DNA from: Octopus sinensis
Taxonomy: Eukaryota
Direction: 5' to 3'
Assembly: GCF_006345805.1 (NCBI RefSeq)
Contig: NC_043010.1
Span: 20,832,001-20,896,000, forward strand
DNA length: 64,000 bases
The translations under genes were made by a program, and so were the position numbers. The notes below the pieces were generated by a model that saw only the letters and a list, made by a program, of their open reading frames with translations, had not been told where the DNA came from and ran no database searches. Shown here piece by piece: positions 1 to 64,000 of this stretch (positions within the stretch are counted from its first letter, which is position 1; each line of letters opens with the position of its first letter).

Positions 1-60
1 ATGGTAAAACCATTGAATATTTCCGAATATTTAGTCTTTGAAAGTTGTCAAAATAAATAA

Positions 61-101
<41 letters not shown>

Positions 102-1049
102 CACACATGCAGATTACTACACTTAAGGTAGTAAGCTGAAATTAATTAGCTGTTGTAACTTAGAGGAATTAGTAATTTGCGTTAATTAAAATTCTTATTA
201 GGGTTATAATTTCGATGAGTTAAAAAGTAGTTTCCGCTCACTTAATCATGTATGATAACTAGTATACTTAACTGTATGTTACTCATGCAGAAGACCCACG
301 TGGGGAACTTTTTTTGCAGTGTCATTTCAACAAATAACAAATTATTACACTGAACGTGGGTGCTTATATGTGGTCACTCGATCGACTAGAAATAGCAGAC
401 AACTCTTCCTCAAATTATACCTTATTGCTAGAAGAATCAATGATTGGTTGGTGTTCTTTGAAATGCCTTTGGTAATAAATCTTCTCAGTAAGTGTTTAAT
501 GTTTAAACTATGGTTTTCTTGAGACAGATATCACTCCTCAACAAGAATGTTCTTCTATTTAGATGTCCGTTTCTTAAACTCAACGAGATCTCATCTGAGA
601 ATATCAGGGCTCAAACGACGCATTCAAGTTAGGACTATCCCAACAGTTTTTCTCAATTTAATATCAAAATATTCAATACAGTTTGAATTTTGTATATTTT
701 GGGGGGGCATCAGGCGATGAGAATGTGATTAAAGGGAGATTTGGTCGGTCTTTTATTGTCGTTTTCGTTGCTTAATTCAACTAGGCCCTGAATTAACAAA
801 CCTATGATCAAATAAATTTCAACCATCCTATATTTTAAGACGCATGTCTAAAACTACAGTATTCAGGGTGTCCTTTCCTTCTCTGAGCCAGTAAGGTTAT
901 AACAACACAAAACCCTGACTTCAAAATAAGAAGTTCAAGGAAATTCCCCCTGAAATATGATATAGACTTTTATTATTCATCGCCAGTAATAATCTCCCTA
1001 ATGGTGTGGTAAAAATTGGTTGAATATCTTGTTTCATGGTTTATTACAT

Positions 1050-1202
1050 GTTTAATGGTTTTATTTTTGTACACATATGTTGCCTTCCAAATGGTTTCTA
1101 ATATTTTCATTGGCGCTACTGTCTACGATAAATGACTTTTGTTCATTATTAAAGATTATTACATATTTTAATTGCTTCTTTTTGTTTTGTTTCTGTTGAC
1201 AG
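1050..1202 (+). promoter_or_regulatory. Conserved acceptor-proximal intronic block and 3' splice site, copy 1
   Basis: TTTGTACACAT.TGTTGCCTTCCAAATGGTTT...CATATTTTAATTGCTTCTTTTTGTTTTGTTTCTGTTGACAG, recognisable before all four exons; TTTAAT branch-like motif about 30 nt before the AG. Confidence 0.85.
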
Positions 1203-2123
1203 ATTTATTCCACGGTAACAATTACGTTTATTATACTTTCCGTAATATCTTTCATCGTAGTTACTCATCCTTGCTGCCGAATACAAGGCGATCGGGATTT
1301 TTTTGGAATGGTACACTTAAACGAAACGAGGGAGCAGGAATTTACCTCCATGCCTCATCCTGCGTTTATTGTAATTGATTTAGTTTGTCTCGCATTCTTT
1401 ACATGCGATTTGGCAATCAAATACTTCAGTTATCCAAACAGGAAGCTTTTCTTCATAAATGTATTGAATCTTGTGGATATTGCTTCGGTCTTACCTGATT
1501 TTATCGCTATTTTTATTAGCACTACACTGGATGTAGAAAAGGCCAATGAAGTAATGCACTACGTCAATATTTTAGGGTTATTTCGTTCCCTCAGGATTTT
1601 CCGATTGGCACGTTACGTCCCAGGATTGTGGATTTTGTTCTACACATTCAAAGCCAGTATCTGGGATTTGTTGTTGATGAACGGCTTTATGATGGTCGGT
1701 ATGATTGTATTTGCGACTTTAATTTATCATGCAGAAGATGATAATTTCAACAATATTCCTATTAGTCTGTGGTGGGCGCTGGTCACTATGACTACAGTTG
1801 GTTATGGAGATATGTTCCCATCAAATTTCTTTGGCTATATAGTTGGTTCCCTTTGCGCTATCACCGGCGTGTTAATGGTTGCTTTCACTGTTCCGATTAT
1901 TGTCAATAATTTCCTCATGTATTACACGTATTACATACACATTCAATCCAAACAAGAACTAAAGAGACGTCGGGAAAAACATAAGAAAAACGTTGAAAAA
2001 ACTGAAGAAGATAGCAAGGTTGGGGAAAGTGAAGAAGATGGTAACGTTGAGAAAAATAAAGAAGATGACAACGTTGAGAAAAAGGAAGAAGATGGCAACG
2101 TTGAGAAAAAAGAAGGAGGATGA
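1203..2123 (+). CDS. Shaw/Kv3-related K+ channel terminal coding exon, copy 1 (S1-S6 + C-tail, no T1 domain)
   Basis: Polypyrimidine tract + TTGACAG acceptor (AG 1201-1202). Phase-0 reading IYSTVTITFIILSVISFIVVTHP is in frame with ORF 1308..2123. S4 LFRSLRIFRLARY, pore WWALVTMTTVGYGDM, S6 AFTVPIIVNNFLMYY. The THP, PHPA and NFxMYYxH motifs match the Shaw/Kv3 pattern. Confidence 0.93.
   Translation: MYSTVTITFIILSVISFIVVTHPCCRIQGDRDFFGMVHLNETREQEFTSMPHPAFIVIDLVCLAFFTCDLAIKYFSYPNRKLFFINVLNLVDIASVLPDFIAIFISTTLDVEKANEVMHYVNILGLFRSLRIFRLARYVPGLWILFYTFKASIWDLLLMNGFMMVGMIVFATLIYHAEDDNFNNIPISLWWALVTMTTVGYGDMFPSNFFGYIVGSLCAITGVLMVAFTVPIIVNNFLMYYTYYIHIQSKQELKRRREKHKKNVEKTEEDSKVGESEEDGNVEKNKEDDNVEKKEEDGNVEKKEGG
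1989..2123 (+). repeat. Coding 27-nt tandem repeat x5 (NVEKxEEDx) in the copy 1 C-tail
   Basis: NVEKTEEDS/KVGESEEDG/NVEKNKEDD/NVEKKEEDG/NVEKKEGG*. Confidence 0.9.
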
Positions 2124-2439
2124 TAAACGAAAAATTGGATGGGTCAACGAAAGAAGCAAGATGAGAGTAGTCACCGATTCTTCAAGAGATACATGTACAG
2201 TTACAGTGAGTACAGCCGCAGAACGTTTAAATCAATACGCGCGAAGTTAACTTTCTAATCCTCCATTGTCAAACATCGATAGTCGCAAGCGATTGCATTT
2301 GGGTATGGCTAGAAGTTTAACGTCGGGCATTACTAACAAACAAACGAAAAATGGACAGTATCAGTTAAGAGATCCTTTTAAGCATCAGTTCAGAGACCCT
2401 AAATTTCAGCATTCTGCAAACATTATTGAGATATTTTAG
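2124..2439 (+). pseudogene. Out-of-frame relic of the ancestral C-tail after the copy 1 stop
   Basis: The +1 frame reads VTVSTAAERLNQYARS*LSNPP...KRLHLGMARS...NKQTKNG, alignable to the copy 2 and copy 3 tails. Confidence 0.75.
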
Positions 2440-3479
2440 ACGTTGCCGTCCATTTTAAGGGTGAGAATTCACATTTCGCCTCTGAACAAGATATAAATAC
2501 TATGAAAGCATTCGCATTATAAGACATTATTATTACCATTATTATAATTACTGGGGTAGGTCAAACTAGTGCAAACCGTAGAATGCCGGACGAATCGCTT
2601 TCCTTAATTAACTTCTTGCACTGAAATCCCGGTAAGATCGTATTTAATTTGGTCTCTCTTGGGTCGATGATTTCATTAGCTACAATTAACTGGAGTCGAT
2701 TCTTATAAACTACATCACATTCAATCACACAAAAGTAAGCATCAGATATGATGGCAGTAGTGATGATGATGTTGATGACGATAATAATAAAAATAACACT
2801 TTAATTTAATCACCAAGTCTAATATGCCAAAGAAAAGGGGCTAGTCGAATATATACACCGTAACACGTGACCAGTAGCTTATTAAAAGCAAAGTTGACCT
2901 GGGTAGGGTTTGAATTCCCTACTTAAAGGGGCCCCGAAAAAATGCTTTAAAATACTTTTTACCCACCACTATAATCCTATGTAAGAGGAATTCATTCAAT
3001 AAGATAATAAAAAAAACTACACATTCTGTACATAACACATGATCTAACATCATAGCATCGGTCATAGTCTAATAATATAACATACGACATAAATTGGCAC
3101 TCCGTCGGCGATGACGACGAGTGTTCCAGTTGATCCAATCAAAAGAACAGTTTACTCGCGAAATTAAGATGCAAGTGGCTGAGCACTCTACAGACATGCA
3201 TACCCTTAACGTAGTTCTCAGGGAGATTCAGTGTGGTATAGAATGGGAAAAGGCTGGCCCGTTTGAAAAATTCATTTTTGACCGTTGAGTGGACTGCAGC
3301 AATGTGAAATAAAGTGTCTTGCTCAAGGACACAACATGCAGCCTGGTCCGGGAATCGAAGTCGCGACGTTACGAGATCGTGAGTCGAATGCCCTAACCAT
3401 TAAACCACGTTATAACATCCAACCTAGCCTAACATAATAGCATCCGACATTATAATTTGAACAACATATGTTAACCTCA

Positions 3480-4100
3480 CTCCTCACTTCTTTGTTTATA
3501 ATATAACACACTAACAGAACACTTGCCCTACACAATCACAGTCCGATATTAAAACACACCACACATAGATAACACTAACAAGAAGGGATTCCAGTAAGGA
3601 GGAAACCACGGAACAGAATTGGGGGTAGAAACCTCGTGCAGTATCTGGGATTGCTATGCTTCATAAAAAGCTTTAAAAGGTCTTCGCCACCCCTTTAATA
3701 TATTATATTACCAGACTAGGCTCATTTCGTCTTGTCAATTTCTCTGCTCCTACCCTCCTTATCTCATACGTCCACACTAGGGAGCCGCACTTTTTTCTCA
3801 GTCCTTAGCTTGGTGTTTAAATTGTACTGAAATAAAGTGATGCGGGATGAGCTATCAGTTGCATCCACAGCACAATTTCCCTCACCACGGCCGCTAAACA
3901 AAGGAAAACTAGGCTGATTTGCATGAAATATGCATTCCTTGCCATCTAAAGAGATAAAAAAAAATCCGGCTTTCCAACTTCTCTCCCGGGCTGGGGGAGC
4001 ACATGGCAACATGGTCAATTTTTAAGCACCCACCTCCTTGTTCCTTCTGCTAGATATATTTTTTGTGATATCAATACGTTTTATTTGATTCCTAGCTGAA
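3480..4100 (-). mobile_element. L1/Tx1-like 3' remnant related to 6170-7030
   Basis: Minus-strand pieces (CAVDAT, FQYNLNTKLRTEKKVRLPS) align loosely to the 6354/6454 ORFs. Confidence 0.45.
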
Positions 4101-4587
4101 GTCTGTCGTTTGGTGTGTTTTAGACGGTGAGTTTATCAAAACCGTTTTCAAATTGAATATTTTGTCTGTTCAAATGTTATCAAATTCTTAATCATCCTTT
4201 TGGAATTCGGTGTAGTTGAAGAATTCGTCTGAGACTAATTGCTCCGGTTCTTATGCTTTTGTTGTTGTTGTTGTTGTTGTTATTGTTATTGTAGTTCTTT
4301 TTTTGTTGCTGGTTTATTTATTTCTGTTACTGTTTTTTTAAAAATTCTATCATTCCTTAGTTTTATTGCTGTTGTTGTTGTTACATTAGTTGCTGTTGTT
4401 GTTATGGAATTTGTTGCTGTTGTTGTTATGGAATTTGTTGCTGTTGTTGTTCTCTTTGTCTTGTTGGCTGTTTTATATATTGTCTTTTTTTTTGTTTTTG
4501 GTCATATCTTCTTCGTTTTCTGCTTGTTTATGTACCGTTTAAGTTTAACAATCAGTCTACATGATTTCCTCTTTGTGATTGTTCCTT

Positions 4588-4724
<137 letters not shown>

Positions 4725-5415
4725 ATTTTCGGAATCTTTGCGGTCTTCTTTGATGTCTTCCGCATTCCATTTGAGGAGTAAGAGCAATAGAAAATGGAAA
4801 AATTAGATACGACAGACAAGAATTCTTGTGGTGTTCAGGGGGAACACCATTATCACCATCACCGCCTCCATCACCGCTGCCGCCGCCTCGACGACGACCA
4901 CCATCACCACCACCAGCAACAACAGTAATAATCCTTCCGTCTATAGGTACACGGTCTGAAATTATGCGTCGATCACATCGACCCCAGTGCGCAACTGGTA
5001 CATATTTAATCGACCCCGAAGAGACAAAAGGCAAAGTCGGCCTCGGTGGAATTCGAACTCAGAACGCGAAGACAGATGAAATGTCGCTAAGCATTTTGTC
5101 CGGCAAACTAACCACCTTAATAATGCTAATAATCCTTTCTACTGTAAGCACAAGGCCTGAAATTTGGGGGGAAAGTTTAAGTCGATTACATCGACCCCAG
5201 TGTTTCACTGGTACTTAATTTATCGACCCCGAAAGGATGAAAGGCAAAGACGACCTTTGCAGGATTTGAACTCAGAAACGTACAGGCTGACGAAATACCG
5301 ATATGCATTTCGTCCAGCATGCTAACGATTCTGCTGAATTTGAACTCAGAACGCAGTAGCAGACGAAATATCACAGCATTTTACTCGACGTGCTAACGAC
5401 TCTGCCAGCTCGCCG

Positions 5416-5463
<48 letters not shown>

Positions 5464-5474
5464 TAATAATAATA

Positions 5475-5531
<57 letters not shown>

Positions 5532-5533
<2 letters not shown>

Positions 5534-5626
5534 TACCTTTATCAGACGGGTAGTCATGATGGGTATATTGGGCTTCGTATATTTTACCCCAGTGTCACTT
5601 TGATGGCATGCACTGCTCTCTCACTC

Positions 5627-5627
<1 letters not shown>
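5532..5627 (+). mobile_element. 5'-truncated copy of the 39171-39728 element
   Basis: TGTACCTTTATCAGACGGG...CTCTCTCACTC is the reverse complement of about 39172-39266. Confidence 0.8.
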
Positions 5628-5720
<93 letters not shown>

Positions 5721-5952
5721 TCAAATTTTTGCCACAAGGGCAGCTTGGGGGAGGTGGGGATGTGTTAATTACATCGACCCCAGGGTTTCCACTGGTACTT
5801 ATTTTATCGATCTCGAAAGGAGGAAAGGTAAAGTCAATCTCGGTGGAATTTGAATTCAGAACGTAGCGACGGGCGAAACACCGCTGAGCACTTCGTCCAG
5901 CCTTCTTGATAATAATAATGATGATGATGATAATAATAATAATAATAATAAC

Positions 5953-5989
<37 letters not shown>

Positions 5990-6169
5990 GTAATAGTAAT
6001 AATAATAGAATACCTAGATGCATTCACTCTCAATCCCAACAGAAGCAACGAAAAACAAATAGAAACAAAGTCAAGTAACTCATAAAAGGACGAGAAACCG
6101 CCATGTTGTTTGCGTGGTTATTCATTATGACTTGGAATCTGAAAGTTTTCTATTTCGGGTCATGAAACA

Positions 6170-7030
6170 GGCGGTCTTAATGGTGGAGTATCGTGTGAGC
6201 ATAATCGTTTCCTGAACGCGCTTTTACGCAACTCGACCCCTTGACGGATCAACAGTCTTGGATCAGGCGTAGACTGAGGCAGGGAGCTTAGCACGTAGAG
6301 TGTATCCAAGCACTCACAGCCCTGGATAATTTCCAGAAATCCCTGTCCTAGCAATGCTACCGGGTGTGCTGTCAGTCGGGCTTGTGCGAGATGCACGCGG
6401 AGCGATGAATCCGTTCTGCATGCTCTCGTACTGTGTCCGCGCATTGCTGACTTGTGAGCTTTATCGAACAATTATTGTCACGTGTAGGACGGATTCAGCT
6501 ATCGTCCGGGTCCACTGTGAAGATCGCCGCGCCCTCTTCCTTTGGACGGGAAGGGAGGGTAACTTTTCTCTGTCAGGTGGCTATGGCAAAAGAGGTTGTG
6601 TGGTGGACGCGATTGAAAGGGTTGGAGACGAGTACCTTCCTCTTTGGCCAAAGCCCCATTGACTTTTTCATGTTCCACCTGAAAAGGAAAGTGAGGCTGG
6701 AGAGGGAGGTACTCTCACCCAGTAGGTTCGTTGAAAGGTGGGTGACTGTAGCAAGAATGGCCCACGTGAATGGGTCTACTCTAAGTGTGCGCCTATAGTT
6801 CGGATGGAAGAGAGAAGAGAGGGCGTCTTCCTGAGGAGGCTTTGGTATTAAGGGGTCCAAAGTGCGTGAGGATTCTTTGGTCACCTTACGGTAGAATTCC
6901 CCACTATTGGAGAAGCATATTGTTGATCTCTTTGTTAATCGTGTTTGTTTGCTGTTTACACGTTTAACCTCACTGTCCCTCGTCTGTGCATCGTTCTATG
7001 TTTTGTGTTCGGCTCTGGTGGCCAATAAAG
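6170..7030 (+). mobile_element. L1/Tx1-like ORF2 3' remnant
   Basis: AKEVVWWTR...FHLKRKVRLEREVLS..FVERW C-terminal pattern, disrupted, followed by a 3' UTR with AATAAA. Confidence 0.55.
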
Positions 7031-8009
7031 TCCCTATTTCCACCAAGTGACTGAGTATTCTTGTTTGAAATTAATCTTTATATAAGTTTGCTGCGACAAA
7101 ACTGGCCCTTCAAATGAACAAGCTGTTCTACCCAGTTTTCTTCAACTCACCTTCATACACACAAAACGATGGTATAACCGTTGGGCAGGGTTTGCCTCAG
7201 TCAATTACTGTGGACCCAATCATCGAGTCTGCTGACGTAACTAAATTGATGCATATGGTTTTCAATAATCGGTTTGGATAATTAGTGAATATCTAAGAAC
7301 ATCCTGGTCATGTGACAAGGGTGGGTGCCACGGTCGGACCTCTGTTGGCCGGGCAAAGCGAGGATCATCTTGAAACGAAATATTTCCCGATCGAAATCTT
7401 GAAAACCATTTTTAACACACGTTCTCTAACAGTACTCTCTCTGCACGCAGCGCATATCTTCCAACACGTTTCTGCTGCTTTCTTTCCTTCTTCTTAAATA
7501 AAAGCATTAAGTGATTATACTGTTCTCTTTGGTTCCCCATTTGCAGGGTGGTCCCAAGCACACAAAATACAAACTCTTTCGTCACAAGTTCACGTCAAAT
7601 ATCTAACATGTGTGCATGCGCAAGGGACAAATTGAAGTTAGCTACTTATTAGAGTGCTTGAAGTGTTATGTCGACAAAGCCCTATATATATATATATATA
7701 TATTGTAGTAGTAGTAGTAGTAGTACTAGTAGTAGTAGTAGTAGTAGTAACAATAATAATAATAGTAATAATAGTAATAATAGTAGGGAATATAATTCCA
7801 AACTTACAGGGAAAAATTCAATTTAGCAATTCTAAATCAAATTTCACAATATATAATATATGTATATAATTTTGAGAAAAACCTCTATTAAACAATACAA
7901 TAATGAAAGATGTTATTCACACCATATAGAATACATAAACTATACAAGATATATTCTTTTCTAGATGGTATAGGAATATCTTTCAAAGATGAATTCCAAT
8001 ATATATATA

Positions 8010-8090
<81 letters not shown>

Positions 8091-8983
8091 CATGCATATC
8101 ATGTGTGTGTGTGCGCGCGCAAGCAGATATTGAAGAGGCAATGTTTACGCGTTGGTTGCGATTTGATTGATAGAATGTGAGATCAATAAACTATATGACA
8201 CTCATTAAAGTTATTGATTTTTGCTCTCATTTTACGTAGAGGTGTTACATACGAGAAAGAAGAATGGTAAAACTCAAAGCGAACCTCTACTGCCCCTATC
8301 TTCGAATACATCATTTCGTGAACCCAAGAAACTTCCAGGACATTTGTGAAGGCTGATTCAGAGCAAAAGAAGCAGACGTCGAAGATGCGCCATACTTTCT
8401 GTCTGCTATGTTCCGAGATGTATCGCATGCTATGCTTTATTTCGATTGAATCTATATTCGAGCACAAAAGACCCTTTTCGGTAGTTATTTATCAATAACA
8501 AACTAATACGAAACTGTACGAATGACTTTTGAAAAAAAAGAGAAAATATATTTTGTTATAACAAGTTATATTCTGATATTTATTTTCGATTGAGTAATAT
8601 TTGAAACAAGGCACAGGAAATACGAAGGAAAATAAAATGTAAAAACGAAACGAGCAATAAAATAAAAGTCTGTCTACTGAGGAGGATACGGTGTTATTAA
8701 TTATAAATTGTGTTTGTTTAGGTGAGGCTGAGGTATGTGTCTTTTATCTTTGAATTGTTTCAATCATTGGGTTGCAGTCACGCTGGGGCAAAGCCTTGAA
8801 CGATTTTGTTGAACAAACCCACCCCGGGACTTACTGTTAAAGCCTGGTACTTAGTCTATCGCACTCTCTTTATCGAAATACCAAGTTACGCGGATGTAAA
8901 CAAACCAACGCCGGTTGTCAAGCGGGAGTGGGAGGGAGATAAACACACGCACATAAACACGCATATGGATAGATGTATATATA

Positions 8984-9355
8984 TCTCTCTCTATATAAAC
9001 GGCAGTTTGTCTGTGTGTCTGTTTGGTTGTACCCTCACTCTGACCACGGCTTTCAACCGATTTTGATGAAACTTGACACACACATAGCCCAATGTCATAA
9101 TTCAAAACTAACGCAGCGAAAATTTTGAAAAGTTCCCCCAGTTCTGAAAAAAATCGATAAATTCGACATGGGGTCGAGAATCAGAAACACAAACCACAGC
9201 CTGTCTAGGGGACGCAACTCAACCTTTTTAACTCTCAAAAAAATTTACCATCATTTTTTCCCCATTTTTTTTGCTATTTTTTGGCTATAACTCTCTAAAA
9301 ATGCTTTATAGTTATTTCCCTTACAAACCCGAGCAACGCCGGGCGATACTGCTAG
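8984..9355 (+). mobile_element. Non-autonomous Helitron
   Basis: 5' TC(TC)nTATATAAA start after A; subterminal hairpin CCCGAGCAACGCCGGG (9328-9343); 3' CTAG followed by T. Confidence 0.75.
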
Positions 9356-9387
<32 letters not shown>

Positions 9388-9439
9388 TGTTTTCTACACC
9401 ACCTGTCTTCGTCTTTTGTTTTCTTGCAAATTGTCTCCC

Positions 9440-9495
<56 letters not shown>

Positions 9496-9693
9496 GAGTA
9501 ATTGAATGAATTATCTTATTAAGGATAATTCGAAAGATAACCGATACCTGGGTAGCAAATTCACATCAGAAAGAACACGGTTGAAGCTACGTCCATAGGG
9601 CATAGACTACGTGTCTTCGTGCGGAAATTTGTATGTTTATTTTAAAATTATAAGTATATGAAAGAATGGAGTTGAACGACTAGTTAACAAGTA

Positions 9694-9790
9694 TCCTTTA
9701 TTCTCGACATATGTTTCGAAGGCTGCATATTCCTAATTCCGAAGGAATAAGGAGTACATTATGCAGATTTCTCATCAGGAAAATCAAGGA
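9694..9790 (-). ncRNA. Type I hammerhead ribozyme motif, mirror copy
   Basis: Reverse complement of 9901-9997 in the left arm of the palindrome. Confidence 0.8.
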
Positions 9791-9900
9791 ACTTATGTCG
9801 ACATCAAAATGCACAAAAAACTTTTAGCTGACCGCTCTCAAGGAGCTCCTTGAGAGCGGTCAGCTAAACGTTTTTTGTGCATTTTGATGTCGACATAAGT

Positions 9901-9997
9901 TCCTTGATTTTCCTGATGAGAAATCTGCATAATGTACTCCTTATTCCTTCGGAATTAGGAATATGCAGCCTTCGAAACATATGTCGAGAATAAAGGA
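9901..9997 (+). ncRNA. Type I hammerhead ribozyme motif (Penelope-like, extended stem II)
   Basis: Stem I TCCTTGATTTTC/GAGAATAAAGGA; CTGATGA 9913-9919; stem II GAA..CTGCATA...TATGCAG..TTC; GAAA 9974-9977; palindromic stem III ACATATGT; GTC cleavage triplet ending at 9985. Confidence 0.8.
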
Positions 9998-10689
9998 TAC
10001 TTGTTAACTAGTCGTTCAACTCCATTCTTTCATATACTTATATGTATAAATATATATATATATATACAACGGGTTTCTTTCAGTTTCCGTTTATCAAATC
10101 TACTCTCAAAGCTGTAGTCGGCTTTAGTTGAGGGCACGCGCTCAATGTGCTACACGGTGGGACCGAACACGGAACCATGTGGTTGGGAAGCAAACTTCTT
10201 ACCACACAGCCACATCTGCACCTGAGAGAAAATTGTGTAAAATGAGTTACAATAGTTGAAAAAAAAAGTGGGAGATAGGCACATGCGTGGCTGAGTGGGA
10301 AGAAGCTTACTTCCCAACCAAATGGTTCTGTGTTCAGTTCCACCATGTAGCACCTTGGGCAAGTGCGCACGAGTGAATTTTGTAGGCAGAAACATGTTCC
10401 GCATTATGACGACGCAACTTCGCCGTCTGCGTGACTGACCAGAACAGCGTAGCTCACTGTCTGATACTGCTTGCTGTGTTTGTTCGCTATTCATCAGTAG
10501 GGAAACAGCCCACTTCTCACTTGGAAGTGTCCGCCACGACATTTCCCCCCTTTGAAATTTTTTTCCTCTTTCACACAATATCATTGTTTTTTTTAATCTT
10601 CAGTCTACATTGTTTACCGGTAGCGCTACTAACACAAAGCAACTTGACGAAAATCCTTCACACGGACTTACCATTATTATTATTATTAT

Positions 10690-11337
<648 letters not shown>

Positions 11338-11707
11338 GTTTATCTTCCAGACAGAATAATTTTTCTCTTCAGAATGCCGCAGGTAGTACCAGTCTACATC
11401 GTTAATCTGTAGCGCTGCTTACACATAGCGAACTGACAGAAATCTTACTAACGGAGTTATATTATTTTTCACTGTGTGTAGTCCAGTTCTGTGTTAGTCT
11501 AATCTGTTACTGAGTGTTGTTCGACTCCTCGTCGCCACTGATATGTCCCGCATTATGACGACATAACTTCGCCATCTGCATGAAGCCCGAACAGCGTACT
11601 TCACTGACTGGCCTTGCTTGCTGTGTCTGTTCACTGTTTATCAGTAATGGAACAGCCCACTTCTCACTTGGGGGTGTCAACCAAACAAAACTGAAAGAAG
11701 CCCGTCG

Positions 11708-11774
<67 letters not shown>

Positions 11775-14700
11775 GTGTGTGTGTGTGTCTGTGTTTGTTT
11801 CGCACCACCGCTTGAAAACTGGTGTTGGTGAGTTTACCTCTCCGTAATCTAGCGGTTCAGCAAAAAGAGAATGATAGAATAAGTACCCGGCTTCAAAAAC
11901 AAGTCCAGGGTTGGTTTATTCGATGAAAATCCCTCAAGGCGGTGCCCCAGCATGGCAGCAGTCAAATAACTGAAACAAGAGAAAGGATAAAACATAGATA
12001 CCAACCAGTGACACTTCCTTGCTTATCAAAAGGACCAGATGTTGGCAAGAATCCGATAGAAATACATTTATAGATTCTGTTTGTGTAAATGGATTATTTA
12101 AAACAGGAATCACAGTTTCTGTGATCTTTCCAGGATCTGCTTGCCTGGTGAGTAGACATGAGAAAGTTAACCTTAATACCGGTGACTCGTCCCTAAAATA
12201 TCCAAGGATCAAATACTTGGGTGAAACCGGAAGCTACATTAAGTCTAATATTCTTTTATACATTAAAGGCTAACCCTTTGAGCCATGTATACTTCTTCTA
12301 TCGTCTCCCTGCTTTCCTTTTTCAGGTTGCTGTTTATTTTGTATGTAGGCTTCAACGTATCTAACAAAACAACGTGTTTTGTTGATCTTTTATCTTGAAG
12401 AAGAAAAATATCACTTATTGATATATGTCTTATATCGTGTAGCCATATATTGTTTAAATATGACATATATTACTTATAGATATCTACCATAAATATCATG
12501 TCTTATAGATAGTAAAATAGTATCTTATTGAAGGTATGTGGCTTTAAAGACATGATTATTATATTTTCTCAAATTTGATGGGAGCAATTTTTCGTTTTGT
12601 GAGGGGAAAAATTGGGCCATGTTTGCAACATGAAACTTCATTTAGAAACGTTCGATTTTCTTCATCTCTTTGTTCCCATGGTTGTAGATGATTCAACATT
12701 CCTTTTGTCCAGAGAAACATGAGATATTTTCTTTTAATATTTTCCCCGTTTCAGCCACATTTATGGTTTCGTTATCTAACTTGAAATGTGTGGATATCAG
12801 CCAGCATCATTAGGCTTTGTTTGAATGCTTTGCAACTTTTCTCAAATGTATTTATTCTCCAATCCCCCTCATTTCTCTACTGATTTAATGTCCTGTGTTT
12901 CTTAAACGTCTTAACTTTGCTACCATGAATCAATTTTTCAGTGGTGTTTTCTGAATTTTTGTTTTGAATCCTTCAAATTGTTACAATATCCTTCTTCTTT
13001 TCGATTATTTCCAATTACATGTTTTTGTTTCACAATGGCTCCTTTGTTTGCTTTCAAGGTTTTTCTATGATGTCATCACAGTCAGCGTTGGCTTCATTTT
13101 TGTTTGTTTCAAATCCAAGAGATAACAATTTTTGTCTCCCTTCCGCGTTTCCATACAAATGCCAAAATACAAAAAACAAAAACAAGTTACAGTCTTCATT
13201 CCTAACGACTGTTGAACATATTTCACGCCTTACAAACTTTATTTTAGTTCCTACACACAAGCTACAGTGTACAAAAGTTAGCATATACTACTATATATAT
13301 TTCTTTACTACCCACAAGGGGCTAAACACAGAGAGGACAAACAAGGACAGACAAACGGATTAGGTCGATTATATCGACACCAGTGCGTAACTGGTACTTA
13401 TTTAATCGACCCCGAAAGGATGAAAGGCAAAGTCGATCTCGGCGAAATTTGAACTCACAATGTAACGACAGACGAAATACCGCTAAGTATTTCACCAGGT
13501 GTGCTAACGTTTCTGCCACCTTAACATATATTACTATATCGATATAATTTATGGCTCATGCAATTATTTCTGACGAACACTTCACTCTAACAGAGTGCTT
13601 GTAGTTTATATATTATAGCTTTGTCGAGGTGTTGGCAGGCTGCGGCATCAGATATCCTGAGTTTATTATGGTGTTTCGTCGATACTGTTATTACAGCTAG
13701 TTAATGAAAATGTGTTTCTTGGCTGCATGAAGAAGTAACTGAATGACATCCGCGAACATTTAACAGAAAAAACTTATTGTCGAACATAAAGATAAATTGC
13801 GTTTCCCTTTTACAGTTAACAACAATCATGATTATATACTGGAAGAGACATACTGCACTGAGATTTGCTCAACATATCTGAAAACAATTGTGCCACATTC
13901 GTGGTAACGGAAGTTACTGGTTATCTATCTGCATCATCTGTCTTAGCCGTCTTCATGAGTCGTCTGTCTGGGCTGTCTGTTGGCAAGAGAGGGGACGCAT
14001 ATCACTCATTCGTCTTTCGACACTCTGCAAAAAGTTTAACGCAAAAGCAGCTTTTTACAGGGTACAAAATGGAGATTCTAGAAAACTGAATCAAGCTACG
14101 GCTGGTTTGTTGCTTAACGGGTTGATCACGTGAAACTATTGTGGTTCGGTCGTGATGTCTGACAGGTTACCTCACGGTAGGTTTCAAATCATCGCAACAG
14201 CTCATGCATTTTTATAATACATTCTTTACTAAACTGAATTTTATGTCTTTATATTTCTGTTTAATTTCTTTTACAATACATTTTCGAAGTTTGTATTCCT
14301 TTAGAACATTTTCTGTCATTCACATTTAGCTGTGCTAGATTGTTTGGCCTTTGTTTGCTCTGTTCTAGTGTGAAATCCGCCCTGTTGTGTTTGTGGTGAG
14401 ACGCAGAAGGGGAATGTGACTAATGGAGGGAAATAAGAGGAAGAAGCAACTATTGATCGATTAATGTTGTAGGAAGAAGCACATTGAAACATGCAGACCC
14501 GGTATGGTTTGCTTAGAAGATAGCTAGAGTTGCTAAAGTCGCCTAAAAGCCAGGAACCGTGGGACGTTTAGGTTTGCTGTCGAAGGACAGATGCAGAATT
14601 TCGCACAGTTTCACCCTGCTTAGTTTCATGGGGGAAGGCTTGGATTTCTTTGAAATTATGTTAGATAGTGCAGTGTGATCGAATTTGGGACCACGTGACT

Positions 14701-15924
14701 GAGAAAGGAACTTCTTAAACACACAGCCATGGTTATATCCAGATTGTGTGATGGACTGAGATGTGATCCGGGATCCATAGAAATTGACGGTAATTTATAT
14801 CGGCAAATGTTAATCCATAAAACTTTGTGGATAAAAATTAAATTACAGTGTGATAATTCATTGTGAGGAGCAAACAAACCAAACGTTTCGGATAACCGTT
14901 CTACTTCATATATCGAAAAGAGTGAATTTTTTCTCCTCGCAGCAAATAAGTCTGCCGCAGTAATTTTTTTTAATGTTTTTGTATCTTCGATTATTACTTT
15001 CCTTTAAATACCCTCCTTAATTTTATACAATTTATATTAAATGCTTTTCTGCTCCAGATTTATTAAGTCATGTTCTCCGAGGTGTTTTAATTTGTTTACG
15101 GTCTAATTACAGGAGGAAAAATTAAACCGCAAACATTTATGGGAAGCTTCAAGACTGGGGATGATGGGAAGGGATGAGAACACCCTACAAGGGTTACTGT
15201 CGTAGAAATTAGCGTATCAAGTTATCAGGATATCTTCAGTCTGAAAACCTGATACCAATACTTGCGATTTTAGTGGGGTCTCTTAACGGTATTCGGGTAG
15301 CATGCAGTGAAGGAACTAAAACCTAGCAACTAAATTCATCTCTGCTTGTCACAATGTGTTGGAGAGTCACGCTTTAAAACGACCTTAGCTATGGAACAAA
15401 ATCAAAAACAGTCATCCAACTGTTGTGTGCATGCGTGACTCTGTGTGTGTGTGCACGCGCGCACGGTACGAATGCTACTCATCTTTTAATTTTTACTTGA
15501 TTTAGTCATTTGATTGCGGCCATGCTGGGGTACAACTTAGAAGGGTTTCAGTCAAACGAATCGACGCCAGTACTTAATTCTTAAGCCTGTACTTATTCTA
15601 TCGATTCCTTATAAAATCTTTCTCCTGTTCTATAAATGGGTTTCAAATTTTAGCACAAGGCCAGAAAATTTTGATGAGGGTCTAAGTCGATTACATCGAC
15701 CTCAGTGTGTAACTGGTATTTATTTTAAGGATGAAAGGCAAGGTCGACCTCGGCGGAATTTGAACTCAGAACATAAAGACGTGAGAAAGACTGCTAAGCA
15801 TTTTACTCCTCGTACCAACGATTCTGCCAGCTCACCACCTTTTCTTATTCTAAAACTTGGAAATAGAATTATACTATCAAATGTAGGGCATCAAAGCATT
15901 TAGAAAAGTTATATATGTATATCT

Positions 15925-16154
15925 ATTTCTTTATTGCCCACAGGGGGCTAAACACAGAGGGGACAAACAAGGACGGACAAAAGGCTTAAGTCGGTTACAT
16001 CGACCCCAGTGCGTAACTGGTACTTAATTTATCGACCCCGAAAGGATGAAAGGCAAAGTCGACCTCGGCGGAATTTGAACTCAGAACGTAACGGCAGCCG
16101 AAATACGGCTAAGCATTTCGCCCGACGTGCTAACGATTCTGCCAGCTCGCCGCC
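15925..16154 (-). mobile_element. Same SINE family
   Basis: Reverse-complement match. Further copies near 4930-5418, 5720-5900, 13300-13522, 15645-15840, 42640-42845, 54565-54755 and 63170-63385. Confidence 0.88.
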
Positions 16155-17678
16155 CTATATGAATATCATGCAGCTGTTCAGACAACGTCGATTTGATGAA
16201 GGGAATGAGTTAATATCCGGCACATGCATTTGTTCACCTTAACAAATCCCCTGTGCCGGCTGTTTAGCAAGAAATTGCGGAACCATCTCTCACGAACTAC
16301 GAGAGACTACTATCATCTTACAACTGGATGGTCAAGCCTGGAATGCATTTCATAAGATATCCATAAAGTTACGACTGGCCTAATTACAACAACTAGAGAT
16401 GCCCCACCCCCAACAAAGTGACCTCTATGTGGTTACTCGCTCTGCTAGAAATAACAACCAAATTTTTCTTAAATCGCGGTCTTATCTAAAACTATCCAAG
16501 AAAAGAGGGGTTAGTCATGGATGGAACGCATTTGAATATATGTCTGATCTGTCATGGCCGATCATTTTGATGTTTTAACACTCCACTCTGTTGTCAATAT
16601 TTTACTGAGTCTAAAGTGTCTACGTTCTCTGATCCACGAAACATAGAAACGACCATGCTCTGAGGATGTCAAATACGACTGCAACCCGGATAGAATTGTC
16701 CTCCATATGCATCAAAGATCTATTAATTTGCTATTAGTCCTCCCCCACCTCATTTCATGAATATTTGTAATTCTAATTCATTAAAATTAGAGAACCGTTA
16801 CTGCTCTTCTATCTTCCTCATTTTTTTAAATTAACGCGTTCGGCTAACGTTTTCATTTCCCCATTTTTTGTCGTGTTTTTTATTTTTTCATTTTTCTTAG
16901 CTGTTAGTCAAAGAATAAAGAGCAGCATTTCTAGCCATTTATTTTTTCGAAAGCTTTAAGACTGGAAAAAGAAAATATTACCTTAAAGTTGTACCTAAAA
17001 ATTTAAAATACGAAAATACCGAGGATAAAAATATCGCAAAACGCTTGTTGCTCCGCACTAATTCTTTTAGTACCTTCTTGAGTCTGAAACGCGAAAGTCC
17101 TCGGAGGGATTTGAAGTTATTGGACAAAGAAACGGGACATTTACCGAAAAGTACCACCCGGCTCTGGTGCATTATTACATCTGCGATAAAAGGGTAAAAA
17201 ACAAAGGTGGCCTCGGTAGGATTCGAAATTAAGTTGCAGAAACATTACCGCAAAGCACGTTGTCTTAAGCTTTAATGACTCAGATAATTCCTCTTACTGA
17301 AGGAATAATTCTAACTTTGGTATTCCGGAATTACCTCTCCTAAGTAAAATTGATCGAATTTACGCAGCGAGTCACTTATTTGCCTCTAAGAAAATCAAGA
17401 ATGCAACATAAGTATAAGTTACTATACATGAGGTAATAATCTGAAAGGCAATGGAATATAACTTTACCTCCGACCAAAACAATGGCAATTTCGTAGCAGT
17501 TCCACCTACCTGTTCAGAAATTATTGGGAAGCCATGATTAAAGTTATCTCGAGCAATTTGATTACAATAAAACGCATTAAGGCTTTCTTGCTGTCTGATA
17601 TCAACATCTGCTGAATTTGTCTAAAAGTGGGTAACCGTCCACCTTGGATTGTTAATTTCTTTGAGCCTAATTTCTATA

Positions 17679-17912
17679 CCTGTTTCTTTATTACCCACAA
17701 GGGGCTAAACAAAGAGGGGACAAACAAGGACAGACAAACGGATTAAGTCGATTACATCGACCCCAGTGCGTAACTGGTACTTAATTTATCGACCCCGAAA
17801 GGATGAAAAGCAAAGTCGACCTCGGCGGAATTTGAACCCAAAACGTAACGGCAGACGAAATACGGCTACGCATTTCGCCCGGCGTGCTAACGTTTCGGCC
17901 AGCTCGCCGCCT
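17679..17912 (-). mobile_element. Same SINE family, with target-site duplication
   Basis: Reverse complement of the 59055 element; CTAATTTCTATA on both sides. Confidence 0.9.
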
Positions 17913-18888
17913 TCTAATTTCTATATCATTGAGCAGTTTCTTCAAGTGCTCAATCAAACCCTAAAATACCATTCTCTTGCAGATCGTCCTCAATAGTAGC
18001 AAGAACTGAAACTGCATCATCTTACGCCCAATATTTATTCTAAATAAAGTTTTCCAAACAGAACATTAGGAGGCTCTTTGAAAATTAAAGGATTTGTATT
18101 TCTACCTTGTAGCTGTATGTTTAGCAAATTTAGTTTATCAAATATATCTGTAAGGTAAAAAACGTCCCATTTGCTTGCTAGGAGTATCTTTTTTTACTCA
18201 GCTATTTACTATTCAGAAACATTACAACACTGTCTCAAAGTCCAACAAAACGACGCAGGCAATTACCTTTAGAGATTGTTATCGGTTTTATGAACTTCAA
18301 AGCAGTAACATAATACTTAATCCATCCAAGACTTTCCAATGCCAATTTGAAACATGATTGATCAATAATGAATTATTATCGAAGTATTAAATAAACCCTT
18401 TTTTCCTTTCACGACAGATTTTCAATTGCAGAAAGTAAATTGTCTGTATGTGCGTGTGTATATATTTTAGTATATAAATTTCGAAGTGTTACAGACAGTA
18501 ACAGAAATATTTTAGGTGAAACCAGATTGGTAGTTGTGCGGTTCTTTTCATTTGTCTGTGACACCATCTACTTCCAAAGCTTTTCTATGGACCGACTGAA
18601 CTTTAGGGTCATATGATCCCAGTTCGGCAAACAACACTGTTTTAAGATGGACTTTTAGAACTTCCTTCTTCAATTTGTCTTTTCTTTATCTGAGACGATA
18701 AGGTCAAACTTGAGGTAGAGTTGGCTCATATTTCTTGTTGGTCCAACGACCAAGTTGAAAGGAAGGGGTTCGAGGATATTCTTCCTGGAATACAATATAG
18801 ACGTATAAAAAAAGGTCTTTTATTATTCCTCGCCACTAATACTCTCCCCGATGCTGTGGTAAAAGTTGGTTCATGGATTATTACATAC

Positions 18889-19041
18889 GTTTAATGGTTT
18901 TATTTTTGTACACATGTGTTGCCTTCCAAATGGTTTCTAATATTTTCATTGGCGCTACTGTCTACGATAAATGACTTTTGTTCGTTATTAAAGATTGTAA
19001 CATATTTTAATTGCTTCTTTTTGTTTTGTTTCTGTTGACAG
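18889..19041 (+). promoter_or_regulatory. Conserved acceptor-proximal intronic block and 3' splice site, copy 2
   Basis: 153 nt with 4 differences from 1050-1202 by my alignment. Confidence 0.85.
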
Positions 19042-20217
19042 ATTTTTGGCATGATAACAGTTATGTTTATTATACTGTCCGTAATGTCTTTCATCGTAGC
19101 TACTCATCCTGCCGGCCGAATAGAAGGGGATCGTGACATTTTGGGACGATTACACAGAAACAGAACGAAATTAAGTGTGCCTCATCCTGCATTGGTCACA
19201 ATCGATTTTATTTGTCTCGCATTCTTCACATTTGATTTAATCACAAGGTTCATCACTTGTCCAGAATGGAAAAAATTCGTTCGGGATACTTTGAATATTG
19301 TGGATTTCATTGCGATTCTTCCTGATTATATCGACATTATTGTTGTCTACACAGTTGAGGCAAATGTTGCATTGGAAACCATGCACTACGTGAATTTTTT
19401 AAGAATCTTTCGTGCCCTCAGGATTTTCCGCTTGGTCCGTTATGTTCCAGGCTTGTGGATCATGCTGTACACATTCAAAGCCAGTTTCTGGGACTTGTTG
19501 TTGATGATTTGTTTTATGAATGTCGGTATGATTATGTTTGCCACTTTCATCTATTACGCTGAGGAGGAAAATTTCCCCAATATTTTCATTGGTATGTGGT
19601 GGGCACTGATCACTATGACTACGGTTGGTTATGGAGATATGTCTCCATCAAGTAACTTAGGGTACCTTGTTGGCTCGTTATGTGCTGTCACTGGTTTGTT
19701 AATGGTCGGTTTCACTGTTCCTATAATCGTCAGTAATTTTGTCATGTACTACAAACATATGCAATCCATGCAAGAAGCAGGGAAACGTGAGGAAAAAGCT
19801 CAGAAAGATTTGGATCTGCTGCAAAAGTTGATAGAAAGTGAAGAAACAAGTGAACTAACAACCGAAGACATGGGACCTGAGACTTCGTCGGAAAAGCGTT
19901 CTAATGAATCAGAAGAAAAACGTAAACAACATCTGAATTCGTCAAAATTTCCTCCGCCATCTTACGACAGTTTGCCATCTCGCACTAATCACCGGCGCTT
20001 GCGTGTAGGAATAGCTCGAAATTACATGCTTACCAATAATAATAAGCAGACGACAAATGGATCACATGTATTAAAGAAACCTCCTAAAGAAACTGGGAAT
20101 TCAGTACCAAGCAAAAATAATCGGGATAATTCAGACGTTCATCAGCATATGAATGATGAAAACTCAAATATCAACTGTGGACCAGAGATAAACGATCTTG
20201 AAACATCTATGTTATAA
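19042..20217 (+). CDS. Shaw/Kv3-related K+ channel terminal coding exon, copy 2
   Basis: Acceptor AG at 19040-19041; ATT TTT GGC precedes the ATG at 19051 in frame. S4 LRIFRALRIFRLVRY, TTVGYGD, FTVPIIVSNF. Longest intact C-tail of the four. Confidence 0.95.
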   Translation: MFGMITVMFIILSVMSFIVATHPAGRIEGDRDILGRLHRNRTKLSVPHPALVTIDFICLAFFTFDLITRFITCPEWKKFVRDTLNIVDFIAILPDYIDIIVVYTVEANVALETMHYVNFLRIFRALRIFRLVRYVPGLWIMLYTFKASFWDLLLMICFMNVGMIMFATFIYYAEEENFPNIFIGMWWALITMTTVGYGDMSPSSNLGYLVGSLCAVTGLLMVGFTVPIIVSNFVMYYKHMQSMQEAGKREEKAQKDLDLLQKLIESEETSELTTEDMGPETSSEKRSNESEEKRKQHLNSSKFPPPSYDSLPSRTNHRRLRVGIARNYMLTNNNKQTTNGSHVLKKPPKETGNSVPSKNNRDNSDVHQHMNDENSNINCGPEINDLETSML

Positions 20218-20659
20218 AGACATTGGTATTGCCGGGCGACAATCGGGTGAAAGCCGCCGCCATTGTATATCATTAACTTCCACTATTCAAATGTTGCTGT
20301 GATTTTGCTTATTTTAATATTTCTAATGTTGATACCCTTAATACCTGCAGTCAGTACGAGTCGTTGATTCTTATAAATTACATATCACCACGCCGTCTAT
20401 AAAAGAAGGCACCAGAAATTACTATGATAATGTTGCTGCTGCTGATGATAATACTAATATTAAAAGTAATAAATTAATAAGTAAAATAATAATGATTTTT
20501 TTATTTGCCAACATGGTGACAGACGAAGAGACAACTGAGAGAGACAGAGCGAAATGTGGAGTTTTATATAGAAAAATCGAATGCGAACAAAGATGATGTA
20601 AGATAGTATATAAATTGTATACTATTATTTTATAATGATGATGATGATGATGATGATGG

Positions 20660-22250
20660 TGCCGCCTTCCTGGTGCAAAAGATCGTGAATCTAGGACCGA
20701 TCGAATGAATAATTCCACAAGATCATTCTGGAGAACAAGGGCAAGCGTCCATCCTTCAGATGTATATTCAGAGTAATCACATCTACTCCTACCATTTTCC
20801 TAACTCTCGCTTATCTTGAAGGCGGTGCCACCACTTTAAACCCTACTCCCATTTTTCAAGTGAAAGTTGGAAATGTCTATGAGAACTCGGCCAATAGTCG
20901 TATGTGCCCTACGTGCGACAGCTGCTGTTTGATATAACTCTGCCAAAAATCATCTAAAGGTTGCTTGAGTGGAAATTTCGCGATACGAAAACAGTTTCCA
21001 CGAGTGATCATTTATGAGAATATGTTGCTGTACATTGCAATGAGCAAGCCTATGAAATGAGTTCGTTTCCTGGTTAACTTTATCGAAATCTTTCAAGCGA
21101 TCCAACTTGGTACGGGTCCCACAGAACTCAACCTTGTCAGTGATGTTTTACTGGGGTGGGAATTGATGCATACAGTCTTAAGTTCTTTAAGTTTGCGTTT
21201 ATCACTGTAATGGACCAAGTGTTGTCTACAACATATCTCTTGTTGGTATCCTTTTTTCAGCTGTATTACTACACTTCAGTTCACAGCACTTGGAATTCTC
21301 TTATTCCGCAGTCAGTTGCGGTAGACATCTTCCAATAGGCTACCCAGAAATCTAGCATGTATTTTTTAATATCAGGTTAGATCTTCCAAACCAGGATATT
21401 CGCTCCTCGTGCAACTCCTTCCTGTCTCCCGTATTTCAGTCGATATTATCATCTTCTGCCATTGATCGCAATAGGCCGACGAGGTAGGCAGTAAACTCCA
21501 CTACCGTTTACAATTCATTGTCCACCTCTAAGTGTCGGACCAATTAGTGTTAGAAAGCCATACACATCTGTTCAGAACCGAGTATCTTGCGCCCGTCTAT
21601 GTTCATCAAATACTAGATTGGGATTTGGTTGCTATGTCATTCTTCGCCCACTCCGGCCTATTGGAAAGCTTTTTGTTCCCCACAATTGTTTAGTGCACGA
21701 GCATTAGCTCTGGCAACATAACATTTGTGTTTTGTGCTAAAAGCTATTCTCGCCGCTAGTCTGTTGGTCGTGTAGCTTCTCAAACAACCTCTCTATTAAT
21801 AACTCTTCAATAAACGCTACCGAGCCTCTCTATTCACCCTCCTCGGGATCATCATCGCTGGTTGTTGACAATTCCTTTCGACAACTGTTCCCTAGTTTGC
21901 TAATCCGATCCTGTTGCCTTTCCAGTAACTGAATTTCTATCAACGGGCCCTATCTATATCGATCGTGTAGACCTCAAATCTCTGCTATTCTTATCTGCTG
22001 GTCAGACAAAGACTCTTTTTTAGACGCGGGTCCAAGACAATTTCCAGTCCATTGAGGTCTAAAGGTTTCACGAATAATACATCGACCCTTCTTCAGATCC
22101 TTAGAGATCATGGAATGAGTATACCTTTTAGTCGATTACATTTGCTCCAGAGATTCTGGTCTCTCTAATAGCCATCACATCTATATCCAGTGACCTGAAC
22201 TCGTCGAACAAGTTGAACCCAGTCAGCACACATTTATCTGAGTGAAGAAA
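20660..22250 (-). mobile_element. Degenerate APE-type LINE (L1/Tx1-like) remnant
   Basis: Minus strand near 22190 reads LDIDVMAIRETR, resembling the APE endonuclease DI..LQET motif; the remainder is heavily disrupted. Confidence 0.4.
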
Positions 22251-23569
22251 TTTTGATTAAAGAAAAAAAAACTGAGAAGGTCACTCATTAAGTCCTCGAA
22301 AGACCTGTTGACCTGGTTACCTCGTTTGATAAGTAGGAGATATCAAAGGAGACTTTAAAAATCCTTTTGCTGTGCTTCTTTCTAAAAAGGCAAACATCAA
22401 AGAGATTATTTTCCTTCGACTGTCTATATGTTTGGAAATTCATTTCCACCTATAATCTCTCTTTACAATCTCCTTCGTCAATTTAGTATTTGTTGTTTAT
22501 TTTTCTTGACCTTTTTTATCGATTTTGTTTTTTGCTTCCTTTCGTTGTGATGGTTATGGTTATCAGTTTTGCTTAAACTGCTGCTTCTATTCTTATTTAT
22601 TTTGCTTCTGCTTTTGCGGCTCTAGTTGAGTTTGTCGTCACTAGTTTGGTTCTTGTAGATGCTGCTTGTTTGTTTGTTTGTCTGTTGAGCGAAGCGGTCT
22701 TCGCACGTAGTGGGAGAAGTCCGATACGTCGTCCTTTGCTATTCGTAAGACCCGCAGAAGAGAAAGCAGGTCAACCCCCAACACCGAGAGAATCGACGGA
22801 TGGATGAATGTGCATCCAGGCTCAGCGGTTGCGTAGGAAGTCGGGGATAAGAAATAGGAAGAAAGAGTGAGAGAAAGTTGGAGCGAAAGAACACAACAGG
22901 AGTCGCCACCACCCCCTACCGGAGCCTCGTGGAGCTTTAGGTGTTTTCGCTCAATAAACACACACAACGCCCGGTCTGGAAATCGAAACCGTGATCCTCT
23001 GACCGCGAGTCTGCTGCCCAAACCTCTGGGCCATTGCGCCTCCACTGTAGATGCTGCTTTTGATGTAGGGTCGGCAGGAGTGTGGGACTGATGCCTACCA
23101 CTACCGACTACTGGGCGCCCTTTCGTATAAGAAGAGGTTAAGTATTTCTTAAATATTTTCATGTTCTCTCTTTATGTTTATCGCCATACCCGGACCCAAT
23201 CAGCCACTGTCTTTGTGTAACCTTTCTATATTCAGGATGCTCCGCACACGTTCATCACACACACGATGATAATTATCGAAAACCAGATGTCTATTTATGG
23301 CGAACATCATTCAGCTTTAACATGACCAGACTTTTCTCCACGCTGGAGGGAATACACAAAGTTTTCTTATTCTTTAAATGTGCAACAATGCGAGTTTGCA
23401 CCTGTTTTACCGAGGCAACGATCACGTCTATCGCGCTGATTTCCTTACCACGATAAGCAAATGTGGGATTTCACGTAAAAAAACCCTGCGATTTTCTTGG
23501 AAAACTCAGAGTAAAGGCTTGGTGTGACTTCCTTGTACTGTAGCAATGGTGTTAATGATGATGATGCCT

Positions 23570-23600
<31 letters not shown>

Positions 23601-24949
23601 GATAATCTTTTCTTTATTTACACTTGAAGGGATACAGGAAACTACAATGTAACAATAAACAGGGAGCTTTACACATGTGGGGTCGGGCGGAGAAGATATA
23701 GGAAGACGAGGAAAGGCGTGTAGGAGTGTACAATATATAACTGGACGAATTCATCATTTATAAACCACAAATTTACATGGAAATAAGTATAAAAAAATTA
23801 TAACACATGCGATAAATAAAACGAGTTTTTTTATAAAAAATTAATTAAAATCTAAATTTGTGTTAACCAAGGTACCCCCACTTCACAGATAACGTCTGCT
23901 GTGTGCTTCCTTATTGGATTGTTCAAAGTAGAAAGAGGAAAATCTTCGGGAAGTAATTGTGTTCATTTTGGCAAGTGAGAAGCCACTTCTTGTGTATTGT
24001 TATAAAATATCATTTCGTAAACTGGGGTTAACTTTGCCTTTCATCCTTCCAGGGTTGATGAAATAAGTACTAGTTGAACTCTGGTCAACCTCCCCTCACC
24101 ACAAATTGCAGGTCTTGTGTCTATTGTCGAACTTTACTCTGTAAAGTCTGAGATTTGAACTATTGTTCTCTGTGTTTATTTCTGTTATTCGGTTTGAAAT
24201 AAAATACTATTTCCTTCTCATTAGCATATCACTCATGGATATTTCAAACATGTCTTATTAGAACATGGAGGCACATGACTTAGTGGTTAGAGCAGCGGAC
24301 TCGCGACCGAGCGATCGCGGGTTCGAATCTCAGACCGGGCGATGTGTATGTTTATGAGCGAAAACACCTAAGCTCCACGCGGCTTCAGCAGAAGGTGATA
24401 GCGAACTTCTGCTGACTCTTTCACCACAACTTTCTCTCACTCTTTCCGCTTGCATCTTGCAGCTCACTTGCGACGGACCGGCGTCCCGTCCAGGTGGGGA
24501 ACCTATACGCCAAGGAAACCGGGAAACCGGCCCTTATGAGCCAGGCATGGCTCGAGAAGAATTAAAAAAACTTAGAACAGTGTTTTATTATTTTCGAGAA
24601 TAGTTATGAATTCTATATCGTTTTAGCTCGCAGTTCACCGGTTCTCTTTCATAAAATATGGTTTCTTTCTTTCTCAGCGGAAAAAAATGTACTTTATGAC
24701 AGAAAGTGTGCATCATCTCGCTATCTTTTAAGAGTATATCCTTGCTTTTTACCCTATCGGGTCGATTTTTGTTTTTGTTATTCCTCCCCTGCCTCATTAG
24801 CCTCTGTTCGATTCTCATCTTCGTTACTCAATGGATTAGTCATAACGTGTGGGGTGCTTTTGGGATTCATGGTTCGCTCCTGGCAACTAGTTTCATTTAG
24901 CACCTCACAAGTTGTGTAAGGTGTCGTCATAGAACAGGCACTCTCCAAA

Positions 24950-25270
24950 ACATGGTTGCTTTGGTTCTTTTGAACTTTCTACACAGAACATATTTAGTTG
25001 GAATTTGCTTCCACATACGTGGCAGCTTTTGATACTCATCTTTAAGGGTTTCCTTTTAGTACTCTCAACAGAAGACAGTTTTGGGATGGGTTTGTGCTCT
25101 TATAGGGTTAAGAGGATATGTTCCTCTTGACTACCTTTCGTCAACCGTTATGTCTGCACTAATCCCTTACTCATATTGTATCCCACACCAAGAATCACTA
25201 AACACGTTCCAACATCATCCCTGATGTTCCTGATGAAACCATGTTTCTGCTTCCCAAATGCTACGCAATT
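24950..25270 (-). mobile_element. Possible piggyBac transposase relic
   Basis: Minus strand IRD..WNVF and DITVDER*SRG resemble the piggyBac TVDE...FRG motif; frames are broken. Confidence 0.4.
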
Positions 25271-25899
25271 AGCTTATGGTCGGGTGTTTCGTGTACTAAT
25301 TGAGGTTGGGATTTGAAGACGTTAGCGGGATTTGAACCCAGAGCGTAAATAACTGAAATAACTACCGCAGATATTTTCTTCAGCCTGCCAACAATTCTAT
25401 CAATCAACCAATGAGAAATAATTTGAAAAATAGAAACATCACTTAACCCACGTTCGCTTTGACACAGCCACGGTGTTTCTTCATATCCCCCAAGGAAAAT
25501 TTGGAAACGGCCCTGGTAGATATTTTAAGCGAAATCTCTATTATTGCGAGAAGCAGAGTATATGACACCACAGTGTCATCTGTTAAACATACAACAGCGT
25601 TAAAAATCAAGCTAAAATTATCAATAAATTAGTCTTGCAATATCTGAGAAGAAGAAACACAAGGCTCACCGTCAAGGACATCGGTGAAGATGTTAATTCC
25701 TGACTGGTAGTCATCTTTGTGGCATTTTGTAGACAGGAAATCAGTGCAGACGCATCTTTTGGTAACAATGTTTTGATAGAGTTGCAATGAAAAATAAAGG
25801 TTATCATAAGCCACAACCTCTTGGTTATGATGTGGGGAAAATATGGAAAAAAAAATAAAACAAGAAATATTTAGGTCAAGTATTTTAATATCATCCTAT

Positions 25900-26900
25900 G
25901 AATCTGTTCAAAACGTGGAGTTCTTTCATTTGATCATATTATCGTTTCTTTAAGCAGAGTTATTTTAGATTTGGAGACATTTTCTCTTATTAAAAATCTA
26001 TACATTTATACACGAGAGTCGTCTCTTAAACCATACCAGAAAAGGAGGATTTGAATTTGTTCTTGAAAATTTGTAAATGTTCACTAAAAACTATCTTCTA
26101 TAATTCCGGATGATGCATTTGTTATGTATCTTTGTTCATTCACATAAAGAGTTGTTAGACTGGCCGATGTAATTGATGAAGGTTTCATATGTTGTATATC
26201 ATATCCGCATATATCTTGAAGGATCGCCTAGTTTTGAGTTTCATCTCCGAGCCAGTTTCCATCTGGTTGTAATTTTAAATGCTACATACTTCATTTCTGC
26301 TATTGCTGCAAGTTCTGAGAGAAAATTTTCTGCTATGAATTTTGGCCATGTGAAGAATCCGTTGAAGGTTTTTGATTAACGTTCGGTCTTGATGTCTAGC
26401 CTTTGAGAATCAAATCCTTGACTTCCTTCTGCGCTACAAAAAATGACTGGGGTTTCGTTTTGATGTAAGTGTATAGGTCAGACACTCATTGGTCAAAAGT
26501 GTTGAGAAATAAGATTACATTCTCTTTGATTGCTGGTGTTCTAAGTTGCAGTATATTTCTCTTTTTATTCCTGTTAATTTCAGTGGATATTACGGTAGTT
26601 TTAGAAAGTCTTTAAGATCGTCCGGTTGCATAAGTCGTTGGTCTAGATTGATCACTATTGCAAATATGCATCTTGTTACGCAGTATGTGATATTTCGTTT
26701 GATGCATGAAAGACGACACAAGTAAAAATTTAAATATTAGCCTCTTTAAAAAATATGTCTGTTGTTAACCTGGAATCATATAATTTAACAAGGATGTTCA
26801 TGAATGGTAGCTTATTCTCTCTAACTTCCATTGTAAATTTAGTGAACAGATAGGTGTTTACGTTGTTATGAAACATATACAGTTTTTTTTTCTGATCTAT
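25900..26900 (-). mobile_element. Degenerate Penelope-like RT remnant
   Basis: KFTMEVRENKLPFMNILVKLYDSRLTTDIFFK matches the Penelope RT KFTxE...LPFLD...TDxYxK pattern. Confidence 0.6.
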
Positions 26901-27889
26901 TCCAAAGTGTCCATGCGAAAGTGTAGGCGTACATAATATTGAAATTACGACGTCCATAGCATTGAACTAATTAAATCCTTAATCAGTCGATAAAATGTCA
27001 TGTTAATGAAATACACAATCAACTAAAGCCGAAACAAATGCCACCGATCACTGTATCCGAAGCGCTAACGACTTCACCTTCAGTTTGCGATGTATTATAC
27101 TCCAATTGGTTGAGTTTTATAACTAAACCGGTAATAATATCTACACCAGATATATTAATATTTCTTTCAGAAAACAATAACTGCACCACAAGAACAAACT
27201 TTCCTTTCAGCTGCTAAAAATGTAAGAGAGTTAGACCATGCTCACCCCTCCGTGGTTTAACTTTATTTTTCATTATTCTGCAAATTTTAAATAAAATAAA
27301 TTTCTAGTCACATAATAAGGCACTGAATTATAATTTATGTCACAACTGTTGACCCTACATCCGATTCCTGACGTTTGACCACCGGATGTAGATGTTTGTA
27401 ACTTTTCCTGAATTTCTGACGTATTTAGGAAAAGCAAGATTCATTGGTTTCTGCAACTACCCGCATCTATCGTGTTCTGTGAATAATGTAGTGTTTAAGA
27501 TAAGGAAATCAGTCTTAGTTTCTAAATAGTGATAAAATAAAAAGAATTTATTATTATAAACCACAGCGTCGACATTGTCATCGCGGATATTTGAGAGTTC
27601 TAAGTGATGGGCGATCTCGTTACGGGCTTAACTGAAGGGAAGACATCTACATGTTAGAAGCTATAATTCTTTGCTGTTGCTGCTGTTCCTCAGAGTGTCA
27701 GGCGCGTTCGAACTGATCTATGTTCAGCGGATTTTCAACCATCGTAATCCCGTTTAACACTAAATTATCCAATGGGACCTCCATTTCTTCAAATGGTAGA
27801 TGAACATTTGAGGGAGTCTGGCAACTATTTTTAGCAATTGTTACGACATTATTGAGGTTAATTTGTTGGCTCACACACATTGACATCGT

Positions 27890-28357
27890 GTCGACAGATC
27901 TCAATATCCTGACCCTGACGATTGTGGTCACAGACCTTGACGATCGAAGACGTTGGTCTTGGTGATCGGAGTCACTGACTGTGATGTCTGAACTAACTGA
28001 ACTTGATGGACGGACTCACTGTTCTTGCTGATTGTAGTCATTGACTCTGACAACTAAAGCCACCAACTTTCACGATTAGAGTCACTGACCTTGATGACTG
28101 GAGTCGCTGACCTTGACAACCAGAGTAATTACTTTTGAAGACTGGAGTCGTTGACTATGACGACTGGTACTTCTGACTTTTACATTTGGAATCACTGATC
28201 GTGACACAGAGTCGCTGACCTTCATCGCTGGAGTCACTGACTTTGGCGATTGAAGTGACATTGGTGAGTGGAGTCGGGAATCTTGATTAGTGGAGTCGCT
28301 GACCTTGCCTAGTAGAGTCGATGATTTTATCAAGAGTCGTTGACATTGACGATTGGG
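27890..28357. repeat. Degenerate ~22-bp minisatellite
   Basis: About 20 diverged units of GGAGTC(A/G)CTGACCTTGA(C/T)GA(C/T)T. Confidence 0.8.
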
Positions 28358-28605
28358 TTTTTGATGTGGAACTTCCTCTAAAAATGCAATTTACAGTGAT
28401 TTATCGAGTGACAGATATTTTGAAATGACATTCACACTTCACTACAACACAGCACTCGTCATTTACATTGCCTCCTCTGTCTATTAAATCAATTGAATGA
28501 AATTGTTATTGTTGTTTAGCTCTGATCCAGCACATTATTGATCAACACTGCAACACCCGTAATCATATCATTTGTATTCTTTACTCACCACTCACGCACA
28601 CACAC

Positions 28606-28637
<32 letters not shown>

Positions 28638-30447
28638 CATCGCAGACTTGTGTGTATATATACATGCATACATTGCAATCTTTATATCCTAGCTAATGTG
28701 TACATACTTATATATTTTAAGAACGCCATATTGCTGCAGTATTCGTGCTTCAAAGCACCTCGTTTAGATGTATAGTTTTAAAAAGCACAGAAATATCAGC
28801 GGCAGACAAAACATGCTTAGCATCTTCGGTGGAACTGTTACATCGCGCGATTTCTGCTTGTTTGTGCTTCATTAGCAGGAGGTGTACACTCTCACCATAT
28901 GTTCGCCAAACATAGTTTTCTCTGCTTTATAGGACTATGCGTCTATACGAGATGCTCCCTCAAGACAAGTAACGCAGTGCCGTTCTGCGCTTTTGGCTGA
29001 CTACACAACATTCAGTTAGATATTTTACCCAGTGGGTTTGGCTTGAAAGCGCTCGTATGGTGCATAGTTGGTCCTTAGCAACTTAACAGAAATCTGCTTA
29101 GGATTTTAATATTTTCAGAGAGGCGACCTGGTTTGAATATCTGCACCACCGTGGTTTTCGCTAAAGGTATGAACAGGGCCACTTGATAGAGTTAAACGGA
29201 TGCTGGACTAAGTCTATTTTTCAACAACAAGAATAGTGTTTTCATATGGACTTCATACGAGTCAACTGAATACTGTATTAGAAACGACTCGCCAAAGTTG
29301 CCGGACGTTGAGAATGAACATGGAGCCGTTTCAAAGAAGAGCGAATATGTTAACTAAATTTCATGTCATGGAAGAAAAGCTCGAAACTTACAAAACTGTG
29401 TGAATGCTTTCATTATTAATAAATACGAAAACGAAAATTACGAGAATGACATTTTCAAATACGCAATAAAAGAAATAAAAATAATTACTAAATATTAGAA
29501 TAAATACATTTATGTATTTGGTTTGGAAGCTCCTTGATGTGAAATCGTGTTCTGAAACAGATATTGTTATATTTATGGACGGTCATATTGCCAGTAAACA
29601 CACACGCTATATATTTGATCTTCACGCCGAAGAACAGATAGTTATTAAAGAGGTCACAGAATGTGTGACGAAAGAACTTTGACCAACAAACTAATAATAA
29701 TAATGATAAGGCTAAAATGGCAGTCAAATAATAGTTCGTTTGGTTACTGGCAAAAGGACCCTCCCTATATATAACGATGAATAATAAAATTCAAAATAAA
29801 TTAAAATAAAATGAAAGAATACAGTAATTAAAATGAACAAACAGTAAAATAAATAAATGCAAAATGAAAATAAAAGAATAATTAAATGAAGTATACGTCA
29901 CTGACAGTGAAAACGAAGTATAATGTAGAACAGAAAGAAGGGAGGTAAGTCTAACTTCTCGATCTAAGGGAGATAATTCAGATATTTTTATTTTCGTAAT
30001 GGACGTTATCCTGTCAGAGTGACATTTAATTCTCGACTCATCGCGATAAAGTAGGGTTTTCATGAAAGGCACTCCAGTCGTGGCCAACTGTTCTGTTATT
30101 TTGTTTTCGTAGAAAGGCTGGTGAACAGATAAATATGTAAGACGAAATATAGAATGAATTTAAGGAGAGTCTGCGATATATCAGATCGAAGAATACATGC
30201 CTGTCGTTGGTGAACTTTACTGATGTTTCTTACCAATTTATATACTTTAAGGCAAGTTACACGCTTATACATACATACATACATACATACATACATACAT
30301 ACATAGGTTCATTAGGCTTAGAAATTTACATAAAAACCTAGAAATACTTTGACTTTGGAAAAACGATCAAAGGAAACTGATTCGCATTCTCCCAATCCGA
30401 TCTATTAATAGCACAGTCAAAATCTGTTGGACACTACAAAGATTCTA

Positions 30448-30638
30448 CAGTTCTATATTTAAGAGATGAGGAATTATTTACATTATTTACATCATTTACA
30501 TTTGACGGATATTTGTCCTCATCTTGTTTGTTGTTAACACAATGTTTCAGCTGATATACCCTCCAGCCTTCATCATGTGTCTTGGGGAAATTTTGAACCT
30601 CAGTTCTCACTCCTAAGGTATTTTCGATGTTATTATTA
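30448..30638 (-). mobile_element. Penelope-like terminal repeat (degenerate hammerhead); inverted partner of 35990-36169
   Basis: Reverse complement of 35990-36169; hammerhead core mutated to ATGATGA. Confidence 0.65.
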
Positions 30639-30718
30639 TATGCCCACCGACATATGGCGTAGTGGTTAAGAGCGCGGGCTACTAACCCCATGATTCTGAG
30701 TCCGATTCCAGGCAGTGA

Positions 30719-30768
<50 letters not shown>

Positions 30769-30792
30769 TAATAATAATAATATAATAATAAT

Positions 30793-33700
30793 GTTCTCTG
30801 GTCGAACACAACTTCTCTATTCACAAACAATACAGGACACCCCTTCCTTAATTTTTCTTAAGGCTAATAGTAGTAAACATCTGAACTTTTTTTGACCCCA
30901 CCCAAAAAAAAAAAAAAAAAAAAAAAAGATAGTAATAGTGCTGATATTCTATCTATCTATCTACACACACACACACACAAACCTCACCTCGGCTCTATTG
31001 TTAACCAAATATGAAAGTATTATTTGACAGGCAAGAACTCTGGCATTGAAGACAGTCAGCCAGCCAACCACCAAGCCAGCCAACGAGACAGACATACACT
31101 ACTGTGATGGTGATAATGATAAAAAAACAAAAATAACAATAATAAGATACTGCTGTGACTACACATAAGACAATATCATTGATGATGATGGTGGTGATGG
31201 TGATGGTGATGATGATGATGATGATGGTAATGGTGGTGATAATGATGATAGTGATGGTAATGGTGAAGATAATAACAATAATAAGCCGACTACGGCTGCT
31301 ATAATGGTACGATTATAATTGTAACGGCAATGATGGCCGTCTCCCCACGAGCCAATCAAAGCTAAAAAATGATAACATTATCGTAGCACCAAAATGTTTT
31401 TGGAAACTAAAAGGAAAACTAAATCAGTATACCAAATCGCTTGTCCTATGGTTAATCTGGAAGCGCGTCCCCCAGGGAAGAGCCAGCCTGGGATCGAAAA
31501 GTCATCAACTGGCACAAACTCTTCTCCGAATACGGACATGGATGGTCACTTGAACGGGAAATCCCCCAACTCGAGCCCTCCAAGTTCACCACCACAACCA
31601 CCACAGAAAGAAAAATGTAAGCGGAACAAATGGACCCGAGAAGAGTATAAAGAAGTAATATACGCTTATTACTATGCATTAGGTAGGCCATCTCAAGAGA
31701 GACACACCGCAAACTCTTACAGTATATGGAGAACACGGAATCAAGACAGTAGGCCCTATTGGACGAGAACAAATTAGCAAATGTGAGGAGGGATATCTTT
31801 AGAAATAACAGACTCACAGACAGTGAAATAAGTGCGATCAAGCACGCAACGGAAAATGACATAAATATAAGACACAAAGGAAATGAAGAATCAGATGAAC
31901 AGTATAGCCCGCCACGAGGCTTAATTGAAAGACTGCCATCTGACCAAAGTACGCAAAGGCCTGAAGATACAAGAAATTCTATTGTACCTGTTAAGATAGC
32001 CAGGAAAACGAAAAAACAACAGTAACTGAAGATCTCGCATTTGCTGAAGAACACAGAGAGTCTATGGCAGAAATGAGGCAGAAAATCCTGAATACGCTTG
32101 AAGTTGTAAGACATACAAGTATGAATGATAGAGAACCGCTTCATAAACTCTCAAATACAAACCAAAATAAAAAACAAATCCAAATTGGCAACTATGTAAC
32201 AAATGAAATAATACGAGAATTAAAACCTGATTTTACTGAGTTAAATGAAATTATTTACGCTTCTGCTAGGGCAATTGAAACCAGCTGTATTCCCCCGAAA
32301 AAACAAAGAAAACAAAACCTGGGAAGAAATCAAACCTGGAGAAGTAAAATTGAAAAAGAGATTGAATTTATGAGAGGGGAAATATCAATATTAAATGAAC
32401 TAATATGTGGAAATGATGTAAGATCCAGAACAGGAAGAAAGATGAAGAGAAAATTTGGATCCTCACCAAGAGAAGAACTGATATCAATAAAAGAAACGCT
32501 GAAACAAAAAGTCCAAGCAAAAGCCAAAGAATACGAAGATTTGAGAAGAGAAACAAGTTTTACAAGCAAAATAAGCTGTTCACATCCAATGCCAAAAAAT
32601 TCTACAGAGAAATAGGGAAGGAGAAAGTAACCGTTAAAGACCCCCCTCCCATGGAAGAAGTTCAAAACTTTTGGAAAGGATTTGGAGTGACAAGAAGACG
32701 TACAACATAAATGCAGACTGGATTATACAAACTGAAGGATCCTACCAAAATTTACAACAACAAGCATGGGAAGACATCACAATAGCAGACCTAAGAAAGG
32801 CACTCACGAAGGCCCATAACTGGAAATCCCCCGGTAAAGATAGGGTGCCGAATTTCTGGCTCGCATCGCTCCCGTGCGCACACGGTAAGCTAGTTCAGCT
32901 GCTCAATGGAATTTTGAGAGACCCAAAGAAAACACCTGAATGGTTAGCAAGTGGCATTACTTACCTACTCCCAAAGAATAACGAAACCAACCTTCCAAAA
33001 AACTATCGGCCTATAACCTGTCAATCCACCACGTATAAAATCCTAACATCTATCCTGGCGGAGAAAACATATGCATTCATGGAGAAGAACGATATTTTCC
33101 CCATTGAACAAAAAGGGTGCCGCCGAGGCTCTTACGGATGCAAAGATCAACTGCTAATCAATCGTATGATCCTTGAGAACTGTCACAACAAGCGCAGAAA
33201 TCTCAGCACCGCATGGATTGACTATAAAAAGGCCTTCGACAGTATACCGCATCCATGGATCTTGAGATCGCTGGACATCTTTAAAATTTCCCCTGTGATT
33301 TCAAACTTCCTGAAGCACAATATGTCGTTGTGGAATACGAATCTCCAATTATACCACTCTAATGGAGTACTTGCCTCAGAAAATATAAACATCAACTGTG
33401 GAATTTTTCAAGGTGACTCACTTTCACCTTTAATATTCTGCATAGCCCCAATACCCCTTACAAGTGAATTAAACAGAACAGGGTATGGGTATAAAATTGC
33501 CAATAAAAAAATAAGCCATCTATTTTATATGGATGACTTAAAACTTTATGGTAAAGACAATAATGAACTTGAAGGCCTATTGCGCACCGTGAAAGCATTC
33601 AGCGATGACATCGGGATGGAGTTTGGACTTGAGAAGTGTGCCAAGGCCACTTTCCAGAAAGGGAAAGTGAAGACCACAAATTCAGTCGTGTTAGATGTTG

Positions 33701-35262
33701 ACACAGTCATAAGAGAGCTTGAGCAAGAACAGACATACAAATATTTAGGGATAAATGAAGGCTCTGGTATTCAACATGCAAGCATGAAAGAGAAAATCAG
33801 GAAGGAATGTTATAGGAGAGTTCGTGCAGTCCTGAAATCTGAACTAAATGCACGTAACAAGGTGTTAGCTATAAATTCCTTAGCAGTTCCAGTTGTTACT
33901 TATAGCTACAATGTGTTGAACTGGAATATGAGTGAAGTAAAGAATATAGATAGAAAAATACGCAAGCTGCTGAGTTGTAATAGGATGCACCACCCAAAGG
34001 CAGACGTAGATCGCCTTTACCTTCCCAGAGCCCAAGGAGGTCGAGGCCTGATCCAATTTGAACTAGCTTACAAAACAACCACAATTGGACTGGCCAAATA
34101 TCTCGAAATATCGAATGACTGGATGCTAAAGCTCGTGGAAAATCACGAGAGACGAAAGAAGCTTCATTCTATCATCAAGGAAAGCAAAAATTTGCTATTG
34201 ATCTCGTGCAGGATACCCAAACTGAACAACCCGAGGGAAGTACGGCAACTATTGTTGCAAAGAAGGTGAAAATGATGGCAATGAAAAAAGCGCACGAGCA
34301 ATTGGCTGATAGGTGGGAGGAGAAACCTCTGCACGGCAAATATGTGACCCCCGCAGCAAACAAGCTGATGTTGACCAGAAGCAAACCCATCAGTGGCTGC
34401 GGAGCTCAGGGCTAAAAGCAGAGAGCGAAGGTTTCATCCTGGCTGCTCAAGACCAAAGCCTATTAACCCGGAACTACCAGGCCAATGTGATGAAAAATGG
34501 AGCAGACCCAAAATGCCGATTCTGCAACGACATGATTGAAACAGTGGACCACCTAATCTCTGGATGTAAAGTTTTAGCACCAGTGGAGTATAAATTAAGA
34601 CATGACAGAGTTGGCCAATATCTCCACTGGCTAATAAGTCGGCATTACAATATCAAAACTGCCGACAAGTGGTATAATCACCACCCTGAGGCTGTAACTG
34701 AAGGAGAAAATGTAACCATTCTGTGGGACTTTCCAGTACATACAGACCGAACCATCAAGGCCAATAAACCAGATATTGTTGTGAAAGACCAAAACAATAA
34801 AGTTTGCTTATTGATCGACATGAGCATCCCCTGTGATCATAATATCTCAGCGAAAGAGTTTGACAAGCTCAGAAAATACAAAGACCTACTCATTGAAATT
34901 GAGAAAATGTGGCATCTCAAGGCGGTTACAATACCAGTGATCGTAGGAGCACTAGGAATGATCAAGAAGGGAACCGAAAATTATATGAGAATGATCCCTG
35001 GCTTACCATCCCTGGAAGAAGTGCAAAAGATTGTCTTAACTGGTACATCACACGTATTGAGAAGAGCATTGTCGATGTGAGAACTGTTGCTGCTCATGTA
35101 TTTTAATTTAACTTAAAAAAAAAAAAAAAAAAAAAATGAACGAACTACTGAGTTTGGTTTAATGGCCTACCAATATACACTATGAGTTTCTTTGCCCTAG
35201 GAGTCGGGAAGACACTCGGCAAGAAATGGAAGAAAATTTGAAAGAAGAAAAAAAAAGTAAAA
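30793..35262 (+). mobile_element. Near full-length R4/Dong-clade non-LTR retrotransposon (RT + CCHC + restriction-like endonuclease), frameshifted
   Basis: ORF pieces 31394..35080: RNKWTREE N-terminal motif; RT (NYRPITC, WIDYKKAFDS, GIFQGDSLSP, LFYMDDLK, YKYLG); CRFC-ETVDHLISGC knuckle; RHD; KPDIVV..LLIDMSIP RLE. (AAT)n on both sides; the 5' boundary is approximate. Confidence 0.9.
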
Positions 35263-35314
35263 ATAATAATAATAATGATAATAATAATAATATAATAATA
35301 ATAATAATAATAAT

Positions 35315-35912
35315 AAAGAAGGAATATATTCACAGACATGACAGAGTTGGAACCTACATACATTGGAAGCTATGCCAACATTATGGAATAACAACAGAAA
35401 AAAGATGGTATAGGCACACACCAGAAAAGGTCACAAAAAACGAGAAAGCAACCATACTCTGGGATATGCCGATACACACAGATAGAGAAATTAAGGCCAA
35501 CAGACCAGATATAGTTGTCAGAGATCATGAAAAAAAAAATGCTTTCTAATTGATGTATCAATACCGGCAGATGACAACGTGTCTCTAAAAGAAATGGAGA
35601 AACTCTCAAAATACAAAGACCTGGAAATAGAGGTAACTAGAATGTGGAATCTGAAAACAGAAACAATTCCTATCATAGTAGGTGCATTAGGCATGATAAA
35701 AAAATATTCAGACAAATACATAACAAAAACACCAGGACTTACAAACACATATAACATACAGAAAATTGCACTACTAGGCACTGCACACATCCTACGCAGA
35801 ACACTTTCCATACAATAACCATCAGAGCATCACAACAAATCACAGCACATACTCAAGGCACACAGAGCTGCGCTCGGTAGTGAAGTGAAAGCACGCTATA
35901 AAAATTATACTA

Positions 35913-35917
<5 letters not shown>
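35315..35917 (+). mobile_element. 5'-truncated R4/Dong fragment, second subfamily
   Basis: RHDRVGTYIHWKLC...ILWDMPIHTDREIKANRPDIVV...IPIIVGALG; (AAT)n on both sides. Confidence 0.9.
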
Positions 35918-35997
<80 letters not shown>

Positions 35998-36044
35998 TCG
36001 AAAAATACCTTAGGAATGTGAACTGAGGTTCTAAATTTCCTCAA

Positions 36045-36090
36045 GACACCTGATGAAGGCTGGAGGGTATATCAGCCGAAACGTTGTGTT
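36045..36090 (+). ncRNA. Minimal hammerhead ribozyme motif in a Penelope-like terminal repeat
   Basis: GACAC-CTGATGA-A-GGCTG(loop)CAGCC-GAAA-CGTT-GTGTT: stem I, core, stem II and palindromic AACGTT in place of stem III. Confidence 0.7.
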
Positions 36091-36690
36091 AATAACAAAC
36101 AAGATGAGGAGAAATATCCGTAAAATGTAAATAATGTAAACAATTCCTCATCACTTAAATATAGAACTGAAAAACATAACTGTGAAACAAATATTGAGGG
36201 ATGCTAAGCCAGACGGGGTAAGGTGGCGAACGCTGAGGAACATTCTTTGACAGGAGAAAATATGGGAGAGGAGACAAACAAGAATACGTCTGGTCTGTGC
36301 AACAGACCGGAAGAATAGAAAGATCAACACGTTTGGGGAAAAAAAGATGGACGATAGTCACGTGTGTGTGTGGAGGTGCAATAGCCCAGCAATTAGGGCA
36401 GCGGAGTCGCAGTTTTGGGATCGCGGTTTCGAAGCTAGAGCGGGCGTTGTGTGTGTTTATTGAGCGAAAACACCTAAAGCTCCACGAGTCTCCGGCAGGG
36501 GGTGGTGGCGAACCCTGCTATATTCTTTTACAACTTTCTCTCACTCTTTCTTCCTGTTTCTGTTGTACCTGTATTTCAAAGGGCCATCCTTGTCACACTG
36601 AATCTTCCCGAGAACTACGTTAGGGGTACACGTGTCTGCGGAGTGTTCAGCCACTTGCACGTTAATTTCACAAGCAGGCTGTTCCGTTGA

Positions 36691-36792
<102 letters not shown>

Positions 36793-37597
36793 TCAAATGA
36801 ATTTGGTACTTAAGTTGGAGGCACCAGAATTTAGCATGGTTATTATCCATATAATTTAAAATAAGGTGATTATAATCAAAATAAGCAACAAGGATATCCA
36901 GAGATAGTGCAGTACGATCGTTTTATGCGACTCCATTTAATTGAACAATGCAATCATTGCATCAATTTAAAATGCAGAGCAATCCTCAGCTGCATAAAAA
37001 TATAGAATTTAGTTAAATTCGAAGGGCTCATTAGTATATTTATTTTATCCAAAATCACCAAGAGGATAAGTAGATAGACAAAGAACATGTTTTACCAACA
37101 ACATCACAGTTGTAACAAAGATTTTTTCAAAAAAGACACTGCGTATCACTGATAATTTTCTGCTATTTAGATTTACTAAGGGTAGGGGGGTCAGTTTTAA
37201 TTTATAGGCTAGTTTATCAATATATATAACATAGAAATATCATACGATGTTAGAGACGTAAGTAAAATACGTGATGGAGAAAGAATGGAAATATGAAACC
37301 ACGCTGTTATCACGTAAAGTATATATTCTAAGAAAATAAACACAGATGTGTATGATTTAAGGTTCAGAATTCTAAGCTTACTCAAAGAGAAGTAAAAGCA
37401 ATAAGAGAAGTTAGAGAAATAGAAATAGAATCGGCAGCCAGTTTGTGAAACCCGTTCATATAGCAGACTTATCATAAAATGAATAGTATGACATTTGAAG
37501 CGAAAGGGGAAGCAGTCTGGATTACTGTGAGAGTAACGAAGGGGTGAGGGAAGAGTGAAGGAGAGAGAAGGAAAGGGAGATAGAGGGAGAGAGAGTG

Positions 37598-37629
<32 letters not shown>

Positions 37630-38105
37630 GGAAAGAGAGAGAGAGAGAGAGTAAAGAAGAATGTAGTGGAAGTTGAGAAAGATGGAGAGGAAAAGAGCAA
37701 GAAAGTGAGCGCAGGAACGGAGGTCCTCAAGATATCGACGTGCGTGTGTAGAAGGCGTATGGCTCAGTGGTTAGAGCGTCGAGCTTACGATCGTGAGGTT
37801 GTGAGTTCGAATCCTGGATCGGGCTGCGTGTTGTGTTCGTGAGCAAGACATTTTATTTCACGTTGCTCCTGTTCACTCAGCTGTAGAAATGAGTTGCGAC
37901 GTCACAGGTGCCAAGCTGTATCGGCCCCTTTGCCTTTCCCTTGGATAACACTGGTGGCGTGGAGAGGGTAGGCCGGGTGACTGCTGGTCTTCCATAAACA
38001 TCCTTGTGCCTGGGAGGGTAACTTTCTAGGTGCAATCCCACTGTCAGTCATGACCGAAGGGGGTCTCAGCAATACATCTATCTAAGAAATCATCTCTCTC
38101 CCCAC

Positions 38106-38137
<32 letters not shown>

Positions 38138-38512
38138 CGTGCTGCTACTGTATAAACCTCTCTGAGAGATTTAGAAATGCAATATTTCTAATTTCGAAAT
38201 CAGTGAATGTATTTCCCTTGAAATAAATATGTTTTCAATGGCGAATAAGCATCAACAGCTGGCAAGCAATGATGATCAGTGACTCTGAAACTAGTCTCTG
38301 GATGCTGGCTTTGCTGGGTGGAGGTGCTTATCTCCCCCTTTGAAAACATAAGGACACAGAAAATGTGTTATGGCCAACTGGAAACGGTGTTACCTAGGGC
38401 TAAATAGCAGTAGCATTCTTCCCTTTCATGGGACTGCCACATTAAGTTGACAACATGCCATCACTTTATCGTGCTGCTACTGCATAAATCTCTCTGAGAG
38501 ATTTAGAAATGC

Positions 38513-38582
<70 letters not shown>

Positions 38583-38734
38583 GGAACTGCTATTGATGTA
38601 CTAGCAATATACTTCCGGAGTGGGGCAGTAATTGGGCAAAATTTCGGGTCAAGTAACCGAAAACAAGTTAGAATAACCAAAGACCATTTCGTTGGGGTTG
38701 ACTCTGCCTTTCATCCTTTCAGGGGTCGATAATA

Positions 38735-38966
38735 CCGGGTGTTCAAAATGTCTCTCCGCAGTGAGTTCTTTTCCACCCTGCACCTCACCATGGCGCTACC
38801 TCAAGAGTTTTTCAGTGAATGGATTATTTCGAAGGGACTTTGGCTACCAAGTTCACCTGATTCAACACCGCCAGACTTTTTTTTCTGGGGAGCATGTAAA
38901 GGATCAGTGTACAAGAATCGCCCGAAAAACCATCAAATACTGCGGAGAGACTTTTTGAGCACCCCG
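38735..38966 (+). mobile_element. Internally deleted Tc1/mariner-superfamily DNA transposon nested in a SINE
   Basis: 28-bp TIRs (CCGGGTGTTCAAAATGTCTCTCCGCAGT, 3 mismatches), TA on each side, internal WLPSSPDSTPPDFFFWG relic of the WPxxSPDLxPxDFFxWG motif. Confidence 0.88.
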
Positions 38967-39043
38967 TATAAATACCAGTAGAGTCAATGTAATACACTTC
39001 CCCTCCCCTCAAAACCGCTGGCCTTGTGTCAAAATTTGAAACC

Positions 39044-39725
39044 AACGTTTCCGCTGATAAACTCTCCAGCCTTCATCAGGTGTGTTGAGGAACTTTCGAA
39101 CCTGGGTTCTCATTCCTAAGGTATTTTTCGATGTTATTATTATTATTAATATTATTATTATTATTATTATTGAGTGAGAGAGCAGTTCATGCCATCAAAG
39201 TGACACTGGGGTAAAATATACGAAGCCCAATATACCCATCATGACTACCCGTCTGATAAAGGTACACCAGGCACATGCATCACAACCATATGTGCGCGAC
39301 ATGGTAATCTCATATCAAAATAAACAGCACATGACCTTGCAGGTGGGGCCCGGTTAGAATTTTCTTCAGGTTGAGTAGCCCATCCTGCTCAAAAGGTCCC
39401 TGAATAAGGGTTGCTTTAGGATGTTGAACGAAACACCTATGTTTCCAGAGGTGAATTATTCAAACTCCAAAGAATCCCTCTCAACACATGGCCATGATGC
39501 TCCCCCACTACTTCTGCTCGTGATCAGAGATGCACGTATTGTCAGCCACTAAGGGACATGCTCAACTGGTTACGGTCAAACAACTGACAAGCAAATTTGT
39601 GGTATTGAGCAGAATATTTGCTGTAGCCCATCTTTTATACCAAGACAAAACAATGTACATGATAACACTTCCAATCAGTTAAGATCAGAAGCCATGAGAG
39701 CCACTGCCTGGTACTGCATCAGGGC

Positions 39726-39800
<75 letters not shown>

Positions 39801-40002
39801 GGTTACTGCCTGGAATCGAACTCGGAATCTTGGGTCTAGTGATCTGAATAATAATAACATCGAAAAATGCCTTAGGAGTGAGAACCTAGGTTCGAAATTT
39901 CTCCTAGACACCTGCTGAAGGCTGGAGGGTATATCTGCCGAAACGTTGTGTTAACAACAAACAAGATGAAGACAAATACTCGTCAAATGTAAATAATGTA
40001 AA
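39044..40002. mobile_element. Inverted pair of the same hammerhead-bearing repeat (39044-39140 minus, 39846-40002 plus) with a nested insertion
   Basis: Arms are reverse complements; the plus copy has the core variant CTGCTGA at 39912-39918. Confidence 0.65.
39171..39728 (-). mobile_element. Non-coding ~560-bp (TAA)n-inserted element, probably a non-autonomous retroposon
   Basis: (TTA)n on both sides; its 3' ~95 nt recur as a truncated plus-strand copy at 5532-5627, also inside (AAT)n. Confidence 0.7.
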
Positions 40003-40928
40003 CCAATATAACACAATATACTTAATAATTGGTTAGTAGCGAGGTGTATTTCACCAAAAAATACTATGTATTTGATTGGAAGAAATTTACATAAATCAAT
40101 GTAAGCGTAAAATTTATAAAGTAAAACCTGAAAAATAAGTTTTTTTTTAAAGACAATTACAATTACATAACAATCTAGTATTTATGGAAAGCAGTTTACT
40201 TTACAATATAAAATACGCGAAGAGCATTCGCTGCAGGATTTTGTCACTGAGAAAAAAAAACCTTTTCGTAAACGTGAATAAAAAATCACATCGAGCTTTG
40301 CTACTAGTGATATCATCTGACAATCACATACAGGGCTCCGATGTAATTTTTGCCTCCTCAGTGACAGATACCGTCTCAAACATTTGGAGCTATGCCAGAA
40401 CTCCTGTTCTTTGGAGCAGGTAAAAATAAATGTAGACATCTTTATATTGATCTTCGTCGCTCCATGTGCCTCGATTAAATTAATTCCAGTATGGCAAGCT
40501 TCAACATAACTCAGCTAAAATCAGGCCGAGACTCAGCGTTTTGTTATCTGCTGACTTACTTTGGAGCTCCTTTCGATGTATTTTCTCTATGTATATGCCG
40601 AATATTTTCTCCAAGAAAAATTCTGTGCGACAGCGTGTTAAAACCAAGAAAATTCTTTGCGGTGTCAGACGTGCCATGCAGACCATCATGTCACTTGTTT
40701 GGCATTGTGTTTTTATTCTCTTCTATTTTATTTTGATATGCACATTGCGTTTGTAGTCTTCTCTCCTGTTATACACATGCGCACTGTGTGTTCATGCTTC
40801 TTTTTCCGATTCCTACTCAAAAGTTGTTTACAAATCACAACCATCTCACGAACGCGAATTCATGAAAAGCGCTTCAGGCTCCGATGGTTTTATAATAAAT
40901 GTCTGATTCTTTATACAAGCCGTCACTG

Positions 40929-40974
<46 letters not shown>

Positions 40975-41189
40975 GTATGTGTATTTTTCAATATTTACAA
41001 ATAACCCAGCATGGCCACAGCATGGCCACAGCTCATGAGCTGAAACTAGAATCAATCAAAAAACACGGAAAAAATAAATAGTTGCCAGTGTAGCAAAAAT
41101 TCACACAAGTACCAAGGATGTAATAGTCTGCTTATAAAGGTAGAAACTCCAGGTTTAGGTGAAATGTTTTGTATATCATAGATAAATAT

Positions 41190-41500
41190 ATAAATGGAGT
41201 TAAACGCATGTGTTATTTAAATCTTTATACTTCCGACATATGTTTCGAAGAAAACATTGGTATAAAATGGATAAAATGATGTAAAACAATGCAATCTTAT
41301 AATCAGGGGAAAAAAGAAAGAAAAACAAAACGCATCGATAAGACATTTTAACCGAATATGATTACAGCATATATTACTGAGAAGATTGTATTGTTTTACA
41401 TTGTTTTATTCCTTCTGGAATAATACCAATGTTTTCTTCGAAACATATGTCAGAAGTATAAAGATTTGAATAACACTTGCGCTTAACTCTCTTCATATAT
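41190..41500. repeat. Imperfect inverted repeat related to the 9649 palindrome, with degenerate hammerhead cores
   Basis: The arms carry GACATATGTTTCGAAG / CTTCGAAACATATGTC; cores degraded to CTGATTA and CTGAGA. Confidence 0.65.
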
Positions 41501-41643
41501 ATATTGTTAGCAACGGAAGCAGTATCAATATTACATGGTGATCTTTATATTCAGCTTAACATTGAGAGGATCTCTCAGGGATATTAACCGCACTAACCTG
41601 TATTCTAATAAGGCATCCATGTCATGTTGGTTACATATATATA

Positions 41644-41697
<54 letters not shown>

Positions 41698-41701
41698 TGT
41701 G

Positions 41702-41732
<31 letters not shown>

Positions 41733-41816
41733 TGTGTGTCTGTTTGTTTGTTTGTGTTTGTGTGTGTGTGTCTGTTTGTTTGTTTGTTTGTGTGTGTGTG
41801 TGTGTGAGTGTGTGTA

Positions 41817-41848
<32 letters not shown>

Positions 41849-42231
41849 CGTGCGTGTGTGTGGTGTAAAATACGACGTCCTCAACAAATATTCGTAAAAT
41901 CCTGCATTATTTCGAGCTGAAAAAAATAATGGATAGAAAGAAATAATCTGTGAGACAAAATGTTATGGAAATATGCATGATTTTGCCTTCTCGTGTTAAG
42001 TCGTCAACTCCTGAGCACTCTTTTCCGTGAACAATAGCTATATCTTAACAGACAGTGAGAAGTCAGAATATCTCTGTTGTCTGCAATCACAAGAGTCCAA
42101 TATAATAAAACTAAGCAGAACAGACAAATGCAACGACAGCAGAAACATCTCACCAGCGGATTTGTTTTACTCTCTCAAAATACTCTAAGTGTAATTAACC
42201 ATAGGAGACGATTACATATGGAATATTTAAT

Positions 42232-42610
42232 GGAGGCGCAATGGTCCAGTGGTTAGGGCAGTGGACTAGCGGTCGTAGGATCGCGGTTTCGATTCCCAGA
42301 CCGATCGTCGTGAGCGTTTATTGAGCGAAAACACCTAAAGCTCCAGGAGGCTCCGGCACGGGGTGGTGGCGAACCCTGCTGTACTCTTTCACCACAACTT
42401 TCTCTCACTCTTTCTTCCTGTTTCTCTTATACCTGTATTTCAAAGGGCCGGCCTTGTTACGCTCTGTATCACGCTGAATATCTCCCAGAACAACGTTAAG
42501 AGTACATGTGTCTGTGGAGTACTCAGCCACTTGCAGGTTAATTTCATGAGCAGGCTGTTCCGTTGATCAGATCAACTGGAACCCTTGTCGTCGCAACCGA
42601 CTGAGTGCCA
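42232..42610 (+). mobile_element. Second tRNA-derived SINE family
   Basis: GGAGGCGCAATGG.CCAGTGGTTAGGGCAG A-box and GGTTTCGATTCCC B-box head. Related copies at about 3093-3410(-), 22710-23045(-), 24266-24565, 36372-36690, 37752-38068 and 47558-47760. Confidence 0.85.
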
Positions 42611-43157
42611 CGTCGACGTATTTAATAGTTGTATCAAATTTTGGCAGAAGGTTAGGGATTTCGAAGGAGGGGCTGCTAGTCAATCACATCGACCCCAGTG
42701 CTCAACTGGTACATGTCTTATCGGCCCTGAAAGGATGAAAAGCAAAGTCGACTTTGGTGGAATTTGAATTCAGAACGTAGCGACGGGCGAAATATGGCTA
42801 GACATTTTACCCGACCTGCTGACGACTCTGCTAGTTCGCCGCCTCACATACACATTCAATATTAATTAGTCTTAGCAAGGTTCTCTACGGATATACACAT
42901 AAAATAGGAATAATCTGGTGCTGCGAGACAACAGAATGAAACAAGAAAATAAATAAAAACGGATGCAAAAATCCACTCTCTGCTCTATGGCATTAAAGAA
43001 ATATTCTTGGTGTGGTAAGAAGCTTGCTTCCCAACCTCACCGTTCCGAGTTCAGTCCCACTGCATGGTACCATGGAAAAATGTTTTCTACTATAGCCCTG
43101 AGCTGATCAAAGCCTTGTGACTGGGTTTGGTAGACGGAAACTGAATGCAGCCCGTCG

Positions 43158-43192
<35 letters not shown>

Positions 43193-43804
43193 GACAGTAT
43201 TAGCCAGACTATCGTATGCTGTTACACACCACCGATCACGATGCACTTCCAATTTTGTCTTCATTGCATCATCTCGACTCAAATCGTTGGACTAAACCGT
43301 TTCCCCACCGTCGTTTTTATATGTTTATTTGTTTTGTGAGTGTTTGTGTCTATTTCTCTCCACCACCGCTTCACAACCGGTGTTGGCGTGTTTACATCCT
43401 GTAACTTCGGCACAAGAAGTCGATAAACTAAGTACCAAGTCTTAAAAAATAATAAAATAATAATACTGAGATCGATTCATATTTCACGCTGTATCTCCCC
43501 GAGAACTACGTTATTAGTACGCGTGTTCGTGGAGTACTCGGCCATTTGCACGTTAATTTCACGTGCTGGCTATTTTGTCGAAACCGACGGAGTGCCAGAA
43601 AGATCACTTCAAGTCCTGACCAATTTAGTAAAATAACTATCATTAATCTAGCGCATTCCGCCGGGATCGACTTTGCCTTTTATCCTTCTGGGGTCGATAA
43701 AATGAATACCAGTTGGATAATGGGGCCGATGTAATCGTTTTACACCTTCCCCTGTAATTAATAGCCTTGTGCCAAAACATGAAGTCATTATTGAATTAGG
43801 ATTA

Positions 43805-44520
43805 AGGGGGCGAGCTGGCAGAAACGTTAGCACGCAGGCGAAATACGTAGCCGTATTTCGTCTGCCGTTACGTTCTGAGTTCAAATTCCGCCGAGGTCGA
43901 CTTTGCCTTTCATCCTTTTTGGATCGATAAATTAAGTACTAGTTACGTACTGGAGTCGATATAATCGACTTAATCCGTTTCTCTGTCCTTGTTTGTCCTC
44001 TCTGTGTTTAGCTCCTTGTAGGTAGTAAAGAAATAGGTATTTCGTCTGCCGCTACGTTCTGAGTTCAAATTCCGCCGAGGTCGACTTTGCCTTTCATTAT
44101 TTCGGGGTCGATTAAATAAGTACCAGTTATGTACTGGGGTCAATATAATTGACTTAATCCGTTTCTCTGTCCTTGTTTGTCCTCTCTGTGTTTAGCCCCT
44201 TGTGGGTAGTAAAGAAATAGGTATCTCGTCTGCCGCTACGTTGTGAGTTCAAATTCCGCCGAGGTCGACTTTGCCTTTCATCCTTTCGGGGTCGATAAAT
44301 TAAGTACTAGTTACGCACTGGAGTCGATGTAATCGACTTAATCCGTTTGTCTGTCCTTGTTTAGCCCCTTGTGGGTAGTAAAGACATAGGTATTTCTCCC
44401 CTCGCTACGCTCTGAGTTCAAATTTCGCCGAGGTCAACTTTGCCTTTCATCCTTTCATCCGCACTGGGGTCGATGTAATCGACAGGCTACAAAATTTCAG
44501 GCCTTGTGTCTATAGTAGAA
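43805..44520 (+). mobile_element. SINE concatemer: one head plus about 3.5 tandem ~180-bp bodies
   Basis: The unit GTATTTCGTCTGCCG...AAAGAAATAG restarts near 43853, 44037, 44222 and 44390. Confidence 0.88.
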
Positions 44521-45249
44521 ATGATTATATGTAATTGCTCAATCTGCTAAAAATAGCGGACAGATGTCCTTCAAATCATATCTATTATCGTTAAAAAATG
44601 ATACGCTCGACACATTAGATAATATATATTCTGGGTACACCAGAATCCAAAACTGGATGGTCTTCATTGGAATAGCTTTAAGCATAAGTCTTCTCAACAA
44701 CTGTTTAATGTCTAAATTATGGCTTACTTGAGACATACCACTTTGCAAAAAGAATGTTTTTCTATTTAGATAAAAAAAAAATGGTGTCCTTCGTAGTTTA
44801 GACCCAAGGACTCCTCATTTGAGCAGAGCGGCAATCAAACGCATTCCAATCAGGGCCATCCCAGCAGTCTTTGTCGATTTAATACTAACATATTCAATAC
44901 AGATGGTAATATCAAATTTGTCTGAGATGAAGGGATAACACTTTAAGGGAGATTTGGCTGCTATTCCTGTAGGTCTTTTGTTGCCATTTTTAATGTTGAT
45001 TTGCAAACATATAATCAAATACATTCCAGCTGTGATTATATGTGACGTATATTTAGGACTGGAGATTTGGCTGCTGTTTCTTGTAAATCAAGCAACCGTT
45101 TTAAAGAAAGGAACTCAAAAACACTCTTCCTGGAATAAGACACAGACGTATATATAAAGCTCTTTTCTTTAATATATTTGTTCAATGGTGTGGTGGTAAA
45201 TTATGGAATATTTTGTGATATAGGTTATCACACTTGCTTTATATATATA

Positions 45250-45390
45250 TTTTTGTACATATACGTTGCCTTCCAAATGGTTTTTCCTTATTTCAGTGGT
45301 GCTATCGTCCGCAGTAAATAATTTTTGTTCAATATTAATGATTGTAACATATTTTAATTACTTCCATTTTTTTTTTATTTCTATTGACAG
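45250..45390 (+). promoter_or_regulatory. Conserved acceptor-proximal intronic block and 3' splice site, copy 3
   Basis: Same block (GTTGCCTTCCAAATGGTTT...GATTGTAACATATTTTAATT...CTATTGACAG). Confidence 0.8.
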
Positions 45391-46473
45391 ATTTATGGTA
45401 TGATAACAGTTGCCTTTATTACACTGTCCGTAATATCTTTCATCGTAGCTACTCATCCAGCTGGCCAAGTAGAAGGGATTCGTGACTTTTTGGGACGAGT
45501 CCGCAGTAACAACACGGAATATCTGGATCTATACCCCACTGTGCCTCATCCGGCATTGATCATAGTCGATTTCATTTGTCTTGTATATTTCTCGTGTGAC
45601 TTGTTTTTCAGGTTCATCACTTGTCCAAGCTGGAAAAAATTCGTGAAGAATCCCTTGAATTTTGTGGATTTCGCTTCACTTGTGCCTGATTATATCGACA
45701 TTATCGCTGGTTACGCAGTTGAGGTTACTCTAGCAATAAAAATAATGCACTACGTGAAATTTTTAAGAATCTTTCGTGCCCTCAGGATTTTCCGCTTGGT
45801 TCTTTATGTCCCGGGCTTGTGGATCATGCTGTACACATTCAAAGCCAGTTTCTGGGATTTGTTGTTGATGGTTTGTTTCATGTCAGTCGGCATGATTGTA
45901 TTTGCCACTTTCATGTATTACGCTGAAGACCATAACATCACAACTATTCCCTTGGGTTTATGGTGGGCGCTGATCACTATGACTACGGTTGGTTATGGAG
46001 ATATATATCCAACAAGTAACGTCGGATATCTAGTTGGCTCGTTATGTGCCGTCACTGGTTTGTTTATGGTCGGTTTCACTGTTCCTATTATCGTCAATCA
46101 TTTCGTCATGTACTACAAGCATATGAAATCCATGCAAGAAGCACGAAAGCGCGACGAAAGAGCCAAGAAGGAAATGGATAGAATGCGAAAGTTGATAGAA
46201 GAAGAAGAAGCTGAAACTGAGTTTCAGCATCCGTTCGAAGCGGAAAAAGAACCTCAAAATTCTTCGAAACGCAAAAATAGAGTTACAGTGAGTGTAACAC
46301 AAGAAAGCTCAAATCAATATGGACAAACTTCTCTTTCAAATCCGCCACCTCCTTCCTTTGAAAGTTTATCAAACACCAAAAGTGACCAGCGATTGCGTTC
46401 TGGTATGGCTCGAAGCACAATGTCCGGCAATAACGATAACCAAACGGTAAATGGATTTGAAACTAAAATGTAG
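45391..46473 (+). CDS. Shaw/Kv3-related K+ channel terminal coding exon, copy 3
   Basis: Acceptor AG at 45389-45390; ATT TAT GGT ATG in frame with ORF 45400..46473. S4 KFLRIFRALRIFRLVLY, TTVGYGDIYP, FTVPIIVNHF. Confidence 0.95.
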   Translation: MYGMITVAFITLSVISFIVATHPAGQVEGIRDFLGRVRSNNTEYLDLYPTVPHPALIIVDFICLVYFSCDLFFRFITCPSWKKFVKNPLNFVDFASLVPDYIDIIAGYAVEVTLAIKIMHYVKFLRIFRALRIFRLVLYVPGLWIMLYTFKASFWDLLLMVCFMSVGMIVFATFMYYAEDHNITTIPLGLWWALITMTTVGYGDIYPTSNVGYLVGSLCAVTGLFMVGFTVPIIVNHFVMYYKHMKSMQEARKRDERAKKEMDRMRKLIEEEEAETEFQHPFEAEKEPQNSSKRKNRVTVSVTQESSNQYGQTSLSNPPPPSFESLSNTKSDQRLRSGMARSTMSGNNDNQTVNGFETKM

Positions 46474-47817
46474 TAATCTGCAAAGATTATTGGGATATTT
46501 TAGATGTTACAGACCATTTTAAGGGTGACAATTCACATTTCGCCTCTGAACAAGATATAAACACTATAAAAGCATTCGCATTATAAGACATTATTACTAC
46601 CATTATTATAATTACTGGGGTGGGTCAAACTAAAGAAAACCGTACAATGCCGGGCGAAGCGCTTTCCACCATTAACTTCCTGCATTGAAATTCCATTCAA
46701 ATGGTGGTAATGATGATAATGATGATTATGACGACGACGACGACGACAACGACGACGATGATGATGATGATAATGATAGTAATGATTATCATCAAACCTT
46801 TTCTACTTTAAGCCACTGGGCTTGACATTTTTGGGGGAAAACTAGTCGATGAGATCGACCTCAGCGTTCAACTGGAACTTTATTTTATCGACCACGAAAG
46901 GATGCAAGGCATATTTGACCTCAACAGGATTTGTATTAAAAATGGTACAGAACCAACTTGTAGGTTCTTTAATCATTACAAGTGTAGAGCATTTTATCTG
47001 AGGTTGTCCGTTACCGACACCAAATGAGTAGCAGAATCACCATGTGAATTTCGGTGAATGGCTGCGCGGGAAGATATGCAACCATTAATATATTTCCACT
47101 TATTTCTTATTTTCCTAAAATTTTCGTAGCGTCTTGAAACCTTTTCAATAGTCTTCAATTTTACCGGAAGAATTTTACCGGTGAGTGTGTTAAATTATAA
47201 GGCACAAAAAGAAAATGACTCTCCCCAGGCACAAAAGAATATGCTTCAACACACGAACTCATATAAAGAATCTTCCCAACCAAATGCCCAAAACGAAATA
47301 AAATATTGGTGATTTTTCATTTAACAGAGACCTGGACTATTATTATTTAGTGTTACAGAGATAAGACACGTAAATTCATTAATATAAGTTTATCATCAGA
47401 CTGAAATAATATCGTCAAAAATCTTTAAAAAATAAAAAATGCAACGATTTAGCGTAGAAAAATATAACTTCTACCAATTTGGTGTAATAAAAAAATAGAT
47501 GTGAGAAATATCTTAGTAACATTCTAGGTGAATTATTTCTCAAATAATTTCAAAAATTATGGCCTAGTGGTTAGGGCAGCGGACTCGCGGTCGCAGGATC
47601 GCGGTTTCGATTCTCAGACCGGGCGTTGTGTGTGTTTATTGAGCGAAAACACCTAAAAGCTCTACGAGGCTCCGGCAGGGGGTGGTGATCCCTGCTGTAC
47701 TCTTTCACCACAATGGCGGTGCCCCAGCATGGCCACAGCTCAAGAGCTGAAACTGGAAAAACAAAAACAAAAACAAACAATTCGCTAGCAAAGCACAAAT
47801 TCACCGGTGCGCCTACA

Positions 47818-48248
<431 letters not shown>

Positions 48249-49636
48249 AGAATAAATGTTTTATATATAAAGAACGTGAAATACAGGAAGGGACAAACAC
48301 GGAACACAGACAAATCATTCGAAGCCTTCAATCTTCAGTCAGACACCGAATCATCATAGCAAATTTCGGCTGTTCAATTCTGATATTTGCTCCAACTCGG
48401 CCAGCCCCAAGAAAAAAAAACTAAGCTGTAAGCATTAGATTTCTTGGTAGAAGACAAGAATGTAAACGCACGAGACGGATGTAAATACGAGAGACGAAAA
48501 CGAAATTGAAAACGGTAACGGTTAAACAAAATATAATATAACGGTGTTTGTCATATATATATATACATATATATATATATGTCTATTTTATTATTTTGAT
48601 ATTTAGATTTTTCCTTATTCTTATAATATTTACACATTTGTATCACTCAGTCCCTCGAAGCATTTTTATCCATTGTATTACGTATATACCGCATCGTTTC
48701 TTTTGAAATTTCAATTTTTATATCACGTATACACACACACACACACATCTATCTATATCTATGCTGGACTGCTGAAATTAACAAATTTTTTCCTTTCTCT
48801 CTCTGTTTCTTTTCCTGTTATTCCTTTCTGTTGAAGAGCGTAGGCTCGAAACGTAAAATACTTTTTCATTTTCCCGACCGTCAAACTAATACACTCGCTT
48901 GTTGTTCATACACCTGTCTTCGTCTTTTGTTTTTTATGTATGTATGTATGTATGTATGTATGTATGTATGTATGTATGTATGTATGTATGTATGTACGTA
49001 CGTATGTATTTATGTCTGTATGTATATTGATATATGTATGCATGTATATACGCGCAAAATGAATGTCTTGTCTTCTTAACAGTGTTTATATGATGTACTG
49101 TAATGTTGAATGTCGAATATAGGTGGCAGCTTGAGCAGCTGTAAATATCGAACGACTTACCTTGTCTTGACGTTAATCAGATGTAAATCAATCAATCACA
49201 TGTAAATCGATCAACAAAAGTAGGCTCAATGGCTGAAAGTATGGATGAGGGGTTTGATCGATTACATCGACCCTAGTGCATAACTGGTCCTTATTTTATC
49301 GACCCCGAAAAGATGAGCAGCAAAGTTGACTTTTGCGGTGCTGGGACCCAGAAAATTCCGGTAAGAATAGTTTCAAATACCTAAATGCTTCGTTCGGCTC
49401 ACTTTATTAATAACAAGAACAACAATAGTTACGAATTTAGGCACAAGGCCAGCAATTTCGGAGGAGGGGAAAAATCAATTACATCGATATCAGTGCTAAG
49501 CTTGTAGCTATTTTATTGAAAGGACGAAAGGCAAAGTTGGCCTCGACGGGATTCGAACGCGTTACGTAAAGACGGACAAAATGTCGCTAACTATTTAACC
49601 CGGTGTGCTCATCACTCTGCCAGCTAGCCGCCATAG

Positions 49637-49707
<71 letters not shown>

Positions 49708-49722
49708 AATAATAATAACAAC

Positions 49723-49756
<34 letters not shown>

Positions 49757-51716
49757 TATTAGGATAAAAAACTTCAGTAATTGCCATAAATTGATAGCAG
49801 AGCAATTTAATAGGTTTGAACAATGAAAAAGAAATCCCGGGCTGGTTGACAAAAGGATAAACGGTGTTGTGCCTGAAAGATGCATCAAAAGGGAATGCCG
49901 CTGGCAATTACAGACCAATTTCGTACCTGTCATTAATGTGGAAGTTACTGTGAAGATGAATTGCAGAAGAACTACATAAGTTTCTTGGTGAGAACGATAT
50001 ATTACCGCCGAAGCAAAAAGAAAGAGATGCTGACGTTCGAAAATGGTAATGCAAGATTGTAAACGAAGGAGAACAAATCTGGGAATGGACTGAATTGACT
50101 ATCGTAAAGCTTATGATATGATTCCACATTCGTGGATCATCTGTTTGAAATTGCAAGGAATGTAACGTGTTTCCTGAAGAGAAGTATGGTGGGATGGAAA
50201 CCTGAACGGACATCTTACGGAAAAGGCTTGGGCACCGTGGGTATCAGAAGAGGGACTTTCCAGAGTAATAGCCTATCTCCGTTGCTTTTTGTTCTCTGCA
50301 TGATACCACTGACCTTGGTACTTAGGAAAATGAACCTGAGGTACCAACTAAAGGAAAATCCCAAGCAATCAACCGCCTCCTCTTCATGGATGATTTGAAA
50401 CTGTTTGGCAAAAATGATACTCAAATTAGTTCCTTGGTGAACACGGTCCACTGTTTTAGTGCTGATATTAGAATGGAATTTGGACTCAACAAGTGCAGAA
50501 TAATCTACCTAAAAAGAGGTGAAGTACAGTCCCTAGCAGGGATGGAATTACCGAATAGTGACTTGATTAAACAAATTGAAACAGAAGGATACAAATACCT
50601 TTGTGTACTAGAGTACAACGAGATAATGGAAAAGGAAATAAAAGAGCAACTGAGGATGGAGTATTTCCGGAGACTGGGGTTAGTGTTGCGCTCAAAATTG
50701 ACTGGATGGAATAAAAGCCAAGCACTTAATACATGGGCGATAGCATCACATCGGTATGGAGAGGGAATTATAAAATGGCAAAAGAGAGAAATGAAGAAAC
50801 TGGATATCAAGACCAAAAGAATGTTGACAGTACACAGAGCTTTCCACTCTAAGAGTAACACTAATAGGCTGTACTTGTCCAGAAGAAAGTGTGGGAGAAG
50901 TTTAGTCAGTTGTCAGGACGGTATTAAAGCAGAGGAAAACAGCTTAGGGTGGTATATAAAAAGTGCTGTGGAGCAATGTTGAAACACACGAAGAAGGCCA
51001 ACGTCATCAAAACTGAAAATTGTGTAACGACAGAAAAACTTGAACAAGAAATGAATAAAAAAAGAAAGAGCATGGAAGGAAAAGAAAATGGGCGGTTAGT
51101 TTGCAAGAGATGTGAACGCCAAGACAGATATAGAGGACCAGTGGCTATGGAAGATGAGGAGTGACCTGAAGACCAGACAGAAGCACTCATATGCGCAGCT
51201 CAGGAACAAGTGTTAAGGATCAATTATATGAAGTGCAGAATAGAAAACACTACCGATAGCGACAAATGTATGGTGAGAGGTGTGAAACGGTATGGCACAT
51301 CGTTAGCGAATGTCCGGAATTGATACAACGCAAATACAAAAGACGCCATGACAATGTGGCAAGAACGATCCATTGGGAGCTCTGTGGAAATCATGGCCTA
51401 CAAAGAGCAAAGACGTGGTATGCACAAACCTCAGAAAAGAAAGAGTTACCGAAAATGAGAATTGCAAATTCCTGTGGGATGCAATGATTCAGTGTGATCA
51501 CCTGACTAGACATCGGAAACCGGACATTGTTGTGGTGAATAAAAAAGAGAGAACATGTATGATAATCGACATAGTCTGCCTCGGTGACCACAGGATCAAG
51601 GAGAAAGAAGAAAAAGTAAACAACTATGACGAGTTGAAGTGGGAAATACGAAGGTTGTGGTCAATGAAGAGAGTAGTAGACGTGATGCCAATTGTAATTG
51701 GTGAACTTGGAAGTAT
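49757..51716 (+). mobile_element. Degenerate R4/Dong-type retrotransposon (RT to RLE)
   Basis: NYRPIS, FQSNSLSPLLF, FMDDLK, YKYL, RRHDNVA, KPDIVVV in disrupted frames; starts after (AAT)n. Confidence 0.88.
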
Positions 51717-52168
51717 CCTTTCTACTAAAGGCACAAGGTCTGGAATTATGGTGGAGGGAACTAGTCGATTACCTCGACCCCAGTGCGTAACTGGTACTTA
51801 ATTTATCGACCCCGAAAGGATGAAAGGCAAAGTCGACCTCGGCGGAATTTGAACCCAGAACGTAACGGCAGCCGAAGTACAGCTAAGCATTTCGCCCGAC
51901 GTGCTAACGATTCTGCCAGCTCGCCGCCCTATATGTATATCATGCAGCTGTTCAGACAACGTCGATTTGATGAAGGGAATGAGTTAATGTCCGGCACATG
52001 CATTTGTTCACCTTAACAAATCCCCTGTGCCGGTTGTTTAGCAAGAAATTGCGGAACCGACTTCAGCGGAATTTGAACTCAGAAAGTAAACACGGACGAA
52101 ATGCTGCAAAATATTTTGATATGCGTTCTAGTAATTCTGCCAGCTCGCCTTCGAACGACAGCAACAGC

Positions 52169-52209
<41 letters not shown>

Positions 52210-52329
52210 CGACGACGACGAGGACAACAACAACAACAACAGCAGAAGCAGCAGCAACAGCAACATCACTATCATCATCATCATTATCATCATCATCGTC
52301 ATCATCATCATCATCATCAACAACAACAA

Positions 52330-52990
52330 CAAGAAGAAACCGAGAGCACTATACAAGCAGCGCAAGACCAAGCTTTGGCTACAAACTGGAGAGTCAACCT
52401 TAGGTACGAGCTATTGTCTCCGCTATGCCACATCGGCAATAGAGCGGATGAAACCATTGCGCATATCGCGAACGAATGCCCTAGACTTGTCCAAAACCAC
52501 TACAAGTTGTAGCGCCACGACCAGGTAGCGAACGTGCTACAATGGAAATTTTGCGAAAAGAGGAGGCTAGAGAGAGGCAAGACGTGCTAAAACAAAACAG
52601 ACCGGACCTAGTGGTTGTGGACAAGGTGCACACACACACATGCTATATAGTTGATGTTTCAGGCCCCTTTGACCCACGAAGGAAGACGAAAAAATAGATA
52701 GATACAACCCTCTTAAGTACGAAATAGTCCGGCTATGGAAAATGAAGGTGAAGATAGTGCCAATTATTGTTGAACAGTATCAGAAGGCATCAAGAGGAAT
52801 ATAAAGGAAATTGGAATAGAGTGCCCAGTAGAACTGTTGCAAAAGGTTTGCCTCCTTGGCACAGTCAGAATAATCAGGGAAGTATTAGAGAGCTGAAAAG
52901 AACGCATAGCTTGGTACTGTCGACTGCAGGTAGCAAGCCTGCTACGCATACAAGACTCCGAGAGTTTCAACAAAAACTTTGATAGAGAGA
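52330..52990 (+). mobile_element. Degenerate R4/Dong-type 3' fragment
   Basis: Disrupted CRLC..DETIAHI, RHDQVA, RPDLVVVD and IVPIIV remnants between trinucleotide repeats. Confidence 0.7.
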
Positions 52991-54550
<1,560 letters not shown>

Positions 54551-55938
54551 AATAAAACAATAATGATCCTTTCTATTATAGGCACAAGGCCTGAAATTGT
54601 GGGAGAGGGAGATAGTAGATTACATCAACCCAAGAGCTCAACTGGTACTTAATTTATGGAGCCTGAAAAGATGTAAAGCAAAGTCGATCTCAGCAAAATT
54701 TGAACTCAGAATGTAAAGGCGAACAAAATGCCGCTAAGCATTTTGTTCGGAATTCTAAACTGGTGGGAAAAACAATAAAAATAAACGAACGAATTTATAT
54801 AATATCGGAATAATATCAAAATGATAAAAGGTTAATACTTCAGTCCTTCTGATATATAAAGGATTCGATTCGACCTCGGACCAGTGCAGGAAGCACGCAG
54901 ATCTAACGGCATCTGAACATGGAAGGCAAGTGTTGCTTCGAACTGTCGTTCTTCGTCCTTTAAGTTTCTTATACTCAGATTAGTTCCATCCACTCATGCC
55001 ATTTTCGCAACAACCCTTACCTTTCCATTTCAAGTGAAACTTAGGAAAATAAATTTGACAAGTAATCCACACGAGGGAAAAATATCTGTTCTGACGACCT
55101 TCAAACTGAGCCACCATAAAAACCTCTTTCCCTTTAAAAACCAGATGCAAGAAGACTAAGTTTCCAGATCAGTTAAAGGACTACGTTCCTAGTTCAAATT
55201 CTTCCGGGGTCAACTTTGGCTTTCATCTTTTCCGGGTCGATAAACTAAGTACCAGTAAAACACTGGGGTCGATGTGATCGAGTAGTGCCCTCCTCCCAAA
55301 TTTGAGGCCTTGTTCCTCCAAAAGAAAGGATTACTACTTACTGATCAATCGTTTCCATGTTTATTCTAGCATCTGCAATTTCCAAATAGGACTTGTCTTT
55401 GTAATGGCTGTCAACAAGTCGTCGGGACAGACTGTGAACAAAAAATTTCGATTATATTTCAGGCTTGAATATTTTTACCCATTGGTAACCGCATATTACA
55501 TTATCAAGGACAAGCATAGAAAACCAAGAGCATTGTTTAAAAGGAAGTATTTCTTTCAGCAATCAACAGCTCTATTTTAGATATTCAGTGACATTAAAAA
55601 CATTTTTAGTACCATGGTGCTTCGAGCAAAAGAAGAATTTAAAAATATTTTAGGCTTTTATATATTTTTAAAATTTATTGTCAGCTACACTTCAGTTAGA
55701 AATTTTATATTTTGTTTATTTAACCCTTCCTTGGAAATTACCAGGATTTAAAGAAATATTTTAGCCTTCTGGATATTTTTGAAACATCACTATACTAAAC
55801 GTATTTATTTGTTCTACAATTGTTCTGAGAGATTCGATTGTAAACACGTTTTTCATCATCGAAGAACAACTCCTGCCTTTAGCCCTTCTGTGCTCACAGC
55901 ACGCATGATTCCTTCCGTGTTATGAACGGGGAGCGATT

Positions 55939-56117
55939 AGGCGCAGGCTGTGTGGATAAGTGAAGGCGTGGCTGTGTGGACAGACGCTGACGTGGCTGTG
56001 TGGATAGGTGCAGGCGTGGTTGTGCGGACAGGCATAGGCGTGGCTGTGTGCATAGGCGCAGGCGTGCCTATGTGAATAGGGGCAGCCATGGCTGTGTGGA
56101 CAGACGCAGGCGTGGAT
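55939..56117 (+). repeat. 24-bp tandem repeat of a SINE-head sequence
   Basis: AGGCGCAGGCGTGGCTGTGTGGA(T/C) about 7 times, running into a SINE body (GGTAAGAA...CAACCACATGGTTCCAGGTTC). Confidence 0.75.
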
Positions 56118-56555
56118 ATTTGGTAAGAATTTTACTCCTCAACCACATGGTTCCAGGTTCTGTCCTACAGCGTGGAACCTTCGCCGAAAGAAATCCATCG
56201 TATATATATATATATATATATATACATACACACACGTGTGTGTGTACTTGTTCCCCATCATCGTGTGACATCCAGTGTTGGTGTGTTTATGTCGCCGTAA
56301 CTTAGTGTTCGGCAAAAGACAACGACAGAATAAGTCCTGGACACGAAAAATGTGGTGGGGCTTATTCATTTGACTAACACCCATAACTTTCAAAGCGGTG
56401 CCCCAGCATGGCCGCATTGCAATGACGAGCAGTTAGAAGTAAAAGTACAAGACTTTATTCCTGTTCGAACCTGCGTGAATGCTTAGAGAAAGGCCAGATT
56501 CGTTATTTACATTATTTACATTTGACGGATATCTGTCCTCATCTTGATTGTTTTT

Positions 56556-56601
56556 AACACAACGTTTCGGCTGATATATCTTCCAGCCTTCATCAGGTGT
56601 C
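56556..56601 (-). ncRNA. Minimal hammerhead ribozyme motif, same family as 36045
   Basis: Reverse strand reads GACACCTGATGAAGGCTGGAAGATATATCAGCCGAAACGTTGTGTT with an intact core. Confidence 0.7.
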
Positions 56602-56854
56602 TTGGGGAAATATCCTTCAAATGTAAATAATGTAAATAATATACATAATTCCTCATCTCTTAAATATAGAACAGATTCGTTCTTGTTTGGCTTCTGGTTT
56701 TTCCTTGTGCACCTCATGGATTATCATCATACATACACCACAGACACGAATTCTCTCGTTGCGAGGTGAACTTGTCACCATCAACAGGTCTCTCACTAGT
56801 TTGGTTCTATTTCATCTAGCCACTTCCGAAGACAATATTCAATCTGTGGTAATA

Positions 56855-57210
56855 ATAGTAACAAGAGCACTCAAAGAGCGCCGACTTCCGCCAAGGCAAC
56901 ATCAACGTCCTCTCAACGATTAGCCAGAGATAATTTTTAAGATGAGAATATCTGAAATATATTCGAATGCTCTCACAAACGAGAATACTAAAAATGAACC
57001 CGACCGCTCTCAAAACTTAAATAAAAAGTAATTCAGAATTCAGAATTCTTGTTAGTTCGTGCCAGACATGAGACCAAACATCTCTGAAAGTTTCATCCAA
57101 ATCTATTCAGCAGTTCTTGCGATATCTTGTCCACGGACAAACAAACAAACAAACAAACATCACTGAAACAATATCTCCGACTTCGCCAAGGCGGGGGTAA
57201 TAATAATAAC

Positions 57211-57248
<38 letters not shown>

Positions 57249-57590
57249 TAACAAGAGCACTCAGAGAGTGCAAACCTCCACCAAGGCAACACCAACGTCC
57301 TCTCAACGATTAGCCAGAGATGATTTTTAAGATGAGAATATCTGAAACGAGAATACTAAAAATGAACCCGGCCGCTCTCAAACATTAAGTAACAATCAGG
57401 AAAAATAATTCAGAATCCTTGTTAGGTACCAGATCGGTCCCAAAATCTAACCAGTTTGTGCCAGTCACAAGACCAAACGTCCCTAAAAGTTTTATCCAAA
57501 TCCACCCAGCGGTTCTTGAGATATCTTGTTCACGGACAAACAAACAAACAAACAAAAACTCCAGCTTTACGAAAGCGGAGGTTATAAAAA
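56855..57590 (-). mobile_element. Two tandem copies of a Helentron/DINE-1-like non-autonomous element
   Basis: 56860-57200 and 57250-57590 share AACAAGAGCACTCA..CCAAGGCAAC..CTCTCAACGATTAGCCAGAG and an internal (AAAC)n; the family assignment is by resemblance only. Confidence 0.5.
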
Positions 57591-58016
57591 ATAATTTTGT
57601 TGAACATAAGAAAAAACAAAACAAAAAACAAACAGACAAACAAACAAACAAAAAAGCGGTTGATGGGGAAAATATGGTAGCTTTTTATATAGATAGTCAT
57701 GGCAAAAGAAACTTTGATATATCGAATTAATCTGTGCTGATGAGGTTTGATAAAGCCGAAATGGGACCATTCTGTTAATAATAAAGGATCTTATGATAAA
57801 ACATGAATGCTCTTGCCTTTCCCTTTTTCCGAAAGAAAAAAATAAATCAAAGAAATTCTTCAACTTAAAAAACTAGAAAAAGGTAAAAAAAAAGGTGATT
57901 CTCTCCATTGAAGTACACAGCCACCCTTGGCCTCTGTCTGTCTGCCTGCATGCATGCCTGCTTGTCTGTCTCTTTCTTTCTTTCTTCTTTCTTTCTTTCT
58001 TTCTTTCTTCTTTCTT

Positions 58017-58062
<46 letters not shown>

Positions 58063-58257
58063 GAGAGCACGCCCAGCAAGCAACAAGCACATAACATAAT
58101 GACGTTATGTTTTTTTTTTATCTCACTATGCGATAATAATGTTTTTTTTTCTGATGAATTTAAGCTTTTTTTTAATCCACAGAAATACACAACCAGCAAC
58201 AACAACATGAAGCAAACATTGCGATCCAGAGGGGAAGAGGAGGAGGAGAAGAGGCGC

Positions 58258-58309
<52 letters not shown>

Positions 58310-59054
58310 ATACAAGGCCAGTAATTGGGGGGAAGAGTAGTGGATTCTATCGACTCCCGGTTGTTAACTGGTATTTTTCTTTTTATAGATTCCCGAAAGG
58401 GTGAAAAGCAAAAGTGACCTTGGCAGTATTTGAACTCATAAAGTAAAGAATCGGAAGAAATATCACTAAGCGTTTTCACCAGCATGCGAACAGTTCTTCC
58501 AAAACGTCGACAGATATGGGCAGAGCGCACTCTTGGAAAATTTCCCAAGAAACCGTTAGAATTGTTTTTTAAAGAGAAACCCTCCGAAAAAAAGAACCGA
58601 ACTTCTGCCGGCCATTCTCAAAAACTAAGGTGGATAACCTCTTCTTTATGACGTCACTCAAAGCATGATGTGTAAATGTAGGTGGTCAGGAGTCAGTTTC
58701 GAACCGCACTTGCTCAGTGACATCATCTTACTGCACATCTCAAAATGGTAGCCATTGCCGAGATCAGATCCGTTTTTGAATAATCTGGTGTTCCGAGTGG
58801 ATCGTGCGAAGGAGTGATAGTACTGTTCCCGATAGAACTGAGTTTAAAGTTGTAGACAAGCACCCGTGCTGATGGTAAGTCGGTGGTGGTTATTGGATGT
58901 AAAGACAATGCTTTCGGATTAGTGTCCATCCATAAGGCAAGACGGCCGGATTCCATTAGCCGTTTAGAAGCTTTCTTCACATTGTCCCGCTCTTTAGTAC
59001 TTGTGGGGGACTAGAAATGTATTTTAGACGCATGATGGTATTGTGTGGGTTTAA

Positions 59055-59289
59055 GGCGGCGAGCTGGCCGAAACGTTAGCACGCCGGGCGAAATGCTTAG
59101 CGGTATTTCGTCTGCCACTACGTCCTGAGTTCAAATTCCGCCGAGGTCGACTTTGCCTTTCATCCTTTCGGGATCGATAAATTAAGTACCAGTTACGCAC
59201 TGGGGTCGATGTAATCGACTTAATCCGTTTGCCTGTCCTTGTTTGTCCCCTCTGTGTTTAACCCCATGTGGGTAGTAAAGAAATAGGTA
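59055..59289 (+). mobile_element. tRNA-derived SINE, full length with target-site duplication
   Basis: GGCGGCGAGCTGGC head, GAGTTCAAATTCC B-box, central GCCTTTCATCCTTTCGGG.TCGATAAATTAAGTACCAG; flanked by TGT(G/A)TGGGTTTAA. Confidence 0.9.
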
Positions 59290-60813
59290 GTGTATGGGTT
59301 TAACCAACTAGAGATATGTGTGGAAAGAATCTATAAAAAAATGATAATCTAGTCAGACACTGATAACGATTTGTCAGATAGTGATTGGATTAGCAGATAA
59401 TGTGGATGGGCATGAGCATCCACAATGTGCTTGGATAGTATGTTCTTAGCGGATAGAGAAAGTGTAGAGTGTTCACATTTTAAAACAGTTAAGCTATACT
59501 GACCATAAATATGTGAGCTGTTCGGTCGCTTAAATAAAATTCGTTTGACAGGAATCGGATTATTGGGAGGTGAGCATGCTTTTACCGCTGCTCAGAGACT
59601 ACGGAAATTTCAGCTGCAGTTGACAGGATGATCATCAACAAGCAGTGGTGGGGCAGGCTGGAACGGACGATTAGATATGATTCGACAATGTTTAGTAAAA
59701 AGCTAGAAATAGAGACTAATTAGAGTAATTTGTTAGCGAGCTTGAAGAGGTTGTTAGCAAAGACATCACAAGCGACTTGATAGTCGAGAGAATGGCTATT
59801 GGCTATTTCTTCCGTGTGAAATATGAAAGCTGCGTTGCTAGAGATAGGGTTCATGTGCTAAAACAGGGAGAACAAAAGTCATCTTATGTGCTCGAGGGTT
59901 AGAGGTGTAACAGATGAACAAAGCCATATTTCAGTCTTTGATGGTCAGGGAGGGTGCATGCTAATCGCCTCCAAGCAATTGTATACGGCGTTCCCAGTAG
60001 CAGTGTAGTAAGCTCGACTCCGGAGTGAGTGATTGGTCAGAGACGCTAATGGACGTTAGTAGCTAACTCGACGGTTTGCCGCGACCCTTAGTGGGGGCCA
60101 CAAGAAAGATTTGTAATAGCAATTGACATGTGAGAGTTAGTGAATGGCTGCTCGGGGGACAAATTGCCTGGTTTGGATCGCCTGATCTATGCATCTTAGG
60201 ATTGTAAACAAGCTTTATCAAAAGAAAAGTAATCGCTTCCTTGGCGTTACTGAGAGATTTATCAACCTGTGATATCTAATTGAGGTAAGACGGTTTACAT
60301 GCCTAAGTTTAAATAATTTAGTGATGGGTTCAGCCTGGATCTCTAACAACATATCCACTGCTAAATGTGCTACTCAATAACTACAACTTATATAAATATA
60401 GCTAACAGGGTGTATCGCACGAAAGCATGCTACGCTTTGAATAATACTCGTGTATGGGTTATAGCAGAGCTGCAATAACTAATATTGAAGGATGTTGGGA
60501 TGACGGGACAAGCAAATAGGAAACGGCGATATCCATGCTGCGTAGTGGGTCGTTAATAACGTAAACAGAAACGAACTTCAAGTTTAATTATTCTCAGGCA
60601 GAAGATCTGGTCTGAACATCTGCAATATGGTGAAAAACCCATAAAGGCATAACAAGGGGCCAGCACTTTTCTAGTCATACCTCACCAGAAATACAACAGT
60701 CTTACCATAAGCTCTTCAGCACAATTTCTGTGTAATCATTTCCACTTGAAAAGGCAAAGGTCGGTCGAAGACTGAGGTGAAAACCACTTGCCCAGATTTT
60801 TGTATGGTTTCTG

Positions 60814-60947
60814 TTTGTACACATACGTTGCCTTCCAAAGGGTTTCTTTTTTCTTTGGTGTCATTGTCTGCAATAAATGATTTTTGTTTAATATTAATGA
60901 TTGTAACAAATTTTAATTGCTTCTTTTTGTTTTATTTCTATTGACAG
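60814..60947 (+). promoter_or_regulatory. Conserved acceptor-proximal intronic block and 3' splice site, copy 4
   Basis: Same block (TTTGTACACATACGTTGCCTTCCAAAGGGTTT...CTATTGACAG); homology stops against unrelated sequence just upstream. Confidence 0.8.
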
Positions 60948-61763
60948 GTTTATGGCATGGCGGCAGTTGTGTTTGTTATACTGTCCGTATTGTCTTTCAT
61001 CGTAGCTACTCATCCAGCTTGCCGAGTTCAAAGGAATCATGGTTTTTGGAAACGATTACACAGTAACAACACGGAACTCTGGGATATGTACCCCATTGCA
61101 CCTCATCCAGCATTGATTATAATCGATTTTATTTGTCTAGCATTCTTCTCATGTGACTTGTTCTTCAGGTTCATCACTTGTCCAGAATGGAAAAATTTCG
61201 CGAAGAATTCACTCAACTATGTCGACTTCGTTGCGATTCTTCCTGATTATATCGACATTATTGTTGTCTACACAGTTGAGGCAAATGTTGCATTGGAAAC
61301 CATGCACTACGTGAATCTTTTAAGGATCTTTCGTGCCCTCAGGATTTTCCGCTTGGTCCGTTATGTTCCAGGCTTGTGGATCATGCTGTACACATTCAAA
61401 GCCAGTTTCTGGGACTTGTTGTTGATGATTTGTTTTATGAATGTCGGTATGATTATGTTTGCCACTTTCATCTATTACGCCGAGGAGGAAAATTTCCACC
61501 ATATTCTCATTGGTATGTGGTGGGCACTGATCACTATGACTACGGTTGGTTATGGAGATATGATTCCAACGAGTAGCGTAGGAAAACTTATTGGTTCTGT
61601 TTGTGCTATTGCTGGTGTGTTAATGGTCGGTTTCACTGTTCCTATAATCGTCAATCATTTCTCCATGTACTACAAACACATGCAATCCATGCAAGCAGCA
61701 CGAAAACGCGACGAAAGAGCCAAGAAAGAAATGGATAGGGTTACAAAATTGACACAAGAGTAA
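60948..61763 (+). CDS. Shaw/Kv3-related K+ channel terminal coding exon, copy 4 (C-tail truncated)
   Basis: Acceptor AG at 60946-60947; GTT TAT GGC ATG in frame with ORF 60957..61763. Intact S1-S6 and TTVGYGD; early TAA relative to copy 3. Confidence 0.92.
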   Translation, partial: VYGMAAVVFVILSVLSFIVATHPACRVQRNHGFWKRLHSNNTELWDMYPIAPHPALIIIDFICLAFFSCDLFFRFITCPEWKNFAKNSLNYVDFVAILPDYIDIIVVYTVEANVALETMHYVNLLRIFRALRIFRLVRYVPGLWIMLYTFKASFWDLLLMICFMNVGMIMFATFIYYAEEENFHHILIGMWWALITMTTVGYGDMIPTSSVGKLIGSVCAIAGVLMVGFTVPIIVNHFSMYYKHMQSMQAARKRDERAKKEMDRVTKLTQE

Positions 61764-62029
61764 AATGAACAGAAGTTCCTTATCCGAACGAAGCGAAAAA
61801 AGAACCCCAAAATTCTTCGAAACCCCAAAATAGAGTTACAGTGAGTGTAACACAAGAAAGCTCAAATCAATATGGACAAACTTCTCTTTCAAATCCGCCA
61901 CCTCCTTCCTTTGAAGGTTTATCAAACACCAAAAGTGACCGGCGATTGCGTTCTGGTATGACTAGAAGCGTAACGTCCGGTAATTACGATTACCAAACGG
62001 TAAATGGATTAGGAGAAACTAAAATGTAG
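61764..62029 (+). pseudogene. Out-of-frame relic of the C-tail after the copy 4 stop
   Basis: ORF 61841..62029 (SVTQESSNQYGQTSLSNPPPPSFE...ETKM*) is nearly identical to the copy 3 tail but lies in another frame. Confidence 0.85.
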
Positions 62030-62151
62030 TACTCTGCAAAGATTATTGGGATATTTTAGATGTTACAGACCAGAGTTCACATTTCACCTCTGGACAAGAT
62101 ATAAATGCCATAAAAGTATTCTCATTATAAGACATTATTACTACCATTATT

Positions 62152-62533
62152 CTAAAGGCGGCGAGCTGGCAGAAACGTTAGCACGCCGGGCGAAATGCTT
62201 ACCAATATTTCGTCTGCCGCTACGTCCTGAGTTCAAATTCCGCCGAGGTCGACTTTGCCTCGGCGTCGATTAAATAAGTACCAGTTACGCACTGGGGTCG
62301 ATGTAATCGACTCAATCCGTTTGTCTGTCCTTGTTTGTCCTCTCTGTGTTTAGCCCCTTGTGGGTAGTAAAGAAATAGGTATTTCGCTCAACGCTACGTT
62401 CTGTGTCCAAATTTCGCCGTGCTCGACTTTGACTTTAATCCTTTCGGGGTCGATAAAATAACTTCTAGTTGAGCAGTTGGGTCGATGTAATTTACTCATC
62501 TCCAAACTGCCCTTGTGTCAAAATTTTGAAATA
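62152..62533 (+). mobile_element. SINE inserted in the copy 4 3' flank/UTR
   Basis: TSD ATTA(C/T)TACCATTATT at 62137-62151 and 62534-62548; the empty site is visible in copies 1 and 3. Confidence 0.9.
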
Positions 62534-62917
62534 ATTATTACCATTATTATAGTTAATGCGGTGTGTGAAGCCAGTGAAAACCGTACAATGATGGACTAAA
62601 AGCATCATTAACTTCCGTCATTGAAATCCTGTTCAGATAGGATTTTGGTTTGTCTAGGGTCGATATTTTTTAGCTGCAATCAGCTGGAGTCGACTCTTAA
62701 TCACTATATAACTTCACGCCATCTTTGAAAGAAGGCACCGGTTGTAATGGTGTGACGATGATGATTGGAATAATAATAGTTCTTTCTACTATAGGTACGA
62801 GGCCTGAAATTTGGGAGGTGGACAGTCGATTACCTCGACTCCAGTACGCAACTGGTACCTATTTTTATCGATCCCGAAAGGATGAAAAGCTAGTTCGACG
62901 CTGGCAGAATATAATGA

Positions 62918-62979
<62 letters not shown>

Positions 62980-63385
62980 ATAATAATAATAATAAATAAT
63001 AATAACAACAACAAGAGGTTTGCCTCCTTGGCACAGCTAGAATAATCAGGAAAGCATTAAATAGCTGAAAAGAATGGATAGTATGGTACCGTAGGCTGCA
63101 GGTAGCAAACTCGATACGCATGCAATACTCCAAGCGCTCCAACAAAACTTGTGATGAAAAGAAATATTAATCCTTTCTAAATTAGGCACAAAGCCTGGAT
63201 TTGGTGGGGAGGGGGACAGTCGATCAAATTAATCCCAGTGTTTCACTGGTACTTAATTTATCAACTCCGAAAGGACGAAAGGCAAAGTCGACCTCGGTGG
63301 AATTTGAACTCAGAACGTAGCGGCAGACGAAATACCGGTAAGCATTTCGTCCAGCGTGCTTACGTTTCTGCCAGATCGCTGCCTC

Positions 63386-63460
<75 letters not shown>

Positions 63461-64000
63461 AACAATAATAATAATAATAATAATATAATAATAATAATAG
63501 AAAGGGTGAAGATAGTGCCGATCATCGTTTAGCACTTGAGGATAGTACCAGAATCCATCACGAGGAATATGAAGGAAATGGTTACAAAGATAAGACATGT
63601 AGATTCATTAATATAAGTTTATCATCAGACTGAAATAATATCGACAAAAATCTTTAAAAAATAAAAAATGCAACGATTTAGAGTAGAAAAATATAACTCC
63701 TACCAATTTGGTGTAATAAAAATATAGATGCAAGAAATATCTTAGTAACATTCTTGGTGAATTATTTCTCAAATAATTTAAAAAAATTAATCATTCGCTA
63801 GCAAGGCACACATTCACCGCTGCGCCTATAAATTTTATATATATTTGGATATACACAATATATTATATCTATATATATATGAAATACAAAAATTCTATAA
63901 TTATAAGCATAATTATAACTAGGGTTCAGAAAATTGCTTCACCACATATCGAAATTTTAGAAATAGCAGTTAAATGCCATTCCACTACCATAAGATATCT

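What the first reader, a model, noticed from the sequence alone, without database searches (positions are those of the whole stretch)
1050..19155. Intron upstream of the acceptor is far more conserved than the exon it serves
Seen: 1050-1202 and 18889-19041 differ at 4 of 153 nt, whereas 15 of the first 38 codons after the acceptor differ in amino acid, with only 4 purely synonymous codon changes. The block is recognisable before copies 3 and 4 too, and before copy 4 it is about all that survives of the upstream flank. Inference: either a splice-choice element (protein-binding, or a docking/selector RNA pairing as in Dscam1), an RNA-editing structure, or a conversion tract ending at the exon boundary together with diversifying selection on S1 and the S1-S2 loop.
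Basis: partly seen in the sequence, partly recalled or inferred. Interest (0 to 1): 0.75.

Follow-up and report, generated by a model that had tools for sequence, protein, structure and literature searches.

The report
One octopus gene, four potassium channels
The near-identical intron pieces are most likely a patch of DNA copied between duplicated exons (gene conversion) rather than a splicing switch, but they sit in an unusual octopus gene whose single shared front exon is likely spliced to any one of four different, complete potassium-channel cores.

Summary
Counts confirmed: 4/153 intron differences; 15/38 amino-acid and 4 synonymous codon differences. The locus is a Shaw-like Kv gene: one T1 exon 49 kb upstream and four S1-S6 last exons. 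An RNA contig joins T1 to copy 3; database models join it to copies 1 and 2. The block is best explained by gene conversion. Copies 1 and 2 lie across the deepest split of the array yet share the most alike block. For copies 2/3, 2/4 and 3/4 the distal block diverges like synonymous sites (23-25% vs 18-33%). A similar-sized tract links exons 2 and 4 with species-specific residues. In a diverged octopod the block differs by about 4-6% plus indels, like the 3' flank. No docking site, fold, Rfam match or dispersed copy was found. S1 is not diversifying faster than the rest of the exon; it lacks synonymous changes. Weak constraint on a 32-nt core remains possible (p=0.03, post hoc). The four-core gene layout is the more interesting result.

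The parts
1050..1202 (+). Intron block before copy 1; likely conversion tract shared with copy 2; last ~50 nt hold branch-point-like, pyrimidine tract and AG acceptor
   Evidence: 19 consecutive agreeing polymorphic sites, permutation p=0.0002
1066..1097 (+). 32-nt core, least variable part of the block in all four copies; possible weak splice element
   Evidence: 3 variable columns among copies 1, 3, 4; scan p=0.028 at 32 nt, 0.06 at 26, 0.41 at 20
1203..2123 (+). Last exon copy 1: S1-S6 and acidic C-terminus, phase-0 acceptor; lacks the first S4 arginine
   Evidence: joined to T1 in an O. bimaculoides model (P0007)
2399..2630 (+). 3' flank of copy 1, 88% identical to the 3' flank of copy 3 (46463-46694); probable further conversion patch or constrained UTR
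18889..19041 (+). Intron block before copy 2
19042..20217 (+). Last exon copy 2; the form annotated as Shaw-like isoforms X1/X3 with T1
19310..19510 (+). Approximate exonic conversion tract shared with copy 4 (about 61230-61430), S3-S4 linker to S5
   Evidence: 2/150 differences, run of 42 sites p=0.0002, three species-shared residues
45241..45390 (+). Intron block before copy 3
45391..46473 (+). Last exon copy 3; RNA contig joins the T1 exon end to its first base
60803..60947 (+). Intron block before copy 4; homology to the other copies ends just upstream
60948..61763 (+). Last exon copy 4, short C-terminus, stop position matches the O. bimaculoides protein

Best explanation
The block is most likely a gene-conversion tract that homogenised the introns before two duplicated last exons of one Shaw-like potassium-channel gene, whose single T1 exon is seen spliced to copy 3 and is likely spliced to each of the four S1-S6 exons. 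Shown: one T1 exon with a phase-0 donor 49 kb upstream, four intact in-frame S1-S6 exons, orthologues of all four in O. bimaculoides, mosaic similarity among copies. Inferred: non-allelic conversion of 150-250 nt tracts is tolerated in non-coding DNA and in shared parts of the channel, but is purged where it would erase copy-specific residues, so the tract appears to stop at the exon edge and leaks in only at silent sites. The last 50 nt are additionally held by ordinary acceptor signals. Exon choice is inferred to be ordinary competition between polyadenylation after a proximal exon and splicing to a distal one; untested.
For: (1) Tree conflict: the exon tree is copy 1 vs (2,(3,4)), supports 99-100, but the block groups 1 with 2: 2/103 distal differences vs 21-26% for the other five pairs. 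(2) For pairs 2/3, 2/4, 3/4 the distal block equals synonymous divergence: 0.25/0.27, 0.23/0.18, 0.24/0.33, p=0.89, 0.34, 0.16. (3) Conversion operates in this array: a second tract, exons 2/4, p=0.0002, with residues 108, 110, 112 shared by species rather than by copy; 2 of 6 pairs give a significant run. (4) Organism E (X15, about 10% diverged in exon 1): block contigs differ from the window by about 8/135 plus indels and a ~30-nt tandem duplication (read as copy 1) and 5/140 (read as copy 2), against 14/288 in the 3' flank, p=0.64 and 0.63. One site (1117) is shared by both E contigs against both window copies. Only about 1 site separates the copy 1 and 2 lineages before the species split, where 7-21 are expected, P<=0.006. 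(5) Amino-acid divergence in codons 1-38 is average, synonymous divergence is low. (6) T1-to-copy-3 junction in run X21.
Against: The block differs between species less than copy 1's synonymous sites do (13/275 vs 11-21/87, p=0.02 or lower), and for pairs 1/3 and 1/4 it is also below synonymous divergence (0.23 vs 0.50, 0.21 vs 0.45), so some constraint or a lower mutation rate in AT-rich DNA is not excluded. The 32-nt core is nearly invariant in four copies and 36/36 identical in one E contig. The cross-species test rests on one diverged organism and short contigs of depth 3-11; assigning them to copies 1 and 2 is inferred (they could be alleles of one copy), and two differences near contig ends were inferred from counts, not listed. 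The junction is one contig in one run whose RNA status is a guess, with 26 nt on the T1 side; T1-to-copy-4 has no record, T1-to-copy-1 only a gene model.
Confidence: 0.7

Rival explanations
1. Part of the block, chiefly the 32-nt core at -137..-106, is a protein-binding splice or 3'-end element kept by selection in all four copies; conversion only adds the extra copy 1/2 identity.
For: Core has 3 variable columns of 32 against 27 of 93 in the distal block, scan p=0.028; it lies near where copy 4's homology begins; identical over 36 nt in one organism E contig; block below synonymous divergence between species.
Against: Significance depends on window size (p=0.41 and 0.06 at 20 and 26 nt) and is post hoc; 0 differences in 36 nt is unremarkable at 5% divergence; organism E carries a tandem duplication and 8 changes beside it; absent before the single S1-S6 exon of the C15 paralogue and the other 11 Kv exons checked (best non-repeat E=0.002 in an unrelated place).
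Confidence: 0.2
2. The block is a selector that base-pairs with a docking site near the T1 donor (Dscam1 / PGRP-LC type) or with its exon to guide A-to-I editing.
For: Layout fits (tandem 3' variable exons, similar upstream elements). Copy 4's block pairs with its S3-S4 linker at -30.4 kcal/mol, 2 of 60 shuffles.
Against: No shared complement above shuffles in 49.9 kb from the T1 exon to copy 1 nor in 8 scans near the donor and after copy 4 (best 1 of 10); no inverted BLAST match beyond low complexity in 224 kb; no fold; no Rfam match; the copy 4 duplex is not kept in copies 1 and 3 and is one of 4 tests.
Confidence: 0.06
3. The intron is ordinary and recent, and strong positive selection drove S1 and the S1-S2 loop apart.
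For: 15 amino-acid vs 4 synonymous codon changes; S1-S2 loops differ between species at 5-12 of 21-26 residues; copy 1 vs organism E shows 28 nt in non-synonymous codons vs 11 synonymous among 39 listed.
Against: The copies are old (pS 0.44; orthologues in O. bimaculoides); pN in codons 1-38 equals the rest (p=1.0); copy 1's S1 is conserved across species (1/26). No codon-model test was run; conversion would bias one.
Confidence: 0.04

Closest known systems
Concerted evolution opposed by selection: Leptodactylus ATP1A1 R/S duplicates (bioRxiv 10.1101/2020.08.04.234435, passages) and poeciliid LWS-1/LWS-3 opsins (PMC5714168, passages)
   Same: Old tandem duplicates homogenised at silent or non-coding sites while distinguishing residues persist; conversion can skip the neighbouring copy (here 2 with 4).
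   Different: Here the converting units are alternative exons of one gene, and divergence over most of the exon is far larger.
Drosophila 3' variable regions PGRP-LC, CG42235, Pip (PMC6191721; abstract, outline and one results section read)
   Same: A constant upstream exon spliced to one of several tandem-duplicated 3' cassettes, each preceded by a similar intronic element.
   Different: There the elements pair with a conserved docking site at the upstream exon boundary, proven by compensatory mutants; no such complement was found here.
Shaw-like Kv models XP_036364619.1 / XP_036364621.1 (O. sinensis), XP_014769438.1, XP_052828570.1, UniRef A0A0L8HTU3, A0A0L8HTU5 (O. bimaculoides)
   Same: The same exons; T1 joined to copy 2 in both species and to copy 1 in one model.
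   Different: Copies 3 and 4 appear there as separate T1-less proteins; no T1+copy 3 or T1+copy 4 protein was among the 5 hits, whereas one search shows the T1-copy 3 junction.
Kv3/Shaw channels (human Kv3.1, PDB 7phh, E=1.8e-48; Kv1.2 and Kv2.1 follow at 1e-46)
   Same: T1, six transmembrane segments, S4 arginines, TVGYGD filter.
   Different: Belongs to a mollusc clade labelled Shaw-like; known Kv splicing (recalled, e.g. Drosophila Shaker, Kv3 C-termini) swaps ends or part of the pore region, not the whole S1-S6 core.

Membership tests
Non-allelic gene conversion tract | Local run of identity between paralogues beyond chance | tested here: met
   p=0.0002 for copies 1/2 (intron) and 2/4 (exon); other 4 pairs p=0.12-1.0
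Non-allelic gene conversion tract | Tract tree conflicts with duplication history | tested here: met
Non-allelic gene conversion tract | Species-shared states across paralogues | tested here: inconclusive
   Met for the 2/4 exon tract (3 residues); for the block only 1 site, from short contigs of one organism
Non-allelic gene conversion tract | Neutral rate between species | tested here: inconclusive
   Equal to the 3' flank, below synonymous sites
Docking/selector RNA pairing (Dscam1, PGRP-LC) | One docking sequence complementary to all selectors | tested here: not met
Docking/selector RNA pairing (Dscam1, PGRP-LC) | Compensatory changes across species; mutant rescue | not testable with these tools
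   No candidate pairing; no relative's genome served
Editing-complementary sequence | Stable duplex with the exon, kept across copies | tested here: not met
Editing-complementary sequence | A-to-G sites in RNA of the exon | not testable with these tools
   Only contigs, no raw reads with matched DNA
Dispersed repeat | Copies elsewhere in the genome | tested here: not met
   4 matches, all at the four acceptors (lower bounds)
Tandem alternative last exons (3' variable region) | One constant upstream exon, in-frame acceptors on all copies | tested here: met
   1 T1 and 4 S1-S6 exons in 224 kb (one 100-N gap 5 kb beyond the window)
Tandem alternative last exons (3' variable region) | RNA junctions from the constant exon to two or more copies | tested here: inconclusive
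   Copy 3 seen; copy 2 from RefSeq models and the contig's start point; copies 1 and 4 not seen in RNA
Shaker-family Kv channel | T1 (PF02214), Ion_trans, TVGYGD filter | tested here: met

The most novel reading that the evidence does not exclude
One octopod gene builds four different voltage-gated potassium channels by splicing a shared assembly (T1) exon to four whole S1-S6 cores, so that they can co-assemble in many combinations, and a conserved 32-nt intronic core before each exon steers the choice by cell type. The layout alone I put near 0.85; the probability given is for layout plus a functional core.
Probability: 0.2. Interest if true: 0.75.

Novelty: new variant of a known kind. Interest (0 to 1): 0.45.

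Why it matters
The block itself is a tidy but known phenomenon: conversion makes an intron look ultraconserved and makes an exon look positively selected. The gene matters more. The four cores differ at gating and pore-mouth sites in both species compared: copy 1 lacks the first S4 arginine, and the residue two after GYGD is F, S, Y or I/V (its role in TEA block and C-type inactivation is recalled from Shaker T449). A shared T1 would let them co-assemble. This is a route to channel diversity in octopods apart from RNA editing, current annotation lists copies 3 and 4 as headless proteins, and it can be tested directly by long-read sequencing and oocyte expression.

Tried and rejected
Docking-site scans: null level. 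Folding of each block: none. Rfam on 900-1400 at E<=5: 0 matches. Block-exon duplex: copies 2 and 4 beat 12 of 12 simple shuffles but only 53 and 58 of 60 dinucleotide shuffles, and the pairing is not kept in copies 1 and 3. Long AG-exclusion zone: first upstream AG at -50, -50, -78, -109, not shared. Repeat insertion before copy 4: 60560-60800 matched only itself, and no displaced flank was found in 47000-60810. Same layout in other molluscs: among 131 proteins held, only the O. bimaculoides pair shared a T1 and differed in S1-S6; the search was not built for this. Run search: no RNA holder listed. Of 8 RNA-labelled runs 4 were laid; X17, X18 and X20 gave no exon piece on the copy 1 stretches, which says nothing on expression. 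Organisms A-D are too close for rate estimates; one search showed 40 of 161 variant rows and 26 of 73 pieces, of which 39 rows were used (1692 left out, outside the contig). Literature searches (titles and abstract starts only) showed no paper on this gene; subscription journals and genome-paper supplements were not searched. Scan notes near this place and by words: nothing.
Full report
Observation. The counts are exact: 4 of 153 intron sites differ, and 38 codons give 15 amino-acid and 4 synonymous codon differences. The block occurs four times in the genome, each time ending at the acceptor of a Kv S1-S6 exon. Contigs from close relatives reproduce the copy 1/2 identity, so it is not a misassembly.

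The gene. A family search finds one T1 (BTB_2) exon near this place, at G000:C14:20783298, 49 kb upstream of the window. In 224 kb around it there is one T1 exon and four S1-S6 exons. The T1 exon ends in a phase-0 donor and all four acceptors are in frame. RefSeq models join T1 to copy 2; an O. bimaculoides model joins it to copy 1. A contig of run X21 (RNA by the tool's guess, depth 8.65) has the end of the T1 exon followed by the first bases of copy 3. It starts 30 letters before the point where copies 2 and 3 diverge, which is where an assembly graph would branch if both junctions were present; that second junction is inferred. O. bimaculoides has orthologues of all four exons; copy 1 against (2,(3,4)) is the deepest split, and a cuttlefish protein is sister to the whole array, so the duplications are likely octopod-specific.

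What the block is. Under constraint alone the block should be most alike in the youngest pairs. Instead it is almost identical in an oldest pair (2/103 in -153..-50) and differs by 21-26% in the other five. For pairs 2/3, 2/4 and 3/4 this equals synonymous divergence. Only the last 50 nt are low in every pair (4-14%), as expected for acceptor signals. A permutation test finds two significant tracts among six pairs: the block (copies 1/2) and about 200 nt of exon (copies 2/4), where three residues are shared by species rather than by copy. A third patch, 88% over 232 nt, links the 3' flanks of copies 1 and 3. The array is a mosaic.

Between species. Organism E is about 10% diverged in exon 1 (52/528). 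Its two block contigs share 1063-1092 and 1151-1181 and differ between; read as copies 1 and 2 they differ from the window by about 8/135 plus indels and 5/140, like the 3' flank (14/288). Placing the changes on branches leaves about one difference between the copy 1 and 2 lineages before the species split, against 7-21 expected, so the block was likely homogenised shortly before that split and has drifted since. Caveats: one organism, depth 3-11, copy assignment inferred, two sites inferred from counts. The block is still below copy 1's synonymous divergence (11-21 of 87 sites), so weak constraint or slower mutation in AT-rich DNA remains open.

The exon side. Amino-acid divergence in the first 38 codons equals the rest of the exon; synonymous divergence is what is low. 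Copy 1's S1 is kept across species (1 of 26 residues; 3 nt in 1152-1262 in organism E). This fits conversion leaking into the exon at silent sites while copy-specific residues are retained, as described for frog ATP1A1 (passages) and fish opsins (passages); splice-enhancer constraint near the exon edge (recalled) could contribute. The S1-S2 loop does change fast between species, but no codon model was run.

RNA-structure readings. No docking complement, no fold, no Rfam family. The best lead, copy 4's block pairing with its S3-S4 linker (2 of 60 shuffles), is not kept in copies 1 and 3. The closest layout, Drosophila PGRP-LC, is defined by such a pairing, so this locus resembles it in layout but fails that test. 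A 32-nt core is less variable than its surroundings (p=0.028, window-dependent) and is the one candidate for a real element.

Verdict. The finding as framed is mostly gene conversion (0.7). The surrounding gene, one T1 exon with four complete channel cores that differ at S4 and the pore mouth, was not found in five literature searches (listings only, open-access library) and is only partly annotated. New variant of a known kind; interest 0.45.

Noticed in passing
window 2250-2630, 46300-46700, 61850-62155: The 3' flanks of copies 1, 3 and 4 align with each other and with the end of copy 2's coding tail: the ancestral C-terminus was shortened differently in each copy.
   Followed up: partly
window 31376-35077 (+): LINE-like reverse-transcriptase element in several open pieces (longest 543 aa) between copies 2 and 3; its 3' 543 nt recur inverted at 10668-11210 at 97.6%.
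   Followed up: no
window 50326-53968 (+): Second, more decayed LINE-like element between copies 3 and 4.
   Followed up: no
window 46386 region / protein alignment column 138: Copy 3 has leucine at the fifth S4 arginine, where the O. bimaculoides orthologue has arginine; copy 4 of O. bimaculoides has arginine right after GYGD.
   Followed up: no
window 43655-44456 (-): Tandem 184-nt copies of the common SINE-like repeat found throughout the window.
   Followed up: no
P0011: Unnamed protein 71% identical to copy 1 and sister to the two Octopus copy 1 proteins: copy 1 exists in a more distant octopod-like animal.
   Followed up: partly
P0131: A gastropod model of 1476 aa fuses three tandem T1+S1-S6 units: this clade also duplicates as whole genes.
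   Followed up: no
L037/L038 (G000:C15:13602285-13622222): Closest paralogue has the same two-exon split but one S1-S6 exon and no block.
   Followed up: yes
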